From: Candidatus Lustribacter sp.
GTDB taxonomy: Bacteria > Vulcanimicrobiota > Vulcanimicrobiia > Vulcanimicrobiales > Vulcanimicrobiaceae
Reading direction: 5' to 3'
Assembly (NCBI GenBank): GCA_965277805.1
Contig: OZ255842.1
Span: 256,001 to 320,000 of the forward strand
Length of the DNA: 64,000 nt
Shown here: piece after piece, positions 1 through 64,000 of the stretch
Numbering within the stretch: position 1 is the first letter of the stretch
Layout of the letters: each line of letters starts with the position of its first letter
Notes under the pieces: generated by a model
Seen by the model: the letters and a program-made list of their open reading frames with translations, nothing else
What the model was told of the DNA's origin: nothing
The model's database searches: none
Translations under genes and position numbers: made by a program

Positions 1-1141
1 CACCCATCGCCAGGAACAGCTCCGGGACCGAGATCGACTGCACGGCACAGACGGTCGAGTTGTTGCTCGAGCAGTCGTCGATCGCGTCGAGCGAGTTGGT
101 GGCGCGGGTAGCATTCGCGCTGAGGAACGAGCGCAGGCTGAGCAGTTTCGAGCCGCCGCCGAACGTCAGGTGAGTCTTCGCGAGTCCGGGATCCGCCGCG
201 TAGACGCTGTGGATCGGCTGCTTCACGACCGTTCCGTCATTGCGGATCAACTTCTCCGGCCGCACCGTATCGAAGATCCCGGCGATGCTCGGATCGAAAT
301 TGAACAAGGCTGCCGACGCGCCGGGGCCGGCGCCCGGATTGCCGCCGCGCGGAATCGGCAGCAGGTCGTCATCCGGATAGCCGTAGTCGCCCGTATTCAT
401 CAGGGCGATCTTTGCTTGGGCGGTCTTGATAAGGTTGTTCATGCGCACCGCTTGCGCGGCGTAATAGCGCTTCTGGAAATCCGCCGAGTAGTGCGAAGGA
501 CCATTGGGGTTGAACCCGTTCTTGGGGTTGAACGGATCGAGGTCGGGGTTGACGTCTTTCGACGGCGGATCGGCTTCGCTGAGCACCGACGGATTGAGTC
601 CGCGCAGGACGTTCACGGGATTGCCGGGATGCGAATCCGCAAAGATGATGCCGTCGGCGCGCGGCATGCCCGCCAGCTCATCCGTGCAGCGCACGAGCTT
701 GGTGGGTTTGTTGCAGTAGCCCGGGCCGTTCTCCGCGACCGCCTGGTAGAAGCTCATCGTTGGCCCGCCGCCGCTGTGCCCGAATAGGATCACCTTCGTG
801 ATGCCGGGTTGCGCGCGCAAGAATTGCACGCCGGTTTTCACGTCGAGCGCCATCGTTTCGAAGCGCACGGTCTCCTCGTTGCCGATGTAGCGTGAGTTCA
901 TGCACAGCACGAGAAAGCCGCGCTTGGAGAGCTCGGTGCACGCCGGATGGCTGAGATAATTCGCCGTGCGGTGCATCACCAGCACGCCGACGTGCGGTGC
1001 AGGCCCGGTATCGGGATGATAGAGCGCGCCCTGCGCCGGTCCCATCGGGATATAGGTTGGCGCGCTTTGCGCCTTCGCCGCCGGCGGAGCGAACGCGAGC
1101 AGGAACGCAAGAACAGTTAGGAACGTCAAGGGGTATTTCAT
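1..1141 (-). CDS. Secreted alpha/beta-hydrolase (partial; runs off the left edge)
   Basis: Not in the ORF track; translated by hand. ATG at 1141 after AAAGG; signal-like N-terminus MKYPLTFLTVLAFLLAFAPPAAKAQ; nucleophile elbow GHSGGG; frame stays open to base 1. Confidence 0.85.
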   Translation of the reverse strand, partial: MKYPLTFLTVLAFLLAFAPPAAKAQSAPTYIPMGPAQGALYHPDTGPAPHVGVLVMHRTANYLSHPACTELSKRGFLVLCMNSRYIGNEETVRFETMALDVKTGVQFLRAQPGITKVILFGHSGGGPTMSFYQAVAENGPGYCNKPTKLVRCTDELAGMPRADGIIFADSHPGNPVNVLRGLNPSVLSEADPPSKDVNPDLDPFNPKNGFNPNGPSHYSADFQKRYYAAQAVRMNNLIKTAQAKIALMNTGDYGYPDDDLLPIPRGGNPGAGPGASAALFNFDPSIAGIFDTVRPEKLIRNDGTVVKQPIHSVYAADPGLAKTHLTFGGGSKLLSLRSFLSANATRATNSLDAIDDCSSNNSTVCAVQSISVPELFLAMG

Positions 1142-1163
1142 GGGCCGGCCTTTCTTGAAGGTG

Positions 1164-2852
1164 TTACCCGCGGATGAAATTGCGCGGCATTGCGAAATCG
1201 TAGTAGGGAAACGAGTCGAAGATCTTACGTCGCGCGCCGCCGGGATTGTCGAGCACGTGACTCTCCGTGTCGAGCATCATCGTGGAACGGTGCGCGGTCG
1301 TATAGCGCGGCCAGTGCGGCAGCGCCGCGTTGTTGGGATTACCGGTACGTGCGAAGGCGACCCACGCTCCCATCGTCGCGCGCGTCATCGTCGCAAGTTC
1401 GGGACCGGTGCCCACGAGCGCAGCGGCCTCATCGGTCGTTCCGAAGATGAAGGGTACCTCGAGCGTGTGCGGCGACCGTAAGCGGCCGCCGAGCACCGGC
1501 GTCTTCCAATCGAACACGTAGGCGTAGACCGGTGCCGGCTGCACGGACTTGAGGTCTTCAGCCCGCGTTGCATTGCGGCGGTAAACGTAATCGGTCGTAA
1601 TGTCGATGAGCAGGTCGTTGGGGGTCGCGTCGGGCTCGATGGCATGGTAGGCATCGTAAATGTAGGCGGCTGCGTCGTCGCCGATGTGCCAGAAATCTTT
1701 GAGCCGGCCTTTGATGTCGGCTTCGGTCAAGCTGAAGTTCTTGACGTCTTCGGCCTGCCAGAGGGCGATTTCCGAGGCGGCATTTCCCATCATGAACGGC
1801 ACGTGCGCCGAGAGCGGCGGCGCGTTCGGATCGAACGGATCGCGGTGAAAATTGCGATTGTCCAGCACCGGGCGGAATTGCGGATCGTCAACCTTCGGGA
1901 ACGCGGCTAAGCGGCGGTATTTCTCCGCCCCGTATGCGTGACTCGGCTGTCCCGGCGGACCCATGGAGTTGAACGCGGCCAGCAGATCATCCACGGCGAC
2001 CGCTTGCAGTCGGGCTCCGGTCGCGCGGTCGAGGCCGACGCGCTCGGCGAGCGTCTGCGACTTCCTTGCTGCGCCCGGAATCGTATCGAGACGCAGACCG
2101 CCCGAACAGCTCTCCGCAATCGCTTTATGAAAGAGCCCCTTCGCCGCCGGCATACCCATCAGCGCCGTTACCTTCGCAGCGCCGCCCGACTGTCCGAAGA
2201 TCGTCACGTTGCCGGGATCGCCGCCGAAAGCGGCGGCATGTTCGCGAATCCAGCGCAGGGCGGCGACCATGTCCAAGACACCGGCGTTGCCGGAATCTGC
2301 GAACCGCTCGTCGCCGTCGTCGAGGCGGAGATAGCCGAACAGGTTGATGCGATGATTGAGCGTGACGGCCACGACGTCTCCGAGGCGCGCGAGGTTCGTG
2401 CCGTCGAAGCCGGGACCGCCGCCCGATGCATTCTCCCACAGGCCGCCGTGCAGCCACACCATGATCGGCCGGCGCGCACCGTCTCCGAGCCCGGGCGTAA
2501 AGACGTTGAGCACGAGGCAGTCTTCGCTCATCGGCGTGATGAGGTTGTACCAGCGGTTGATCGGCGAGAGCGAGCCCGGCAGTTGGGGGGCGGAGGGTCC
2601 GAGTTCGAGCGCGTCGCGAACGCCGGTCCAGGGTGTCACCGGCCGGGGAGGCAGGAAGCGGTTTGCACCGGCTGTCGTCGCGCCGTAGCGCATTCCCTTG
2701 AACGCGTAGATGCCGTCGTGCGCCGTGCCGCGCACCTTGCCGTGCGCGGTTTCCACCACGGGGCTCGCGGTAAGCGCCTGCGCGTTGCCGCGCAGAACGG
2801 CGAATGCGGCGCCTCCCGCCAGCAGCGTGCGTCGCGTCAGATCACGTGTCAT
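1164..2852 (-). CDS. Type B carboxylesterase (p-nitrobenzyl esterase-like) with TAT signal
   Basis: TRRTLL twin-arginine leader; SEDCLVLNVFTP, WLHGG, FGGDPGNVTIFGQSGG and HTLEVPFIFG motifs. Confidence 0.93.
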   Translation of the reverse strand: MTRDLTRRTLLAGGAAFAVLRGNAQALTASPVVETAHGKVRGTAHDGIYAFKGMRYGATTAGANRFLPPRPVTPWTGVRDALELGPSAPQLPGSLSPINRWYNLITPMSEDCLVLNVFTPGLGDGARRPIMVWLHGGLWENASGGGPGFDGTNLARLGDVVAVTLNHRINLFGYLRLDDGDERFADSGNAGVLDMVAALRWIREHAAAFGGDPGNVTIFGQSGGAAKVTALMGMPAAKGLFHKAIAESCSGGLRLDTIPGAARKSQTLAERVGLDRATGARLQAVAVDDLLAAFNSMGPPGQPSHAYGAEKYRRLAAFPKVDDPQFRPVLDNRNFHRDPFDPNAPPLSAHVPFMMGNAASEIALWQAEDVKNFSLTEADIKGRLKDFWHIGDDAAAYIYDAYHAIEPDATPNDLLIDITTDYVYRRNATRAEDLKSVQPAPVYAYVFDWKTPVLGGRLRSPHTLEVPFIFGTTDEAAALVGTGPELATMTRATMGAWVAFARTGNPNNAALPHWPRYTTAHRSTMMLDTESHVLDNPGGARRKIFDSFPYYDFAMPRNFIRG

Positions 2853-3754
2853 AGCGCATTCTCCAAGAGTCGCATGAGGTTGGGGCCTTCGATCGCCTGC
2901 AATTCATCGCTGCTGAAGCCGCTTTGCCGCAGGCCGGCGAGTTGCTCTTCCGCGCCGCGATAGGGGAAGTCCGTGCCGAAGAGCACTTGCGATACCGGCA
3001 CCAGCTCGCGCAGCGATGCCATGGCCCCGCGATTCGCGACTTGCGCCGTTTCGTAGTAGAAGCGCTGCAATTCCGGCATGAGCCCATTCGGGAGCCGCGC
3101 GGCCATGCGCTGCTGCTTCGCGAGATTCACGAACCGTCCGATCAAGAACGGCAGCGTTCCGCCGCCGTGCGAGAAGATGAAGCGGATGTGCGGATACTTC
3201 ACCGTCGTGCCGCTGAAGACGAGACTTGCGATGGCGCGCGTCGTATCCGTTCCGAACTCGATCGCCGTCGGGGGTATGCCGGGCACGATATCGGCACAAC
3301 ACGCGTTCAACGTCGGATGCGTGTAGACGATGGCCCGGCGGCGATCGAGTTCCGCGTAGATCGGATCGAGTACGGGATCGCCGAGATAGGCCGTGCCGTA
3401 GCTCGTGAAGAGCCCGATGCCGTGCGCCCCCAAAACGTCGTGCGCATGCGCGATTTCGCTCAGGCAAGCGTCGATATCGGGGATCGGCAACGCAGCGAAA
3501 AAGCCGAAGCGCCCGGGATGCTGACGCACGAGCGTGGCGGCGTACTCGTTCGTGGCGCGTGCCGTCGCGGCGGTGAGATCTGCGTCAGGGGTAGCGGAGA
3601 GCAGCGCTTTGTCGACGTTGCTGCGATCCATGTCTGCGAGCGAGTTCTCGACCGACCAGGCTTTCGAAACGGCGGGTAACTCGCCGCGCGCATCGAGCAT
3701 CGCGTTGACGTCCGGAGCATAGAAGTGATGATGAACGTCGATGCGCGCGGTCAT
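2849..3754 (-). CDS. Amidohydrolase_2 family protein (ACMSD / 6-methylsalicylate decarboxylase-like)
   Basis: IDVHHH, YTHPT, SHGGGTLPFL and FGTDFPY motifs. Confidence 0.9.
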   Translation of the reverse strand: MTARIDVHHHFYAPDVNAMLDARGELPAVSKAWSVENSLADMDRSNVDKALLSATPDADLTAATARATNEYAATLVRQHPGRFGFFAALPIPDIDACLSEIAHAHDVLGAHGIGLFTSYGTAYLGDPVLDPIYAELDRRRAIVYTHPTLNACCADIVPGIPPTAIEFGTDTTRAIASLVFSGTTVKYPHIRFIFSHGGGTLPFLIGRFVNLAKQQRMAARLPNGLMPELQRFYYETAQVANRGAMASLRELVPVSQVLFGTDFPYRGAEEQLAGLRQSGFSSDELQAIEGPNLMRLLENAL

Positions 3755-3761
3755 GCTGGCG

Positions 3762-3809
3762 AGTATATCGGACCTCGCCTGGCCCCGCCTGCCCGCAATA
3801 TGCTATTCT
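3762..3809. promoter_or_regulatory. Back-to-back -10 boxes for two probably leaderless divergent genes
   Basis: TATACT (minus strand, 3762-3767) lies 7 nt before ATG 3754; TGcTATTCT (plus strand, 3801-3809) lies 6 nt before ATG 3816; no SD on either side. Confidence 0.5.
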
Positions 3810-3815
3810 TGCGGC

Positions 3816-4199
3816 ATGTTTCACCTCGATGGGTTCCTCGACTACGCCCTCGTCTTTCTCCGGATCATGGTGGGCCTAGTCTTTGCGTCCAGCGGCCTCA
3901 AGCACGTGAAAGATCCCGAGACGCGCAGCAAGGACATCGGTCTGCCGAAGAACGTCACGCTGTTCCTCGGCTGCGCCGAACTGCTCGGCGGGATCGCGGT
4001 GATCATCGGCTTCCTCGTGCAACTTGCATGCATCGGCTTGCTGCTCATCATGGCCGGGGCGTTGCAGAAAAAGCTGTTCGTCTGGAAGACCGGCTTCTGG
4101 GGTAAAGACGGTCTCGGTTGGAACTACGACCTGATCTGCGCGTCGATGCTGATCGTGATCCTCTGCGCCGACGGCGGCCGCTTCACGATCTTCGGGTAA
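3816..4199 (+). CDS. DoxX family membrane protein
   Basis: LRIMVGLVFASSGLKH...AELLGG...GWNYDL pattern with about 4 TM segments; start moved to ATG 3816. Confidence 0.85.
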   Translation: MFHLDGFLDYALVFLRIMVGLVFASSGLKHVKDPETRSKDIGLPKNVTLFLGCAELLGGIAVIIGFLVQLACIGLLLIMAGALQKKLFVWKTGFWGKDGLGWNYDLICASMLIVILCADGGRFTIFG

Positions 4200-4211
4200 A
4201 GGAGCTCGACC

Positions 4212-4850
4212 ATGCCGGACATCGATAAGTACGTCGACGACATCATCACGCGCCAATCCGACCTGCAGCGCCGCATGTATCGCGAAACGATGGCGGTGCC
4301 GCACGGCCGGATGCAGACCGGACCCGATCAATCCGCATTCTTGTCCTTTTTGGTGAAGCTGATCGGCGCGAAACGGGCGATCGAGGTCGGCGTGTTTCGC
4401 GGCTTCGGTTCGCTCGCGATCGCGAGCGCGCTCCCGCCCGACGGCAAGCTCATCGCGTGCGATGTGAGCGAAGAGTTCACGCGCGCGGCGCGTGCCTATT
4501 GGAAAGAAGCCGGGATCGAGGGAAAGATCGATCTGCGGATCGCGCCGGCGACGCAGACGCTCGAAGCCCTGATCGCAAGCGAGGGTCCCGGCAGCTTCGA
4601 CTTCGCGTTTGTCGACGCCGACAAATCGAAGTACCCGGTGTATTACGAGCAATGTCTCACGCTGTTGCGCGTGGGCGGACTTGTCGCGTTCGACAATGTC
4701 CTCTGGGGCGGTACGGTCGCCGACAAGCGTTACAAGGACGAGGACACCGCAGCGCTGCGCGCGCTGAATCTGAAGATCCGTGACGATCAGCGCGTCGATG
4801 CGGTCCTCGTCACGATCGGAGACGGCTTCCACCTCGCCCGGAAACGCTGA
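4212..4850 (+). CDS. SAM-dependent O-methyltransferase (caffeoyl-CoA/catechol type)
   Basis: IEVGVFRGFG, FDFAFVDADK and DNVLWGG motifs; GGAG SD. Confidence 0.92.
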   Translation: MPDIDKYVDDIITRQSDLQRRMYRETMAVPHGRMQTGPDQSAFLSFLVKLIGAKRAIEVGVFRGFGSLAIASALPPDGKLIACDVSEEFTRAARAYWKEAGIEGKIDLRIAPATQTLEALIASEGPGSFDFAFVDADKSKYPVYYEQCLTLLRVGGLVAFDNVLWGGTVADKRYKDEDTAALRALNLKIRDDQRVDAVLVTIGDGFHLARKR

Positions 4851-5290
4851 TGGCCGGCATGTCCCAGGCGGACGTATTCGATCTCCAGCGCTTCGTGCAG
4901 GCGCAAGATCCGGTCTTTGCAAGCGTGGAAGCCGAACTCCGGGCAGGCCGCAAGCGCACCCACTGGATCTGGTTCGTGTTCCCGCAACTGCGCGGGCTCG
5001 GACATTCCGAACTGGCACGATATTACGGCATCGCGTCGCTTGACGAAGCGAAAGCCTACCTCGCACATCCCGTACTCGGCCCACGCCTCACTGCCTGCAC
5101 GAATCTCGTGCTCGCGGTAAAGAACGTCTCCCTGACACAAATTTTCGGCACGCCGGACGATCTGAAGTTCTGTTCGTCGATGACTCTCTTCGCGCTCGCA
5201 AGCGCAGCAGGAGAGCCGGTCTTCGAGCAAGCCCTGCAGCGCTATTGCAGCGGCAAACGCGACGCGCGGACGCTAAAGCTCGCGGGTTAA
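4850..5290 (+). CDS. DUF1810 family protein
   Basis: DLQRFVQAQ, ELRAGRKRTHWIWFVFPQLRGLG and DDLKFCSSMTLF motifs. Confidence 0.9.
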   Translation: MAGMSQADVFDLQRFVQAQDPVFASVEAELRAGRKRTHWIWFVFPQLRGLGHSELARYYGIASLDEAKAYLAHPVLGPRLTACTNLVLAVKNVSLTQIFGTPDDLKFCSSMTLFALASAAGEPVFEQALQRYCSGKRDARTLKLAG

Positions 5291-6222
5291 ATTTGGGCGA
5301 TGATTTCGGCGGCGGGGAAGTTGCGCTTTAGGAGACCGTATTTGGCGCCGGCGTCGATGACGGGCTGAACGAGCGGCGGGGTGACTTCTTCGCCGAACAG
5401 CGTGCGCACCGACCTTGCGACTACGGCGGGGTCTTGCTTCGTCAACGTCGCGACGGCTTGGACCGATGCGCCGGGATCGGTGTTGTACCAATGTGCGCAC
5501 GAGATGAGCGCGGACTTGATTCTGCGCGCGGCATCGGGATGTGCGGCGATCCATGCCCCCGATGCGACGTAGGCGCCGTTGAGGAATCGTGTCGCGATGC
5601 CGTCGTTCGGCGAGCCGATCGAACGGCATGTCGCTAGGGCGGTCGTTGCGTAGGGCTGCGTGATCTCGGCGGAGTCGATACGGCCGGCTTCCAGCGCGGC
5701 CTGCATCGAGGAGAACGGCATCTCGATCCACTGGATGCTCTTGGAATCGCCGCCGTGTTTGTCGATCCATGCTTCGGACGAGATTTGAGCCGCGCCGCGC
5801 AGCACGTTGACGGCCACCGTCTTGCCGTTGAGCGCGCTGCCGCTGTTGATCGGCGAATCTTTGCGGACCATCATTTGCGAGCCGCCGTGACCGCTAACGT
5901 ACATCGGGCCGCCGGAGATCATCTTCAGGTCGACGCCGTTCTGGTGCGCGAGCGCCAGCGACATCGTGTTCATGCTGCCGATGACGATGTCGCCGCCGAC
6001 GATCGCGGCGGCGATGGCGTCACCGGAGCCGAGCGTCTGAATGTCGAGCGCAACGCCGGCCTTCGCAAAATAGCCTTGCGATTGCGCGAGCGGCATCAAT
6101 GCGTCGCCTTCAATCGGCGTCGCCGCGGCCCGGAACTGTTGCGGGCTCTGCGCGAACAGCGTCCGCGGCATGCCCGCAACGGCGACGCCGAGCGTGACGG
6201 CGATCAACTCGCTGCGCTTCAT
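5287..6222 (-). CDS. ABC substrate-binding protein, NMT1/SsuA/TauA type
   Basis: Signal-like N-terminus; GYFAKAGV, LNGKTVAVN, AWIDKHGGD and ALEAGRIDSA motifs. Confidence 0.88.
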   Translation of the reverse strand: MKRSELIAVTLGVAVAGMPRTLFAQSPQQFRAAATPIEGDALMPLAQSQGYFAKAGVALDIQTLGSGDAIAAAIVGGDIVIGSMNTMSLALAHQNGVDLKMISGGPMYVSGHGGSQMMVRKDSPINSGSALNGKTVAVNVLRGAAQISSEAWIDKHGGDSKSIQWIEMPFSSMQAALEAGRIDSAEITQPYATTALATCRSIGSPNDGIATRFLNGAYVASGAWIAAHPDAARRIKSALISCAHWYNTDPGASVQAVATLTKQDPAVVARSVRTLFGEEVTPPLVQPVIDAGAKYGLLKRNFPAAEIIAQI

Positions 6223-6701
6223 CGCGCGAACACGGCAGTGATTCGGCCCTGATCGAGGATGTGTCCGTTCATGCAGAACATCAGCATCGCGCCCGTCGTT
6301 CCCGATCCGAGGCCGAGCGTATCGACATCGAGTGCATAGACGTTGAACTGGTAATGGTGCGCGGGCCCGGGCGGCGGCGCCGCGCCGCCATAGCCGATCG
6401 CGCCGAAATCCGTATAACCGAGAATGGTGCCCGGAACGGCCTTTTCGGGCGAACCGGCGCCGGCGGGCAGCGCCGTTTTATCGCCCGGGATGTCCATCAC
6501 GAGCCAATGCCAGAACCCGACCGTCGTCGGCGCATCGGGATCGTAGCAGATGACGACGTAGCTCTTCGTTCCGGCCGGGCCGGTGCTCCAGGCGAGATCC
6601 GGCGAAACGTTTCCGCCGGTCAATCCGAAGCCGTTGAAGACGGCCGAATTGGGAAGCGTGCCGCCGTCGGCGAAAAGCGTACTTGTAACCTTCAGCGCCA
6701 A
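6219..6701 (-). CDS. YbhB/YbcL (PEBP/RKIP-like) protein
   Basis: NVSPDLAW, DPDAPT..GFWHW and GAAPPPG..HHYQFNVYALD motifs; TTG start with AGGAG SD. Confidence 0.93.
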   Translation of the reverse strand: MALKVTSTLFADGGTLPNSAVFNGFGLTGGNVSPDLAWSTGPAGTKSYVVICYDPDAPTTVGFWHWLVMDIPGDKTALPAGAGSPEKAVPGTILGYTDFGAIGYGGAAPPPGPAHHYQFNVYALDVDTLGLGSGTTGAMLMFCMNGHILDQGRITAVFAR

Positions 6702-6711
6702 AGCGAGTCTC

Positions 6712-7608
6712 CTAGGTCTTGACGGTTGAGGCTTTGTATATCTCGTCGATCGCTTCCCCGAGTGCGGTGTTGAACTCGGCGTCGCTCATGTTCACGTTGA
6801 GCCCGTCGACCAGCGCGCGCGAAAAGCTCGCGATCATCTTGTGGTTCTTGGCGAGGCGCGCGCAGGCTTCGTGGCGCGGGTAGCCGCCCGAGAGCGCAAC
6901 GACGCGCTGAATCCCTTTGTGCGCGATCAGCGGCGCATAGAGATCCGGCACCTCGGGGATCGTCACCTTGACCATGACTTGCTGACCGGCCGGCAGCGCA
7001 TCTGCGCCCTTGAGCAGTTCTTCGAGCAGCAGTTGTTCGGCTTTCGCTTTCTCGGGGCTCTTGATCAGCACTTCGGGTTCGAGGATCGGCACCAAGCCGT
7101 GCGCGTAAATCTGCGCGCCGACCTCGTATTGCTGTTTGGCGATCGCAGCGACGCCTTTGGGGTTCGCGAGGTTGATCGTCGAGCGCATCTTCGTGCCGTA
7201 CACGCCGAGTTTCACGGCGCGCTCGAGCAATGCATCGAGCCCCTTGATCGGCTTCATCAGCGTGACGCCGTCGGCTTCCGGCTCCATGCCTTGATCGACT
7301 TTGAGCAACGGCACGACGCCGCGGTCTTCCCACAGATACGACGGCACGGGTTTGCCGCCGGCTTGCCCATCCATCGTGCGCTCGAAGAGGATCGCGCCGA
7401 TAACTTTGTCGCCGGTAAACGCCGGCGCGCTCATGATGCGCACGCGCATCTCGTGCATCAACTTGAACATCTCGTCGTCGCCGCTGTAGGCGGTATCCGG
7501 GATGCCGTAGGCGCGGAGGGCGCCGGGTGTCGAGCCGCCGCTCTGGTCGAGGGCGGCGAGAAAGCCGGGCTTCTCGGAGAGCTGCTTGCTCATGGCGGCA
7601 TTTGACAC
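6712..7608 (-). CDS. fda: Class I fructose-bisphosphate aldolase
   Basis: AALDQSGGSTPGAL, GAILFERTM, GTKMRS, PILEPEV, VALSGGY and ASFSRAL motifs. Confidence 0.93.
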   Translation of the reverse strand: MSNAAMSKQLSEKPGFLAALDQSGGSTPGALRAYGIPDTAYSGDDEMFKLMHEMRVRIMSAPAFTGDKVIGAILFERTMDGQAGGKPVPSYLWEDRGVVPLLKVDQGMEPEADGVTLMKPIKGLDALLERAVKLGVYGTKMRSTINLANPKGVAAIAKQQYEVGAQIYAHGLVPILEPEVLIKSPEKAKAEQLLLEELLKGADALPAGQQVMVKVTIPEVPDLYAPLIAHKGIQRVVALSGGYPRHEACARLAKNHKMIASFSRALVDGLNVNMSDAEFNTALGEAIDEIYKASTVKT

Positions 7609-7633
7609 GGTGGGTCCCCTCTACGGATCGGCT

Positions 7634-8539
7634 CTAGTTGGCGCTTCCAATTCGGATGGACCCTGATTTCTCTTTCCATCCACGTTCGCGCGTATGCGCA
7701 AAAATCGGCAGGCCGACGAGTAAGAGTTCGAGTTCTGTGACCGACGTCAACAGCGCACCTTCATCGCGTTCGACGGAGAATGCGGCTTGCGGGCGGAGTT
7801 CGTGCTCGCCTGCCATCCCGGTACCCGCGATGATCACGCCGATTTGCGTGCTGCGCCGCGGCGTGATGCGCGCGCTTGCCCCGGCGGCGACGCGTACCAT
7901 CGCGATTTCGAACCGGCGTTCGGAAAACGTGCCGAGCCGTTTGATCGCGACGCCGGGTTGATCCGGATCGGCCACCCAATCGAAATGCGCCGGCTTCATC
8001 AAGATCGGTTCATCGTAGCGCGGCTTCGGATATTCCATCGGACGGCCGTTGATGTGTTCCCACACCGCTTCGTAGCTGTCACGCGTGCGGCGCATGCCGG
8101 GCGGAACGTCGCCGGTGCGCGTGAAGACGCCCTTTTCGAACGTACCGAAGGCTTTCATCTCTTCCATGCCCTCGAACATGCGGCGCAGGCTGATGTAGCC
8201 GCAGCCGCTCGCGCCGCCGAATTGAAACGTCATACCGTAACGCGCGGTGTCGTACTCTTGCGGACCGTACGGCGTGCCTTCCGGGAAATAGGCGATCTCG
8301 CCGGGCTGGATCCACTGGTCGGGACCGTAGTTCATCGGGCCGCCGCCGAGGATGATCCGAATCTGATCGAAGTTGTGCGCGTGGCGCGGGCTGTAGAACG
8401 GGCCCACCTGGCGGCTGAAGTTCAGCCGGTAGTTGTCGATCGCATCGTCCTCGCCGGACAGCAGGATCTGGCCGTCCTTCGGGTTGCCCCGGAAGTCTTC
8501 GCCGACTGCGTTGTTCGGATCGACGTAGGCGATCTTCAT
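7634..8539 (-). CDS. Hypothetical bicupin-like protein
   Basis: SPRHAHNFDQIR and YFPEGTPYGPQ cupin-type motifs; second beta-rich C-terminal half; start moved to ATG 8539. Confidence 0.7.
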   Translation of the reverse strand: MKIAYVDPNNAVGEDFRGNPKDGQILLSGEDDAIDNYRLNFSRQVGPFYSPRHAHNFDQIRIILGGGPMNYGPDQWIQPGEIAYFPEGTPYGPQEYDTARYGMTFQFGGASGCGYISLRRMFEGMEEMKAFGTFEKGVFTRTGDVPPGMRRTRDSYEAVWEHINGRPMEYPKPRYDEPILMKPAHFDWVADPDQPGVAIKRLGTFSERRFEIAMVRVAAGASARITPRRSTQIGVIIAGTGMAGEHELRPQAAFSVERDEGALLTSVTELELLLVGLPIFAHTRERGWKEKSGSIRIGSAN

Positions 8540-8593
8540 GGGTGGCCCTTCGAGAGGTCGGTGCTGACGTACTGCAATAATGCGGTCTTCACG

Positions 8594-9646
8594 ATGCATT
8601 GCGAACACGACTCGAACCACGCCGGCGCCCTGACGCGGCGACGCCTCTTGCAGCTCACCGCCGCCGGGGGCAGCGCGATCGTCGCGGCGGCCGCACTGCC
8701 GGCCGGGCTAGCGGCGCAAATGCCGGCCAAAAAAGTGATCGACGTGCATCACCACGTTGCACCGACCAATTTCCTCGCGCAGGGCGGTACGCCGGACGAG
8801 GCGCGCGTCTTTAAAGGCTGGAGCATTCCGAAGACCATCGACGAGATGGACCACGCGGGCGTTGCGACCGCATATGCGTCGATCACGGTGCCCGGCAAGC
8901 GCTTCGACGATCCGGCCAACGCGCGCCGCGTGTCGCGTGACTGCAACGAATACATGGCCGGTCTGCGCGTGCAGAACCCGGGCCGTTTCGGAATGTTCGC
9001 GCTCGTGCCGATGCCGAACATCGCGGACACGCTTGCCGAAATCGCCTATGCCTACGACACGCTCAAGACCGACGGCATCGGGCTCTACACGAGTTACGGC
9101 GATAAGTACATCGGCAACGCCGACTTCGATCCGGTATTTGCCGAACTCAACCGCCGCAATGCGGTCGTCTTCGTGCACCCCACCGTGGGACCGTGCTGCG
9201 GCAGCGTGCAGCCGTGGCTCACGACGGCGCAGATCGAATACGGCACCGATACGACGCGTGCGATCGCCGAGTACATCTTCAAAGGCGGCACGCAGAAGTA
9301 TCCCAATGTCAAGATGATCTGGTCCCACGCGGGCGGCACGATGCCGTTCTTGGCGGAGCGCTTCATCAACAGCGGTGAGGGAACGTACAAGAACATTACG
9401 CCCAACGGTTTTCTGGCCGAAGCGAACAAGTGCTATTACGATACCGCGCAAGTGCCGAGCAAAGGCGCGATGCTCGCGTTGCGCACGATCATCGCTCCAA
9501 CGCAGATCGTGTACGGCACGGATTACCCGTATCGCGGCTTCCAGTGGACGGAAGACATGCTGACGGCCGACGCGGTGTTCAATCCGCGCGAGCTGCAGGC
9601 CGTCTATCGCGACAACGCCGTGCGCGCTATTTCCCCCAGTAAATGA
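8594..9646 (+). CDS. TAT-exported amidohydrolase_2 family protein
   Basis: TRRRLL leader, then IDVHHH, FVHPT, SHAGGTMPFL and YGTDYPY; the real gene is the 3' part of ORF 7787-9646. Confidence 0.88.
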   Translation: MHCEHDSNHAGALTRRRLLQLTAAGGSAIVAAAALPAGLAAQMPAKKVIDVHHHVAPTNFLAQGGTPDEARVFKGWSIPKTIDEMDHAGVATAYASITVPGKRFDDPANARRVSRDCNEYMAGLRVQNPGRFGMFALVPMPNIADTLAEIAYAYDTLKTDGIGLYTSYGDKYIGNADFDPVFAELNRRNAVVFVHPTVGPCCGSVQPWLTTAQIEYGTDTTRAIAEYIFKGGTQKYPNVKMIWSHAGGTMPFLAERFINSGEGTYKNITPNGFLAEANKCYYDTAQVPSKGAMLALRTIIAPTQIVYGTDYPYRGFQWTEDMLTADAVFNPRELQAVYRDNAVRAISPSK

Positions 9647-10577
9647 GCGCCTTGGCGACGATGGCTTTCGTGTCGAGCGGGACTTTTAGGCGGCCGTAGG
9701 CCAGGCCGGCGTCGAGTACGGGCTGGATCTCAGCGGCGGACATCGATTCCGCAAAGGTCGATCGAACCATCGCCGCCACCGACGCTGCATCGAGACCGGT
9801 GATGCGCTCGAGGACCGGCACCGTTTCGGCATGATGCGTGTTGACATAGTGCGCGGTTTCACGCAATGCTTGCGCCGCTCGCCGAGCGAGGTCGGGGTGC
9901 GCGTCAACCCACGACGAGGCGCCGAAATACACACCTGAAATGTAGAGCGGCGAAATCGCAGCGTCGGCATTCCCGAGCAGCTCGACGTCGTTGCGCGCTT
10001 GGCCGAAGTACGAGCCGGTCATCATGGCGGCGTCGACGCGGCCCGCCACGAGCGACGCGGCCATCGAGCTTTCCGGAAGCTCGACGAAGTGAACGCTCTT
10101 GGAGTTGCCGCCGTTCTTGTCGACCCACACCTCCGCACCGAGCTGCTGTTCGCCGTCGAGCGTGGTGACGGCGATGATTTTGCCGTTCAGATCCGCGCCG
10201 GTCCGCAGCGGTGAATGCCGCACTTTGGCGAGCACGATATCCGGAGCTTTGCTCGTGAACACGGTCGCGGGGGCAATGATCGTGATCGGAATGCCGCGAC
10301 CGAGCGCCGCCGCAACCGACATCAGGTTCGAGAAGCCGATTTCGGCCGAACCGCCCACCACGGCGGCCACGACCGCGCCGCCGCTGCTGGTAGCCGCCGC
10401 CGTGGCATCGAGTCCGTATTTCTTGAAGAAGCCGCCGTCGACCGCAAAGGCACCGAGCGAGCCGCCGTCGCCGCCGAGGTTGAGCACGCGGATGGCGGGA
10501 AGCGTCTGGGCGCTTGCGTGCAGCGGAAGAAGCGCGAACAGCAGTGCGAGCGTGCACGTTCGCCGCAGACCGCTCAT
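9627..10577 (-). CDS. ABC substrate-binding protein, NMT1/SsuA type
   Basis: Signal peptide; GFFKKYGLD, DLNGKIIAV, WVDKNGG and LVAGRVDAA motifs. Confidence 0.88.
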   Translation of the reverse strand: MSGLRRTCTLALLFALLPLHASAQTLPAIRVLNLGGDGGSLGAFAVDGGFFKKYGLDATAAATSSGGAVVAAVVGGSAEIGFSNLMSVAAALGRGIPITIIAPATVFTSKAPDIVLAKVRHSPLRTGADLNGKIIAVTTLDGEQQLGAEVWVDKNGGNSKSVHFVELPESSMAASLVAGRVDAAMMTGSYFGQARNDVELLGNADAAISPLYISGVYFGASSWVDAHPDLARRAAQALRETAHYVNTHHAETVPVLERITGLDAASVAAMVRSTFAESMSAAEIQPVLDAGLAYGRLKVPLDTKAIVAKALIYWGK

Positions 10578-11524
10578 TTTGCACCGCTCCAGATGATTTC
10601 GCGGGCGGGAAACGCGCGTTCGAGTATGCCGTATTTGGCGGCGGCATCGATCAGCGGCTGGATCAGCGCGGGGTCGAGCGTCGTCGGATTGGTGGTGCGG
10701 TGCATCTTCGCGACGTTCGCAAGCGTCGCTTTGGTGAATTCCGCAACGACCGGTGCGGTTTCCGGGCGATGCGTGTTAACGTAGGTCGTTGCGGATGCCA
10801 GCGTGGATGCGAACGTGCGCACTACGTCGGCGTGGTGCTGCGCCCAATCCGCAAGCGCCACGTAGCCCGCCAAGATGAACCGCGGAGCGATCGCCTCGTT
10901 GGCGTACGACAGGGTTTTCGTGGTGCCGGCTTCGAGCGAAATGTCGAGCTGCGGCGTCTGCAGGATCGCCGCGTCGACGCGGTGCGCGACGATCGCGGCC
11001 TCGAGCGCGGCGTTCGGAAACTCGACGAATTTCAGGCTGCGCCAATCGCCGCCGGTCTTGTCGACCCACGCACGAATGGCGACGCTCGTCGCGTCGCCGA
11101 GCGCCGGCACGCCGATCGTCTTGCCGTTCAGGTCGGCTCCGGTCTTGTAGGGCGAATCGGGTGCGATCTGCAGCAGCGAGCGCGCGTTCTGCGGTTCGTT
11201 GAGGATCGCCGGCGCGACGGCGACGAGCGGAATGCCCTTGAGATGCGCGTTCATCAACGCGAGCAGGCTCGACTTGCCGATCGGATACGTGCCGGAAACG
11301 ACGGCTGCCGTCGCGGCCGCACCGCTGCTGGTGGCGATCAGCGAGACGTCGAGCCCGCTGCGCGCGAACATTCCCGTCTTGACCGCGTAATAACAGTCGG
11401 TCATGTCTTCGCTCGGCACGCCGGCAATTTGCAGCGCCTCCGCCGCGCTTGCCGGCCGGCTCGCGCTCCACAGCGCCAGCGGAGCGAGCGCTGCTGCGCG
11501 CAAGAGTTCGTGGCGCTTCAGCAC
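10574..11524 (-). CDS. ABC substrate-binding protein, NMT1/SsuA type
   Basis: Signal-like leader; GMFARSGLDV, DLNGKTIGV, AWVDKTGGD and HRVDAA motifs. Confidence 0.88.
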   Translation of the reverse strand: MLKRHELLRAAALAPLALWSASRPASAAEALQIAGVPSEDMTDCYYAVKTGMFARSGLDVSLIATSSGAAATAAVVSGTYPIGKSSLLALMNAHLKGIPLVAVAPAILNEPQNARSLLQIAPDSPYKTGADLNGKTIGVPALGDATSVAIRAWVDKTGGDWRSLKFVEFPNAALEAAIVAHRVDAAILQTPQLDISLEAGTTKTLSYANEAIAPRFILAGYVALADWAQHHADVVRTFASTLASATTYVNTHRPETAPVVAEFTKATLANVAKMHRTTNPTTLDPALIQPLIDAAAKYGILERAFPAREIIWSGAK

Positions 11525-11528
11525 CGGA

Positions 11529-13148
11529 TCAATACCGTGAGAAATGCGTGCATTCTTTGGCCATTACCTCAATGAGCGCGGGGCGGCCGGCAGCGGTTAC
11601 GTCGAGCGCTTCGCGCGCTGCCGGGGTGAAATCTTCAACGTCCTCGATTCGCTTCGACCAAGCGCCGAGTCCGGCCGCAACCATCCGGTAGTCGCCGCCG
11701 AGGTCGATCGCGTGATACTGTTCGATCGCGCGTTCCATGCCGAGCCGCTCGCCCGCCATGATGCCGTTGTTGAACACGATCGTGATGATCCCGATGCGAT
11801 TGCGCACCGCCGTCTCAATGTCCATTCCCACCATTCCGATCGAAGCGTCGCCCATGACGTTGACGCACACGGCATCCGGATTGGCCAGCTTGGCGCCCAT
11901 GATCATGCCGAGCCCCGCGCCGAGTGAGGTCGATTTGCCCCAGCCGAGATAATCGCGCGGCGCGCGGCTCTGCCAGAACGGAATCATCTGCTCGCGCGGG
12001 CTGCCGGCTTCGTGCGTCACGATCGTGCGCCGGTCTTGGAGCAGCGCGTAGAGATCGCGAATCACGCGGTACTGGTTGATCGGCTTTTCGCCCGACGTGA
12101 GCTCGGGAGCCCATTCCGCTTCCCAAGCCTTTCGAACTGCGCCTACTTCGGCAGCCGCGTCGCGGCCGGCGGCGTGTTTGCGAGCCACGATCTCATCGGC
12201 GAGGGCTTGCAGCGCGAGTTTCGCATCGGCGAGAATCGCGGCGTCGGTGAACCAATCCTTGTTGATGTCGAGCGGATCGTTCGTCAGGTGCACGATCGTT
12301 TTTCCGGCCGGGATCTTCGGCGCCCAGTTGACGCGCGAGAGGCTCGTGCCCGCGCCGAAGACGCAGTCGGCGTCTTTCAGAAACGCGAAGGCCATTTTGG
12401 GCGCCGAGTTCACCATCGCGCCGAGCGCGAGCGGATGATCTTCGGGAAAGCTGCTCTTGCCCGGATTCGTCGTCAGCACCGGCGCTTGCAGCAGTTCCGC
12501 GACGCGCACGAGTTCGGCCGTGGCGCCGGCAAAGAGAATGCCTTGGCCGGCCTGGATCACCGGACGCTTCGCCGCGAGCAGCGCGTCGGCTGCCAACCGG
12601 ATTGCCTCGGGATCGGGCGCCGAGCGCAGCGAGCGCGTCGTGCGATAGGCGTACTCACCGCATTCGGCTTCGGTGATGTCGCCGATCGCCTCAATGAGCA
12701 CCGGGCCCGTCGCACCGCTGTGCAGGTTGTGAAACGCGCGGCGCATCAGCTCCCACACGCGCGCCGGATCGTCGAGTTCGCAACCCCACTTCGTGATGTG
12801 CGCGAAGTTGTCGACGGCGCTAAACGTCGGCGGCGTGTGACTGCGCCCCATCGGTGCCGGACCGGGCAGCACGAGCAGCGGAATGCCGTCGCTAAATGAC
12901 TGCGAGACACCGGAGAACGAATTCTCGATCCCGGGTCCGCCCTGCGGCGCGAAGACGCCGATCTGTTTGCCGTTCGTCGAGCGGCTGATGCCGTCGGCGA
13001 TCCCCGCTCCAACCCGCTCTTGACGGCAGATGATCGGGCGCAGCCCGGCTTCCACGCAGCGGTCGATCAGCAGGTTCCTGGGATAGCAGATCAGATGCTC
13101 GACGCCTTCGTCTTTGAGCACTCGTGCGATCGCGTCAGCTACTTTGAT
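11529..13148 (-). CDS. Thiamine-diphosphate-dependent enzyme (acetolactate synthase large subunit-like)
   Basis: CRQERVGAGIADGISR (catalytic Glu), GPGIENS and GDASIGM...FNNG ThDP motif; probable start ATC 13148 (first canonical start is GTG 13121). Confidence 0.88.
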   Translation of the reverse strand: MKVADAIARVLKDEGVEHLICYPRNLLIDRCVEAGLRPIICRQERVGAGIADGISRSTNGKQIGVFAPQGGPGIENSFSGVSQSFSDGIPLLVLPGPAPMGRSHTPPTFSAVDNFAHITKWGCELDDPARVWELMRRAFHNLHSGATGPVLIEAIGDITEAECGEYAYRTTRSLRSAPDPEAIRLAADALLAAKRPVIQAGQGILFAGATAELVRVAELLQAPVLTTNPGKSSFPEDHPLALGAMVNSAPKMAFAFLKDADCVFGAGTSLSRVNWAPKIPAGKTIVHLTNDPLDINKDWFTDAAILADAKLALQALADEIVARKHAAGRDAAAEVGAVRKAWEAEWAPELTSGEKPINQYRVIRDLYALLQDRRTIVTHEAGSPREQMIPFWQSRAPRDYLGWGKSTSLGAGLGMIMGAKLANPDAVCVNVMGDASIGMVGMDIETAVRNRIGIITIVFNNGIMAGERLGMERAIEQYHAIDLGGDYRMVAAGLGAWSKRIEDVEDFTPAAREALDVTAAGRPALIEVMAKECTHFSRY

Positions 13149-13245
13149 TTCGCATCCTCCCGGCTTGGTAATTTCTTTGCGACCTTGCGGCTACGCCCCA
13201 GGAGTTCCCTTTGCTGAAATGAAGGCTCGCGACGCCGGAGGACGC

Positions 13246-14409
13246 ATGGAAAACGGACATCTCACCCGCCAAGAACTCTTGGCGCAGCTCACCCAAACCG
13301 CAGCGGGCACGCCGATGGGCACCCTGTTGCGCTCGTTCTGGCAGCCGGTCGCGACGGCTGATAGCGTTGCCCCCGGAAAAGCGCGCGCACTGCGCGTGCT
13401 GAGCGAGGATCTCACCCTTTATCGCGGTGAGACCGGAACGCCGTACTTGATCGGTGCGCGCTGCGCGCACCGATGCACGGTGCTCCACACCGGTTGGGTG
13501 CAAGACGATCAAGTGCGCTGCATGTACCACGGCTGGCGCTACGGCGGAACCGGTCAATGCACGGAGATGCCGGCTGAGAAGAACGTTAGTCCCGAGCTGG
13601 TGAAAATCGCCGGCTACCCGGTGCACGAATACGGCGGTCTGCTGTTCGCCTATTTGGGCGAGGGCCCGGCGCCGGAGTTCGATCTGCCGCGCAAGCCCGG
13701 GCTCGAAGAACAGGGACGGTTGCGCACGGTGCGCTATCAGGAGTGGGACTACAACTTCTTTCAAGGCACGGAAAACTCGCTCGACGCGACGCACGTGAGC
13801 TACGTGCACGTGTGGGGCAAAGTCAGCCGTTTCGGCGATGAGATCACCACCGCGGTGCCGGAGTTGTCGTACGAAGAAACGAGTGCGGGCATTCGTCAAA
13901 CGGCGTATCGTTCGGCGAACAACATTCGCATCAGCGATTGGACTTTTCCGAACAACAACCACATCGTTTCGCCGGGACCGCGCAAAGGCGATCCGTGGAC
14001 CGATAGCGTGACCTGGCACGTGGCGATCGATGACGAGCATACGATGCGCTTCGCCGTGCAGACCATGGCGTCGACGGATCCCGAAACCGATGCGCGCTTT
14101 TTGGCCGATCGGCAAGACGGTTACAATCCGGCCGACCACTATCACGAACTCTTCGACGAGCATCGCATTCCCGAGGGCATCGGCACCGGACAAGTGATCG
14201 CGACCCAGGACTACGTCGCGCTGCGCGGTCAGGGCCGGATCGTCGATCGCTCGCAAGAGCGCTTGGGACAATCCGACGCCGGCGTCGCGTTGCTGCGCCG
14301 AATTTTTCTGCGCGAACTCGAAGCGATTCGCGAAGGCCGTGCGACCAAGGCGTGGGCGCGACTCGACGAACCGGCGCACTTGCCGATTCAGGTTCCCGAA
14401 CCCGTTTAG
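13246..14409 (+). CDS. Rieske non-heme iron oxygenase alpha subunit (phthalate 4,5-dioxygenase-like)
   Basis: GTPMGTLLRSFWQPV, CAHRC...CMYHG Rieske motif, ENSLDATHVSYVH, QDYVALRGQG and ERLGQSDAG; GGAGG before ATG 13246. Confidence 0.9.
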   Translation: MENGHLTRQELLAQLTQTAAGTPMGTLLRSFWQPVATADSVAPGKARALRVLSEDLTLYRGETGTPYLIGARCAHRCTVLHTGWVQDDQVRCMYHGWRYGGTGQCTEMPAEKNVSPELVKIAGYPVHEYGGLLFAYLGEGPAPEFDLPRKPGLEEQGRLRTVRYQEWDYNFFQGTENSLDATHVSYVHVWGKVSRFGDEITTAVPELSYEETSAGIRQTAYRSANNIRISDWTFPNNNHIVSPGPRKGDPWTDSVTWHVAIDDEHTMRFAVQTMASTDPETDARFLADRQDGYNPADHYHELFDEHRIPEGIGTGQVIATQDYVALRGQGRIVDRSQERLGQSDAGVALLRRIFLRELEAIREGRATKAWARLDEPAHLPIQVPEPV

Positions 14410-15578
14410 CGGAGCGGCGTCGCTCCGAGCCCGCTCGCCGCGACCCAGCCGCGGGCGGGATCCCAGCGGATCATCACGACCGAGCCGATGCCTAAACCGC
14501 GCTGCGGAATCGCAACGAAGTCGTGCGGCCCGTAAATGCCGACGTTTCCTTGCACCGACGCGATGTGTTCGCGGATCTGTGCCGCGGTGGCGGAAAGGCC
14601 GATTTTCCGCAAGGCATCGAGGACCAGCAGCGTTCCGTCCCAGGCCAGCGAAATCGCGTTCTCGGGTTTCGCGCCGGCTGCTTTCAGCGCCGCGAAGTAG
14701 CTTTCGAGCGCGCGTTTCGTCGGACCGGGCGGCACGGCTTCCGGTGCAAACGCCGGCGTGCCCGGAAAGTAGAGTTCTTTCGGTGCGAAGGCCGCGTAGG
14801 CGTGCATCTCGGCATCGCTCAAGTTCGCGGCGGTGGTGAGCACCGGCAAGCCGAGACCCGCTTCCGACGCGTTGCGCAAGACCGTACCGAACGGCGTGCC
14901 GGTCGTCCACGCGACGAGAACTTGCGCGCCCGACGCTTTGATCTTCGCCATCTGCGCGCTCACGCTGAGATCGTTCGGATTGAAGTGTTCGTGTGCGGCG
15001 ACCGTCATCGTGCCGCTCGTGTCGCCGCCGAACACCTGATCGATGTTCAGATCGGCGTCTTGCCCGGTGGCATCGGTCGAGGTGATGAACCCGATCTTCG
15101 TCCAGCCGCGCATGGCGAAGTACTTCTTGGCGGCCGCGAGCGTGTCGAGTGTCGAGATGCCGCTCGAGAAGAGGAAGCTGCCCGGTTTCGGGTGCACGCC
15201 GGGCGTGAAGCAGTAGAGCGTGGGACCGTTTGCCATGAGCGGTGCGACTGCGCTGCAAAGCGATGTTGCGGCGAGCCCGATCGCGACCGCCGCGTGTTTA
15301 GCGATGATCGCGTTGGCGGCTTGAACGGCGGTCGCCGGATTCGACTGGTCGTCCCAGATCACGAACTTGATCGGACGGCCGTTGATGCCGCCCGCTTTGT
15401 TCGTCATGTTTTCGATGACGCTCAGCGCTTGAATGCCCTCGGCGCCTTGAAATGCGTACGCGCCGGAGCGCGACATGATCGCGTCGATTTCATACGGCGG
15501 TTCCGCCGCGCGGCTTCCGGCCGCGGACGCGACCAGGGCCAAGGCCACAAACAGCATGCCGATACGGACGTGGTTCAT
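14406..15578 (-). CDS. ABC substrate-binding protein, branched-chain amino acid (LivJ) type
   Basis: Signal peptide; NKAGGINGRPIKFVIWDDQSNP motif; the real gene is the 3' part of ORF 14406-16586. Confidence 0.88.
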   Translation of the reverse strand: MNHVRIGMLFVALALVASAAGSRAAEPPYEIDAIMSRSGAYAFQGAEGIQALSVIENMTNKAGGINGRPIKFVIWDDQSNPATAVQAANAIIAKHAAVAIGLAATSLCSAVAPLMANGPTLYCFTPGVHPKPGSFLFSSGISTLDTLAAAKKYFAMRGWTKIGFITSTDATGQDADLNIDQVFGGDTSGTMTVAAHEHFNPNDLSVSAQMAKIKASGAQVLVAWTTGTPFGTVLRNASEAGLGLPVLTTAANLSDAEMHAYAAFAPKELYFPGTPAFAPEAVPPGPTKRALESYFAALKAAGAKPENAISLAWDGTLLVLDALRKIGLSATAAQIREHIASVQGNVGIYGPHDFVAIPQRGLGIGSVVMIRWDPARGWVAASGLGATPLR

Positions 15579-15635
15579 GTGCCCCCCTTGTACACGTGAT
15601 TGGGAAACCCCGGCCGGACCGGAGAAGACCCGGCG

Positions 15636-17246
15636 ATGAAAGTCGAGAGCGTAACGGTACGCGACGGCGTTTCCATCGCGGTCGCGCTCTATCTGCCCGC
15701 ATCGGGCGGGCCTTTTCCGGCGCTGCTCGCGGCCTCGCCCTATCGTTTCGACAACAACGTCTTGCCGCCGACCGCGCAGTTTCTGTGGCGCGAGACCGGG
15801 CCGATCGACCTCTACGTCGAGCACGGATATGCGTACGTGAATATGGACGTGCGCGGGTGCGGGCGCTCGGGCGGCAGCTTCGAGTTCCTCGGCAAGAACG
15901 AGCAGCACGATCTCTATGACATCGTGCAGTGGATCGCCGCACAGCCGTGGTGTACGGGTAAGGTCGGCGGCCTCGGGCAATCGTACTTTTGCATGTCGCA
16001 GTGGTTCATGGCCGCGCAGCGTCCGCCGGCGCTGGCGTGCATCGGCGCGCACGACGGGCTGAACGATCCCTATCGCGCGAGCGTGTACAACGGTGGCATT
16101 CCGGGCGATTTCTTCCCCGGTTACTGGTGGCAGCAAAACCGCATCATCAATCGCACGCCGGCAAACGGCGGGCCGCCGCGCGAGCAAGACGTCGATCTCA
16201 ACCTGCTGCTCGCCGCGCATCCGACGTACGACGAGTTCTGGCGCGAGCGCACGGCCTGGGAAGTGCTCGATCAAATCGACGTGCCGCTGTACTCCGGCGG
16301 CGTGTGGTCGAAACACATGCTGCACACGCGCGGCAACATCGAGGGCTACAGGAAAGCGCGCGGCCCGAAGAAGCTGCGCATGTCGGGCGTGCCGAACGCG
16401 TGGGCCGCGAACGCGGAGTTCAACTCGCGCGAGTTCCACGAGCGCACGCTCTTGCCGTTCTACGACCATTATCTCAAGGGCACGGCGAACGGCTACGCGG
16501 ATTTGCCCGCCGTCGAGTACGCCGTGCGCGGCACGTCGATCACGCGCACCGCTCCGGACTGGCCGCCGCCGGGCGTGCGCTATCAACGCTGGTATCTGAA
16601 TGCGACGGCATCGGGCAGCGTCACGTCGCTCAACGACGGCGGGCTCGCGGTTGCAGCCGATGCTGCCGTCGGTTCGACCACCTACACCTATCCGAATCCT
16701 GGCTGGGTGAACGGTGTGGTCGGTTTCGGCCCGGCCGGGCCGGATTCGGTGCGCCGGGTCCTAACGTTCACATCGGCGCCGCTCGACGCCGATCTCGAAA
16801 TTGCAGGACCGATCAAGCTCGAACTGTTTGCATCGTCGACCGCGACCGACACGGATTTCTTCATCAAGCTGTCGGACCAAGCGCCGCAGGCGGAATCCGA
16901 ACGCGCGCAAGGCCGTAATCCCCTCGCGGAGATCGTGTCGCGGGGCTGGCTGCGCGCATCGCACCGCGCACTCGATCCGGCGCGCAGCACCGAGATGGAA
17001 CCCTACCACACGCATGCCGCACCCGAGCGGCTCGAACCCGGCACGGTGTATCGCTTCGACATCAGCATCGAGCCGATGGCCTACCGGTTCGCGGCCGGTC
17101 ATCGCATTCGCCTAGAGATCGTCAACGGCGATTCGGCCATCACGGAAATGCTCTGGACGCACTACTACCGCCCCGATAAGATCGGTACCGACACGATCTA
17201 TCACGATGCGCAACACCCGTCGGTCCTCATCCTTCCGGTGACGTAA
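15636..17246 (+). CDS. CocE/NonD family serine hydrolase (peptidase S15)
   Basis: VRDGVSIAVALYLP, DVRGCGRSGG, WCTGKVGGLGQSY and C-terminal PepX-type domain (GWLRASHR, GHRIRLEI). Confidence 0.92.
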   Translation: MKVESVTVRDGVSIAVALYLPASGGPFPALLAASPYRFDNNVLPPTAQFLWRETGPIDLYVEHGYAYVNMDVRGCGRSGGSFEFLGKNEQHDLYDIVQWIAAQPWCTGKVGGLGQSYFCMSQWFMAAQRPPALACIGAHDGLNDPYRASVYNGGIPGDFFPGYWWQQNRIINRTPANGGPPREQDVDLNLLLAAHPTYDEFWRERTAWEVLDQIDVPLYSGGVWSKHMLHTRGNIEGYRKARGPKKLRMSGVPNAWAANAEFNSREFHERTLLPFYDHYLKGTANGYADLPAVEYAVRGTSITRTAPDWPPPGVRYQRWYLNATASGSVTSLNDGGLAVAADAAVGSTTYTYPNPGWVNGVVGFGPAGPDSVRRVLTFTSAPLDADLEIAGPIKLELFASSTATDTDFFIKLSDQAPQAESERAQGRNPLAEIVSRGWLRASHRALDPARSTEMEPYHTHAAPERLEPGTVYRFDISIEPMAYRFAAGHRIRLEIVNGDSAITEMLWTHYYRPDKIGTDTIYHDAQHPSVLILPVT

Positions 17247-17247
17247 T

Positions 17248-18306
17248 TTGTTTCGTGTCGTATCGCGGCTCTTCGCGGCCGTCGCTTTTCTCGGGTTACT
17301 GGGTGTATCGGAAACCGTCGACGCTTCGACGGTGATCGCGCCCAAGGTCGTGGTGGTCGCGATGTTCGAGATCGGGAAAGACTCCGGCGATCGGCCGGGG
17401 GAGTTTCAACTGTGGGTCGAGCGCGAACATCTCACGCGCCTGATTCCGGTGCCGGGCGCATTTCACGGCGTGCGGACGAATGCCGATGCATCGGTGATCG
17501 GCATCGTCACCGGGCGCGGCAATACGAGCGCAGCGTCGAGCATCATGGCGCTTGGGCTCGATCCGCGCTTCGATCTGCGCAAGAGTTACTGGGTGATCGC
17601 CGGCATCGCCGGCATCGATCCGAAGAAAGGCTCGATCGGGTCGGCGGTCTGGACCGACGCGGTTATCGACGGCGATCTCTCGCATGAGATCGATGCGCGG
17701 GAAATGCCCCGCGATTGGCGCACCGGCTACGTGCCGCTCGATCGCACGCTGCCCTACGAGCAGCCGGTGCCGCAGGTCGACGAGATGGTGTACCGTCTCA
17801 ACCCCTCGCTCTTGCATTGGGCGTACGCGGTCACGCGCGATACGAAGCTGGCCGACAACAGCAAAGCGCGGGCGCGGCGCATGCTCTACACCGGCTATCC
17901 GCGTGCGCAAGCGCCGCCGTCGGTGCTCATCGGCGCGACCGTTGCGTCGAGCCGCTTCTGGGCCGGCGCGCTCTCCGACCAATGGGCGAACGATTGGACG
18001 CGCTATTACACGCACGGCCGTTCGACCTACGTCACGACCGCCATGGAAGATGCGGGCACCATGCACTCACTCACCGCGCTAGCGCGCGCCGGCCGCGTCG
18101 ACGTCAACCGGGTGCTGCTCCTGCGCACCGCCAGCGATTACGACATGCAGCGTCCGGGCGAGACGGCCGAGCACAGCCTCAACAGCGAAAAGTACGGTGC
18201 GTACTCCGCGTACATGCCGGCGATCGAGGCCGCCTATCGCGTCGGCAGCCGCGCCGTGCACGCGCTCCTCGCCGGCTGGCCGCGCTACGAGACGCAGATC
18301 CCTTGA
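17248..18306 (+). CDS. NUP (purine nucleoside permease) family exported protein
   Basis: PKVVVVAMFEIG..SGDRPGEFQLWVERE, DPRFDLRKSYWVIAGIAGIDP, TTAMED and LRTASDYD motifs. Confidence 0.85.
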   Translation: MFRVVSRLFAAVAFLGLLGVSETVDASTVIAPKVVVVAMFEIGKDSGDRPGEFQLWVEREHLTRLIPVPGAFHGVRTNADASVIGIVTGRGNTSAASSIMALGLDPRFDLRKSYWVIAGIAGIDPKKGSIGSAVWTDAVIDGDLSHEIDAREMPRDWRTGYVPLDRTLPYEQPVPQVDEMVYRLNPSLLHWAYAVTRDTKLADNSKARARRMLYTGYPRAQAPPSVLIGATVASSRFWAGALSDQWANDWTRYYTHGRSTYVTTAMEDAGTMHSLTALARAGRVDVNRVLLLRTASDYDMQRPGETAEHSLNSEKYGAYSAYMPAIEAAYRVGSRAVHALLAGWPRYETQIP

Positions 18307-18307
18307 G

Positions 18308-19207
18308 CTAGTTGATCGACGCGCGCAGTGCTTCGTAGGAGAACGACGTGTCGCGCCAGGCGTCGATGTTGCCGAGACCGTGTTCCTCGTTCCAAACGAC
18401 GACGTCGAACATCTTGCCGGTGAGGGCTTTCGCGTCTTGGGCCGCAAGGTGCAGCGCGAGCGGCACCATGTGCTCCGGAACGAGCGGAAGGGGCCCCGCT
18501 TGGGTGGCGCCGGCCTTCATGCGCGCGATGTTCTGTTCGTCGAAGCCGGTGGTGCGCGTGTGGCCGGGGATCATGATGTTCACGGCCACGTTGTCTTTGC
18601 GCACTTCGTCGGCCAAGTAGAAGCTCATCGTGGCCAGCGCCGCCTTGGAGGACTGGTAGGGCATCTCCTGACTGTTGGGACGCAGGGCCGTATACGCACC
18701 GCCGGCCGAGCTGTTGACGATGCCGCTGCTCACCGTGTTGATGATGCTGCCGCGCTTTTGTTCGATCATCGGGCGGATGAAGCGGCGCGTGACCTTGAGC
18801 GCGCCGAAAATGTTCACCGCGAACGACTTCTGCCAATCGGCATCGGTTGTGGCCAGCGTGGTCGTGCGGCCGGTGGGCGGAAAGAGTTCGCGCTGCCGCA
18901 GGGCGGCGTTGTTGAGCAGCGCATCGACGGTGCCGAAGCGCTCGATCGTGCGCGCGAACACGCCGTCGATCGCGGCGTCGTCGGTGACGTCCATATCCGC
19001 GGTCATCAGGTTCGCGCCGCCCGCGGTGAGCGCCGCGTCGATCGGCTCGGCGCCGTCCCACGAACGGTCGGTCGACACGACCTTCGCGCCCGCTTTAAGA
19101 AACGCGAGCGTGTACGCGCGTCCGATTCCACGTGCGCCGCCGGTGATGACCACCACGCGGCCGGCCAGCTCTCTTGACGAATTCGGCGTATCCATAGCGC
19201 CGGACAC
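18308..19207 (-). CDS. Short-chain dehydrogenase/reductase
   Basis: TGGARGIG, NNAA and YQSSK motifs; alternative start ATG 19195. Confidence 0.9.
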   Translation of the reverse strand: MSGAMDTPNSSRELAGRVVVITGGARGIGRAYTLAFLKAGAKVVSTDRSWDGAEPIDAALTAGGANLMTADMDVTDDAAIDGVFARTIERFGTVDALLNNAALRQRELFPPTGRTTTLATTDADWQKSFAVNIFGALKVTRRFIRPMIEQKRGSIINTVSSGIVNSSAGGAYTALRPNSQEMPYQSSKAALATMSFYLADEVRKDNVAVNIMIPGHTRTTGFDEQNIARMKAGATQAGPLPLVPEHMVPLALHLAAQDAKALTGKMFDVVVWNEEHGLGNIDAWRDTSFSYEALRASIN

Positions 19208-19255
19208 GTTGGTCAGCGAGGTGCTGCATCCTCGTCGGCATATTCCCGCTGAACG

Positions 19256-20539
19256 ATGAGTGCAGTGTTGATCGTCCGCAACGTGACCGTGATCGACGGC
19301 TCCGGCGGTCCGCCGGTCGCCGATGCGGAAGTCGCGATCGCCGGCGGACGCTTTACCGCGATCCGCCCGATCGGCACGTCCGCCGGCCCCGGTATAACGG
19401 TGTACGACGGCAAGGGCGGTTTTTTGCTGCCGGGTTTATGGGAAGGTCACACGCATTTGCGCGCGCGGCCGGGCGAAGGCGACGCCGATCAGGTTGCGCG
19501 GCTCGAAACGATTCTCGCAAGCTATCTTGCGGCCGGTATCACCGCGGTGCTGGAGCTGGGCGGCCCGCTCGACATCGACGGGCGTCTGCGCGAACGCCAT
19601 CGCACGACGCCGCCGACCGGCGCGGCGGACCTGTTCTTCGCCGGCCCGTCGTTCACCGGAATCAACGGCTGGCCGCTCGAGCTGCACCACAATCACGCGC
19701 TCGTGCGCGAGGCCGGCGATGCGGAGACCGCGCGCCGCATGGTGCTCGAACTCGAAGGCGAGACGGATTTCGTCAAGTGCATTTACGACGGCGAACCCGG
19801 CGCGCCCGACAAGCTGCCGCGCGCGGCGCTGCAGGCGATCGTGAAGGCGGCGCACGAGCGCGGCAAGAGCGTGCTCGTGCACATCGCGACCAAACGCGAC
19901 ATCGAAGAAGCGGTCGACGCCGGTGCCGATTGCATCGAGCATGCGTTCATCCCCGAGGATCCCGACGACCTCACCGAAGCCGAAGACATCGCCGATCTGC
20001 TAGCAAGCACGGGCACCTACTTCTCGCCCACGCTCGCGGTATTCGAGCAGCTCGGCCGCAGCGGCGACAAAACGTACCTGAACGAACTCGCGCGCGATTC
20101 GATCATCTCGGCGAGTGAGGTTGACGAGATCGCGAGCCGTCCCGCCTTCGGCGCGCCGTTTCCGCATCATCCGGCAGCCGAAACGTTGACGCGCTTTCAG
20201 TACGCCATCCGGGCGCTGCCGATCATGCGCAACGCCGGCGTGAAGATCGTGGCCGGCAGCGATATCGCCCTGTTCATGTCGCGCCCGGCCGCGCTGCTGC
20301 GCGAACTGCAGCTTCTCACCGACGCCGGTTTACCGGCCGGCGACACGATCGTCGCCGCAACGCGCTACAATGCCGAGAAGATTCGCAAGTCGGCAAGCGC
20401 CGGCACGATCGCGCCCGGTCAGGTCGCCGACGCGCTGTTACTCAATGCCGATCCGCTCGGCGACATCATGCATCTCGTGCGCCCCGGCCATCGGGTGGCG
20501 ACGATCCGGCACGGACACCTGACCGAGGCGGCGGAATAG
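19256..20539 (+). CDS. Amidohydrolase_1 family (imidazolonepropionase/prolidase-like) metallohydrolase
   Basis: PGLWEGHTHL, VKCIYD, HIAT, IEHA, GSD and GTIAPGQVAD motifs. Confidence 0.88.
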   Translation: MSAVLIVRNVTVIDGSGGPPVADAEVAIAGGRFTAIRPIGTSAGPGITVYDGKGGFLLPGLWEGHTHLRARPGEGDADQVARLETILASYLAAGITAVLELGGPLDIDGRLRERHRTTPPTGAADLFFAGPSFTGINGWPLELHHNHALVREAGDAETARRMVLELEGETDFVKCIYDGEPGAPDKLPRAALQAIVKAAHERGKSVLVHIATKRDIEEAVDAGADCIEHAFIPEDPDDLTEAEDIADLLASTGTYFSPTLAVFEQLGRSGDKTYLNELARDSIISASEVDEIASRPAFGAPFPHHPAAETLTRFQYAIRALPIMRNAGVKIVAGSDIALFMSRPAALLRELQLLTDAGLPAGDTIVAATRYNAEKIRKSASAGTIAPGQVADALLLNADPLGDIMHLVRPGHRVATIRHGHLTEAAE

Positions 20540-20546
20540 GCCGGTA

Positions 20547-21473
20547 ATGACGCAATCTTCAATTCGCCGCGTCGCAGTGGTGGGCGCCGGCACGATCGGC
20601 GCGAGCTGGGCCGCGTACTTTCTCGCGCACGGCCTCGATGTGACCGTGAGCGACCCCGCGGCAGCGGCGCCGGACCTGCTCAAGCGCACGATCGAGACGG
20701 TTTGGCCGAGTCTCGTGCAGCTCGGCCTCGCGCCGGGCGCATCACCCGATCGCGTGCGCTTCGAGAGCGATCCGGTGGCGGCCGTCGAGGGTGCCGAGTT
20801 CGTTCAGGAAAACGGGCCGGAGAAAGAAGACGTGAAGATCGCGCTGTTCGCGCGGCTCGATGCGGCGCTGCCGGTCGAAACGATCATCGCGTCGAGTTCA
20901 TCGGGACTGCTGATCAGCCGCATACAGTCGGGTTGCGCGCATCCGGAACGCACCGTGATCGGGCATCCCTTCAATCCGCCGCACCTCATGCCGCTGGTGG
21001 AAGTCGTCGGCGGTGCGAAGACGTCGCCCGCGACGATTGCGCGCACGATGGCGTTCTATCGCGCGATCGGCAAGTACCCGATTCACATTCGCGCCGAAGT
21101 GACCGGGCATATTGCGAACCGGCTGCAGGCCGCGCTGTGGCGCGAAGCGATCCATCTCGTCGACACGGGCGTGGCCAGCGTCGCCGACGTGGATGCTGCG
21201 GTATCGTACGGCCCGGGATTGCGCTGGGCGCTGATGGGGCCATCGCTGACGTTTCATCTCGGCGGCGGCGAAGGCGGGATGGAGCACTTCATGACGCATC
21301 TCGGCGGGCCGATGCAAACCTGGTTCGACGCGCTGGGCAGCCCCGATCTTACGCCCGAGCGCCGGCAGAAGATCATCGACGGGGTCGCCGGCGCAACCGC
21401 CGGCCGCAGCGTGCCCGATCTGGCGCGCGAACGCGACGCGTTGCTGGTGGAGTTGCTCAAGCTGAAGCAGTAG
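20547..21473 (+). CDS. 3-hydroxyacyl-CoA dehydrogenase family (carnitine/L-gulonate dehydrogenase-like)
   Basis: VGAGTIGASW, QENGPE, SSSSG, GHPFNPPHLMPLVEV and ANRLQAALWREA motifs. Confidence 0.92.
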   Translation: MTQSSIRRVAVVGAGTIGASWAAYFLAHGLDVTVSDPAAAAPDLLKRTIETVWPSLVQLGLAPGASPDRVRFESDPVAAVEGAEFVQENGPEKEDVKIALFARLDAALPVETIIASSSSGLLISRIQSGCAHPERTVIGHPFNPPHLMPLVEVVGGAKTSPATIARTMAFYRAIGKYPIHIRAEVTGHIANRLQAALWREAIHLVDTGVASVADVDAAVSYGPGLRWALMGPSLTFHLGGGEGGMEHFMTHLGGPMQTWFDALGSPDLTPERRQKIIDGVAGATAGRSVPDLARERDALLVELLKLKQ

Positions 21474-21526
21474 GGCTTATATCCGTCTGGCGGAATGCTT
21501 TGGCGACGACGTTTTGGAGGGCACCG

Positions 21527-22522
21527 ATGGCCAACGTAGCTGAGAGCCTGGCGGAAACTGCAGTCGACCGGTCGGAGTGGACGATCACCTCGACGTGCCG
21601 GCGGTGCCGGGCGGCGTGGAATCTCGCGCCCAGCGTCATCGGGACCGCCAAGGACGGCAAGGCGTTTTTCCGGCGGCAGCCCGAGACGGAAGAGGAACTC
21701 AGCGAAGCGTGGCGCGCCTTGGTGGCGTGTCCGACCGGTTCGATCAAAGCGCCGCACGGGCTGCCGCTGCCGAACGACGTGTTTCCGCAACTGCTGGCCG
21801 AGAATCTTTGGCGCCTCGGATACAACGACAACAGCAGTGCCGGCGCGCATCCGTTTTTCATTCGCGCGAAGAGCGGCCTGAACTTCATGGTCGACGGTCC
21901 GCGCTTCGTGCCGAAGCTGGTGAAGTTCATCGAAGAGCAGGGCGGGCTCGATCACGTGCTGTTGACGCACCGCGACGACGTCGGCTCGGCCGCGAAATAT
22001 GCCGAACATTTCGGCGCGCGATTGTGGATCCACGAGAATGACCGTGCGGCGGCGCCCGAAGCCACCGACATCCTGACCGGCTACGAGATCACCGAACCGG
22101 TACCGGGCTGCACCGTCATTCCGATTCCCGGCCACACGATCGGCAGCGTGGCGTTTCTCATCGATGAGAAACTGTTTCCCGGCGATTCGCTCGGCTGGGA
22201 ACTCGCGCAAAGCCAGCTGTGGACGAATCCGATTTTTTGCTGGGATGACTGGCCGATGCAGGCCCGCGCGCTGCGGCGGCTGCAAGCCTTCCGCTTCGAT
22301 TACGTGTGCTCCGGCCACAACTACAGCATTGGATTCCCGGCCGACCGCATGAAGGCGGAGTTGGACAAGGCGCTCGATTTCTTCGATACGCTCACGTGGA
22401 CGCCGCCGACGCATCTGCCGACCGGCGAGGCGATTCCTGCGGCGCGCATTCAAGAACGCGATCGCCGCGTCGCGGAAGTTCGCGCCGACTTTTTCGCGAC
22501 GCTCGAGCGCGAACAGGCTTGA
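21527..22522 (+). CDS. Ferredoxin-like domain fused to a metallo-beta-lactamase-fold hydrolase
   Basis: N-terminal CRRC...CPTGSI; THRDDV, GHTIGS, GDSL and GH motifs; GGAGG before ATG 21527. Confidence 0.85.
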   Translation: MANVAESLAETAVDRSEWTITSTCRRCRAAWNLAPSVIGTAKDGKAFFRRQPETEEELSEAWRALVACPTGSIKAPHGLPLPNDVFPQLLAENLWRLGYNDNSSAGAHPFFIRAKSGLNFMVDGPRFVPKLVKFIEEQGGLDHVLLTHRDDVGSAAKYAEHFGARLWIHENDRAAAPEATDILTGYEITEPVPGCTVIPIPGHTIGSVAFLIDEKLFPGDSLGWELAQSQLWTNPIFCWDDWPMQARALRRLQAFRFDYVCSGHNYSIGFPADRMKAELDKALDFFDTLTWTPPTHLPTGEAIPAARIQERDRRVAEVRADFFATLEREQA

Positions 22523-23469
22523 TGCACGTTTCGCGGCGTCACGCGCTGGCGGCCCTCGCTGCTGCCGGCAGCGTGCCGTATTTGGGGCGGCCGGCTGCGG
22601 CCGATGGGCCGGCGATTCGCGTCGGCATGATTCCCATCGAGTCGGCCTGCGGCGCCTTTTATGCGAAGGAAAACGGGTTCTTTCAAAACGCCGGCGTGAA
22701 CGTCGAGATCGAGCTCAACCCATCGACGCCGGCGATTGCGTCGGCCGTCGTTGCCGGTACGTACGATATCGCATTCAGCGGCATTTCGACGCTGGCAGCG
22801 GCGCATGCGCGCGGGCTGCCGTTCGTCCTCATCGCGCCGTCGGGCATCATCGCGCCCGGTACGGTCTCGGGTGGGATAACGGTCGCGCCGCAATCGCCGA
22901 TCCGTACGGCTACGGACCTCAACGGCAAGACGTTCGCGGCTTCGGGTCTCAACACGCAAGCGGAGTACTCGCCGCGCGCGTGGATCGACAAGCATGGCGG
23001 CGATTCGACGACGTGCAAGTTCATCGAGATGCCGTTTCCGCAGATCGCCGACGCGATCGCGGCCGGCCGCGTCGACGCCGGCTATTTGGTCGAGCCCTTT
23101 CTCACCGTGGCGAGCAAACGCGGCGTCGTGCGCACCATCGCCAGCGGCGACGACGCGATCGGAACGACCTTCCTCGCCAGCGGCTGGTTTGCGCTCGCCG
23201 CATGGGCGAAGGCGCATCCCGACGCCGTGGCGGCGTTCGCAAGCGCGGTTGGTCAGGCGGGGCACTGGGCCAACGCGAATCCGGATAAAGTCGTACCGAT
23301 CATCGCGGCGCACCTCAAGACCGATCCGGCGGTGACGGCCGCGGTTCCACGCACGCTCTACACGGATCGTCTGATCGCCGCGCAGGTTCAGCCGTGGATC
23401 GACGTCACCGCGAAGTACGCGAAATTCCCGTCCTTTGCCGCCGCCGACCTGATGTACCGCCGGTCATGA
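22522..23469 (+). CDS. ABC substrate-binding protein, NMT1/SsuA type (TAT-like leader)
   Basis: SRRHAL leader; GFFQNAGV, DLNGKTFA, AWIDKHGGD and GRVDAG motifs; TGATG coupling to the upstream gene. Confidence 0.88.
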   Translation: MHVSRRHALAALAAAGSVPYLGRPAAADGPAIRVGMIPIESACGAFYAKENGFFQNAGVNVEIELNPSTPAIASAVVAGTYDIAFSGISTLAAAHARGLPFVLIAPSGIIAPGTVSGGITVAPQSPIRTATDLNGKTFAASGLNTQAEYSPRAWIDKHGGDSTTCKFIEMPFPQIADAIAAGRVDAGYLVEPFLTVASKRGVVRTIASGDDAIGTTFLASGWFALAAWAKAHPDAVAAFASAVGQAGHWANANPDKVVPIIAAHLKTDPAVTAAVPRTLYTDRLIAAQVQPWIDVTAKYAKFPSFAAADLMYRRS

Positions 23470-24638
23470 ACGTGCGCATCGTCGCCGCAGCGGCGCTTGC
23501 GCTCGGCGTGCTCGGGCACGCTACGAGGCTCGGCGCGGCCGACGTGGTGCCGGTCGAGTTCAACATGATCCTCTCGACAACCGGCGCCGCCGCGGTCGCC
23601 GGCGTTCCCGTCAGCCAAGGCGTGCGGGTTCTCGAGCAGATGGTGAATGCCGCCGGCGGCGTCAACGGGCGCCCGGTGAAGTTCAACATCCTCGACGATC
23701 AGTCGAGTCCGCAGATCGCCGTGCAACTCGCCAACGACCTCATCGCAAAGAAGGTACCGGCGATCCTCGGCCCGTTGTCGACCGCCTCGTGCGGCGCGGT
23801 CGCGACGCTGGTGGAAAAGAGCGGCCCGCTGATGTACTGCGTCAGCCCGTTCATCAAGCCGGCGATCGGCGGCTACGTGTACGCCGGCGGACCGGCCGAC
23901 ATCGACGGCGCGGCCGTCGTGCTGCGCTACTTCCGCGAACGCGGCATGACGCGCTTCGCGATGCTCAACTCGACCGATGCCAGCGGCCAGGCGCTGGATA
24001 ACGCCTTCGTCGAGGCCTTCGCGTTGCCGGAAAACAAAGGGATCACGCTCGTCGCGCACCAGCACTTCGCGCCGAGCGCAACGAGCACGTCGGCCCAAAT
24101 CGCGGACATCAAGGCGGCCAACCCCCAAGTCTTGATCAGCTGGATGATCGGCGCGCCGTTCGCGACGGTTTTGCGCGGCGCGCACGACGGCGGACTCGAC
24201 GTCCCGATCGTGACCAACGGCGCCAACGGATCGGCGGCCTTCATGACGCAAGTCGCGTCGTTCTTGCCGAAGGAGGTCGACTTCGCGTCCTATCCCGCTT
24301 CGCTCGCGAGCGCCGCGAGCAAAGGCATCGCCGCCGCTCAAGCCGCGCAAACGAAAGCCTTCGAAGCCGCGCACGTCAAACAAGAAGGCAACGCGATGGG
24401 CGCCTGGGATCTCGCGCTGATCATGGTCGATGCGATGCGCCACCTGCCCGCCAACGCGACGGCCGACGATCTGCGGGCCTACATCAACAAGCTGCAAGGC
24501 TTTGCCGGTACCAACGCGATCTACAACTTCCGAACTTACCCGCAGCGCGGCAGCGGACGCGACGGGAACATCATGGCGCGTTACGATCCCGCGACCAACG
24601 CATTCATCGCGATCAGCAAACCGGGCGGCGGCAAATGA
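23466..24638 (+). CDS. ABC substrate-binding protein, LivJ type
   Basis: Signal peptide; VNAAGGVNGRPVKFNILDDQSSP motif; ATGA overlap. Confidence 0.88.
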   Translation: MNVRIVAAAALALGVLGHATRLGAADVVPVEFNMILSTTGAAAVAGVPVSQGVRVLEQMVNAAGGVNGRPVKFNILDDQSSPQIAVQLANDLIAKKVPAILGPLSTASCGAVATLVEKSGPLMYCVSPFIKPAIGGYVYAGGPADIDGAAVVLRYFRERGMTRFAMLNSTDASGQALDNAFVEAFALPENKGITLVAHQHFAPSATSTSAQIADIKAANPQVLISWMIGAPFATVLRGAHDGGLDVPIVTNGANGSAAFMTQVASFLPKEVDFASYPASLASAASKGIAAAQAAQTKAFEAAHVKQEGNAMGAWDLALIMVDAMRHLPANATADDLRAYINKLQGFAGTNAIYNFRTYPQRGSGRDGNIMARYDPATNAFIAISKPGGGK

Positions 24639-25858
24639 CGCAGACGTCAACGATGGTGCCGGTGCAAGGCGGTTACGTACCGCGTTTCTCGCTCGCCGAA
24701 CGCGACCGGCGCTGGAAACGCGTGCGCGAACTGATGGCAGCCGATAACATCGATTGCATTTTCGTGCCGCCGAACACCGGGCACTGGGACACGTTTCAAG
24801 CCAGCGGACGATACTTAACCACGCTCGGCGGTAACAACGCGCAAGTCGCGACGATCTTCCCGCACACCGGTGACGTCACGGCGATCTCGAGCCCCGACAT
24901 CGCGCCGGCGATTTGGCACGCGCGTCAGGACTGGCTCCAGGACATCCGCTCGGCGGGCAGCGGCGGCGGCTGGGGTTACACCGACCACGTCATCGCGCGC
25001 ATTAAAGAACTCGGCCTCGAACGGGGACGCATCGGCATCGTCGGCCTCGAAGGCAATACGCGCTACCCCGAGGGCGTCTTCTCGCACGGCATGTACGAAA
25101 AACTGCGCGCCGCCTTACCCGGCGCGCAATTCGTCAACGGCAACTTCGTTCTCGAACGCGCGCGCTTCGTCAAGAGCGCGGAAGAAATCGCCATCATGGA
25201 GCAGGGAATCGCGCTGACAGAAGGCGCGCTCGACGTCCTGCGCGCCGAGGCGAAGCCGGGCGTGCCGGAGTGCGTCGTCTACATGCGTCTGCTCGCGAGC
25301 ATGGTCGAACGCGGTGCCGAGCTGCCCAGCATGATTCTCTGGTCCGCCGCGTGGCCGCAGTCGCCGTCGAACTACTACATGCCGACGCAGCGCCCGCTCG
25401 CGCAGGGCGACATGATCTCGATCGAGCTGGAAGCGCGCGTTGCCGGCTACAATGGCCAGGTCACGCAGGTCGCCTTCATCGGGGAGCCGCCGCGCGAGTA
25501 TCAGGAGATGTTCGAGCTGCAGCAGCGCGCGGTCGCCCGCTGTTACGAACTGCTGCATCCTGGTTCGATCATGGGCGACTTCGTCGAAGCGATGAAAGAC
25601 TTCGAAAATGCGGACTACACCGTTCGCCTGATCATGCACTGCCGCGGCCTCGGTGACGACTCGCCGATCTGCATCGGCGAATTCCGCGACGAGATGATGC
25701 GCACGTGGCCGATCGAGGTGGGCGCGACCTTCATCGTCAAGCCGGTGATCTTTGCCCGCGAAGGGTTCCGCCGGCTCTACTGGGGCGACACCGTCGTTGC
25801 AACGGAGACCGGTGCGCGCCGTCTCGGCTCGCGCAAACCGGAAATCATGCGTCTATGA
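24635..25858 (+). CDS. M24 peptidase / creatinase-fold hydrolase with atypical metal ligands
   Basis: FSLAERDRRW N-domain; RFVKSAEEI, ELEARVAGYNGQ, HCRGLG and WGDTV motifs. Confidence 0.85.
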   Translation: MTQTSTMVPVQGGYVPRFSLAERDRRWKRVRELMAADNIDCIFVPPNTGHWDTFQASGRYLTTLGGNNAQVATIFPHTGDVTAISSPDIAPAIWHARQDWLQDIRSAGSGGGWGYTDHVIARIKELGLERGRIGIVGLEGNTRYPEGVFSHGMYEKLRAALPGAQFVNGNFVLERARFVKSAEEIAIMEQGIALTEGALDVLRAEAKPGVPECVVYMRLLASMVERGAELPSMILWSAAWPQSPSNYYMPTQRPLAQGDMISIELEARVAGYNGQVTQVAFIGEPPREYQEMFELQQRAVARCYELLHPGSIMGDFVEAMKDFENADYTVRLIMHCRGLGDDSPICIGEFRDEMMRTWPIEVGATFIVKPVIFAREGFRRLYWGDTVVATETGARRLGSRKPEIMRL

Positions 25859-27069
25859 AACGTTCCATCAGGAGGCTGCCCTTCGTGAAAGTTCTGATCA
25901 GCGCGATGCTTACGCTGGTGCTCGCCGTTTCTGCCGATGGTCCGGGCGGCGCGCAGACGGCAACCGGCGCGCCGTATACGATCGATGCGATCCTCGAGCT
26001 CTCCGGCTCGAACGCGTTTACGGGCGAAATCTATGCGACGTCGCTGAAGATCTACGAGACGTACGTCAACGCGCACGGCGGCATCAACGGCCGGCCCGTG
26101 CATTTCAACCTGCGCGACGACGCGACCAATCCGCAGACGGCCGTGCAACTCGCGTCCGATACGCTCGCGAAGCATCCGGTGGTGTTCTTCGGCGGCGGCA
26201 ACACCGGGTCGTGCGCGGCGATCGCGCCGATGGTGAAAGACGGACCGGTCGACTATTGCATCTCGCCCGGATTCTCGCCGGACAAGGGAAGCTACGCGTT
26301 CGCGACGTCGCCGTCGTTGAAATCGATCGTGTCGGCGATCCTCGCGTACTGCCGCAGCCATGGATTGAAACGGCTGGCGCTGATTTCGGCGATCGACGCC
26401 ACCGGCAAGGCGTCGGAACAAGTGCTGACCGAGTTGCTCGACCTTCCGGCCAACCACGATCTGATGCTGACCACGAACCAGCACTTCAATCCGGCCGATC
26501 TCAGCATCGCCGCCCAAATCACGCAAGTGGCGGCTGCGAAGGCCGACATCGTGCTGTGCTTTGCGGGCGGAACGCCCTTCGGAACCGTGCTGCGCAGCCT
26601 CAACGACGGCGGCGTGCACCTGCCGGTCCTCACGTCGTCGGCGAACATCAACCGCGTCCAGCTCGATCAGTACAAGAGCTTTCTCCCGCCCCAGCTGATC
26701 TTCAACGGACCGATCTTCGAGATGGCGGATCAAGTCGGCGACCGCGGGCTGCGTGATGCCGTGAACGCCCTGTATTCCGCATACAAAGCGGCCGGCGCGG
26801 AGCTGAGCCCGCAAAGCGGCTTCGCCTGGGATCCGGCAGCGCTGGTCGTTTCGGGCCTGCGCAAGCTCGGGCCGTCGGCGACACCGCAGCAACTGCGCGA
26901 CTACCTGCTCGGCCTGCGCAAATATCCCGGCGTGAACGGCTCCTACGACTTCTCGATCGGCGACCAGCACGGGCTCGGGGCCGACTCGCTGGTGTTCGTT
27001 TCGTGGGATCCGAACACGCGGAACTTCTCCCTCGTCAGCGGGCCCGGCGGCTTGCCGCTGCGCCGTTAA
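25855..27069 (+). CDS. ABC substrate-binding protein, LivJ type
   Basis: VNAHGGINGRPVHFNLRDDATNP motif; start ATG 25855, or GTG 25885 behind AGGAGG. Confidence 0.88.
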   Translation: MKRSIRRLPFVKVLISAMLTLVLAVSADGPGGAQTATGAPYTIDAILELSGSNAFTGEIYATSLKIYETYVNAHGGINGRPVHFNLRDDATNPQTAVQLASDTLAKHPVVFFGGGNTGSCAAIAPMVKDGPVDYCISPGFSPDKGSYAFATSPSLKSIVSAILAYCRSHGLKRLALISAIDATGKASEQVLTELLDLPANHDLMLTTNQHFNPADLSIAAQITQVAAAKADIVLCFAGGTPFGTVLRSLNDGGVHLPVLTSSANINRVQLDQYKSFLPPQLIFNGPIFEMADQVGDRGLRDAVNALYSAYKAAGAELSPQSGFAWDPAALVVSGLRKLGPSATPQQLRDYLLGLRKYPGVNGSYDFSIGDQHGLGADSLVFVSWDPNTRNFSLVSGPGGLPLRR

Positions 27070-27087
27070 AAACGATAGGATACCAGC

Positions 27088-27732
27088 ATGAACGCAAAGC
27101 CCAAGATCACGACGATCGAAATCGAGGACTCGCTGGACAAGCTCGACGACTGGGATTTCTTCGCGGAGAAGGTTGTCGGCAAGTTCTCGGGGTTCAAAGC
27201 TGCGTCGGGCAATATTCTCGGCATTCGGCGCCGCATCATCGATCGCGATTCGGTGTACGACGAGAAGAAGGGCCCGCACCCGCACACCTTCGAGCTCTCG
27301 CCCACCGGCATCGAGACCATCAGCTTCAAGCCGATGAACTTCCATGTGACGCACGCCGGCACGCCGCATCGCGTCCCGCACAGTTTCGGTTACTGGCACA
27401 TCAACGATCTCGACGAAGTATATCTCGCGATCCCGGCGCCGGAAGGTGAAGAGCGCGGCCACTTCGTCGTCGTCATGCAGAAGCCGGCCGGCAAAGAAGG
27501 CGAGAGCTTCGCCTGGTACTGCGAAGAGTGCTTGACGCTGTTCGATGAGTACCGTTTCAATCACGGCGAGCTCGGTCTCACCGAATTTTGGCGCGCGGAA
27601 ATGCAAGCCGTCGCTCAGCACAACGCCAAGGACCGGACGTGTCCCGAATGCGGGCACGCGAATCCTCTCGCCTACACCTGGAATACGGTGAAAGATACGC
27701 CGGAGCTCACGGCTGCCCGTCACCACTGGTGA
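27088..27732 (+). CDS. 3-hydroxyanthranilate 3,4-dioxygenase-like cupin with rubredoxin-like Cys4 site (subunit A)
   Basis: WYCEEC...RTCPECG C-terminal motif; HINDLDE (H-x5-E) and PHRVPHS motifs. Confidence 0.65.
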   Translation: MNAKPKITTIEIEDSLDKLDDWDFFAEKVVGKFSGFKAASGNILGIRRRIIDRDSVYDEKKGPHPHTFELSPTGIETISFKPMNFHVTHAGTPHRVPHSFGYWHINDLDEVYLAIPAPEGEERGHFVVVMQKPAGKEGESFAWYCEECLTLFDEYRFNHGELGLTEFWRAEMQAVAQHNAKDRTCPECGHANPLAYTWNTVKDTPELTAARHHW

Positions 27733-28301
27733 GCACGTCGCCGCAACTGCCGGTCCTCGGGTTCGACTTCCCGCTCGACGCGCCCAATGGTTGGCATGAA
27801 GCGAACCGGTATCTGCTCTACGCCGGACACTTCGCGCTCGATGCGCCGCCGATCGCCCTGCAAGAATGGCTCGGCTCGGGTAGCGAGACGGTGCCGGCGC
27901 GTCACCGGCAACTCAGCATGGTGCCGGCCGGTACGCCGCACCGGTTGACGCACTTGGCCGGGTTCTGGCGTGAGTCCGACGCCGACTTGATCGTGCTGCG
28001 CGCCGTGCTGCCGGAAGCGTTGTACATCGCGCTGTACGTTTCGTCGGGACCATCGCATCACTACGATCGGATCTGCTGGTACTGCAATAAATGCGGTACG
28101 AAACTCGCGCCGTGGACCTACAACGTCGAGCGCTTCGGCGCGCTGTCGTTCTGGGAGAAGCTACTCGAACCCGTGCGCGCCTTCAATGCGGACGCTGCGC
28201 AGCGGACGTGTCCCGCGTGCGGGGCCGTGCATCCGTTAGCTTACGGCTTCGACGCGGCGGACGATACGAGCGAAGAGCGGGCCGCGCGGGCGAGCTGGTA
28301 A
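27729..28301 (+). CDS. 3-hydroxyanthranilate dioxygenase-like paralog (subunit B, degenerate Fe site)
   Basis: GTGA overlap with subunit A; AGTPHR and WYCNKC...RTCPACGAVHP motifs; H-x5-E absent. Confidence 0.6.
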   Translation: MSTSPQLPVLGFDFPLDAPNGWHEANRYLLYAGHFALDAPPIALQEWLGSGSETVPARHRQLSMVPAGTPHRLTHLAGFWRESDADLIVLRAVLPEALYIALYVSSGPSHHYDRICWYCNKCGTKLAPWTYNVERFGALSFWEKLLEPVRAFNADAAQRTCPACGAVHPLAYGFDAADDTSEERAARASW

Positions 28302-28305
28302 CGCG

Positions 28306-29112
28306 CTACTCGGCGCTCCAGCCGCCGTCGATCGGAATCGCGGTGCCGGTGATCGAGCGCGCGGCATCGCTGCACAGGTAGGCGCAGAGGGCGCCGACCT
28401 CGAGCGGATCGATGAACTTTCCCGTCGGCATCTTACTCAAGAACGCGCGCTTGAGCGCCTCTTCCTCGGAGATGCCGCCGCCGTACGACGTCGCCAGATC
28501 CTTGGCTTGTCCGGCGATCAGATCGGTGTAGACGGCGCCCGGACAAATCGCGTTCGCGGTCATCCCCGCTTCGGCGCCTTCGAGCGCGGTCGCTTTGGTG
28601 AACCCGACGACACCGTGCTTCGATGCGATGTAGGCGGATTTGAACGGCGAGGCGATTAGACCGTGGATGCTCGAGATGTTGACTACGCGCCCGTGCCCGC
28701 AGGCGACGAGATGCGGCCAGGCAGCCTTCGTGAGATGAAAGACCGAGTCGAGATCGACCGAACGCACGCGTTCCCAATCGGCATCGCCGAACTCGGCGAT
28801 CGGTGCGACGTACTGCACGCCCGCGTTGTTGACCACGTGATCGATCGCGCCGAAGTCGGCCGCGATGCGCGCAACGCCGGCGCGCACGTCATCCGGCTTC
28901 GTCACGTTGATCGCGTACCCGCGTGCGCGAACACCATACTCGGCAGCAAGTTTCGCGGCCGAGGCGGACGCCGTCGCTTCATCGAGATCGCAGATCGCGA
29001 CGTCGGATCCGGCGGCCGCGAGCGCCGTCGCGCAGGCGAAGCCGATGCCGCGCGCGGCGCCGGTAACGACGCTCACGCGACCGGCAAGGCTCAGGCTGGG
29101 AAGCGCGTTCAT
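28306..29112 (-). CDS. SDR, 3-hydroxybutyrate dehydrogenase-like
   Basis: TGAARGIG, NNAGVQYVAPIAEF and HGLIASPFKSAYIASKHG motifs; start ATG 29112. Confidence 0.88.
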   Translation of the reverse strand: MNALPSLSLAGRVSVVTGAARGIGFACATALAAAGSDVAICDLDEATASASAAKLAAEYGVRARGYAINVTKPDDVRAGVARIAADFGAIDHVVNNAGVQYVAPIAEFGDADWERVRSVDLDSVFHLTKAAWPHLVACGHGRVVNISSIHGLIASPFKSAYIASKHGVVGFTKATALEGAEAGMTANAICPGAVYTDLIAGQAKDLATSYGGGISEEEALKRAFLSKMPTGKFIDPLEVGALCAYLCSDAARSITGTAIPIDGGWSAE

Positions 29113-29459
29113 TTCTTGCTGTAGTAGCGCACTTCGAACGTAACGCAGCCTTCCGGGCTGCGCCAGGGTCCGTGACGCATGCCCGGCGGGCGGCACGCAT
29201 ATTCGCCCGCGCGGAACGTCTGCTTCAGCTCGAGATCTTCGAACGCGCCTTCGAGGATGTAGACCTCTTCCCAGAAGTCGTGCACTTGCACGCCGTTCGG
29301 CGTCGTGTCGCAGCCGGGCGGAAACGTGAGGATGCGGGTGGCGACGTTGGCGTCGGGGTCCTTTGCGAGGATGCGCTCCGTCATGCCGACGTCGGCGCCC
29401 GCGACCTTCGTCCACGGGATCGTCGTCACGGGGAAAAATTCGTGTTCGGGTTTGGCCAT
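29109..29459 (-). CDS. Small cupin (ChrR-like / cupin_7)
   Basis: MAKPEHEF, VHDFWEEVYILEG and YACRPPGMRHGPW motifs. Confidence 0.85.
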   Translation of the reverse strand: MAKPEHEFFPVTTIPWTKVAGADVGMTERILAKDPDANVATRILTFPPGCDTTPNGVQVHDFWEEVYILEGAFEDLELKQTFRAGEYACRPPGMRHGPWRSPEGCVTFEVRYYSKK

Positions 29460-29460
29460 G

Positions 29461-30102
29461 TCACTCCACTGAGTATTCGAACGTAAGGGGATGGGCGAGC
29501 GGACCGCCGCTGATGCGGGCCGCGAAGGTCTTGCCGAAGCGAAAGCCGTGCGTGAGCAGCGGCACGGTGCCGCAGAACAGCACGAAGTTTGCGTTGCCCT
29601 TGCGCTCGCGCAAACCGGCCAGCAGCGTCGCGAGCGGCACGATCTGCGCGAACGTGCCGCGCTGATAGGGTTCGCCGTCGATCGTGCTCTCGAGCGCGAT
29701 CGCATCGAGCGCGGCATCGGGCGCGCCGATGCGGACGACGTTCTTGCCGACGGGCTTGGGGCAAATGCTCTTGCTCTTCGAGATGCTCTCGCGTTCGACG
29801 TCGCGCGCGGTGTGATCGCTGCCGAGGCCGAGATAGAGATCGTTGCCGATGCCGATCAAGATCGGCTCGACTTCGCCGCACGTCTCTTTGGTCGGCACGC
29901 TGATGCTCGACGCTTGGGTGAGAATGCCCACCGGCATCTCGTACCACATCGGCACCTCGGGCGGGGCCGGAATGCCCTCGTGCGCGAGCTCGTCGATGTG
30001 TTTCTGCACCATAGCGCGATCGCGGCCGGTGTACCCCGCGATGATGAAAACCTCGGGCTCGCATCGAATCTGTCGCTGTTGTTCGTCGGTGAAAGTCAGC
30101 AC
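29461..30102 (-). CDS. DUF2848 family protein (FAH-like fold)
   Basis: IAGYTGRD...HIDELAHEGIPAP, TCGEVE, GSDHTAR..E and SK..CPKP motifs. Confidence 0.85.
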   Translation of the reverse strand: MLTFTDEQQRQIRCEPEVFIIAGYTGRDRAMVQKHIDELAHEGIPAPPEVPMWYEMPVGILTQASSISVPTKETCGEVEPILIGIGNDLYLGLGSDHTARDVERESISKSKSICPKPVGKNVVRIGAPDAALDAIALESTIDGEPYQRGTFAQIVPLATLLAGLRERKGNANFVLFCGTVPLLTHGFRFGKTFAARISGGPLAHPLTFEYSVE

Positions 30103-30131
30103 GCGGTCTCCGGCTTGCGCATCATCCTCTG

Positions 30132-30161
30132 TTGACGGGACCGATGCATAGTGTATACACT
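30132..30161. promoter_or_regulatory. Divergent promoter with palindromic GntR-type operator
   Basis: TTGACG at 30132-30137; perfect palindrome AGTGTATACACT at 30150-30161 covers the candidate -10. Confidence 0.6.
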
Positions 30162-30235
30162 TACCGTATCGCTATTTGCACCCCTCCCCAACAGCGTACG
30201 AGTCGCCACCGGCCACCGGCCGGCCTCTTTTAGGT

Positions 30236-30922
30236 ATGGGGGCGGTGATTGTAACGGGCGGAGCAGGCGGACTCGGAACGGCGATCGTCGCCGACCTGCG
30301 GGCGAACGGCCGCACGGTGGTCTCCTTCGACCGCCAGGCTGCATCAAGTGCTTCCGCGTCGTTTCAACTCGACGTGGCCGATGAAGCCGCGGTCGGCGCG
30401 CGCGCAAACGAAGTTGCCGAACGCTACGGCGGCATCGACGGTCTCGTGTGCGCGGCCGGCACGGTGGCGGAACATCCGGTTGCCGAGATGCCGCTCGCGG
30501 CGTGGCGCAGCGTGATCGATGCATCGCTGACCGGCACCTTCGTCGCCACGCGCGCGGTACTGCCGGCGATGATCGCTGCCGCCCGCGGCAGCATCGTCGC
30601 CTTTTCTTCGGGCTACGCAACGACCGGTTACCGCAACGGCGCGAACTATGCCGCAGCCAAAGCGGGCGTCGAGGCGCTGATCAAATCCGTCGCGCTCGAA
30701 AACGCGCAGTACGGCATCCGCGCGAACAGCGTCGCGCCCGGCCCGATCGACACGCCGATGCTCACGCCCGAACGCGCGGCGTTCATCGGCCCGCGCATTC
30801 CGCTCGGCCGCGTGGGCACGCCGGCCGACGTCGTCGGGATCGTCCGGTTCCTAATCGGCGATGAGGGCGCGTACATTACGGGACAAACCATCGGGGTCAA
30901 CGGGGGCTTGATCATGCAATGA
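30236..30922 (+). CDS. Short-chain dehydrogenase/reductase (FabG-like)
   Basis: TGGAGGLG, YAAAK, NSVAPGPIDT and YITGQ motifs. Confidence 0.9.
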   Translation: MGAVIVTGGAGGLGTAIVADLRANGRTVVSFDRQAASSASASFQLDVADEAAVGARANEVAERYGGIDGLVCAAGTVAEHPVAEMPLAAWRSVIDASLTGTFVATRAVLPAMIAAARGSIVAFSSGYATTGYRNGANYAAAKAGVEALIKSVALENAQYGIRANSVAPGPIDTPMLTPERAAFIGPRIPLGRVGTPADVVGIVRFLIGDEGAYITGQTIGVNGGLIMQ

Positions 30923-32103
30923 GTACTCGCGCAACGCAGGTGCCGGCTTGGGCACCGAAGATCGATCCGTCACGCTGGGTCGACAACCGTGTCTACACCG
31001 ATCCGCACGTCTACGAGCGCGAGACCGAGCGCATCTTCATGCAAACGTGGCTGTTTGCGGGCCACGAAAGCGAAGTGCGCAACGCCGGCGACTACGTGAC
31101 GCTGAGCTTGCTCGAGCAGCCGTTGATCCTCGTGCGCGGCAGCGACAACGTGGTGCGCGCGTTCTACAATACGTGCCGCCATCGCGGTTCGCGCGTGCTG
31201 CTCGATGATTGCGGTCATGCCGCTGCCTTCCGGTGTCCCTATCACTTCTGGTCCTACGACCTCAGCGGCAACCTCATCGGCGTGCCCGGTGAAGAAGCGT
31301 ACGACGGCAGCGGCTTCGTCAAAGAAGAGAACCCGCTCGTCGGCGTGCGCTGCGAAGTGGCGCTCGGCCTCGTGTTCGTGTGCTTCAACCAGCAGGCGCC
31401 GCCGTTGCGCGACTATCTCGGACCGAAGGTGATCGAGACGCTCTCGACGCCGCTCGCCAACGCGGATTTCGAAGTCGTGAAGTACTACGGCTACGAGATG
31501 CCGATCAACTGGAAAGTGTTTGCCGAGAATGCGCGCGACGGTTATCACGTGCCGTTCGTGCACCCGTTCTTCCGCAAAGCGAGCCCGCCCGGGCCGTATT
31601 ATCTCTTCGAGGGCGGCCACGCCGTGCAAACGCTCGGCATGGACCCCACCGGCATCGAACCCGAGCTGTGGGTGCGTTTGCAAGAGCACACGTTGCCCGG
31701 CGTCGAGACTGGCGACGGCTACATCGTCACGCTGTTTCCCGATGCGACGATCACACTGCGTTCGAACGTGATCTCGATCGATTCGCAGCGTGCGCTTGGG
31801 CCGAAAAAGGTGCGCATGGAGAGCCGCGTGCTCGGTCTGCGCGGCGATTCCGAGGCGGTTCGCGAAGTGCGCGCGCTCGGTCACGCAACGTGGTTCCTCA
31901 ACCCGGTCGAACTCGAGGACGGGCCGATCTTCGTCGGTCAGCAAGAAGGCGTGGCTGCGCAAGGCGTTCGCTACAGCGTGATCGCGCGCGGCGCCGACGC
32001 CACGACCGGCACGCGCGGCGACGACAACCGCTTGCGCCAGTGGTGGACGGCCTGGCGGCGGTTCATGGGCGTCGAGCTGAACTCGCTGGAAGGCGAATTG
32101 TGA
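30919..32103 (+). CDS. Aromatic ring-hydroxylating Rieske oxygenase alpha subunit
   Basis: YTDP..YERE...IF, CRHRG...CPYH Rieske motif, NWKVFAENARDGYHVPFVH and ED..IF..QQ.G motifs. Confidence 0.92.
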   Translation: MSTRATQVPAWAPKIDPSRWVDNRVYTDPHVYERETERIFMQTWLFAGHESEVRNAGDYVTLSLLEQPLILVRGSDNVVRAFYNTCRHRGSRVLLDDCGHAAAFRCPYHFWSYDLSGNLIGVPGEEAYDGSGFVKEENPLVGVRCEVALGLVFVCFNQQAPPLRDYLGPKVIETLSTPLANADFEVVKYYGYEMPINWKVFAENARDGYHVPFVHPFFRKASPPGPYYLFEGGHAVQTLGMDPTGIEPELWVRLQEHTLPGVETGDGYIVTLFPDATITLRSNVISIDSQRALGPKKVRMESRVLGLRGDSEAVREVRALGHATWFLNPVELEDGPIFVGQQEGVAAQGVRYSVIARGADATTGTRGDDNRLRQWWTAWRRFMGVELNSLEGEL

Positions 32104-32609
32104 CGAAAACGCTCGCGCGCGCCGAGCTGCTAGCCGGTCAGCAATTTGCGTGGTCCGAGCGCACGCCTTTGCAGCGCGCGATGATCGATCGTGCCGCGTC
32201 GGCGCTCGCGGGCGCCTTGCACGCCGCCGATCCGGACGCTCGTGTCATGCGTGAGCCCGACCTGCTGCTCACCGCGCAGGCCGTCGTCATTCCGGATCTG
32301 GCCGTCTTTCGCGGCGCGACGTGGTCGGGTCCCGATCTCGTCATCGAGTATCGCGCCGAATCCACCGACCGGCTGTTTTACGGCCCGAAACGCCTGGCGT
32401 ATGCGCGCGCCCGCGTTGCAGAAGTGTGGTTCGTCGATGCGACGAAGGAAACGCTGACCGCATTGCGCCTGACGGACGCGCTGGACTATCCTTGGCCGGC
32501 AGCGTCGTTCGGCCGCGACGATCTCGTCCGTTCGACCGCGATTCCGGGCCTGGCCCTTGCGGTCGGGGACTTCTTGCAGAGGGGAAACGACTTGCATGCA
32601 GACCGCTAA
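32100..32609 (+). CDS. Uma2 (DUF820) family restriction-endonuclease-fold protein
   Basis: GTGA overlap; IPDLAV...PDLVIEY..EST...KRLAYARARVAEVWFVD pattern; the real gene is the 3' part of ORF 31380-32609. Confidence 0.75.
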   Translation: MTKTLARAELLAGQQFAWSERTPLQRAMIDRAASALAGALHAADPDARVMREPDLLLTAQAVVIPDLAVFRGATWSGPDLVIEYRAESTDRLFYGPKRLAYARARVAEVWFVDATKETLTALRLTDALDYPWPAASFGRDDLVRSTAIPGLALAVGDFLQRGNDLHADR

Positions 32610-33288
32610 TCCGCTCGACGCGCTCAAGATCGAGCGCGGCTTGCTCGAGCGTCAAACGGCGGCCGGGTATGTTGCCGACTCGCTGCGCGCGGCGATTCAA
32701 ACCGGCGCGCTGAGCGACGGCATGGAACTCAATCAAGTGGCCCTGGCCGAACACTTCGGGATCTCGCGGGTGCCGGTTCGTGAAGCGCTGCGCGCGCTCG
32801 AAGGCGAGGGCTGGATCACCGCGACGCCGCACCGGCGGGCCGTCGTGCAGGCCGTCAGCCCCGAGCGGATCCAGGAGACGTTCGAGATTCGCGCGCTGCT
32901 CGAGACGCATCTGATCGAGCGCGTCGTCGCGCGCATCAGCGACGAGCAGATCGCGAAGCTGAAGCAGGCCTGCGACCGAATGGATCAGATTGCGGACCAC
33001 CAGAAGTGGGTTGTTGCGAACGCCGAGTTTCACCACGAACTGCTCGAATCGGCCGGCTCGCCGATGGCGCTCGAACTCGTCAACCAGTTGAGTTCGCAAG
33101 TCGAACGCTACCTGCGCCTCTCGGGCGAAACCGTGATTCGCGAGAACGAAGCCGGACGCGAACATCGCGACATCGTCGACGCCGTCGCCGCGCGCGACGT
33201 CGACGCTGCCCGGCAGCTCATCTGCACGCACATCGAACATACCCGGGGACGCGTCGTCGACGCAATCAGCGAAGAGGAGAAACCCTAA
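32596..33288 (+). CDS. GntR family (FCD) transcriptional regulator
   Basis: LAEHFGISRVPVREALRALEGEG HTH; NAEFH...EHRDIVDA FCD domain. Confidence 0.93.
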   Translation: MQTANPLDALKIERGLLERQTAAGYVADSLRAAIQTGALSDGMELNQVALAEHFGISRVPVREALRALEGEGWITATPHRRAVVQAVSPERIQETFEIRALLETHLIERVVARISDEQIAKLKQACDRMDQIADHQKWVVANAEFHHELLESAGSPMALELVNQLSSQVERYLRLSGETVIRENEAGREHRDIVDAVAARDVDAARQLICTHIEHTRGRVVDAISEEEKP

Positions 33289-34340
33289 TGCCCCTACCCT
33301 ACAAACGCCACGAAGTCAAAGAACGCTCGCGCGCGCACTGGCACGGCGCGTGCAACGTCACGCTGCCGTCGTTCACGTCGACGTTCGATGGTCTCAACCC
33401 GCGCGCGATCGAGCACGACATCAAGCACGGCGCGGCAAACGGGTTCTGGGGCACGCTGGTTGCGGCCGAGTGCGGGACGACGTTCGATGAGTACGTGAAC
33501 TTCATGGAGCTCTCGGCCGCCGCGGCGCCCAAGGGCTTCAACCTCGTCACGCATCTCAGCAACGATACGGTCGAGCAGATGATCGCGACGGCCAAAGCGG
33601 CCGAAGCCCTGGGCTTCGAAGCGGCGCTCGTTTCGTATCCGACGTCGTTCCGGCCGAAAACGGCGGCCGACATCGTCGAGTTCACGAAACATATTTCGGA
33701 TAACACCGATCTGGCGCTGATCCTCTTCGCCGTGCCGACGTGGGGCTTCGGGCCGCTGCATCCGAGCAAGTTCCCGCCCGAGGCGATCGCGGCGATGGCG
33801 AAGTTCGAAACGGCCGCTGCGGTCAAGTACGAAGCGAACGCGCCCGCGACGACGACCGGCATCGCCGATCTGTTGCGCCGCTGCAAGAACGACGTGATCG
33901 TCGAGGTGCCGCTCGAGCAGTACGCGCCGGGCCTCATCGATTGGTACGGCATGCAGTGGATGGGCACGAGCGCCTACGACTCGTTCGGCGATCGCGTGCC
34001 GCGCTGGTTCAAACTGCTGACCGACGGCAAGTGGGATGAAGGCATGGAGCTGTACTGGAGCTATCAGCCGGCGCGCGAAGCGAAGGGCGCCTTCCACGCC
34101 ACATTCGGCGGTGCGAACTTGATCCACCGCGTCGGCTGGAAGTACTTGAGCTGGCTGCACGGCTACAGCGGCGGTTTGCTGCGGATGCCGCAGATGCGTT
34201 TGCTGCCCAACCAGATGGGGGCGCTGCGCACCGGTCTGCAGCGCTCGGGATTCAAGCTGCCCGAAACGGATGACGCGTTTTTCGCAGGCCGCTTCCCGCT
34301 CGAAACGGCCGAACTCGTCACCGCCGGACGTTCTGCGTGA
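33288..34340 (+). CDS. DapA/NanA-family class I aldolase (hydratase-aldolase-like)
   Basis: TIM-barrel DapA pattern (PSFT...LN..AIEHDI, ECGTT, AAVKYE Schiff-base Lys); TAATG coupling. Confidence 0.8.
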   Translation: MPLPYKRHEVKERSRAHWHGACNVTLPSFTSTFDGLNPRAIEHDIKHGAANGFWGTLVAAECGTTFDEYVNFMELSAAAAPKGFNLVTHLSNDTVEQMIATAKAAEALGFEAALVSYPTSFRPKTAADIVEFTKHISDNTDLALILFAVPTWGFGPLHPSKFPPEAIAAMAKFETAAAVKYEANAPATTTGIADLLRRCKNDVIVEVPLEQYAPGLIDWYGMQWMGTSAYDSFGDRVPRWFKLLTDGKWDEGMELYWSYQPAREAKGAFHATFGGANLIHRVGWKYLSWLHGYSGGLLRMPQMRLLPNQMGALRTGLQRSGFKLPETDDAFFAGRFPLETAELVTAGRSA

Positions 34341-35344
34341 CGCTGTTCTACGACGGGGCGTTCTTCGAGAAGAGCATTTCGCCGGAGATCGCGATTCGCG
34401 CGGTAGCGGCCGGATTTGATGCCGAGGCCGACGGCAAAACGCAATTGCCGCCGCGCATCGACACCCCGACCGGCAGCGGTTTCATCCGCGTGATGCCCGC
34501 CGTGCTCGATGACGTGATGGGGCTGAAGGTCATGACGCTGGTCGAAGGCCTCGGCAATCGTTACTTGGTGCTGCTCTACGATGTGAAGACGAGCGAGCTG
34601 CTCGCGCTCTTCGATGCAGACGAACTCACCCGCGTGCGCACGGCCGCGGTCACCGCGCTCGCCGGTACCGTCATGGTGAAGACGCCGCCGTCGTCCCTCG
34701 GGCTCATCGGTACCGGCTTCGAGGCGGTCGGGCATCTGCGCATGCTCGCCGGCCTCTGGCCGTTGAAGGACGTCACGGTTTTCAGCCCGCATCCCGAGCG
34801 CCGCGCGCGGTTTGCCGATGCGATGTCGCGCGAACTCGGCATCACGGTCACCGCCGCCGCGAGTTCGGGCGAAGCGTTGCGCGATCGGCCCGTCGTCGTT
34901 CTGGCAACCAAAGCGAAAACGCCCGTCATCGACGGCAAGGATCTTGCGCCGGGCTGCGTCGTGCTCTCGATCGGATCGACGCGGCTCGATTTACGCGAAC
35001 TCGATCACGCCTCGGTCGGGCGCGCGACGATCGTCGTGGCCGACGATCCGCAGATGGTGAAGCTCGAGTCGGCCGATATCGCCGAAACGATCGCGGCCGG
35101 GGTGCTCGATCCGGCGCGGATCGTCGCCCTGGCGCACGCCCGCCGCAACGGAATCCCCGTCCACGCCGGCGGCGACGTTGCGATTTTCAAATCGGTCGGC
35201 ACCGCGCTGCAAGATCTCGCGCTCGCGCGCATGATCTATCGCGACGACGGCCTGCGCGCCTCGGCGGAGCGTTTGCCGGAGCTCACGCGCCTCAAACCGT
35301 TCTCCGCCAAGGCCTTCGATCTAGCCGCGTCTATGCGCGCGTAG
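34337..35344 (+). CDS. Ornithine cyclodeaminase / mu-crystallin family imine reductase
   Basis: LTRVRTAAVTAL, IGTGFEAVGH, IGS..LDLRELD and FKSVGTALQDL motifs. Confidence 0.92.
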   Translation: MTLFYDGAFFEKSISPEIAIRAVAAGFDAEADGKTQLPPRIDTPTGSGFIRVMPAVLDDVMGLKVMTLVEGLGNRYLVLLYDVKTSELLALFDADELTRVRTAAVTALAGTVMVKTPPSSLGLIGTGFEAVGHLRMLAGLWPLKDVTVFSPHPERRARFADAMSRELGITVTAAASSGEALRDRPVVVLATKAKTPVIDGKDLAPGCVVLSIGSTRLDLRELDHASVGRATIVVADDPQMVKLESADIAETIAAGVLDPARIVALAHARRNGIPVHAGGDVAIFKSVGTALQDLALARMIYRDDGLRASAERLPELTRLKPFSAKAFDLAASMRA

Positions 35345-36239
35345 ACCGCGCCGCGACCACGTGGTCGTGCATGTGTTTCCAGTCGACCAAGTCGTTGAGC
35401 AAGATCGTTCCGCGCAACGTCGGATCGGTGGCGCCGCTTTCGATGACTTCCGCGGCGGCTTGCTCTTCGGCTTTTTTCATCGCGTTGAACTGCGCAACCC
35501 ACTCGGCTTTTTGTTCGGCGCTGGGCGCGGCGATGTGGTCGAGCACCCAGGCTTCGAACTGCAGGTAGGTCGGCTTTTCGTTGTTGATGTACGCGCTCGT
35601 CGCGACGAGATCGAGACCGATCGTGTCGGCACAGCGTTTGTCGAAGCCGCAGACGACGCCGGTTTTCCACTCGGCCGGCAGTGCGTGCACGGATGCGAGC
35701 AACGCCTTCATCCACATGCGCGGCAGATGGGGAATGCCGGCGAGACCGACTTGCGCTGAACTGACCATCGGCACGAGCGGTTCGATACCGTCGGCTTCGT
35801 GCGCGAGCAGTTCTTCGTGCGCCGTCAGCCAGTCGTCGTAGCTGAGCAGCAAGGCGCTATTGGTGACGTTCGCATCGGTGATACCGGTGCGGGCGCGCGT
35901 CGCGGCCGCGCCTTCCGGCGCCCGATCGAAAGATGAGACCTTGGCGTTCAGGGCGGCGATCGAGGCAGCGTCGAGTTTGGTCGCGTGTGCGCGGACGTAG
36001 TCTTCCGCTTGCGGATACGTCGGCATCGTGGCGAGAAACGCAAACCACGCTTCGGGCTCGAGTCCGAGGCCGTCGCAGACTTGCTTATTGAACCCAAAAT
36101 AGTTGTCGAAGTAGCCCTCCCACAGCATCCCGGCTGCAGAATAGACGCCTTTCAGCCACATCCGCGGCAAGTGCATGACGCCCAGGGGACCGGTCACCGT
36201 CGCCCCGATCAAGGGCATGATCCGTTGCATCCGATACAT
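35331..36239 (-). CDS. Hypothetical protein with two tandem homologous domains (DUF5069-like)
   Basis: GGAGGAG SD; HLPRMWxK...PTYxQxE...DW...H unit occurs twice. Confidence 0.75.
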   Translation of the reverse strand: MYRMQRIMPLIGATVTGPLGVMHLPRMWLKGVYSAAGMLWEGYFDNYFGFNKQVCDGLGLEPEAWFAFLATMPTYPQAEDYVRAHATKLDAASIAALNAKVSSFDRAPEGAAATRARTGITDANVTNSALLLSYDDWLTAHEELLAHEADGIEPLVPMVSSAQVGLAGIPHLPRMWMKALLASVHALPAEWKTGVVCGFDKRCADTIGLDLVATSAYINNEKPTYLQFEAWVLDHIAAPSAEQKAEWVAQFNAMKKAEEQAAAEVIESGATDPTLRGTILLNDLVDWKHMHDHVVAARSTRA

Positions 36240-36340
36240 CGTTGTTCTCCTCCGGCGGCTTGCTTCGCCTCAGGTGGTGAAGCCCCCGCGGGGCGGATGC
36301 GCTCGGCGAGCGAAGCGGTCCGTTGAGGTAAGCGACAAGG

Positions 36341-36892
36341 ATGGAGCAAGACTCGAGCGCCGCGGCTGCAAAAGCGGTCGCGTTCGCGAACGGCCTGCGG
36401 AAAAGTATCAGCGCTTCGGGCCGGCGCTGGGCACAGTGGCCGGGCGGGGCGAACGATCTCGCCGCCGTCCTCGGCTGCATCGATGCCGTCGCACAGCGTC
36501 TGCAATCCGTAGCGCCGCAAGACGGCGATAACGGCGTCGCTGCGTGCATCGCCGATCTGCGCGCGATACTCGAATGGTCGACCTATCAGTCCGCGAGCAT
36601 CCAAACGGCGCAAGCGCTGCGCGTCGCGCGCAAGACCCGCACGTTCGCCGAACGGCTCGGCGTGCTCGACAATCCCGCGGCGCGGCTATCGATCCTGGTC
36701 GATTCGGAAGAATCGCTGATTGAGAACGTCCAGACGAAGAACGCCTACATGCTGACGATCGCGGAAAAGCACCCGCAACTTGGACTCCCGCCGCCGCTCG
36801 TACGCAGCGAGAGCCTCGTCCCAAAAGCCGAGAAGAAACCGAGCACCCTCGACTTCATTCAGCAGCTCCGGAGAAACGCCAAGAAAACGTAG
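36341..36892 (+). CDS. Hypothetical protein
   Basis: 183-aa ORF with natural composition filling the gap between two genes; no recognisable motif. Confidence 0.6.
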   Translation: MEQDSSAAAAKAVAFANGLRKSISASGRRWAQWPGGANDLAAVLGCIDAVAQRLQSVAPQDGDNGVAACIADLRAILEWSTYQSASIQTAQALRVARKTRTFAERLGVLDNPAARLSILVDSEESLIENVQTKNAYMLTIAEKHPQLGLPPPLVRSESLVPKAEKKPSTLDFIQQLRRNAKKT

Positions 36893-36895
36893 CCC

Positions 36896-36924
36896 TTGAC
36901 ACCATACCAACTAGTTGGTATGGT
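36896..36924 (+). promoter_or_regulatory. Sigma70-type promoter overlapped by a perfect 24-bp TetR-type operator
   Basis: TTGACA-17 nt-TATGGT; palindrome ACCATACCAACTAGTTGGTATGGT at 36901-36924; GTG start at 36931. Confidence 0.85.
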
Positions 36925-36930
36925 CAGCGC

Positions 36931-37539
36931 GTGGCAACCGATTCGAAGACCAAGCTGCTGAATGCCGCTTTGCGGGTGATACGCACCAAGGGCTACGCCG
37001 CCGCGACCGTCGATGACATCTGCCTGGCGGCCGGGGTGACGAAGGGCAGCTTCTTCCACCACTTCAGCAGTAAGGAAGACCTCGCGCTCGCCGCCGCCGC
37101 GTATTTTTCCGCCACGACCGACGCGGCGTTCGCCGCCGCACCCTATCATCGCCTGAGCGATCCGCGCGAGCGGCTCCTCGGCTACATCGACTTTCGCTCG
37201 GCACTGCTGCGCGGTGAGCTGCCGGATTTCACGTGTCTGCTGGGCACGATGGTGCAAGATACATATACGACGCACCCGGCGATTCGCGACGCGTGCAATA
37301 CCTACATCAGCAGCCACGCTTCAACCGTCGCTGGCGACATCGTGCTGGCCAAGCAGCAGTACGCGCCGGACGCCGCGTGGACGGCCGAGAGCCTCGCGTT
37401 GTTCACGCAAACCGTGTTGCAGGGCGCGTTCGTTCTCGCCAAAGCGCAGAACGGGCCGAAGATCGCGGCCGAGAGCCTTACGCACCTGCGCCGCTACATC
37501 GAAGATCAACTTCCCCTCCCGCGCCCCACGGCGCGCTGA
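36931..37539 (+). CDS. TetR family regulator (NemR/LmrA-like)
   Basis: GYAAATVDDICLAAGVTKGSFFHHFSSKEDL HTH; CLLGT and QGAFVLAK motifs. Confidence 0.93.
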   Translation: MATDSKTKLLNAALRVIRTKGYAAATVDDICLAAGVTKGSFFHHFSSKEDLALAAAAYFSATTDAAFAAAPYHRLSDPRERLLGYIDFRSALLRGELPDFTCLLGTMVQDTYTTHPAIRDACNTYISSHASTVAGDIVLAKQQYAPDAAWTAESLALFTQTVLQGAFVLAKAQNGPKIAAESLTHLRRYIEDQLPLPRPTAR

Positions 37540-37550
37540 AAGGTAAACAC

Positions 37551-37970
37551 ATGTCGCAACTGATTCCGAGTCTGGGCTTTTCCGGCAACGCTGAAGAGGT
37601 GCTCACATTTTATAAAAGCGCTCTCGGCGGGGACCTCGAACTGGCTCGCTTTCGTGGAACGCCGGCCGAGTCGATGGCGCCCGTCGAATGGCTCGACAAG
37701 ATTCTTTATGGCTCGCTGCGTTCGCCATTCGGCGTCATCAGCGCGATGGACGCGCCACCGGGGCGTGCCGGAACGCCCGGCGACAACTTCTCGATAAGCG
37801 TTCAACTCGAAGATGAAGCGCAAGCTGCTGCGATTTTTTCGGCGCTTTCCGGCGGCGGCAACGTGACGATGCCATTTGAGTCGACGTTCTTCGCGAAGAA
37901 GTTCGGCATGCTGAAAGACCGCTTCGGCATCGGGTGGATGGTGCACGTTCCCGCCGCGGTCCCGGTATGA
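37551..37970 (+). CDS. VOC family protein (PhnB-like)
   Basis: L.F.GNAEEVLTFY..ALGG and MPFESTFFAKKFGMLKDRFGIGWMV motifs. Confidence 0.9.
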   Translation: MSQLIPSLGFSGNAEEVLTFYKSALGGDLELARFRGTPAESMAPVEWLDKILYGSLRSPFGVISAMDAPPGRAGTPGDNFSISVQLEDEAQAAAIFSALSGGGNVTMPFESTFFAKKFGMLKDRFGIGWMVHVPAAVPV

Positions 37971-38770
37971 GCGAGCGCAGCAGCTACCCGGCGGGCGTGC
38001 CGTGTTGGGTCGACACGCTGCAGCCCGACCCGCGCGCGGCGCTCGACTTCTATTCCGATCTCTTCGGCTGGGAAATCGCCGGACCGGGCCCGATGCAGGA
38101 CAGCCAGGCGTACTACGTCGCGCGGACCGGCGACCGCGATGTCGCCGGGATCGGCGCGCTGCCGCCGAACGCGCCGGCGCCTGCGTGGAATACGCACGTG
38201 CGCGTGGATGATGCTGCGGCAACCGCACAACGCGCGGAACGCGCCGGCGGAAGCGTGCTCGTTGCGCCGTTCGATGCGTTGCCCGCAGGGCGCATGGCCG
38301 TTTTGAACGATCCGTCGGGTGCCGCGTTTTGTGTGTGGGAAGCGCGCTCGCGCGAAGGTGCGCAGCGGGTGAATGAGCCCAACGCCTGGGCGATGAGTGC
38401 GCTGCACACGAACGACGTGCCCGGTGCGATCGCGTTCTACCGCGACGTCTTCGGCTGGGAACCCGAAGCGTTCGATGCCGGGCCGGCGACGCTCACGATG
38501 TGGCGTTTGGCCGGATACGTCGGCGGCGAACCGCAACAACCGGTTCCCCGCGACGTGGTCGCAATGCTCCTCCCGCTCGCCGCCGATGCAGGCTTGCGGC
38601 CGTACTGGGGCGTTGACTTCTGGATATCTGACGCGCGTGCCGCGGCGGCGCGGGCGCAAGCGCTCGGAGGTCGCGTCGTCGTTCCGCCGTACGACACCCC
38701 AATGTTCATCGAAGCCGTTCTCGCCGATCCCGCCGGAGCCACGTTCTCGATCAGCCAACTCCTGCGCTAG
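37967..38770 (+). CDS. Two-domain VOC/glyoxalase protein (CFP32-like)
   Basis: GVPCWVD...FYSDLFGW, GRMAVLNDPSGAAF and a second FYRDVFGW...DPAGATF domain. Confidence 0.9.
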   Translation: MSERSSYPAGVPCWVDTLQPDPRAALDFYSDLFGWEIAGPGPMQDSQAYYVARTGDRDVAGIGALPPNAPAPAWNTHVRVDDAAATAQRAERAGGSVLVAPFDALPAGRMAVLNDPSGAAFCVWEARSREGAQRVNEPNAWAMSALHTNDVPGAIAFYRDVFGWEPEAFDAGPATLTMWRLAGYVGGEPQQPVPRDVVAMLLPLAADAGLRPYWGVDFWISDARAAAARAQALGGRVVVPPYDTPMFIEAVLADPAGATFSISQLLR

Positions 38771-39379
38771 GTGCTCCAGCCGCAAGCGTTCGCGCGGTCG
38801 GACGAATCGCCGGACGCGGTGTTCTACGTGCAGCCGCGCTTCGTCGAGCACATCGATGAGGTTGCGGTTGCGGACGTCGTTCGGCTGCATCGCGAGCATC
38901 TTCCGGCCGGCGGCGAGATCCTCGATCTCATGAGCAGCTGGGTGAGTCACCTTCCGGACGACGTCGCGTACGCGCGCGTCACCGGCCTGGGCATGAACGC
39001 GGAAGAACTCGCCGGAAATCCGCGGCTCGATGCGTTCGTCGTGCACGATCTCAACGCGTCGCCCGCATTGCCGTTCGCGGGCGGGAGCTTCGATGCGGCG
39101 ACGATCTGCGTCTCGATTCAGTATTTGGTCGATCCGGTCGCCGTGCTCGCCGACCTCAGGCGTGTCGTGCGTCCGGGCGGGTGCGCGATTGTGACGTTTT
39201 CCAATCGCTGCTTTCCAACGAAAGCCGTCGCGGTCTGGCAAGTGCTCGACGACGGCGGACACGTCGAGCTGGTCACGAAGTACTTCGAGACCGCCGGCTG
39301 GACGAGCATCGCATCTGTTGCCTCGCCGCCCCGCCGAAGCGATCCTCTCTACGCCGTGATTGCAACGACACCATCATGA
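38771..39379 (+). CDS. Class I SAM-dependent methyltransferase (type 11)
   Basis: DESPDAVFY.QPRFV.HID, LDLMSSWVSHLP and FSNRCFPTKA motifs. Confidence 0.9.
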   Translation: MLQPQAFARSDESPDAVFYVQPRFVEHIDEVAVADVVRLHREHLPAGGEILDLMSSWVSHLPDDVAYARVTGLGMNAEELAGNPRLDAFVVHDLNASPALPFAGGSFDAATICVSIQYLVDPVAVLADLRRVVRPGGCAIVTFSNRCFPTKAVAVWQVLDDGGHVELVTKYFETAGWTSIASVASPPRRSDPLYAVIATTPS

Positions 39380-40194
39380 ACGAGACCGCCGGCGAGCAGT
39401 TCGCCGTTTCCATCGAACCGCGCGCCGGCGGCGGCGCTCCGTTGATTTTCGCCTTCGCCGGTAAGGACTTGGTCGTTACGGACGATGCGTTGCCGTCGCT
39501 CGAGGCACTCGGCGCCGGAGCGTCGCTCGACGGCGCGATCTGCATCGGCGAGCGCGGGCGAAGCACGTGCTATGCGCTCGCACTGCGCGATCCCGAACCG
39601 CCGCCCGGAACGCGCAGCATCGGGTTGCGTGCCGTGTTCGGCGAACTCGGTCCCGAAGCGTTCGCGATGGCTAGCCGCGCCGCGCAGCTGCTGACGTGGG
39701 ATCGGGAGCATCGCTTCTGCGGCAACTGCGGCACGCCGACCGAACGCGCCGCCGGTGAACCAGCGCGCATTTGTCCGGCCTGCGACCTGCACGCCTACCC
39801 GCGCATCTCGCCCGCGATCATGGTGCTGATCACGCGCGGCCGCGAAGTCTTGCTCGCGCGCAACAAACGCAACACGACCGGGATGTTTTCGGCGCTGGCC
39901 GGTTTCGTCGAGGCGGGCGAAACGCTCGAGGAAACGGTCGTGCGCGAAGTCCGCGAAGAAGTCGGCGTGAGCGTCGATAACATCCGCTACTTCGGAAGCC
40001 AGTCGTGGCCGTTCCCGCACTCGCTGATGATCGCATTCACGGCTGACTACGTGAGCGGCGAGGTGACGCCCGACGGCATCGAAATCGAGGAAGCCCGTTT
40101 CTTCGACGTCGACGCGTTGCCCCAACTCCCGCCCGCCGGCCTCAGCATCGCAAGCCGCCTCATCAACACCGTCACCACCGAACTCCGCACGTAA
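39376..40194 (+). CDS. nudC: NAD(H) diphosphatase / NAD-cap decapping Nudix hydrolase
   Basis: FCGNCG...CPAC zinc ribbon, YPRISPA, Nudix box AGFVEAGETLEETVVREVREEVG and SQSWPFPHSLM. Confidence 0.95.
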   Translation: MNETAGEQFAVSIEPRAGGGAPLIFAFAGKDLVVTDDALPSLEALGAGASLDGAICIGERGRSTCYALALRDPEPPPGTRSIGLRAVFGELGPEAFAMASRAAQLLTWDREHRFCGNCGTPTERAAGEPARICPACDLHAYPRISPAIMVLITRGREVLLARNKRNTTGMFSALAGFVEAGETLEETVVREVREEVGVSVDNIRYFGSQSWPFPHSLMIAFTADYVSGEVTPDGIEIEEARFFDVDALPQLPPAGLSIASRLINTVTTELRT

Positions 40195-40200
40195 GCAGAA

Positions 40201-41151
40201 TCACTGCCAGATTAGGGCGGATCCGGAGATTTTAGGGATGCCGAAATATCGGATCTGCGCGTCGATGACGGGTTGGAGCAGGGCGCCGGTTGCAGGGCTG
40301 GTGTCGTAGACCGCGCGGGTGAGCGAATTGATCGTGGCGACGCTCATGTTCGTGTAGTGCGAGAGGATCGTTGCCGACTCGGCGTTGTTCGCGTTGGCCC
40401 ACGCGGCGATCTTCAGCGTGGCGGCGGCGAAGCGTTGCGCCGCGTCGCGGTTTTGCGCGAGCCACGAGAGCTTGCCGACCCACACGGTGCCGATGAAGCG
40501 CGGGCCGATGCCGGGCATCGTGTCGCCGATGATCCGGACTTTGCCCTTTAGCGCGGTCGTGAACGGTTCGACGAGTAAGGCCGCGTCGATGCGCCCTTGA
40601 TCGAGCGCCGGACCGACGGCCGGAAACGAAACTTCAATCAGCTTCACGGATTTCACGTCGGCGCCGTTCGAGCCGAGCCATTGCAGTAGGGCGAGATGCG
40701 TGAGGTCGCCGAGGCCGTTCACCGCAACCGTTTTGCCGTTGAGATCGGCGGCCGTTTTCACTGCCGATCCCGCGGCGGTCACGACGACGACCGACTGACC
40801 TTGACCGCGGTCGTAGATCAATCCCGGCGCCACCACGCGCAAGTCGATCCCGTGCGTGTAGGCTTGTGCGACCGGCACGACCGTACCGGTGATGATGTCG
40901 AGCGATCCCGCTGCGAGCGCTGCGTTCATCGCCGCCCCGTTGAACATCGTCGAGAGCGTGACGTCGAGCCCCGCGTCTTTGTAGAAGCCTTTGTCGACGC
41001 CGTAGAAGCCCTCGCCGGTCGCGTCGGTCGGCGGTACGCCGACGCGCAGCGGAATCGGATCCGCTGCTGCCGCGGAGCGCGGTGCGGTTGACGTTAAGAT
41101 GGCGGCGGCGCTGCCGCCGAGCCACGTCGCGCGAGAGATGGCGGTATTCAT
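40201..41151 (-). CDS. ABC substrate-binding protein, NMT1/SsuA type
   Basis: Signal-like leader; GFYKDAGLDV, DLNGKTVAVN and QGRIDAA motifs; start ATG 41151. Confidence 0.88.
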   Translation of the reverse strand: MNTAISRATWLGGSAAAILTSTAPRSAAAADPIPLRVGVPPTDATGEGFYGVDKGFYKDAGLDVTLSTMFNGAAMNAALAAGSLDIITGTVVPVAQAYTHGIDLRVVAPGLIYDRGQGQSVVVVTAAGSAVKTAADLNGKTVAVNGLGDLTHLALLQWLGSNGADVKSVKLIEVSFPAVGPALDQGRIDAALLVEPFTTALKGKVRIIGDTMPGIGPRFIGTVWVGKLSWLAQNRDAAQRFAAATLKIAAWANANNAESATILSHYTNMSVATINSLTRAVYDTSPATGALLQPVIDAQIRYFGIPKISGSALIWQ

Positions 41152-41226
41152 GGCCACCACCCTACTCCCAACGGCTCCCGTTGTCACGCGAGGACTACAT
41201 CGGGCACCTGCGAAAGCGCCCGCCCC

Positions 41227-41856
41227 ATGAGTACGACCACCGAGCTCGACCACGAGAAGACGTTTGCGGATGCGTGGGCCAACCCGCGCTACACGCGCCT
41301 CGAGCGGCCGCCGGTTGACGTCAATGCCGTGCTCGCAAAACACTATCGCCTGAGCCGCCCGGTTGCGTTCACGCGCACGCAGCTGTGGGACATGGAAGTG
41401 CGCAAGGCGTTCCGGCCCGATATCTACATCCCGGCAGCCGTACAAGAAGGCAGCGCCGGCACGTGGAACGTGCGGGATCTCGGCGAGGGCGTGCAGTCGT
41501 TCTATCGCCGCACGAATCAGCGCCAGCGGCTCGTTCCCGGCTACGATCTCGTGCTCGAACAAGTTCGCGTGAACCCCGCCAACGGCAAGGTGACGTTCAT
41601 CGGCGCGAGCGAGCTGCCGGGTGAGGGCGGCACGATGCTGCGCGCCGGAACGCAGCAGCCCATCTTTCACGTCGAGCACGTCGCAACGGGCACGGAAACG
41701 CAACCGATCAACGAGTGGCGCTTGGTGCATCTGACGGACGGCCCCGATCAGCGGCTAATCGATCACTTCACCCGCTCCGAAAACGTCTACTTGCCGCAGT
41801 TTCTCGAAGTCTATTTGAGCGAGGTACTGAACGTCGAATTCACGCGCCTCGCCTAA
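41227..41856 (+). CDS. Hypothetical protein, possibly AtaL/DUF1857 (SRPBCC-like)
   Basis: PVDVN...FTRTQLW....KA.RP..YIP resembles the AtaL N-terminal pattern; the match is weak. Confidence 0.55.
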   Translation: MSTTTELDHEKTFADAWANPRYTRLERPPVDVNAVLAKHYRLSRPVAFTRTQLWDMEVRKAFRPDIYIPAAVQEGSAGTWNVRDLGEGVQSFYRRTNQRQRLVPGYDLVLEQVRVNPANGKVTFIGASELPGEGGTMLRAGTQQPIFHVEHVATGTETQPINEWRLVHLTDGPDQRLIDHFTRSENVYLPQFLEVYLSEVLNVEFTRLA

Positions 41857-42451
41857 GGGCGTGCCGCTGAAGGCTCAGATCGCCGAGCAGCTGTTTTGCC
41901 GCGGAACGGAACCGGGCGACATCGCTGTAGATTCGCGCGACCAGCATAGCGCCTTCGAGAGCACTCGCGAGGAGCCGCGCCCGCTCCTTGGCCGGCTCCG
42001 CGAAGGCCAACTCGCCGGCGCGCCGGCCGTCTTGCAGCACGCCGGCAAGCCAGCGTTCATTCGAATCGAAGAAGCCGCGCAGTTCGGCCTGCATCGACGG
42101 CGGGAGTGTGGTGTACTCGGCTGCCAGCATCCCGCAGAGACACATGCGATCGTCGAGCATGACGTTCACGTAGAGATCGACATAGCGCTTCAGCTTATCG
42201 CGGCTGTCCCCCGGCCCTCGCGCGATATCGTCGAGCGCGCACTCGAACGCGGTCCGATAGCGCCTGATCAAAGCGCTGCCGAGGTCGGCCTTCGAAGGGA
42301 AGTGGTAATGAAGGCTCGCCTTCGTAAGAGACAGTTCTGTTGCGATGTCGGCGTAGCTGAAACCATTGAATCCGCGGGTTTGCGCGAGTCGCTCGGCGAC
42401 GTCGAGCAGTCTATCCGCGGTCAGTTTTCGAGGTCCCGTTCCGGGCGGCAT
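41840..42451 (-). CDS. TetR family regulator
   Basis: RGFNGFSYADIATELSLTKASLHYHFPSKADL HTH; CLCGMLAAE motif. Confidence 0.93.
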   Translation of the reverse strand: MPPGTGPRKLTADRLLDVAERLAQTRGFNGFSYADIATELSLTKASLHYHFPSKADLGSALIRRYRTAFECALDDIARGPGDSRDKLKRYVDLYVNVMLDDRMCLCGMLAAEYTTLPPSMQAELRGFFDSNERWLAGVLQDGRRAGELAFAEPAKERARLLASALEGAMLVARIYSDVARFRSAAKQLLGDLSLQRHALRRGA

Positions 42452-42471
42452 GCGGAATTTTTTGACGCACC

Positions 42472-42499
42472 TTGACTTCTACCTTCCAGTAGGTAAAAT
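42472..42499 (+). promoter_or_regulatory. Promoter with inverted-repeat operator between tetR and the DUF1059 gene
   Basis: TTGACT-16 nt-TAAAAT enclosing TACCT-N6-AGGTA (42480-42495). Confidence 0.6.
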
Positions 42500-42543
42500 A
42501 CTCGTACCGCCGGGTTATTTGCATCCCTCTTGGGAGATTACAG

Positions 42544-42750
42544 ATGCTACAGAACGGTGATAGAAAGATAATCGACTGCCGGGAATTTCCGAGTGAAACG
42601 AACTGCTCCCTGACGATTGCCGGCACGGAATCCGAAGTCCTCAAAGCGGCCTCCGAACACGCCGTCTCGAGTCACGGGCATACGGCCGGTCCCGAACTCA
42701 TAAGCGCGCTTCGCTCCGCCTTGCACGACGAAAAAGTGAATACGCGCTAG
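42544..42750 (+). CDS. DUF1059 family small metal-binding protein
   Basis: IDCRE.PSETNCSLTIAG...EVL.AA.EHA..SHG pattern; GGGAG SD. Confidence 0.85.
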   Translation: MLQNGDRKIIDCREFPSETNCSLTIAGTESEVLKAASEHAVSSHGHTAGPELISALRSALHDEKVNTR

Positions 42751-43697
42751 TCGAGAACGCCGAGCGACTTCCAACTGCGCTCTGCAGCGGGGTGGAGCGG
42801 AACGTCGTACGGCGCGTCGCCGGCATTGCCGCACATGCGCGCGAGCGAGAGCGGCGCGTCTTCTTGCCATGGGATTCGCGCGACGCACGCTGCGAGGGCC
42901 GCGCAGATTTGCGTCACGTCGGCGTCGGGAAGGTCGGCGTGCACGAACAGCGGCCAGCCGCTGAAATCGATGGTGAGAACGTCGGCCGGGAGTTTCGGAT
43001 AGCGCGTCTGCGGAATCACGGCGCGCCGGTAGCCGAGCGCTTCGAGTTGCGCGACCGCGGGTTCGGCGAGCGTCAGCACCGTCATGCCGGCGTCGAGCGC
43101 GGTGCTGATCCAGGAATCGGCACCTTCGTCGAAGATCGCATCGAGCGATCCGTCGAGAAACGCCCGAAACTTCGGCGCGCGCGCATCCGGTGACACGCCT
43201 TCAAAGCGAAACTCGCCGCCCCACGCGATGATGTCGTCACGCGTGAAGCCGCTCGCGCGCATGATGTCGTCGAGCATGAAGTGCAGCGAGTGCGCGCGGT
43301 CGCCGCGCACGCCGATGCGCAAGGCGGGCCGTTTCGCCGCGATCTCCGCAAACGAGCGCAGCCCCGTTTGCGGATGCACGGCGAACACGTACTGATCGCG
43401 CGAGGGCAGCACGGCGATCGTGCGCACCGGCACGGGCGCCGTAAACGGCCCGGTGCCGCGATACGCGAGCGTGAGAGTTGCCGACGGGTTCACGATCGCT
43501 AGCGCGACCTCGCGCGCGGCGACCGCGTGTATGCCGGCGATGGTGCTCGAGCCGAACAGCGCGATCTCGCGTCCGCCGCCGAGGTCGACGATGGCCTTCG
43601 CTTGACGCGCGGGCGTGGGTGCGGCAGCGAGCGCGAGTTCGGTGGCCATTTCCAGCACCAGCACCGAGCGCGTCGTCGGGGGAAAGACCGGCGGCAT
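42747..43697 (-). CDS. TAXI/TRAP-like solute-binding-fold protein without signal peptide
   Basis: AYRGTGPF..P..VRTIAV, LDAIFDEG, FSGWPLFVHADLP and VPLHPAAER pattern; TGATG coupling. Confidence 0.7.
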   Translation of the reverse strand: MPPVFPPTTRSVLVLEMATELALAAAPTPARQAKAIVDLGGGREIALFGSSTIAGIHAVAAREVALAIVNPSATLTLAYRGTGPFTAPVPVRTIAVLPSRDQYVFAVHPQTGLRSFAEIAAKRPALRIGVRGDRAHSLHFMLDDIMRASGFTRDDIIAWGGEFRFEGVSPDARAPKFRAFLDGSLDAIFDEGADSWISTALDAGMTVLTLAEPAVAQLEALGYRRAVIPQTRYPKLPADVLTIDFSGWPLFVHADLPDADVTQICAALAACVARIPWQEDAPLSLARMCGNAGDAPYDVPLHPAAERSWKSLGVLD

Positions 43698-44446
43698 CAA
43701 GCGTTCAGTTTATAGAGGTCGATCGCGGCGAGCCCAATCTGGTGGTACTGGTATTTGTGCACGAGGATCGACTCGCGCAACGCGGCGGCCGCGCGGTCTT
43801 GATCCGCTTCGGTTACCGCATATTGGGCCAAGAGCGCGAGCGCGTCTTCGCCATGCCCCGGACCGTCGTCGCCCACGCCGTGGTCGGCATGTTCGGCGGC
43901 CGACCAGTGCGACATCGCTTCGCGCTGCAAGCCGAGCTTCGCCCACGGCTTCGATGAGTTGCCCGGGATCTGACCGTAGCGTGCCGCGAGCGGCGCGTTG
44001 GTCAGCATTTCCAGGCACGCGATGGCCGCGAAGGCCTCGAGCCACGGTTTAGTGCGTGAGACGTTGTCGAAGTACTGCAGCGCCATCGTGGTGACGATCA
44101 TCGGCACGTACTCGCGAATCTGCTGCTCGCTCGCGCCCAGCGCCTTTGCGAACATCCACATGCTCTCGTTGTGGCCGACGTCGATCGTCGGGTCCTTGAC
44201 CTCTTCCACGTACATGTTTTCGATCATGTACGCGCGGGCGTCGATGTGCGGACAGTTCGCGATGATGTTGCCGAACCAGCGCGGGAATTTATCGGTGAAT
44301 TGACAGTGCTCGAGCGCGAAGAGCAAGGCGCCTTCGCGGGACATATACTCGCGTTGAAATTGATACATCGCCGGCGGCGATTCCCAGTAGATCTCGCCCA
44401 CCATAGAACGAATTTGTTCTTTATAAGCGTCACCGTCGCGGATCAT
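43697..44446 (-). CDS. Heme-oxygenase-like (CADD/PqqC/TenA) iron-redox protein with altered ligand set
   Basis: ENMYVEE...GH...W..FAKALG, WLEAFAA...LE and AD...GH motifs. Confidence 0.75.
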   Translation of the reverse strand: MIRDGDAYKEQIRSMVGEIYWESPPAMYQFQREYMSREGALLFALEHCQFTDKFPRWFGNIIANCPHIDARAYMIENMYVEEVKDPTIDVGHNESMWMFAKALGASEQQIREYVPMIVTTMALQYFDNVSRTKPWLEAFAAIACLEMLTNAPLAARYGQIPGNSSKPWAKLGLQREAMSHWSAAEHADHGVGDDGPGHGEDALALLAQYAVTEADQDRAAAALRESILVHKYQYHQIGLAAIDLYKLNA

Positions 44447-44458
44447 CGCCGTCCTTTC

Positions 44459-45196
44459 TCATCGTGTGCTCACCCGTCCCGCCGTCGCGCCGCCGTCGAC
44501 CACGATCACGCTGCCGGTGACATAGCTCGCGGCATCCGATGCGAGGTAGGCGACGAGTTGCGCGACGTCGGCGGGCCGGCCGAAGCGGCCGATCGGGATG
44601 TGCGCTGGGAGCGTATCGTCGTCGACGCGTTCGTCCGGCAGGATGGACCCGGCGCAGATGCAGTTCACGCGCACGCCGTACGGGCCGGCTTCCAATGCGG
44701 AGACCTTCGTGAACGTGGCGATCGCGGCTTTGGACGCGGCATAGGCGCTGCCGAGAGCGTAGGGCAGAAGACCGCTGATCGATCCCATGTTCACGATCGA
44801 GCCGCCGCCGAGCCGGCGCATGTGCGGCAGCGCGTATTTCGTGCACAGCATCGTGCCGTCGACGTTGACGCGGAACGTTTCGCGCCACGACTCGAGCGCA
44901 TGCTCTTCGATCCCTTCGGTGGGGTGCAGTGCGGCGTTGTTGCACAGCACGTCCAAGCGGTCGAACTCCGCGATCGCAGCGGTGATGCCGAGCTGCGCGC
45001 CATCCGGCGTACCGGTATCGCCGGTGAGGAAGCGGACGTTCTGACCCGCGGCTAGCGAGGCTGTAGCGCGCGCGTTGGCGGCGGCATCCCAGTCGACGGA
45101 GACGACCGCCATTCCGCCGGCGGCGAGCGTGCGCACGATCTCGAGCCCGATGTTGTTGGCACCGCCGGTGACCACGGCGACGCGTGGCGTTTCCAT
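44459..45196 (-). CDS. Short-chain dehydrogenase/reductase
   Basis: TGGANNIG, NNAA, YAASK and YVTGSVIVVDGG motifs; start ATG 45196. Confidence 0.9.
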   Translation of the reverse strand: METPRVAVVTGGANNIGLEIVRTLAAGGMAVVSVDWDAAANARATASLAAGQNVRFLTGDTGTPDGAQLGITAAIAEFDRLDVLCNNAALHPTEGIEEHALESWRETFRVNVDGTMLCTKYALPHMRRLGGGSIVNMGSISGLLPYALGSAYAASKAAIATFTKVSALEAGPYGVRVNCICAGSILPDERVDDDTLPAHIPIGRFGRPADVAQLVAYLASDAASYVTGSVIVVDGGATAGRVSTR

Positions 45197-45201
45197 CCTC
45201 G

Positions 45202-46305
45202 TCAACCCTTCACGCGGTAGCGCCGCAATTTTTCCGGATCGATCGTTGCGCCGAAGCCGGGCCGCTCGGGCACGGCGATCGCGCCGTCCACAACGGCGAG
45301 CGGTTCGGACATCACGTCGCCCGCGAGGCGTTCGAAAAACTGAATCTCGCTCGGCCACGGATCGAGGGCCGGGATCGCGGCGCGCAGGTGCGCGCGTGCC
45401 AGCGCACCGACGTTCGATTCGAGGTCGGTGCCGACGATCGCGGGCAGGCCGGCGGCTTCGCAGAGCGCGATGATCTTCAACGTCTCCGTGATACCCGTGC
45501 GCCGCGGGTGCAGGCTGATCGCGCCGACCGCTTGCGCCGCGATGTAGCGTTCCGCCGTGTCGAGCGAATCGATCGGTATCTCGCCGAGCAGCGAGATCGG
45601 CAATGCGGCGCGCAGCGCGCTCATGCGTTCGAGCGGCAGGTTGCATGGATCCTCGATCAGAGCCACGCCGTATTCTGCGAGGAGCGGCAGCAGCGCGAGC
45701 GCTTCGTTTTCCGAGTACGAGTGGTTGGCATCGGCGTAAATGAGCACGTCTTCGCCTACCGCAGCGCGTATGTCGCGAACCAGGTGGACGTCGTCCATCG
45801 AATGGCGCCACAGCTTGACCTTGAGCGCGCGAATGCCGCGCGCGACCGACCGCTGCGCGTCCTCGAGCATCGCGGCCGGCGTATCGCCGAACAGGATCGC
45901 CGTTACCGGAACGGGCCGCGGCCGCGTTCCGCCGAGCAGTTGCCAGACCGGTTGCCCCGCGATCCGGCCTTTGAGATCCCACAGCGCGGTGTCGATCAGC
46001 GCTTTCGCAATCGTCGCGCCGCGCACGCGTTCGAGCGCGACGAGCAGCCGCTCGTGATCGAGCGGGTCGGCGCCTTCGAGCAGCGGGCGGAAGAAGCGGT
46101 CGAACTGCGCTGCGAGCACCGCCGGATCGCTGTCGGGGATGTTTGGGATGCCGGTCACTTCGGCGATGCCCACGGTGCCGTCGCGCGTCGTCAAGCGGAG
46201 CAGCGCGTACCCACTGCTCGCACCTTGCGACGAGCGAAATTGGACCTTCGACTGATACGGCAGGTTGAGCTCGATCAGCTCGACCTGCGCGATTGCGAGC
46301 GCTAT
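45202..46305 (-). CDS. Enolase-superfamily enzyme (muconate cycloisomerase / mandelate racemase-like); start uncertain
   Basis: DTALWDLKGR, KVK, DANH, EDP, GE and PGFG motifs; the in-frame conserved N-terminus extends from TTG 46194 to about 46305 with no canonical start. Confidence 0.85.
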   Translation of the reverse strand: MALAIAQVELIELNLPYQSKVQFRSSQGASSGYALLRLTTRDGTVGIAEVTGIPNIPDSDPAVLAAQFDRFFRPLLEGADPLDHERLLVALERVRGATIAKALIDTALWDLKGRIAGQPVWQLLGGTRPRPVPVTAILFGDTPAAMLEDAQRSVARGIRALKVKLWRHSMDDVHLVRDIRAAVGEDVLIYADANHSYSENEALALLPLLAEYGVALIEDPCNLPLERMSALRAALPISLLGEIPIDSLDTAERYIAAQAVGAISLHPRRTGITETLKIIALCEAAGLPAIVGTDLESNVGALARAHLRAAIPALDPWPSEIQFFERLAGDVMSEPLAVVDGAIAVPERPGFGATIDPEKLRRYRVKG

Positions 46306-46317
46306 TTGGTCACGTGG

Positions 46318-47385
46318 TCACGCGTACGTGACCAGCGCGGTCAGGACGGTCGGCGATGCGGGGATCACGGGTTCCCACGTTTCGCCGGCATCGCGCGAGA
46401 CGTAGAGTGCTCCCTCGCCGGAGGTTTTGGTGTTGACGAAGTAGCCGCGCGCGCCGTTACCCATGCCGCAGTAAAGCGTGTTCGGATCGCCGGGATGCGG
46501 CGCGAGCACCCACGGCACCCACTTTTCGATGCCGTGCGTGACGACGCGCCAGTCGTCGCCGCCGTTATCGCTCACGAGGATGTGACCGTCGGGGTTCGTG
46601 TGGTCGAGCGCCCAGACGCCCGGCGAGCCGCGCGAGCCGCACACGACCATGCGAGGCCGGCCGTTCACATCGAGGAACTGCCACTCGTGCGAATAGCACC
46701 AGGCGGGCTTTTCGGCCCACGGCATGCCGTGCTCGACGCGGTACCAGTGCGCGCCCATGTCGTCGGTGCGGTAGAACCCCTGCGCCGAGGAAACGTAGTA
46801 GCGGTCGCGGCTGCCGGGATAGTTCGCGATCATGTGCATGTCGACGTAGTCGATGCCGTCGCTGCGGTCGGCCCACGTCGCGCCGCCGTCGCGGCTCAAC
46901 AGACAACCGCCGTGTTCGAGCAGCACGAAGATCTGCTGCGGATCGTCCGGATGAATGTGGATGTGGCGCAGATGCGGCTCTTCTTTGCCGCGATAGGGAA
47001 ACGGAACGTCCCACTTTTTCTTGGCTTCGTCCGGCACGTCGAGCATGCCGTCGAGCGGTTCCCAGGTCGTGCCTTCATCGTCGCTGCGAAACAGCCGCAC
47101 CGGCCCGATCCCGGCCCAGATGACGCGCTCGTCGTGGGGGTCGACCGTGAAGGTGCGGACGTCGCCCGACAGGACTTTCTCCCACGACTTGCCGGCATCG
47201 CGCGAACGGTAACCACCCTCGAACGCGACGCCCGCGAAGATGATCTCCGGTTTACCCGGGATATGCTTGAGGTCTTCGAGCGTGCTGTTTTCGAACGCCG
47301 AATCGACGACGTGCGGCGCGGCACCATTGCTCTCGAGGATCTGCAGGCCGCGGTTGTACCCGAGGTAATAGCGTAATTTGTCCAT
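46318..47385 (-). CDS. BNR/Asp-box beta-propeller protein (sialidase/Ycf48-like)
   Basis: Repeated S/TxDxGxxW Asp-boxes: SRDAGKSW, SDDEGTTW, SRDGGATW, TDDMGAHW, SDNGGDDW, SRDAGETW. Confidence 0.88.
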   Translation of the reverse strand: MDKLRYYLGYNRGLQILESNGAAPHVVDSAFENSTLEDLKHIPGKPEIIFAGVAFEGGYRSRDAGKSWEKVLSGDVRTFTVDPHDERVIWAGIGPVRLFRSDDEGTTWEPLDGMLDVPDEAKKKWDVPFPYRGKEEPHLRHIHIHPDDPQQIFVLLEHGGCLLSRDGGATWADRSDGIDYVDMHMIANYPGSRDRYYVSSAQGFYRTDDMGAHWYRVEHGMPWAEKPAWCYSHEWQFLDVNGRPRMVVCGSRGSPGVWALDHTNPDGHILVSDNGGDDWRVVTHGIEKWVPWVLAPHPGDPNTLYCGMGNGARGYFVNTKTSGEGALYVSRDAGETWEPVIPASPTVLTALVTYA

Positions 47386-47483
47386 CTACTCATACTCCCG
47401 GGGCGGATAGAACGAGAAGGATAGAATTCTAACGAGGAGTCTAGCCTCTCCGCTTGCTAAAAGTCAACTAAGGGAGAAACGCG

Positions 47484-48422
47484 ATGGCTGTATACTCTCG
47501 CACTGCACTATTGGCCGTCCTGAGCGCGGCCGTGGCGGCGCCGGCGTGCGTGCGGGCGGCGGAACCGGCGACGATCCGCATCGGTACCGCAGCGACCGAT
47601 GCGACGGCGCAGCACTTCTATGCGCGCGACAACGGCTTTTTCGCCGCGGCCGGGATCAACCCCGAGATCACCACGCTGCGCAACGTTACCGAAATGACGG
47701 CCGGCGCCATCGGCGGTTCGCTCGACGTGATCGCCGGCAGCCTCGTGCCGATCGCGCAAGCCGACAAGCACGGTAACGATCTCCGCGCGATCGCCCTCGG
47801 CAACATCTACACAGGCCCGCCGCCGCAAGGCGTGGTCGTCACCGGACAAAATTCGACGATTCGCAGCGGCGCCGATCTGAACGGCAAAGTCGTCTCGGTA
47901 AACGGTCTCGGCGATTTCTCGCAAGTGACGATCGAGGCATGGATCGATTCGACCGGCGGCGATGCCAAGAGCGTGAAGCTGCTGGAGTTGCCGTTCGCCG
48001 GCGTCGCGGCCGCGCTCGCGCAGGGCCGCATCGATGCCGCCCTGCTCGTCGAACCCTTCACGACGATGGCCAAGGATCAGGTACGCGTGATCGGCGACGC
48101 GCTCGCGCCGGTCGGCAAACACTTCATGGTCACCGGCTGGTACGCCAGAGCCGCCTGGCTCAACGCCAACCGCGACGCGGCTCGGCGCTTCGTTGCCGTG
48201 ATGCTGCAAACGGCGGTCTGGGCCAATAAGAATCATGACCAGTCAGCCGCGATCCTCGCGCACTACAGCCCTGTTCCGCTCGAAGTCATCCGCGCGAGCC
48301 CGCGCGCCCTCTACGGCGAGATGCCGATCAGTGCGGATTGGCTGCAGCCCGTCCTCGACTTCTCAACCAAATACATCGGCCTCGAGAAAACCTCGGCCGC
48401 GTCCCTGATCTGGAAACCTTAG
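47484..48422 (+). CDS. ABC substrate-binding protein, NMT1/SsuA type
   Basis: Signal peptide; GFFAAAGI, DLNGKVVSVN and QGRIDAA motifs; close paralog of 40201-41151. Confidence 0.88.
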   Translation: MAVYSRTALLAVLSAAVAAPACVRAAEPATIRIGTAATDATAQHFYARDNGFFAAAGINPEITTLRNVTEMTAGAIGGSLDVIAGSLVPIAQADKHGNDLRAIALGNIYTGPPPQGVVVTGQNSTIRSGADLNGKVVSVNGLGDFSQVTIEAWIDSTGGDAKSVKLLELPFAGVAAALAQGRIDAALLVEPFTTMAKDQVRVIGDALAPVGKHFMVTGWYARAAWLNANRDAARRFVAVMLQTAVWANKNHDQSAAILAHYSPVPLEVIRASPRALYGEMPISADWLQPVLDFSTKYIGLEKTSAASLIWKP

Positions 48423-49099
48423 GGGACGAGTGCGCGGAGGCGGTCGGGATCGGCGATGATGACGTGCGCGGTGCGCATGTCGACCAGTTTCTCATCCCAG
48501 AAGCGATTCAGCGTGCGGTTGACCGTTTCGCGCGTGGTCGCGATCATGTTCGCCATCTCTTGATTGGTCAGGCGCAGCGAGATGCGCGTGCCGCTATCGA
48601 CCGGTTCGCCGAACTGCGAGCTGAGATTCAGCAGCAGCGAGGCCAGGCGCGCGCGGATGTCCTGTGAGGTCGTCGCCGCGATCAGCGCGTTGGCGGCGCG
48701 CAGGCGTTCGGAGAGCGCGATTGCGAGCGAGCGTCCGATGCGCGGGTTGTCATCGAGCAGCACGAGGAAATCGGTGTAGCGGATCGCGCCGACCTCGACG
48801 TCGGTCAGCGTCTTGATCGATGCGCTGCGCAGCGATGAGTCGAACATCGCCATCTCGCCGAAGAAGTCGCCCTCTTTGAGGATCGCGAGGATCATCTCAC
48901 GCCCGTCGGGCATGATGCGGCACACCGACACCGAGCCCGTCACGAGGAAGAAGAACGTGCTGCCCGGATCGCCCTCGCGCACGACGAAATCGTGTTTGGT
49001 GTAGGTGCGATCGGTCGCCGTCGCCACGATGCCGGCGACCTCATCGTCGGCGAAATCGCGAAACAGCGGAACCCGCCGGATGCACGCTGCGTCGATCAT
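48419..49099 (-). CDS. Crp/Fnr family transcriptional regulator
   Basis: GDFFGEMA...RSAS cNMP-binding domain; LTNQEMANMIATTRETVNR HTH. Confidence 0.95.
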   Translation of the reverse strand: MIDAACIRRVPLFRDFADDEVAGIVATATDRTYTKHDFVVREGDPGSTFFFLVTGSVSVCRIMPDGREMILAILKEGDFFGEMAMFDSSLRSASIKTLTDVEVGAIRYTDFLVLLDDNPRIGRSLAIALSERLRAANALIAATTSQDIRARLASLLLNLSSQFGEPVDSGTRISLRLTNQEMANMIATTRETVNRTLNRFWDEKLVDMRTAHVIIADPDRLRALVP

Positions 49100-49103
49100 C
49101 CGG

Positions 49104-49607
49104 CTAGCCGCCGTAGAAGATCGTGTCGCCGAGGTCTTTCATTTCGAGGATCGCGTTGTCGGGCCGTCCCGCCGGCGGCTTCATCACGTGCGCTTCGACC
49201 ACTTCGGCGACGACGACGTGATGGTCGCCGTCTTCAACGATCGAGGTGACCTTCAGTTCGACGGCGGCGATGGCCGAATCGAGAATCGGCACGCCGGTCG
49301 TGCCCTTGTGATAGGGCTGCCCGCTGAGCTTCATGCCCTCGACGACGGTTGGTTTGAAAAACGCGAACGCCACGTCTTTCTGATCCTTGCCGAGCATACA
49401 CAAACCGAAGTGCGCGCCTTTGGAGAGCGCCTTGCGGCCATGCGAATCGGCCTTCACGCCGATCGCGACCAGCGGCGGCCCGAACGACGCCTGCGTCACC
49501 CAGTTGACGGTGGCAGCCGACAGGTTGCCTTTGCCGTCGTCCGTCGTCATCACGTAGAGACCGTAGGGAATCATCCGCAGAGCGGTCTTTTTTGCGTCAG
49601 CGTCCAT
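49104..49607 (-). CDS. Flavin reductase-like protein
   Basis: ALRMIPYGLYV, NWVTQASFGPPL, GDHH and C-terminal YGG motifs. Confidence 0.9.
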   Translation of the reverse strand: MDADAKKTALRMIPYGLYVMTTDDGKGNLSAATVNWVTQASFGPPLVAIGVKADSHGRKALSKGAHFGLCMLGKDQKDVAFAFFKPTVVEGMKLSGQPYHKGTTGVPILDSAIAAVELKVTSIVEDGDHHVVVAEVVEAHVMKPPAGRPDNAILEMKDLGDTIFYGG

Positions 49608-49643
49608 CGCCGGAAAAGTGCGCCGCAAGCGGCGCTTACCCTG

Positions 49644-50470
49644 CTACGGAGAGCCGTAGAGCGCGGCCGCGTTGTCCCAGGAAATCCGGGCCGCCACGCC
49701 CGGCGGCAATTGCGCCGCGATCCGGCGGTAACTGCGTATCACGACGGGGTAGCCTGACCAATTCGAGCCGAGGGTCGTGTAGAAGTCGGAACCGTACATG
49801 AGCCTGTCGCTGTGCTGGGGTGCGCGGAGAGAATCGCTTCCGCTTTATCGGGCGACCCGTAGGCTAAGCTCGGCAAGACGAAGCGCTGCTGCGGCCATGC
49901 GGCGTAGAGCTTGTCGAAGTTCGCGCGATCGCGATCCCACGCCCACGCTTCGAAGTGCGTCATGAGCGGTACGTCGGCGCTTGCTATTTGCGTGAGCAGC
50001 GCCTTCGCTCCGGTGCCCTGCCGGTTGACGAAGATGTCGCCGGTCTTGGTCGGTTTGTGATCGGGCTTATCGCCGTGCGTGTAGAGGATCTCGCCGATGA
50101 ATTTGTAGGTCCCGTTTTTGACGCCGTTGACGGTCTCTGCGACGTAGCCGCGCGGGAGATCGCCCTCGGTGATGAAACCGATCTTCGGCGCGCCGAGGAC
50201 GATCGTTTCGGGATGGGCTTGCGCGAGCGCGGCGACGGCTTTGGCGGTCGGCGTTGCACTGCCTTCGCGGCTGTTGGCGAAGATCGCGATGCGTTTTACC
50301 CCGGCCGCTTGCATCGCGTCGATCACGTGGCCGACGTTGGGATTCCATGACTGCACGTTCGCATCGAAGATCGGGCCGTCGTACGGCGGCGGCAGCGGCG
50401 GGCAATCGGCGGCGCGCGTGGTGCCGCTCGAAAACGCGAGCACGATTGTCGCGCATGCGACGGGTCGGGC
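49644..50470 (-). pseudogene. Disrupted exported amidohydrolase-fold gene
   Basis: PIFDA...FIGE...H.E region in one frame; after ILSAHP (about 49818) the C-terminus DRLMYGSD...WDNAAALY continues in another frame; no usable start codon. Confidence 0.75.
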
Positions 50471-50520
50471 GCGTTCCCTCGGAAATAGGAGCGCGCCGGG
50501 CGGTGCGAAATGGGGAGCGC

Positions 50521-51711
50521 ATGAAAGCATCGGCGGCAGCATTGCTCCTCGCTCTCGTGCTCGCGGGTTCGAGCGTTCCGGGCGGGGCGCAGTCGGGAAC
50601 GTATACGATTCCGGTCGTGCTCTCGCAGACCGGCCCCGGGGCCTCGCCCGGCGGCGATGAAATGGCCGCGATTCAGGCGTACGAAAGGCTCGCCAATCGT
50701 ACCGGCGGCATTCACGGCATGCAGGTGCACTTCCAGATTTACGACGATGCCTCGAGCCCGCAAACAGCGGTGCAATTGACGAACACGATCCTGCCGCAGA
50801 AGCCGGCCGTGATGCTCGGTTCGACGCTCGCACCGTCGACCGCCGCGATGATGCCGTTCTTCAAAGACGGTCCGGTGCTCTACGCGCTGACCCCGCTGAT
50901 CTTTCCGGAGAAGGGCAGCTACGTGTTCGCGACGCTGCCGCTGGTCGTGCACGTCGAGTCGGTGATGTTTCACTACATGCGCGCCCGCGGCTGGACGAAG
51001 GTCGCGATCCTGCGCACGAACGATGCGTCGGGCCAAGACAACGCGAAGGCGATCGACGGTGCGCTGGCCGAGCCGGAGAACCGCGCGATCAACCTGACGA
51101 CGCAGCAGCTCTTCAACGGGCAGGACATCAACATCGCGGCGCAAGTCAGCGCGATCAAGTATAGCGGCGCCCAGGCGTTGTTCGTGTCGGCGACCGGCGC
51201 ACCGTTCGGCACGGTGCTCCGTAGCCTCGCCGACGCCGGCGTCGATCTTCCGCTGTTTACCGGCGCCACCAACATCGCGCCCGACTTCATCGCGCGCTTC
51301 AAACAGTACGTGCCGAAGTCGGGCCTCTGGATCGTGTTCCCGAGTTACGCCAAGCGCGACCGCGGGCCCAAGGATCCGCTGCGCGCAACGATCGACGAGT
51401 TCTACACCTCGCTCGAAGCGGCCGGGCTGCATCCCGGCGCGGCGCACGCGTTCGGCTGGGACGAAGCGAAGATCGTCGTCGCTGCGTTGCGCGCGTTACC
51501 GCCGAACGCGCCGGCGCAAGCGATCCGCGATTGGATCGAGGCGCTGCACGATTTCCCGGGCGCGCTCGGGATGTACAACTTCCGCCTCGGCGACCAGCAC
51601 GGCCTCGACGACAAGTCGCTCTACATCGTCCGCTACGACGCGAACGCGGCAGGCGGCGGCGACACGACGGTCGTGAGCGACGCGGGCGGCACGCCGCTAG
51701 CCCAGAAGTAA
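50521..51711 (+). CDS. ABC substrate-binding protein, LivJ type
   Basis: GGGGAG SD and signal peptide; NRTGGIHGMQVHFQIYDDASSPQ motif. Confidence 0.88.
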   Translation: MKASAAALLLALVLAGSSVPGGAQSGTYTIPVVLSQTGPGASPGGDEMAAIQAYERLANRTGGIHGMQVHFQIYDDASSPQTAVQLTNTILPQKPAVMLGSTLAPSTAAMMPFFKDGPVLYALTPLIFPEKGSYVFATLPLVVHVESVMFHYMRARGWTKVAILRTNDASGQDNAKAIDGALAEPENRAINLTTQQLFNGQDINIAAQVSAIKYSGAQALFVSATGAPFGTVLRSLADAGVDLPLFTGATNIAPDFIARFKQYVPKSGLWIVFPSYAKRDRGPKDPLRATIDEFYTSLEAAGLHPGAAHAFGWDEAKIVVAALRALPPNAPAQAIRDWIEALHDFPGALGMYNFRLGDQHGLDDKSLYIVRYDANAAGGGDTTVVSDAGGTPLAQK

Positions 51712-51721
51712 GGAGCGTAAT

Positions 51722-52438
51722 ATGGAAGTCACTGCCCGCCTCGATGCCGAGGTCGACGATTTCGCCCGGCGCTGCCGGTTTCTCAACACGCCGGTGACGC
51801 CCGAGCGCGCGCAAATGTTCGTGCGTCAGCACCGTCTCAATACGCGCCAGCGCAACAGCGTGCACAAGCTCGCGGTCGCGACGAACTGTCCGCATTGGGA
51901 GATCCGCATGCGGATCATCGGCGCTTCGGCGCAGGAGCTGATCGCCGACAACGAGTTCGGCGAGGGCAAACCGCACTGGGAGATCATCGAAGATCTTGGC
52001 GTCGCGATCGGGATGGACCGCGACGCGATTCGCGCCACGCCGCCGCTGCCGAGCACGCAGCTCTGCTGGCTGGCGTGGGAGACGCTCACCAAGAACCGTC
52101 ACTGGCTCGAGGGTTTGGTGGCGAACACCTGCTCCGAACGCATCAACGTGCCGGGTTACGGCAACGGGCGTCAGCGCGAGGTGGGCTGGTCGGGCGCGCA
52201 GCGCGACGAGTGGCGCAAGCTGTTCGGTTTGAACGACACGCAGCTTGCGTTTTGGAGCGTGCATAGCGAGGCCGACATCGATCACTCGAACTTGGGTTGG
52301 CAAACCGTCGCGAAGTACGCCGAAGAGCTAAACATGGCCGACGCGGTCGTCGAAGCGTGCCGCATCAACCTGATCGTGTGGGAAAACTACTTCAACGGTA
52401 TCCACGATGCGTCCGAAGCCGTTGCGAAGGCTGCCTAA
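51722..52438 (+). CDS. Heme-oxygenase-like diiron (CADD/PqqC-like) redox enzyme
   Basis: QEL...KPHW, WLEGL...SE and FWSVHSEADIDH (H-x3-D-x2-H) ligand motifs; AAGGAG SD. Confidence 0.8.
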   Translation: MEVTARLDAEVDDFARRCRFLNTPVTPERAQMFVRQHRLNTRQRNSVHKLAVATNCPHWEIRMRIIGASAQELIADNEFGEGKPHWEIIEDLGVAIGMDRDAIRATPPLPSTQLCWLAWETLTKNRHWLEGLVANTCSERINVPGYGNGRQREVGWSGAQRDEWRKLFGLNDTQLAFWSVHSEADIDHSNLGWQTVAKYAEELNMADAVVEACRINLIVWENYFNGIHDASEAVAKAA

Positions 52439-52625
52439 TGTCATGCCGAGCGGAGCGCCGTAGGGCGCGTAGACGAGGTACGCGCCACCATCATGCTTGA
52501 TGGTCAGGGCAACTCCACTCAGCGTTGCTTTACACCGCTCGTCCGCCCTTCGGCGTCCGTACTCGGCGACAACGATTATCGCGGTCCCTCGACGACGCGC
52601 CTCCAGCGCTTCGCTCGGGATGACA
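52439..52625. repeat. Palindromic intergenic repeat (REP/MITE-like, TGTCAT...ATGACA ends), copy 1
   Basis: Ends TGTCATGCCGAGCGGAGCG / CGCTTCGCTCGGGATGACA; left arm nearly identical to 63793-63842; lies between convergent genes. Confidence 0.85.
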
Positions 52626-52631
52626 GAGGCT

Positions 52632-54392
52632 TCAGTTGCCTCCTCCGCGGCGCTCGGCGCGCAGCTTCGCCGTGGCAGCGTCGTCGACGTCGTTCGTCTT
52701 CGCATCCAACACTACGCCGTAGACGGTGAGGGCATCGTCGCGCGAGATGTACTCCTCGATGACGTCCATGCGCACGAGCGCGGGATCGCGGTCGAGCGCG
52801 TTGCCCCAGCCGCCGCCGCCGGCGGTCATGATCGTCACGCTGCTGCCGGGCGCGAGCAGTTTGCGGAACGGATCTTCGCGGTGGAAATCGGCGTCGCCGG
52901 CCGCTTTGATGTAGGCCTCGCCGACCTTACCGGAGCCGCCGCCGTGAATGCCCCACGGCGGAAATTGCGTGCGGCCCTGTTGGCTCGACGACCAGCGGCC
53001 TTCGGCTAAACTCTCGATCGTGGTCGTGATGCCGAGCCCGCCGCGGAACGCACCGGCGCCGCCTGAGCCCTCGCGCAGCGAACGTTCGCGCACGATCACC
53101 GGCGTCTTCAGCTCGATCGTTTCGACCGGCGCGTTGCGCACGTCGCCTTGACACACCGAGACCGATGCCGATTCGCCGTCTTCCCACGGCCGCGCGCCCC
53201 AGCCGCCGCCTTCGATCGTCTGCAGCACGAAGTTACGGTTCTTCGCCGCATCGCGGCCGAAGAACGCGAGCGCGCCGCCGAGCGTGCCCATCGTTGCGGC
53301 CGGAATGCGATCGGGCATCGCGTCGGCGAGCGACGTGAGGATCGTGTCGACAACCGTCGGCAGCATGCGGCTCCACGACGACATCGGCGCCGGGAACACT
53401 GCCATCATTAGGTTGCCTTCTTGAATCTCAACCTTCAGCGCGCGGAACGAGCCTTCGTTCACCGGTTCGAGCGCGCCGGTGAGGCCCTTGTAGGCGATGT
53501 AGGCGCCGGCCAGCGTGCGCCCGTTGATGGCGCCGCGCGTCTGCATCGAGCCTTTGGTGAAGTCGATCGTGAGATCGCTGCCCTTCACGACGACGTCGAC
53601 GACGATCGGCACGCGCTTGCCGGTCTCCACGCCGTCGTCGTCGAGGAACGATTCGGCATGGTAGGTGCCGTCGGGGATCTGCTCGACGATCAAGCGGCAC
53701 TTGCGTTCGGCATCGTCGAAGATGCGTTCGATCGCGATGCCGATCGTCTCGGCGCCGTAGCGGCTGTAGAGTTCCTCGAGCCGGCGTTCGGCCAGCGTGC
53801 ACGCGGCCATCTGCGAGCGCAAGTCGCCCATCGACGATTCCGGAAAGCGGATGTTGTCGGAGATCATCCGCAGCATTTTCTCGTCGGGCTTGCCGGCTTC
53901 GTAGATCTTGATCTGATCGAACTGCAGGCCTTCTTGCCAGGGATCGATGATCGAGGTGCCGGCCCCGAAGCCGGTGCTGTTGCCCCCGACGTCGACCCAG
54001 TGCGCGCGCACGATCGTGAACGCCGTCAGCTTGTTCTCGAAGAAGAACGGCGTGAGGATGCAGACGTTGTTGAGATGCTGCCCGGCGACGCGCTGGTGGT
54101 TCGTGATGATTACATCGCCCGGCGCGAAACCATCGACGCCGTAGCGTTTCACGCAATCCTTGATCACGACGCCGAGATCGGCGACGAAGTGCGATACCCC
54201 GCCGATGTTCTGCGCGAGCAAGCGCCCTTCGACGTCGAGCACGGCGCAGCAGTAGTCGCGGACTTCGTAGATCATCATGTTGTACGAGGTGCGCTGGAGG
54301 TCGACCGACATCTCGTCGGCGATCGCCGGCAGCGCGCTGCGCAGGACTTCGAGGGTGACCGGGTCGAGCCGGGTCTTTTCGGTGACGGTCAT
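52632..54392 (-). CDS. Hydantoinase B / oxoprolinase family subunit
   Basis: DPVTLEV, E.RDY, PGDVIITN, HLNN, AHWVDVGG, SGGAGAFRGG and GGGGWG motifs. Confidence 0.93.
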   Translation of the reverse strand: MTVTEKTRLDPVTLEVLRSALPAIADEMSVDLQRTSYNMMIYEVRDYCCAVLDVEGRLLAQNIGGVSHFVADLGVVIKDCVKRYGVDGFAPGDVIITNHQRVAGQHLNNVCILTPFFFENKLTAFTIVRAHWVDVGGNSTGFGAGTSIIDPWQEGLQFDQIKIYEAGKPDEKMLRMISDNIRFPESSMGDLRSQMAACTLAERRLEELYSRYGAETIGIAIERIFDDAERKCRLIVEQIPDGTYHAESFLDDDGVETGKRVPIVVDVVVKGSDLTIDFTKGSMQTRGAINGRTLAGAYIAYKGLTGALEPVNEGSFRALKVEIQEGNLMMAVFPAPMSSWSRMLPTVVDTILTSLADAMPDRIPAATMGTLGGALAFFGRDAAKNRNFVLQTIEGGGWGARPWEDGESASVSVCQGDVRNAPVETIELKTPVIVRERSLREGSGGAGAFRGGLGITTTIESLAEGRWSSSQQGRTQFPPWGIHGGGSGKVGEAYIKAAGDADFHREDPFRKLLAPGSSVTIMTAGGGGWGNALDRDPALVRMDVIEEYISRDDALTVYGVVLDAKTNDVDDAATAKLRAERRGGGN

Positions 54393-56443
54393 TGTGCTGC
54401 TCCGATCGTGACGATCATTTCGCCGCTGGGAGCGACGCGCATCTCATCGCCCGGGAAGAGAACGGTCGTCGACGCGTATTCCTGGATGACGGCCGGGCCG
54501 CTCACCTTCGCGCCCGGTCCGAGCCGCTCGCGGTCGTAGATCGCGCAGTCGATGCCCTCGAGCGAATCGTCGAAGATCACCTTGCGGTGCGCGATCAGCG
54601 CGTCCGTCGTAGCCGCCGGCAATTCGGGGAAACGCGAGCGTTCGCGTTTGCCGGTTGCGGTCAGGCGCACGTTGACGAGCTCCACTGCCTCGGTCGGCGC
54701 GTGGTGACCGAAGCGGCGATCGTGGATCTCATCGAACGCGCCCCGAATGGCGGTCATGTCGCCGCTCGCGATCGCCGCTTCGGGGATCGGCGTCTGAATC
54801 GGGAATTCCTGACCCACGTAGCGGATGTCGAGAAAGCGCTGGAATGCGATCGCTTCCGGTGCGGTGCCTTCGTTGAGCAGCAGTTCGCGCGCTTCGTCGA
54901 TCATGAACGTGAAGATCTTGCGCAGCTCATCGAAGTCGGTATCGGCCAGCGACTTGTAGTACGTGCGCACGTAGTCGTGGCGCAGATCCGACATCAGCAT
55001 GCCGAGCGCGGAGAAGTGCCCCGGCACGCGCGGGATGATCAGCGTAGGTACGTGCAGCTCGCGCGCGATTTGTGCTGAGTGCAGCGGACCCGCGCCGCCG
55101 AAGCCGACCATGGCGAAATCGCGCGGATCGTACCCGCGCTCGACCGATACGCCGCGCACGGCCAGCGACATCTCGGCGACCGCGATCTTGATGATCCCGA
55201 GGGCCGCGGCTTCGATCGAAAGATCGAGCGGTTCCGCGATCGTAGTGCGGATCGCTTCGCGCGCGCCCTCGACGTCTAGCGGCATCTCGCCGCCGAGAAA
55301 CCGGCTCGGACTGAGGCGTCCGAGAATGACGTTGGCATCGGTGACGGTCGGCGCGGTGCCGCCCTGTCCGTAGCACACGGGTCCGGGATGACCGCCTGCG
55401 CTGCGCGGGCCGACCTTGAGCGCGCCGACTTCGTCGATCCACGCGATGCTGCCGCCGCCCGTTCCGACTTCGATGATGTCGACGACCGGCAGCATGACCG
55501 GATGACCGCTCGCGAGGCCGCCGATGTAGTAGCCTTGCGCGATCGACGGTTCGCTGTTCTGCACGAGGCTGACTTTGGCGGTGGTGCCGCCCATGTCGAA
55601 GGCAAGCACGTTCTTGTAGCCGAGGTTGCCGCTGACTTCCGCCGCCGCGATGATGCCGCCGACCGGTCCCGACTCCATCATGTTGACCGGCACGCGTTTG
55701 GCCGTTTCCGGCGTCATCGTGCCGCCGTTGGACTGCATGATCAAGAGCCGGCCGTTGAAGCCGAACTCGCCGAGCAAGTTTTCCAGATCGCCGAGGTAGC
55801 GCTTCACGCGCGGCCCGACGTAGGCGTTGAGCACGGTCGTCGAGGTGCGCTCGTACTCGCGGTATTCGCGCAGGATCTCGTGCGAGAGCGAGCGGTAGAG
55901 CCCCGGCGCTTCGCGCGCGATGATCGCACCGACTTCCGCTTCGTGATCGGGGTTGGCCCACGAGTGCAAAAACACGACCGCGACCGACTCGATGTCGTCG
56001 GTGTTGAGCTGCTTTGCGACGCCGGTTGCGTTCTCGCGGTCGAGCACCGTGATCACTTCGCCGTCGGCGTTGAGGCGTTCGACGATCTCGAGCGTGTGGT
56101 GGCGCGGGACGTAGGGCACCGGCCGTTTGAAGAAGATGTTGTAGGCTTCTGGGCGGCTGCCGCGGCCGATCTTGTAGACGTCACGCATGCCTTCGGTTAC
56201 GACCAGCGCGGTTTTCGCGCCGGTGCGTTCGATCGCGGTATTGATCGCGACGGTCGAACCGTGAATGAACGTTTCAGCCGTTGCTAGGGGCAAACCGCTC
56301 TTCGCCAGCGTCTCACGAATGCCGACGGCGAGGTCGTACGGGGTCGTGGAGCTTTTGGCTTGATGGACCTCACCGGTGGCGAGATCGAACGCAACCAAGT
56401 CGGTGAACGTGCCGCCGATATCGAGCGCGAGAACGAGTGACAA
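54389..56443 (-). CDS. Hydantoinase A / oxoprolinase family subunit
   Basis: DIGGTFTD, HGSTVAIN, EYERTSTT, SGPVGG, DMGGTT and FGGAGPLH motifs; TTG 56443 with AGGAG SD. Confidence 0.93.
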   Translation of the reverse strand: MSLVLALDIGGTFTDLVAFDLATGEVHQAKSSTTPYDLAVGIRETLAKSGLPLATAETFIHGSTVAINTAIERTGAKTALVVTEGMRDVYKIGRGSRPEAYNIFFKRPVPYVPRHHTLEIVERLNADGEVITVLDRENATGVAKQLNTDDIESVAVVFLHSWANPDHEAEVGAIIAREAPGLYRSLSHEILREYREYERTSTTVLNAYVGPRVKRYLGDLENLLGEFGFNGRLLIMQSNGGTMTPETAKRVPVNMMESGPVGGIIAAAEVSGNLGYKNVLAFDMGGTTAKVSLVQNSEPSIAQGYYIGGLASGHPVMLPVVDIIEVGTGGGSIAWIDEVGALKVGPRSAGGHPGPVCYGQGGTAPTVTDANVILGRLSPSRFLGGEMPLDVEGAREAIRTTIAEPLDLSIEAAALGIIKIAVAEMSLAVRGVSVERGYDPRDFAMVGFGGAGPLHSAQIARELHVPTLIIPRVPGHFSALGMLMSDLRHDYVRTYYKSLADTDFDELRKIFTFMIDEARELLLNEGTAPEAIAFQRFLDIRYVGQEFPIQTPIPEAAIASGDMTAIRGAFDEIHDRRFGHHAPTEAVELVNVRLTATGKRERSRFPELPAATTDALIAHRKVIFDDSLEGIDCAIYDRERLGPGAKVSGPAVIQEYASTTVLFPGDEMRVAPSGEMIVTIGAAQ

Positions 56444-56451
56444 AGAATCTC

Positions 56452-57510
56452 CTAGAACGTCGGGGCGACGATGAACGCGCCGGGTTTGCCGGCGCCGGAA
56501 GCGACGGCGGGCGCGCCGAGCAGGATCGGGGTGCCGTCGACGACCGTGACCGCTTGCACGGTGACGATGCCGCCGGCCGGGATGGCGAGCGCGTGCGGCA
56601 CGGCGGAGCCGGCCATCGCCTCGAGCGGCTGGGCCGCGCGCGCGCCTTCGATCAGATACGAATCCATTGCGACGAACTTGTTGAGGATCGGCAAATCGGC
56701 GACGGCGGCGGCGAACTGCTCCGTCGCTTTGACGACGAGGCCCGAGGTGTCGTTGCGCACGACGGTGCGAACCATGCGTACCCACGTTCCCTTATATGCG
56801 ACCGTCGCGCGCACCGCGAACTCATCCGCGAGGTCGGCGCCGCCCTCGAGCCGCATTAGACGGCGATCCTTGCGCGCGTTGACGGCGATGGCAACGTACG
56901 ACTCTTCGGCGCCAAGCCGGCGCGCTTCGAGATCGACTGCCGCGACGACCGCCGTGGCGTCGGTGGCCTCGGCATCGAACGCGGCCAGCGCGTCGTGGGC
57001 GAAGCCGGCGGCGATCCGCGCGAGGGCGCCACTCGCCGCATCACCGGCGGCGCGCGCCGTAACGAACGCGTCGGTCGCGTCGACGAGCTTCGCCCCGACC
57101 GTCTTCAGCGCGATACCGACGGCGGCCGGAACTTGATCGAGTTCGACCACGCCGATCGTGGCGCCCGACGGCAGCGCGTCCTTGAGTACGCGCGCGGTTT
57201 CGGTGCCGATCTTGGGCGAGAACAGCAAGTTCTCGCTGTAGGTCGTCGATTGAATCCACGGTTTGCCGCGCGGCGATACGGCGGAAACCATCGAGAGCGG
57301 GCCCTCCTTCGGCACGACCAGCGCGCACTCGGACCAGTACGGAATGAACGAGCAAAGCCACGAGACGGCCGAGGGCCGGGTAAAGTTCGTGTAGGCGACG
57401 AGCGTATCGATGTTGGAGGCGGCCATGGCCGTGCGCATCGCGGCGATGCGCGAATCAAAAACGCTTTCGGGAAGTTCGGTCTTCGACCACTCGATCAATC
57501 CGCGGCGCAT
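56452..57510 (-). CDS. Creatinase-N / degenerate M24-fold protein
   Basis: MRRGLIEWSKTELP..F..RI N-domain; C-domain keeps only remnants (YKGTWVRMVRT); TGATG coupling to the M24 gene. Confidence 0.7.
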   Translation of the reverse strand: MRRGLIEWSKTELPESVFDSRIAAMRTAMAASNIDTLVAYTNFTRPSAVSWLCSFIPYWSECALVVPKEGPLSMVSAVSPRGKPWIQSTTYSENLLFSPKIGTETARVLKDALPSGATIGVVELDQVPAAVGIALKTVGAKLVDATDAFVTARAAGDAASGALARIAAGFAHDALAAFDAEATDATAVVAAVDLEARRLGAEESYVAIAVNARKDRRLMRLEGGADLADEFAVRATVAYKGTWVRMVRTVVRNDTSGLVVKATEQFAAAVADLPILNKFVAMDSYLIEGARAAQPLEAMAGSAVPHALAIPAGGIVTVQAVTVVDGTPILLGAPAVASGAGKPGAFIVAPTF

Positions 57511-58616
57511 CAGGCAGCTCCGTCGAAGAGCACGCGCGGCGTGGTCGTGAAGACCTCGCAGCCCGTTTCGGTGACCGTGACCGAATCGCCCAGCATCATG
57601 TAGCCGACGTTCGGGTTGTAGGTGTTGGGATGCACGACGAACGTCATGCCGGGCCGCAGCTCGATCTGCACGTCCTCGAGAATGTGCGGTTTCGAATCGG
57701 CAAAGAGCCCGAGCCCGTGTCCGCGCACGCGCGTGTAGGCGCTCGTGACGTATTCGCCCATATCGTATTTGCGGAACACGTCGTTCTCGGCTTTCGCCAC
57801 GTCGGAGGCGCGCGCGCCGGGCTTTACCGCGGCGATGCCGGCCTCGAGCGCTTCGATATAGATGTCGTAGGCGCGCTTTTGCGCGTCGGAGGCCTTGCCC
57901 ACGACCAGCGTGCGGCAGATCTGCGCGTAATAGCCTTCGATCGACGGCGTCAATTCGGTGATGACGTTGTCGCCCTTCGCGAGCTTGCGGTTCGACGGCG
58001 GCGTGACGCTGTAAATGTCGGTGCCGCCGGAGCCGATCAGCATGAAGTTGTCGGCGACGCCGCGGCTGCGCAGCCACGACTCGGTTTCGGCCACGACTTC
58101 GAACTGCTTGCGGCCCTCTTGCGCCGCCTGGCGAAAGATGACGTAGGCTTCATCGGCGGTTTGCGCCGCTTTGCGCACGCGGTCGACTTCGGCCGGCGTC
58201 TTGTGCATCAGGCACAGATCGACCATCGGCGTGCCGTCTTCGATCGTGCCGGGCGCGTTTTCGATGAGCGAGAACGGCACGAATCCGAGCGGCGCTGCGG
58301 CCATGCGCACCTTGCCGCGTGCCTTGAGGTCGGCGGCGACGTCGCGGCCGATCTGCTGGCTGAAGCGAACTTCGATGCCGCTGGTCTCGGCCGTCGCGCG
58401 ATCGATTTCACTCGCGCTGTCGAGATAGAGGCGGCACGTGCCGTCTTGCGTGAGCACGGCCATGCCGTGGCCTTCGAGGATCGGGAAATCGCTGACGTAC
58501 ATCAGGTAGTCGCCCTGCCAGGCGTTGCCGTAGGCGACCAGCACCTCGATGCTGTTGGCGGTCATCGCCGCGGCGAGTTTGGTGCGGCGTTCTTTGCCGA
58601 GCGTTGTCGTTTTCAA
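57510..58616 (-). CDS. M24 (Xaa-Pro peptidase / creatinase-fold) hydrolase with atypical ligands
   Basis: HKTPAEV, ELTPSIEGYYAQICRT, GHGLG, VHPN and GDSV motifs. Confidence 0.87.
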   Translation of the reverse strand: MKTTTLGKERRTKLAAAMTANSIEVLVAYGNAWQGDYLMYVSDFPILEGHGMAVLTQDGTCRLYLDSASEIDRATAETSGIEVRFSQQIGRDVAADLKARGKVRMAAAPLGFVPFSLIENAPGTIEDGTPMVDLCLMHKTPAEVDRVRKAAQTADEAYVIFRQAAQEGRKQFEVVAETESWLRSRGVADNFMLIGSGGTDIYSVTPPSNRKLAKGDNVITELTPSIEGYYAQICRTLVVGKASDAQKRAYDIYIEALEAGIAAVKPGARASDVAKAENDVFRKYDMGEYVTSAYTRVRGHGLGLFADSKPHILEDVQIELRPGMTFVVHPNTYNPNVGYMMLGDSVTVTETGCEVFTTTPRVLFDGAA

Positions 58617-58617
58617 A

Positions 58618-59598
58618 TCAGACCTTTACCGGCACAAAGCGGGTGGTATACATATTTTTCGGGTCGAGCGGTTGATCGTACATGCCGAGATCCGCGACCG
58701 ACTTGCGCACTTCGTCGAGCGCGGCTTGCGTGAACGCGCCGTCGCTCGACATCATGGTCATATCGGCCGCGTACGACTTGTCGACGACGGCCGGGTCGAC
58801 TTCCAGCACGCGCGCCACCGTCTTGATCGCGGCTTCTTTGTTCTTGCGCATGTAGGCGACGGTGGTGAACCAGCCTTTAAGGAAGCGTTGCAGCACTTGC
58901 GGCCGCTGCGCGACGACGTTGTCGTGCGCGAAGATCACGTGCGTGTCGAAGTTCTTGACGATATCGCCGAACAGCGTGAGGATCGTGCCCTTACCGACGC
59001 GTTCGATTTCGTAGGCTTCGGTGAGGTCGTGCACGGACGCCGCGATCTGGCCCGTGCCGAGCGCGCTGATGCGCGTCTCCATCGCGCCGAGCGGCAAGAT
59101 CGTGACGCCCTCGGGTCCCCAGCCTTGACCGGCCGAGATCTGGCGCGCGAGCCAGTCGGTCAGCGAGCCGGCCGTCGTGACGCCGACGCTCTTGCCTTTG
59201 AGCGCCGCGATCGTTTTGATCGGGCTGCCCTTGGCGACGACGAGCGCCATATCGAGCGGGCGCCCGGCCATCACCGCCACGGCGATCGAGGGAACGCCCT
59301 TCGAGCGGTACGCCATCGACGGCCCCGAGCCGAGCCCGATGTCGATGGTGCCGGCGGTCATGCCTTGCTGCACTTGGGCGTCGCCCTTGAAGGCGATGCT
59401 GTTGATGTCGAGGTTGAGCGACTTCCAGATCCCGGCGTCCATACCGACTTCGAGCGCGGCGAACGGGAACGACGAGAACACCGCCTTACCCACGTTCAAC
59501 TTATCGGGCGCACCCTGGGCGAATGCCGGGCGAGCGGCCGCCAGCACCAGCGCTGCGCTTCCGGCCAATACCTCGCGGCGCGAGAAGACATCAGTCAT
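58618..59598 (-). CDS. ABC substrate-binding protein, NMT1/TauA type (TAT leader)
   Basis: SRREVL leader; LKGKSVGVTTAGSLT motif. Confidence 0.9.
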   Translation of the reverse strand: MTDVFSRREVLAGSAALVLAAARPAFAQGAPDKLNVGKAVFSSFPFAALEVGMDAGIWKSLNLDINSIAFKGDAQVQQGMTAGTIDIGLGSGPSMAYRSKGVPSIAVAVMAGRPLDMALVVAKGSPIKTIAALKGKSVGVTTAGSLTDWLARQISAGQGWGPEGVTILPLGAMETRISALGTGQIAASVHDLTEAYEIERVGKGTILTLFGDIVKNFDTHVIFAHDNVVAQRPQVLQRFLKGWFTTVAYMRKNKEAAIKTVARVLEVDPAVVDKSYAADMTMMSSDGAFTQAALDEVRKSVADLGMYDQPLDPKNMYTTRFVPVKV

Positions 59599-59623
59599 TG
59601 AAACTCGGCTCCTTACAACATCG

Positions 59624-59640
59624 ATTTACTATTAGTAAAT
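59624..59640. promoter_or_regulatory. AT-rich inverted repeat, probable repressor operator
   Basis: ATTTACTA-T-TAGTAAAT with perfect 8-bp arms in the divergent intergenic region. Confidence 0.6.
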
Positions 59641-59718
59641 GAGGTTTATCAGTGCGGCGTGGGGAAGATGGTTTCCGACGACTTTCTGCCCGCTCCTGTC
59701 ATCGTAAGGAGGCCCCGC

Positions 59719-60741
59719 ATGCGCATCATCGACTCTCATTTTCACTGGTGGCCGCGTTCCGTTTGGGACGCGTTGTGCAAGCGCAAGGGCTACCCGCGCG
59801 CGGAGGCCGACGGCAAAGGCGGTTACCGCTATTTTCCGACGCCGGGCAAAGAGAATTCATCGCTCGGCCCGTGGCCCGCGTGGTTCGATCTCGACGAGCA
59901 GTTCGAACACATGGACAACCTTGGCCACTACATCGAAGCGTTCGGCTCGATCGGACCGTTCTCGGTGCACTTCTCGTACCTGCCGAAAACGGAAGGTAAA
60001 GAAGCCGCAATTCATTGGAACGAAGAGATGGCCGGCGCGATGAAGTCGCATCCGGGCCGCTTCTGGGCCAGCGCCGCGGTGCCGTTCGTCGACACCGCGA
60101 CCGCGCTCGAAGTGCTCGAAGATGCCGTCGGGCGTCTCGGTTTGATGGGCGTGAACTTGCCCGGTAGCGTCGGCGCCGATCCGCGTATCGATGCCGAACG
60201 GCTCGAACCGTTTTACGATCGCGTCGAACAACTCGGCCTGCCGCTGTTTTTGCACCCGACCGACGCGGTGTTCGCCGACATGCTCTCCGACGGTTACGGC
60301 GGCGCGCTGCACCTGAGCCTCGGCCGCGTGGTCGAAGTCAGCGTCGCGGCAATGCGCCTCGTGTTCTCGGGCGTGATGGAACGTCATCCGAACCTCAAGC
60401 TCGTGATGTCGCATACCGGCGGCGCGCTGCCGTATCAGGCCGGGCGCATGGACAAAAACGGCAAGAAGGCCAATCTGCCGCACCAGCCCAGCGAGTACAT
60501 CAAGCGCTTCTACACCGACACCGTCACGCCGCACTCGCTCGGCATGCGCTACGCCGTCGAGTTCTTCGGCGCCGATCACGTGATGTACGGCACCGACTAC
60601 CCCTGCTGGAGCCCGGCCGACGCGCTGCGCTTCTTCGCGGAGTGCGGTTTCTCGGAAGAAGTGCAGGCGAAGATCTTTGCCGGTAACGCGGAACGGATCT
60701 TGGGCATCCCGGCCCGTACTCCCGAACTCGTCCTGTCCTAA
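59719..60741 (+). CDS. Amidohydrolase_2 family protein (ACMSD-like decarboxylase/hydratase)
   Basis: IIDSHFH, FLHPT, SHTGGALPYQAGR and YGTDYP motifs; AAGGAGG SD. Confidence 0.92.
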   Translation: MRIIDSHFHWWPRSVWDALCKRKGYPRAEADGKGGYRYFPTPGKENSSLGPWPAWFDLDEQFEHMDNLGHYIEAFGSIGPFSVHFSYLPKTEGKEAAIHWNEEMAGAMKSHPGRFWASAAVPFVDTATALEVLEDAVGRLGLMGVNLPGSVGADPRIDAERLEPFYDRVEQLGLPLFLHPTDAVFADMLSDGYGGALHLSLGRVVEVSVAAMRLVFSGVMERHPNLKLVMSHTGGALPYQAGRMDKNGKKANLPHQPSEYIKRFYTDTVTPHSLGMRYAVEFFGADHVMYGTDYPCWSPADALRFFAECGFSEEVQAKIFAGNAERILGIPARTPELVLS

Positions 60742-62198
60742 CGGCTCAATACGCGGCGAGCGCCGCGCGCATTCTCGATACCGCGAGTAGCGCCGGCGCT
60801 CAGTACGCGGACGTCCAGTTCTGGACGGTCCGCCAGGAAGACGTCGCGGTCCGCAACGGCGACGTGCGCGACGCCTCCGACGTTTCGTCGGCCGGCTACG
60901 CCGTGCGCGCGCTGGTCGACGGCAGTTGGGGATTCTTCGGCAGCGACCGTTTCGACGGCGCTGCCTTTGACGTCGCGGCTGCGCGTGCGACCGCACTCGC
61001 GAAATCCGGCACGAAGGTTGCCGATCGCATCTTCGGTATTGCGCCGCAAGAGAAGATCGTGGCTCATTACGAGACGCCGATGACGAAGGATCCGGCGAGC
61101 GTCGGCCTTAGCGCGCGAGCCGACATGCTGCTCGCGGCCGAGCATGCCGGGCACGTGGCGAAGAGCGTGATCGCGGGTTTCGCGTTCATGACGATCTGGA
61201 CGACCGCGAAAGAGTTCTACTCGACGACCGGCAGCGCGATCACGCAAGTCTTGCGGCAAGCGGGCGCGGGCTGCGGCGTTTCGGCGCTGGGCCGCGATAA
61301 AGATGTCCAAACGCGCGGCGGTCCGGGCGACTTCGCACTTTTTCAGGGCGGGGGCTACGAGGTCGTCGAGCGCGCGGGCTTACACGCGCTCATGCCGGAG
61401 TACGGTCGCGAAGCGGTGCTGCTCGCAAATGCACCGCCGTTGCCGTCGGGCGTGCGCGATCTGGTGCTGGATAGCGGCGTGCTGAATTTGCAGCTGCACG
61501 AGTCGGTGGGTCATCCGCTCGAGCTCGATCGTTCGCTCGGGTGGGAAGCGAATTTTTCGGGCGTATCGTGGGCCACGCCGGATCAAATCGGCAAACTGCG
61601 CTACGGCAGCGACTTGATGAACGTCTACGCGGACAACGCGCTGCCGCTCGGCATGGCGACGGTCGGCTACGACGACGAAGCGGTGAAGCCGGCGCGTGTG
61701 CCCTTGATCGAGCGCGGCATCTTGCGGGCCTTTCTCACCTCGCGCGACACGGCGGCGCAAACCGGCCTCGTGCAAACGGCGTCGACGCGAGCGCAAGATT
61801 GGTCGTGCGTGCCGATGGTGCGCATCACCAACATCGTGCTCGCCCCGCACGAGGGTACGCTGGCCTCGATCATCGCCGACACCAAGGACGGCGTGTATGT
61901 CGCCGGTATGCGCTCGTGGTCGATCGACGATCACCGGTTGAACTTTCAGTTCGGGCCTCAGATCGGCTACGAGATCAAGAACGGCAAACGCGGCAAAATC
62001 TTCAAGCAACCCACTTACACCGGGGTCACACCGCATTTCTGGAACTCGCTGGACCGCGTGAGCGGTCCCGAGGATTTCGTCGTATGGGGAACGCCGAATT
62101 GCGGCAAGGGTGAGCCCGAGCAGATCGCGCGCACGACACAGGCCTGCAGCGCAGGGCGCTTTCGCGGCGTCACGGTCGGGGTGAAGAGCGATGCGTGA
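60741..62198 (+). CDS. tldD: TldD family metalloprotease (start uncertain)
   Basis: GAQYADV...VRNG...RALVDGSWGF, LHESVGHPLELD, YDDE and CGKGEP motifs; conserved N-terminus lies upstream of the first canonical start (GTG 60864). Confidence 0.9.
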   Translation, partial: TAQYAASAARILDTASSAGAQYADVQFWTVRQEDVAVRNGDVRDASDVSSAGYAVRALVDGSWGFFGSDRFDGAAFDVAAARATALAKSGTKVADRIFGIAPQEKIVAHYETPMTKDPASVGLSARADMLLAAEHAGHVAKSVIAGFAFMTIWTTAKEFYSTTGSAITQVLRQAGAGCGVSALGRDKDVQTRGGPGDFALFQGGGYEVVERAGLHALMPEYGREAVLLANAPPLPSGVRDLVLDSGVLNLQLHESVGHPLELDRSLGWEANFSGVSWATPDQIGKLRYGSDLMNVYADNALPLGMATVGYDDEAVKPARVPLIERGILRAFLTSRDTAAQTGLVQTASTRAQDWSCVPMVRITNIVLAPHEGTLASIIADTKDGVYVAGMRSWSIDDHRLNFQFGPQIGYEIKNGKRGKIFKQPTYTGVTPHFWNSLDRVSGPEDFVVWGTPNCGKGEPEQIARTTQACSAGRFRGVTVGVKSDA

Positions 62199-63522
62199 TC
62201 AGGATCGCGCGCTCTCGCTCGCCGAAACGGTGCTCAAAGCGGCCGCCGCAGCCGACCAGGCGCAGGTGACCGTGGCCATCAGCGATGCGTCCTATGCGCG
62301 ATTCGCGCGCAACTACGTGATCCAAAACCTCGATGCGGTATCGACCCAGATCACGCTGACGTATTACGTCGGAAAGAAGTCGGCGTCGATTTCGACCGAC
62401 GACGCGAGCCCGGCCTCGATCCGGCGCGTCGTCGCCGAAGCGCGCGACATCGCGCATCGCGTGCCGCCGGACAGCGGCTTCGTCTCGCTGCCGAAAGCCG
62501 CGCCGGTCGCGCACCCGGGCCACGGCTACTTCGATGCGACGGCCGGCGCGACGCCGGACGACCGGGTCGAGCAACTGCTGCCGGTGTTCGCGCGGCTGAA
62601 ATCCGCGCAGCTCTCGTCGTCCGGCTTCATGACGACGCAGACGAACACGTCCGCCGTCGCCAACTCGCTCGGCGTGCGCGCCGCGTACACCGGCACGATG
62701 AGCGGATTGCAACTGAAGGCCATCGCGCCCAAAACGAGCGGCTTCGCGACGTTCTACTCGCCCGACTTCGCGCGCATGGATGCCGCCGGCGTGAGCGAGC
62801 GCGCGGCGGCCAAGGCGTCCTTCTCGCTCGAACCGGCCACGTTCGCGCCGGGCAACTACACCGTGCTGCTCGAGCCGAGCGCCTTCGCAGCGGCGCTCAA
62901 AGCGCTCACCGAAGGTATGGGTGCCGACAACGTACTCGAGGACAAGGACTCATGGATGGTCGGTCGGATCGGCAAGCGCGTGTTTTCACCGCACTTCACG
63001 CTGCGCGACGATTGGAGTCATCCGCTGTTCGCGAATCCGCCCTTCAACGTCAACGACGGCGCGGCGACGAAGAAGGTCACGCTGATCGATCGCGGTGTCG
63101 CCGAACACTACGTCACGAGCACCTATAGCGCGAACAAATACCACGTTCCGGGCACCGGTCACGCGAACTTTCCCAATAGTTGTATCGTCGAGCCCGGCCC
63201 CCGTTCGCGCGAAGCGCTTATCGCGTCGATCGAGCGCGGCATCCTGATCACGCGCACGTGGTACGAGCGAGTCGTCGATCCGCGCCGGGCGTCGATCACC
63301 GGCATCACGCGCGACGGCGTCTATCTGATCGAGAACGGCAAGCTGACCAAAACGCTGAAAAATTTCCGTTACTTTGTCTCGATGGTCGACGTGCTCAAAG
63401 ACGTGGAGTTCTCCGACACCCAGGAATTGACCGAACCCGACTCCGACACGAACACGTCCTCGGTGCTGCCGGCGGCGAAGATCGCCAACTACCACCTCGC
63501 CGCCCAAACGTCATTCGCATGA
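62191..63522 (+). CDS. pmbA: TldE/PmbA family protein
   Basis: RFARNYVIQN, PGNYTVLLEP, TGITRDGVYLIENG and NFRY motifs; no HExxxH; follows tldD. Confidence 0.85.
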   Translation: MRDQDRALSLAETVLKAAAAADQAQVTVAISDASYARFARNYVIQNLDAVSTQITLTYYVGKKSASISTDDASPASIRRVVAEARDIAHRVPPDSGFVSLPKAAPVAHPGHGYFDATAGATPDDRVEQLLPVFARLKSAQLSSSGFMTTQTNTSAVANSLGVRAAYTGTMSGLQLKAIAPKTSGFATFYSPDFARMDAAGVSERAAAKASFSLEPATFAPGNYTVLLEPSAFAAALKALTEGMGADNVLEDKDSWMVGRIGKRVFSPHFTLRDDWSHPLFANPPFNVNDGAATKKVTLIDRGVAEHYVTSTYSANKYHVPGTGHANFPNSCIVEPGPRSREALIASIERGILITRTWYERVVDPRRASITGITRDGVYLIENGKLTKTLKNFRYFVSMVDVLKDVEFSDTQELTEPDSDTNTSSVLPAAKIANYHLAAQTSFA

Positions 63523-63689
63523 AGCGCGCCCTCTTTCTCGTCTCCCTCGCGGCTGCCGCCGTAACGTTCACCACACTTCGCGCCGCGCGCACCCGCAACG
63601 CCCGCCTCTCCCACGGCACACTCGCCGGCCAATGCACCAACCACCACCGCGGACGTTGGTCAAGCTACACCGCCGCGGACTTCAGCTAA
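63519..63689 (+). CDS. Small hypothetical protein (56 aa) with signal/anchor-like N-terminus
   Basis: ATGA overlap with the tldE stop; MKRALFLVSLAAAAVTFTTLRAARTRNARLSHGTLAGQCTNHHRGRWSSYTAADFS. Confidence 0.5.
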   Translation: MKRALFLVSLAAAAVTFTTLRAARTRNARLSHGTLAGQCTNHHRGRWSSYTAADFS

Positions 63690-63792
63690 CGAGTTTCATT
63701 GAGTTAGGGATTATTGAAGAACATACGCCTCGGCCCTACGGCCATCGGCTTCGCACGCCAACGTTAACGTCGCGGTCATCGCCCGTCACCGG

Positions 63793-63999
63793 TGTCATCC
63801 TGAGCGGAGCGCCGTAGGGCGCGCAGACGAAGGACGCGCCACGATGGTGCACTGAATGGCAGGGCAATGCTACAAATGTGCAAGATCGCGAATCCGCGGT
63901 GCGGCGCACTCCACGTTACAGGCGTTGCCCTGGCAGAATAATCGAGGTTGTGGCGCGTTCCTCGTCTGCGCGCCCTACGGCGCTTCGCTCGGAATGACA
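63793..63999. repeat. Palindromic repeat (REP/MITE-like), copy 2
   Basis: About 50-bp near-perfect terminal inverted arms (TGTCATCCTGAGCGGAGCGCCGTAGGGCGCGCAGACGA / TCGTCTGCGCGCCCTACGGCGCTTCGCTCGGAATGACA) plus an inner CAGGGCAA/TTGCCCTG stem. Confidence 0.88.
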
Positions 64000-64000
64000 G

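Follow-up and report, generated by a model that had tools for sequence, protein, structure and literature searches.

A candidate cupin heteromer, distantly related to 3-hydroxyanthranilate dioxygenase, whose relatives are often encoded beside a Rieske ferredoxin

The window is the whole 64,000-nucleotide stretch of Candidatus Lustribacter sp. contig OZ255842.1 that was analyzed, and it constitutes an island for the catabolism of aromatics and amides. Two overlapping genes in it, here called A and B, lie on the same strand as genes for two solute-binding proteins and an M24 protein, as follows.

23394..24638, + strand: second Peripla_BP_6 solute-binding protein (PF13458), at the head of the same-strand run; start codon uncertain
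24635..25858, + strand: M24 protein of the creatinase/prolidase fold (PF00557, PF01321); its stop overlaps the start of the next gene
25855..27069, + strand: Peripla_BP_6 solute-binding protein (PF13458), directly upstream of A with an 18-base gap
27088..27732, + strand: gene A, an ORF of 214 aa, presumed catalytic subunit; 3-hydroxyanthranilate dioxygenase-like cupin with a Cys4 site
27729..28301, + strand: gene B, 190 aa with a GTG start, degenerate paralog, presumed non-catalytic; Cys4 site kept

The stop codon of A (TGA, 27730-27732) overlaps the GTG start of B at 27729 to form a GTGA overlap, and this start is supported because most B homologues share a length of 188-192 aa and a common aligned start position (alignment A2). 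The two products are paralogs, with 32% identity over 144 residues (BLASTP, E 5e-25), and every motif that the first-pass annotation had listed for such an overlapping pair is present in the translations. AGTPHR and FW are common to both proteins, the WYCxxC motif reads WYCEEC in A and WYCNKC in B, the RTCPxCGxxxPLAY motif reads RTCPECGHANPLAY in A and RTCPACGAVHPLAY in B, and the C-terminal motif is AARHHW in A and AARASW in B. The shared features are far beyond chance and are conserved in 211 A-type and 119 B-type sequences.

Neither A nor B has an above-threshold family in Pfam or NCBIfam, and the sub-threshold Pfam matches of both are to zinc-ribbon families only. There are 182 homologues of A, and the sole name among the 120 listed is "hypothetical protein," which is also all that a cluster look-up of ten homologues returned. 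A itself is absent from the ESM Atlas, where the homologue P0006 gave only unnamed or zinc-ribbon clusters with scores of at most 0.87. Two B homologues have been named automatically as "rubredoxin" and "Zn-ribbon DUF1610," and these names derive from the Cys4 motif only. A search for longer proteins that contain A in fused form found none, which we regard as weak evidence. Full-text searching of the literature outside subscription journals found neither the A-B family nor any biochemically studied member of it.

The only detectable homologue of A-B is 3-hydroxyanthranilate dioxygenase (3-HAO; NbaC/HAO; PF06052, TIGR03037; PDB 1yfu, 5v26, and 1zvf), and A and B are confirmed as distant homologues of it by both sequence and fold. 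When aligned by hhalign to ten canonical 3-HAO sequences, A matches with a probability of 97.8 (E 9e-13) and B with a probability of 98.2 (E 6e-14). The AF2 models of A and B have a mean pLDDT of 84 and 91.6, respectively, and VIA-align places A on 5v26_A with a Z of 8.3 (142 residues aligned, rmsd 4.3) and B on the same chain with a Z of 9.7 (139 residues aligned, rmsd 3.2). The best chain other than 3-HAO reached a Z of 4.5 for A and 5.4 for B, so that only 3-HAO entries lie above a Z of 5.5, and other cupins (8qfl, 1lr5, 8ch4, and 3i7d) are in the VIA-align list of B only at a Z of about 4. The top Foldseek matches are likewise all 3-HAO, at E 3.8e-5 for A and 7.5e-4 for B, although the TM-scores, at 0.38-0.50, are low. 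The first-pass annotation had called both proteins 3-HAO-like, including the Cys4 site, and had suggested a profile and fold comparison with 3-HAO; that comparison bears the kinship out, with 3-HAO as the best fold match.

The distance between the families is nonetheless large. PF06052 (3-HAO) has no match in A or B, and neither protein reaches the 3-HAO family threshold: NF009763 gives 25.7 bits for A and 31 bits for B against a cut-off of 220, and for TIGR03037, whose cut-off is 145.95, the scores are 19.9 bits (A) and 22.9 bits (B), with the matches to both models confined to the C-terminal 60-80 residues. Like 3-HAO, A and B have a predicted cupin barrel and, C-terminal to it, a Cys4 site of the form WYCxxC...CxxCG, and A has an H-x5-E hairpin and a PH..HS segment. 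Unlike 3-HAO, A-B has an N-terminal region of about 80 residues without sequence similarity, keeps the Cys4 site strictly in both proteins, and has genes that are linked to those for a Rieske ferredoxin and a reductase. The genome of the window also encodes, at another place, a canonical 3-HAO (174.8 bits), and A-B is therefore not the housekeeping 3-HAO. The substrate-binding residues of 3-HAO, which we take to be Arg99 and Glu110 (positions checked on a 174-aa 3-HAO sequence), appear from the alignments not to be kept in A-B. In the hhalign alignment, which is uncertain in this stretch, Arg99 aligns to a gap and Glu110 to Met130 of A, and in B both align to non-equivalent residues.

The residues that would form the active site of A, their counterparts in B, and the two Cys4 sites are located as follows, with conservation counted in 211 distinct full-length A-type sequences and 119 B-type sequences.

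27364..27384, + strand: A residues 93-99, PHRVPHS, a motif-2-like segment; His94 is invariant
27394..27417, + strand: A residues 103-110, WHINDLDE, a beta-hairpin with H-x5-E; His104 and Glu110 are invariant
27520..27531, + strand: A Cys145-x-x-Cys148, first half of the Cys4 site, in 210/211; aligns to WYCxxC of 3-HAO
27640..27651, + strand: A Cys185-x-x-Cys188, second half of the Cys4 site, in 211/211; aligns to CxxCG of 3-HAO
27966..27989, + strand: B residues 80-87, WRESDADL, a hairpin lacking metal ligands; Arg81 stands where A has His, and Leu87 where A has Glu
28083..28094, + strand: B Cys119-x-x-Cys122, both in 119/119
28209..28220, + strand: B Cys161-x-x-Cys164, in 118/119 and 117/119

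Trp103, His104, Asn106, and Glu110 of A are each present in 211/211 sequences, as is His94, and His98 is present in 191/211. The strands of the A hairpin are residues 103-106 and 110-115 in the AF2 model, and from the invariance of these residues together with the strand geometry we infer that His94, His104, and Glu110 are the iron ligands of A. In B, position 81 is Arg in 90/119 and His in 10/119 sequences, and position 87 is Glu in 0/119, while Trp22 (118/119), Asp86 (119/119), and His168 (119/119) are strongly conserved. The proposal of a catalytic subunit and a degenerate one is supported by the loss of the triad in B and its invariance in A, and the absence of H-x5-E from B, which has WRESDADL at the matching place, is confirmed. 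The Cys4 site, retained in 210-211/211 A and 117-119/119 B sequences, could be structural, zinc-binding, or an iron store; the last of these roles has reportedly been proposed for the rubredoxin-like site of 3-HAO.

The order of the putative iron ligands in A is the reverse of that in 3-HAO. Cupins carry motif 1 (HxH...E) and then motif 2 (PxGxxH) on a beta-barrel, and we take the iron ligands of 3-HAO to be His51-x5-Glu57 followed after about 40 residues by His95, positions that were verified on canonical sequences. In A, AGTPH fits motif 2 and WHxNDxDE fits the 3-HAO type of motif 1; the Pfam cupin models themselves have no match in A or B. The H-x5-E hairpin of A (His104 and Glu110) follows the motif-2 histidines, His94 and His98, at a distance of 6-10 residues, whereas in 3-HAO it precedes the motif-2 histidine by about 40 residues. 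The first-pass annotation had noted this reversal, and PHRVPHS (93-99) does indeed stand directly before WHINDLDE (103-110). When the isolated A hairpin is compared with 3-HAO, its best match is the motif-1 hairpin at residues 50-62 (E 0.34), and the best match of isolated PHRVPHS is PPHVRHS at residues 90-96 (E 0.13), both of which are suggestive and not significant; the isolated N-terminal 90 residues of A give no alignment. In the hhalign alignment of B, the His/Glu hairpin appears as an insertion of about 19 residues that follows the motif-2 histidine, and VIA-align matches the proteins to 3-HAO end to end (A model 4-194 with chain 1-171, and B model 5-170 with chain 1-171). The permuted cupin of the first-pass annotation finds no clear support in these alignments.

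To describe the genes that accompany A, we counted neighbors of 83 distinct, de-duplicated A genes in other genomes. B lies within 3 kb of 70/83 of these, and the other 13 have no B of at least 60 bits within that distance, but 2 of the 13 have a B-ferredoxin fusion. Among 61 related genomes, A is found in 5 and B in the same 5, and the remaining 56 have neither an A-type nor a B-type match. A model of the A+B complex scores 0.78, a mark reached by 116/157 solved complexes and 2/215 mismatched pairs, vs. 0.00 for the best of 3 controls; the calibration is valid only roughly here, because our own alignments were used. At least 92% of the contacts are shared between model runs, the partner pLDDT is at least 88, and the invariant Glu46 and Asp86 of B fall within the predicted A-B interface. 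Bacterial 3-HAO is a dimer, and the interface predicted for A-B is dimer-like in the same way, with the difference that 3-HAO is a homodimer and A-B would be a heteromer with a degenerate paralog. The complex model may in part echo solved 3-HAO homodimers, and it is this model that suggests that A and B form a heterodimer. The heteromer put forward in the first-pass annotation, together with the co-occurrence across genomes that it would entail, is favored by both lines of evidence, with B in 5/5 genomes that have A and in 0/56 of the others.

A small Rieske ferredoxin gene is found on the same strand near 40/83 A genes and is absent for 43/83. At 35/83 A genes the order is A-B-ferredoxin, with the ferredoxin stop 877-975 bases after the A stop, and 25 of these 35 loci have no Rieske-oxygenase-like ORF anywhere in the locus. 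At two actinobacterial loci (L043 and L058), the gene after A encodes a B-like domain fused to a Rieske domain; a natural fusion of this kind occurs in Amycolatopsis. The Paraburkholderia operon L045 consists of genes for a TAXI-like protein, an MFS protein, a porin, A, B, a Rieske ferredoxin, Fer2, and a ferredoxin reductase, and the Streptomyces operon L053 consists of genes for an MFS protein, A, B, a Rieske ferredoxin, a TAXI-like protein, and a ferredoxin reductase; neither operon contains a second oxygenase or an enzyme able to process a ring-fission product further. Reductase ORFs number 8 in 65 loci, and the L045 reductase gives 288 bits to AndAa (cut-off 650) and 273 bits to HcaD (cut-off 450), below the cut-off in both cases. 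The linked ferredoxin resembles HcaC and MocE below the curated cut-offs, with only a weak match to the MocE family (39.6 bits). On the basis of a midpoint-rooted FastTree tree without an outgroup, we tentatively take the ferredoxin-linked arrangement to be older.

The window locus is organized differently, with neither a ferredoxin nor a ferredoxin reductase gene adjoining A-B. The window genome has at least 10 small Rieske ferredoxin genes, none of them inside the window, and at a paralogous locus of the same genome the genes are those for a periplasmic binding protein, B, a Rieske ferredoxin, and A. M24 homologues lie within 3 kb of 34/83 A genes and are a recurrent neighbor in the window clade, and an M24 gene is present at all four A-B loci of the window genome. 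A Peripla_BP_6 protein is also encoded directly upstream of A in the close relatives L002 and L004. The second Peripla_BP_6 protein of the window locus weakly resembles urea-binding UrtA (43 bits vs. a cut-off of 493).

We judge the chances to be about evenly balanced that A-B serves as terminal oxygenase in an electron-fed system, a reading based on the finding that the most frequent place of A-B is directly upstream of a Rieske ferredoxin gene, with an NADH-ferredoxin reductase gene next in cultured strains. A-B would then be a heteromeric non-heme-iron cupin enzyme of common stock with 3-HAO. In the catalytic subunit A, iron would be held by His94 at the motif-2 position and by His104 and Glu110 of the hairpin, and B would be a site-less paralog that packs against A through the equivalent sheet. 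Electrons would probably pass from NADH to the FAD reductase, then to the Rieske ferredoxin, to FeCys4, and finally to the catalytic iron. The chemistry would presumably be a mono-oxygenation, that is, a hydroxylation or oxidative dealkylation, and the substrate may be a small imported organic solute. In the window clade, where the pair sits with the M24 hydrolase and Peripla_BP_6 proteins instead, the ferredoxin would be supplied from elsewhere in the genome. The more specific proposal, that A-B represents a new class of multicomponent oxygenase in which a 3-HAO-derived cupin heterodimer has its hairpin moved to a position after motif 2 and in which FeCys4, a center that 3-HAO can do without, takes the place of the Rieske cluster as a relay for electrons from a dedicated Rieske ferredoxin and NADH reductase, is one that we put forward tentatively, as somewhat less probable than its being wrong.

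The ring-cleaving dioxygenase acting on an aminophenol that the first-pass annotation had proposed has fared less well than its structural observations. Ring cleavage is doubtful because of the genetic tie to a Rieske ferredoxin and a reductase, partners that such a reaction does not need, and the B fusions, the gap and the Met in A at the positions of Arg99 and Glu110, and the separate canonical 3-HAO also count against it. We consider it unlikely that A-B is an extradiol-type dioxygenase of an aminophenol- or catechol-like substrate in which the ferredoxin only re-reduces iron that has been oxidized by accident, as XylT re-reduces the active-site iron of catechol 2,3-dioxygenase. Such an enzyme would agree with the fact that the sole detectable relatives of A-B are themselves ring-cleaving, with the H-x5-E hairpin and motif-2 His that A retains, and with a window that is a catabolic island and a locus in it without ferredoxin. 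Dienelactone hydrolase genes are near 12/83 A genes, and genes for alpha/beta-hydrolases, Amidohydro_2 proteins, and luciferase-like monooxygenases are near many; the first three of these, where they occur, are of a kind that could act on a ring-fission product. In L045 and L053, however, a reductase of their own is encoded together with one or two ferredoxins and with no enzyme for a ring-fission product, and the B-ferredoxin fusions and the tight A-B-ferredoxin order suggest that the ferredoxin is a stoichiometric partner and not an occasional repair factor. Repair ferredoxins of the XylT type are, moreover, plant-type and not Rieske-type.

It is less probable still that A-B, as a cupin enzyme or binding protein, has a role outside oxygenation and ring cleavage, such as that of an isomerase, a decarboxylase, a lyase, or a reductase of N-O or similar bonds, with Cys4 sites that are structural zinc ribbons or with a ferredoxin that feeds a reductive reaction. 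Cupin activities are very diverse, the sub-threshold Pfam matches are all zinc-ribbon families, and in the window clade an M24 hydrolase adjoins A-B in place of the ferredoxin; DMSP lyases occur in the M24 fold as well as in the cupin fold, and the window M24 protein weakly matches DddP (31.8 bits). The invariant His/His/Glu set of A is nonetheless that of a classical oxygen-activating iron site, and the redox partners are of the aromatic-ring-oxygenase type (AndAa/HcaD-like and HcaC/MocE-like, below cut-offs). That A and B act apart, with B either a small metalloprotein in its own right or a duplicate of A in decay, strikes us as very improbable. The 13 A genes without a nearby B and the lost catalytic residues of B speak for this reading, but two of those 13 carry the B-ferredoxin fusion, B is under strong constraint (Trp22, Asp86, His168, Cys119, Cys122, Cys161, and Cys164 in 117-119/119) and is found in none of the 56 genomes without A, its start overlaps the stop of A, and the complex model passes its controls.

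Several known systems resemble the proposed terminal oxygenase in part. The relatives of A-B share with three-component Rieske oxygenases such as HcaEFCD and AndAaAbAcAd an operon logic of two adjoining "oxygenase" genes, only one of them catalytic, a Rieske ferredoxin, and an FAD/NADH reductase, but PF00355 (Rieske) and PF00848 (Ring_hydroxyl_A) have no match in A or B, the electron-accepting site of A-B would be FeCys4 with a cupin as the catalytic domain, and the window locus, unlike those systems, lacks electron carriers. AmnAB (2-aminophenol 1,6-dioxygenase) consists of a catalytic subunit and a homologous subunit without iron ligands, and the pairing of a catalytic subunit with a degenerate paralog is the sole feature that it shares with A-B. 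AmnAB has the LigB fold (PF02900) with no Cys4 site and no ferredoxin partner, whereas PF02900 has no match in A or B and the fold matches of A-B are to 3-HAO cupins. In toluene-4-monooxygenase (T4moC) and the rhizopine system MocDEF, a Rieske-type ferredoxin feeds an oxygenase without a Rieske cluster of its own; unlike the A-B cupins, those terminal oxygenases are di-iron proteins, either four-helix bundles or membrane desaturase-like.

The family is rare: in a set of 1.84 billion representative proteins, only 152 clusters (50% identity) match it. It was found in none of 400 other sampled Pseudomonadota genomes, and neither A nor its Paraburkholderia counterpart gave a tblastn match among annotated plasmid records. 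Peat and soil Eremiobacterota have four to seven A-type copies per genome, some alphaproteobacterial (Stellaceae) MAGs have several copies on one contig, and each copy comes with a binding protein of its own. Cultured carriers include Paraburkholderia phenoliruptrix, Trinickia symbiotica, Streptomyces, Amycolatopsis, Methylocella, and Paenibacillus thalictri, and the function of A-B is therefore directly testable.

The multiplied copies, each with a binding protein, suggest a catabolic enzyme family directed at some class of organic compounds in soil. If the terminal-oxygenase reading is true, A-B would represent a new architecture for feeding electrons to a mononuclear iron oxygenase, namely a cupin in which FeCys4 replaces the Rieske domain, and the rubredoxin-like site of the 3-HAO lineage, which has long been debated, would gain a function.

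Genes A and B, which the first-pass annotation had described as overlapping paralogs, are arranged in the window as follows:

27088 to 27732, plus strand: gene A, an open reading frame of 214 residues whose TGA stop overlaps the GTG of B
27729 to 28301, plus strand: gene B, an open reading frame of 190 residues that opens with the GTG at 27729

In the mechanical ORF list B begins at a TTG further upstream, and we took the GTG instead because most B homologues in alignment A2 are 188–192 residues long and begin at that position. The two proteins are indeed paralogs (BLASTP, 32% identity across 144 residues, E 5e-25), each motif quoted for them lies at its expected place in the translations, and AlphaFold2 gives confident models of both (mean pLDDT 84 and 91.6, respectively).

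Pfam contains no above-threshold match for A or B, the sole weak matches being zinc-ribbon models, and the only relevant NCBIfam matches are two models of 3-hydroxyanthranilate dioxygenase (3-HAO), at 20–31 bits against cut-offs of 146–220 and restricted to the C-terminal region with the rubredoxin-like CxxC...CxxC (Cys4) site. In phmmer searches of PDB sequences, 3-HAO chains were all 11 of the sequences matched by A (E 0.045–0.46) and 11 of the 15 matched by B (best E 0.006). Against a reference profile of ten canonical 3-HAO sequences, from the window's genome and others, profile-profile comparison aligned A residues 79–195 with 3-HAO 62–172 (probability 97.8, E 9e-13) and B residues 37–172 with 3-HAO 63–173 (probability 98.2, E 6e-14). 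Foldseek searches of the PDB returned 3-HAO entries in about the top 18 rows for each model (best E 3.8e-5 for A and 7.5e-4 for B, with modest TM-scores of 0.38–0.50). VIA-align, which is independent of Foldseek, ranked chain 5v26_A first (A: Z 8.3, 142 residues, rmsd 4.3 Å; B: Z 9.7, 139 residues, rmsd 3.2 Å) and human 3-HAO second, with the best unrelated chain at Z 4.5 for A and 5.4 for B. Because these profile and structure scores are obtained while the family cut-offs are missed, we conclude that the proposed kinship holds and that A and B are real but very distant 3-HAO relatives, beyond the curated family limits. They share with 3-HAO the fold, the iron hairpin and the Cys4 site but differ in missing the family thresholds, in ligand order and in substrate residues, and we class the pair as a putative 3-HAO-derived iron cupin. 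The window's genome also encodes, away from A-B, a canonical 3-HAO (G000:C1:2245853-2246299; PF06052, 174.8 bits) and a second, shorter 3-HAO-like cupin of 176 residues (G000:C1:466615-466953, L085:6517-7044; 76.7 bits) flanked by a RidA/L-PSP gene and a Peripla_BP_6 gene.

In canonical 3-HAO (positions checked on a 174-residue sequence) the H-x5-E hairpin, with His51 and Glu57, lies about 40 residues before the motif-2 histidine, His95; these three residues are the iron ligands. Unlike 3-HAO, A has the reverse order, with the motif-2 segment before the hairpin, just as the first-pass annotation had read it. In the B profile alignment PAGTPHRLTH falls on the LLPPHVRHS segment of 3-HAO, and the next hairpin (GFWRESDADLIVLRA in B, GYWHINDLDEVYLAI in A) is an insertion of about 19 residues relative to 3-HAO; the A profile alignment takes another register across this stretch, where its detail is uncertain. 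The A hairpin alone best matches the motif-1 hairpin of 3-HAO (His104 on His51, Glu110 on Glu57; E 0.34) and PHRVPHS alone best matches PPHVRHS (E 0.13), local matches that are not significant but agree with the proposed permutation. The first 80–90 residues do not align with 3-HAO in sequence, although the structural alignments cover both chains end to end, and the arrangement in A may reflect either a circular permutation or a relocation or insertion of the ligand hairpin. Residues 103–106 and 110–115 of the A model are consecutive strands, and in the model of the A-B complex the odd residues 111, 113 and 115 are turned toward B, an orientation in which His104, Asn106 and Glu110 would point the opposite way, into A's barrel.

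Among 211 distinct full-length A sequences, Arg47, Gly91, His94, Trp103, His104, Asn106 and Glu110 are invariant, His98 is kept in 191 (the remainder have Asn, Phe or Tyr), and all four Cys4 cysteines are kept in 210–211. The loss of H-x5-E from B is borne out in 119 B sequences, where the His104 position is Arg in 90 and His in only 10 and the Glu110 position is never Glu; at the His94 position 65 have His, 30 Tyr and 19 Phe. B nevertheless keeps its Cys4 cysteines (117–119 of 119), Asp86 and His168 (both 119), Trp22 (118) and Glu46 (115). This pattern argues that A has a candidate 2-His-1-carboxylate site, plausibly His94, His104 and Glu110, and that B lacks it while remaining strongly constrained.

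A has 182 homologues in a collection of 5.8 billion proteins and B has 47, and a profile search of 1.84 billion cluster representatives found 152 clusters at E ≤1e-3, 100 at 1e-10 and 27 at 1e-30, counts that take in fragments and both subunit types. "Hypothetical protein" is the sole name among 120 listed A homologues and in a look-up of ten family clusters, no Pfam domain occurs in the listed A homologues apart from one gene call fusing an A-type protein to a binding protein, and we found no description of such a family in open-access papers or bioRxiv. A pattern scan of one genome per species (185,579 species) gave 105 matched stretches, 100 of them confirmed as relatives, and the best 80 of these 100 yielded 65 loci with 83 distinct A genes, in Eremiobacterota, Stellaceae and other Alphaproteobacteria, Burkholderiales, Chloroflexota, Binatia, Actinomycetota and one Paenibacillus. 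The family is absent from all 400 other Pseudomonadota genomes sampled. Of 61 genomes related to the window's, five carry it, with 4–7 A-type and 3–5 B-type matches apiece, and the other 56 gave no match to either type. The five belong to the window's genus, where they make up 5 of 8 genomes with the window's own counted; the window's genome itself has five A and four B paralogs. A metagenome homologue of A, P0119 (238 residues), has a tail, PLHPGAEAYYREHGY..., that matches the C-terminus of a TAXI-like protein, and probably reflects a deletion, or else a chimeric call that joins an A-type gene to a TAXI-like one. A 474-residue stop-to-stop frame at L031:6565-7986 (minus strand), for which Pfam gives no match, aligns weakly at two places with the Cys4 region of the A and B profiles. 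A Rieske ferredoxin follows it, an A gene is oriented divergently from it, and it may represent a relative with tandem Cys4 domains.

The earlier suggestion that A and B form a heteromer is supported by both gene order and modeling. A B gene lies within 3 kb of 70 of the 83 A genes, in most cases as the next gene downstream and in many with an overlap, and 2 of the other 13 have a divergent B fused to a ferredoxin. The complex model scored 0.78 against 0.00 for the best of three controls. In calibration, 116 of 157 solved complexes score this high, as do 2 of 215 mismatched pairs, although these counts apply only roughly with our own alignments as input, and part of the pass may stem from resemblance to the solved 3-HAO homodimers and so not be independent evidence. 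Contact agreement between runs was at least 92% and partner pLDDT at least 88. The predicted interface is pseudo-symmetric, with the hairpin strand and following strand of A (111–115, 125–131) against their equivalents in B (86–94, 99–107), and takes in both N-terminal arms and B Glu46 and Asp86. The modeling supports binding of A to B, and we regard independence of the two proteins as very improbable. AmnAB, which differs in fold, is a precedent for a catalytic subunit with a ligand-less paralog.

The most striking neighbor is a small Rieske [2Fe-2S] ferredoxin, on the same strand as 40 of the 83 A genes; for 35 its stop codon lies 877–975 bases past that of A, giving the order A, B, ferredoxin. 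No Rieske-oxygenase-like ORF occurs within about 8 kb at 25 of these 35 loci, or within 5 kb at 27, so a neighboring Rieske oxygenase does not account for the ferredoxin at most of them. Directly after the A gene in an Actinomycetota MAG (L043:8649-9581, plus strand) and in Amycolatopsis (L058:8660-9601, plus strand), an N-terminal B-like domain (scoring 42.7 and 32.1 bits with the B profile) is fused to a C-terminal Rieske domain (PF00355, 52.9 and 52.6 bits). The first Cys motif of the B part in both fusions has one residue between cysteines rather than two.

In Paraburkholderia phenoliruptrix (L045) a divergent TetR gene is followed by TAXI-like protein, MFS, porin, A, B, Rieske ferredoxin, Fer2 ferredoxin, FAD ferredoxin reductase, porin and MFS, and in a Streptomyces (L053) the order is MFS, A, B, Rieske ferredoxin, TAXI-like protein and reductase. 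Neither operon has another oxygenase or an enzyme able to process a ring-fission product. The reductase scores 288 bits to AndAa and 273 to HcaD, reductases of aromatic dioxygenase systems, both below equivalog cut-offs, and the ferredoxin is similar to HcaC and MocE, at about 39 bits. This is the operon logic of three-component Rieske oxygenases, but A-B has no Rieske or Ring_hydroxyl_A domain. The TAXI-like genes of the two operons are:

L045:3802-4860, plus strand: TAXI/NMT1_3-fold "solute-binding" protein
L053:9581-10576, plus strand: TAXI/NMT1_3-fold "solute-binding" protein

Such a gene is a conserved member of the A-B-ferredoxin operons and lies near 28 of the 83 A genes, and since no hydrophobic N-terminal signal is visible by eye, its product may belong to the system as a cytoplasmic protein and not to a transporter.

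In the window A-B ends a same-strand run of Peripla_BP_6, M24 (creatinase/prolidase fold), Peripla_BP_6, A and B with overlapping stop and start codons and 18 bases between the last Peripla_BP_6 gene and A. Each of the genome's four A-B loci has M24 and Peripla_BP_6 genes close by, 34 of the 83 A genes have an M24 homologue no more than 3 kb away, and one of the window's two adjacent binding proteins has a faint likeness to urea-binding UrtA. The adjoining hydrolase and binding proteins give a hint that the substrate may be a small molecule of amide, guanidino or amino-acid type. The genome encodes at least ten small Rieske ferredoxins, none inside the 64-kb window; at G000:C1:4017556-4018939 (L084:6554-8303, minus strand) the order is Peripla_BP_6, B, Rieske ferredoxin, A. 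Here the ferredoxin gene overlaps B as well as A, and a divergent M24 gene and a MarR regulator adjoin. When the 83 A proteins are placed on a midpoint-rooted tree, operons linked to ferredoxin and TAXI-like genes occupy the deep branches, and the copies linked to M24 and binding proteins, the window's among them, fall into one large nested group, which under that rooting suggests change from the former arrangement to the latter.

The whole window is unusually rich in solute-binding proteins (eight NMT1/THI5-type, one NMT1_3, three Peripla_BP_6) and catabolic enzymes, among them four Amidohydro_2 genes, a carboxylesterase and an O-methyltransferase; no ABC membrane component was recognized among the scanned ORFs. 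Other features are:

13114-14409: second Rieske oxygenase-like gene
21590-21750, plus strand: Fer4_13 single-cluster ferredoxin signature within a long mechanical ORF, directly after a 3-hydroxyacyl-CoA dehydrogenase gene and with no recognizable family in the next 0.5 kb; probably a small unannotated ferredoxin gene
28306-30102, minus strand: SDR, small Cupin_7 (ChrR-like) protein and DUF2848, convergent with B and 4 bases from its stop
30176-30922, plus strand: another SDR, downstream of that run
30919-32103, plus strand: Rieske oxygenase alpha subunit, HcaE/GbcA-like (149/139 bits, below cut-offs), lacking an adjacent beta subunit or ferredoxin gene
52635-56785: hydantoinase A and B
57513-58616: second M24 gene

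A ring-cleaving dioxygenase draws all four electrons from its substrate and therefore needs no ferredoxin or reductase. The dedicated reductase, the ferredoxin fused to B, the Cys4 site strictly kept in both subunits and the operons without downstream ring-fission enzymes point instead to consumption of external electrons by A-B. We see an even chance that A-B is the terminal component of an oxygenase that depends on ferredoxin, whether a mono-oxygenase, a hydroxylase or an oxidative dealkylase; in such an enzyme the FeCys4 sites would act as an electron relay. The first-pass annotation had instead proposed ring cleavage of an aminophenol-type substrate, and the ferredoxin could then just re-reduce inactivated iron, as XylT-type ferredoxins do; dienelactone hydrolase, alpha/beta-hydrolase and Amidohydro_2 genes near some loci favor this part of the proposal, which is the main alternative but unlikely in our view. 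Cupin chemistry other than oxygenation seems less probable still. For the window's own copy the assignment to a ferredoxin-dependent oxygenase is weaker because its electron carriers would act in trans. For the family as a whole, we suggest tentatively that A-B may represent a new class of multicomponent oxygenase.
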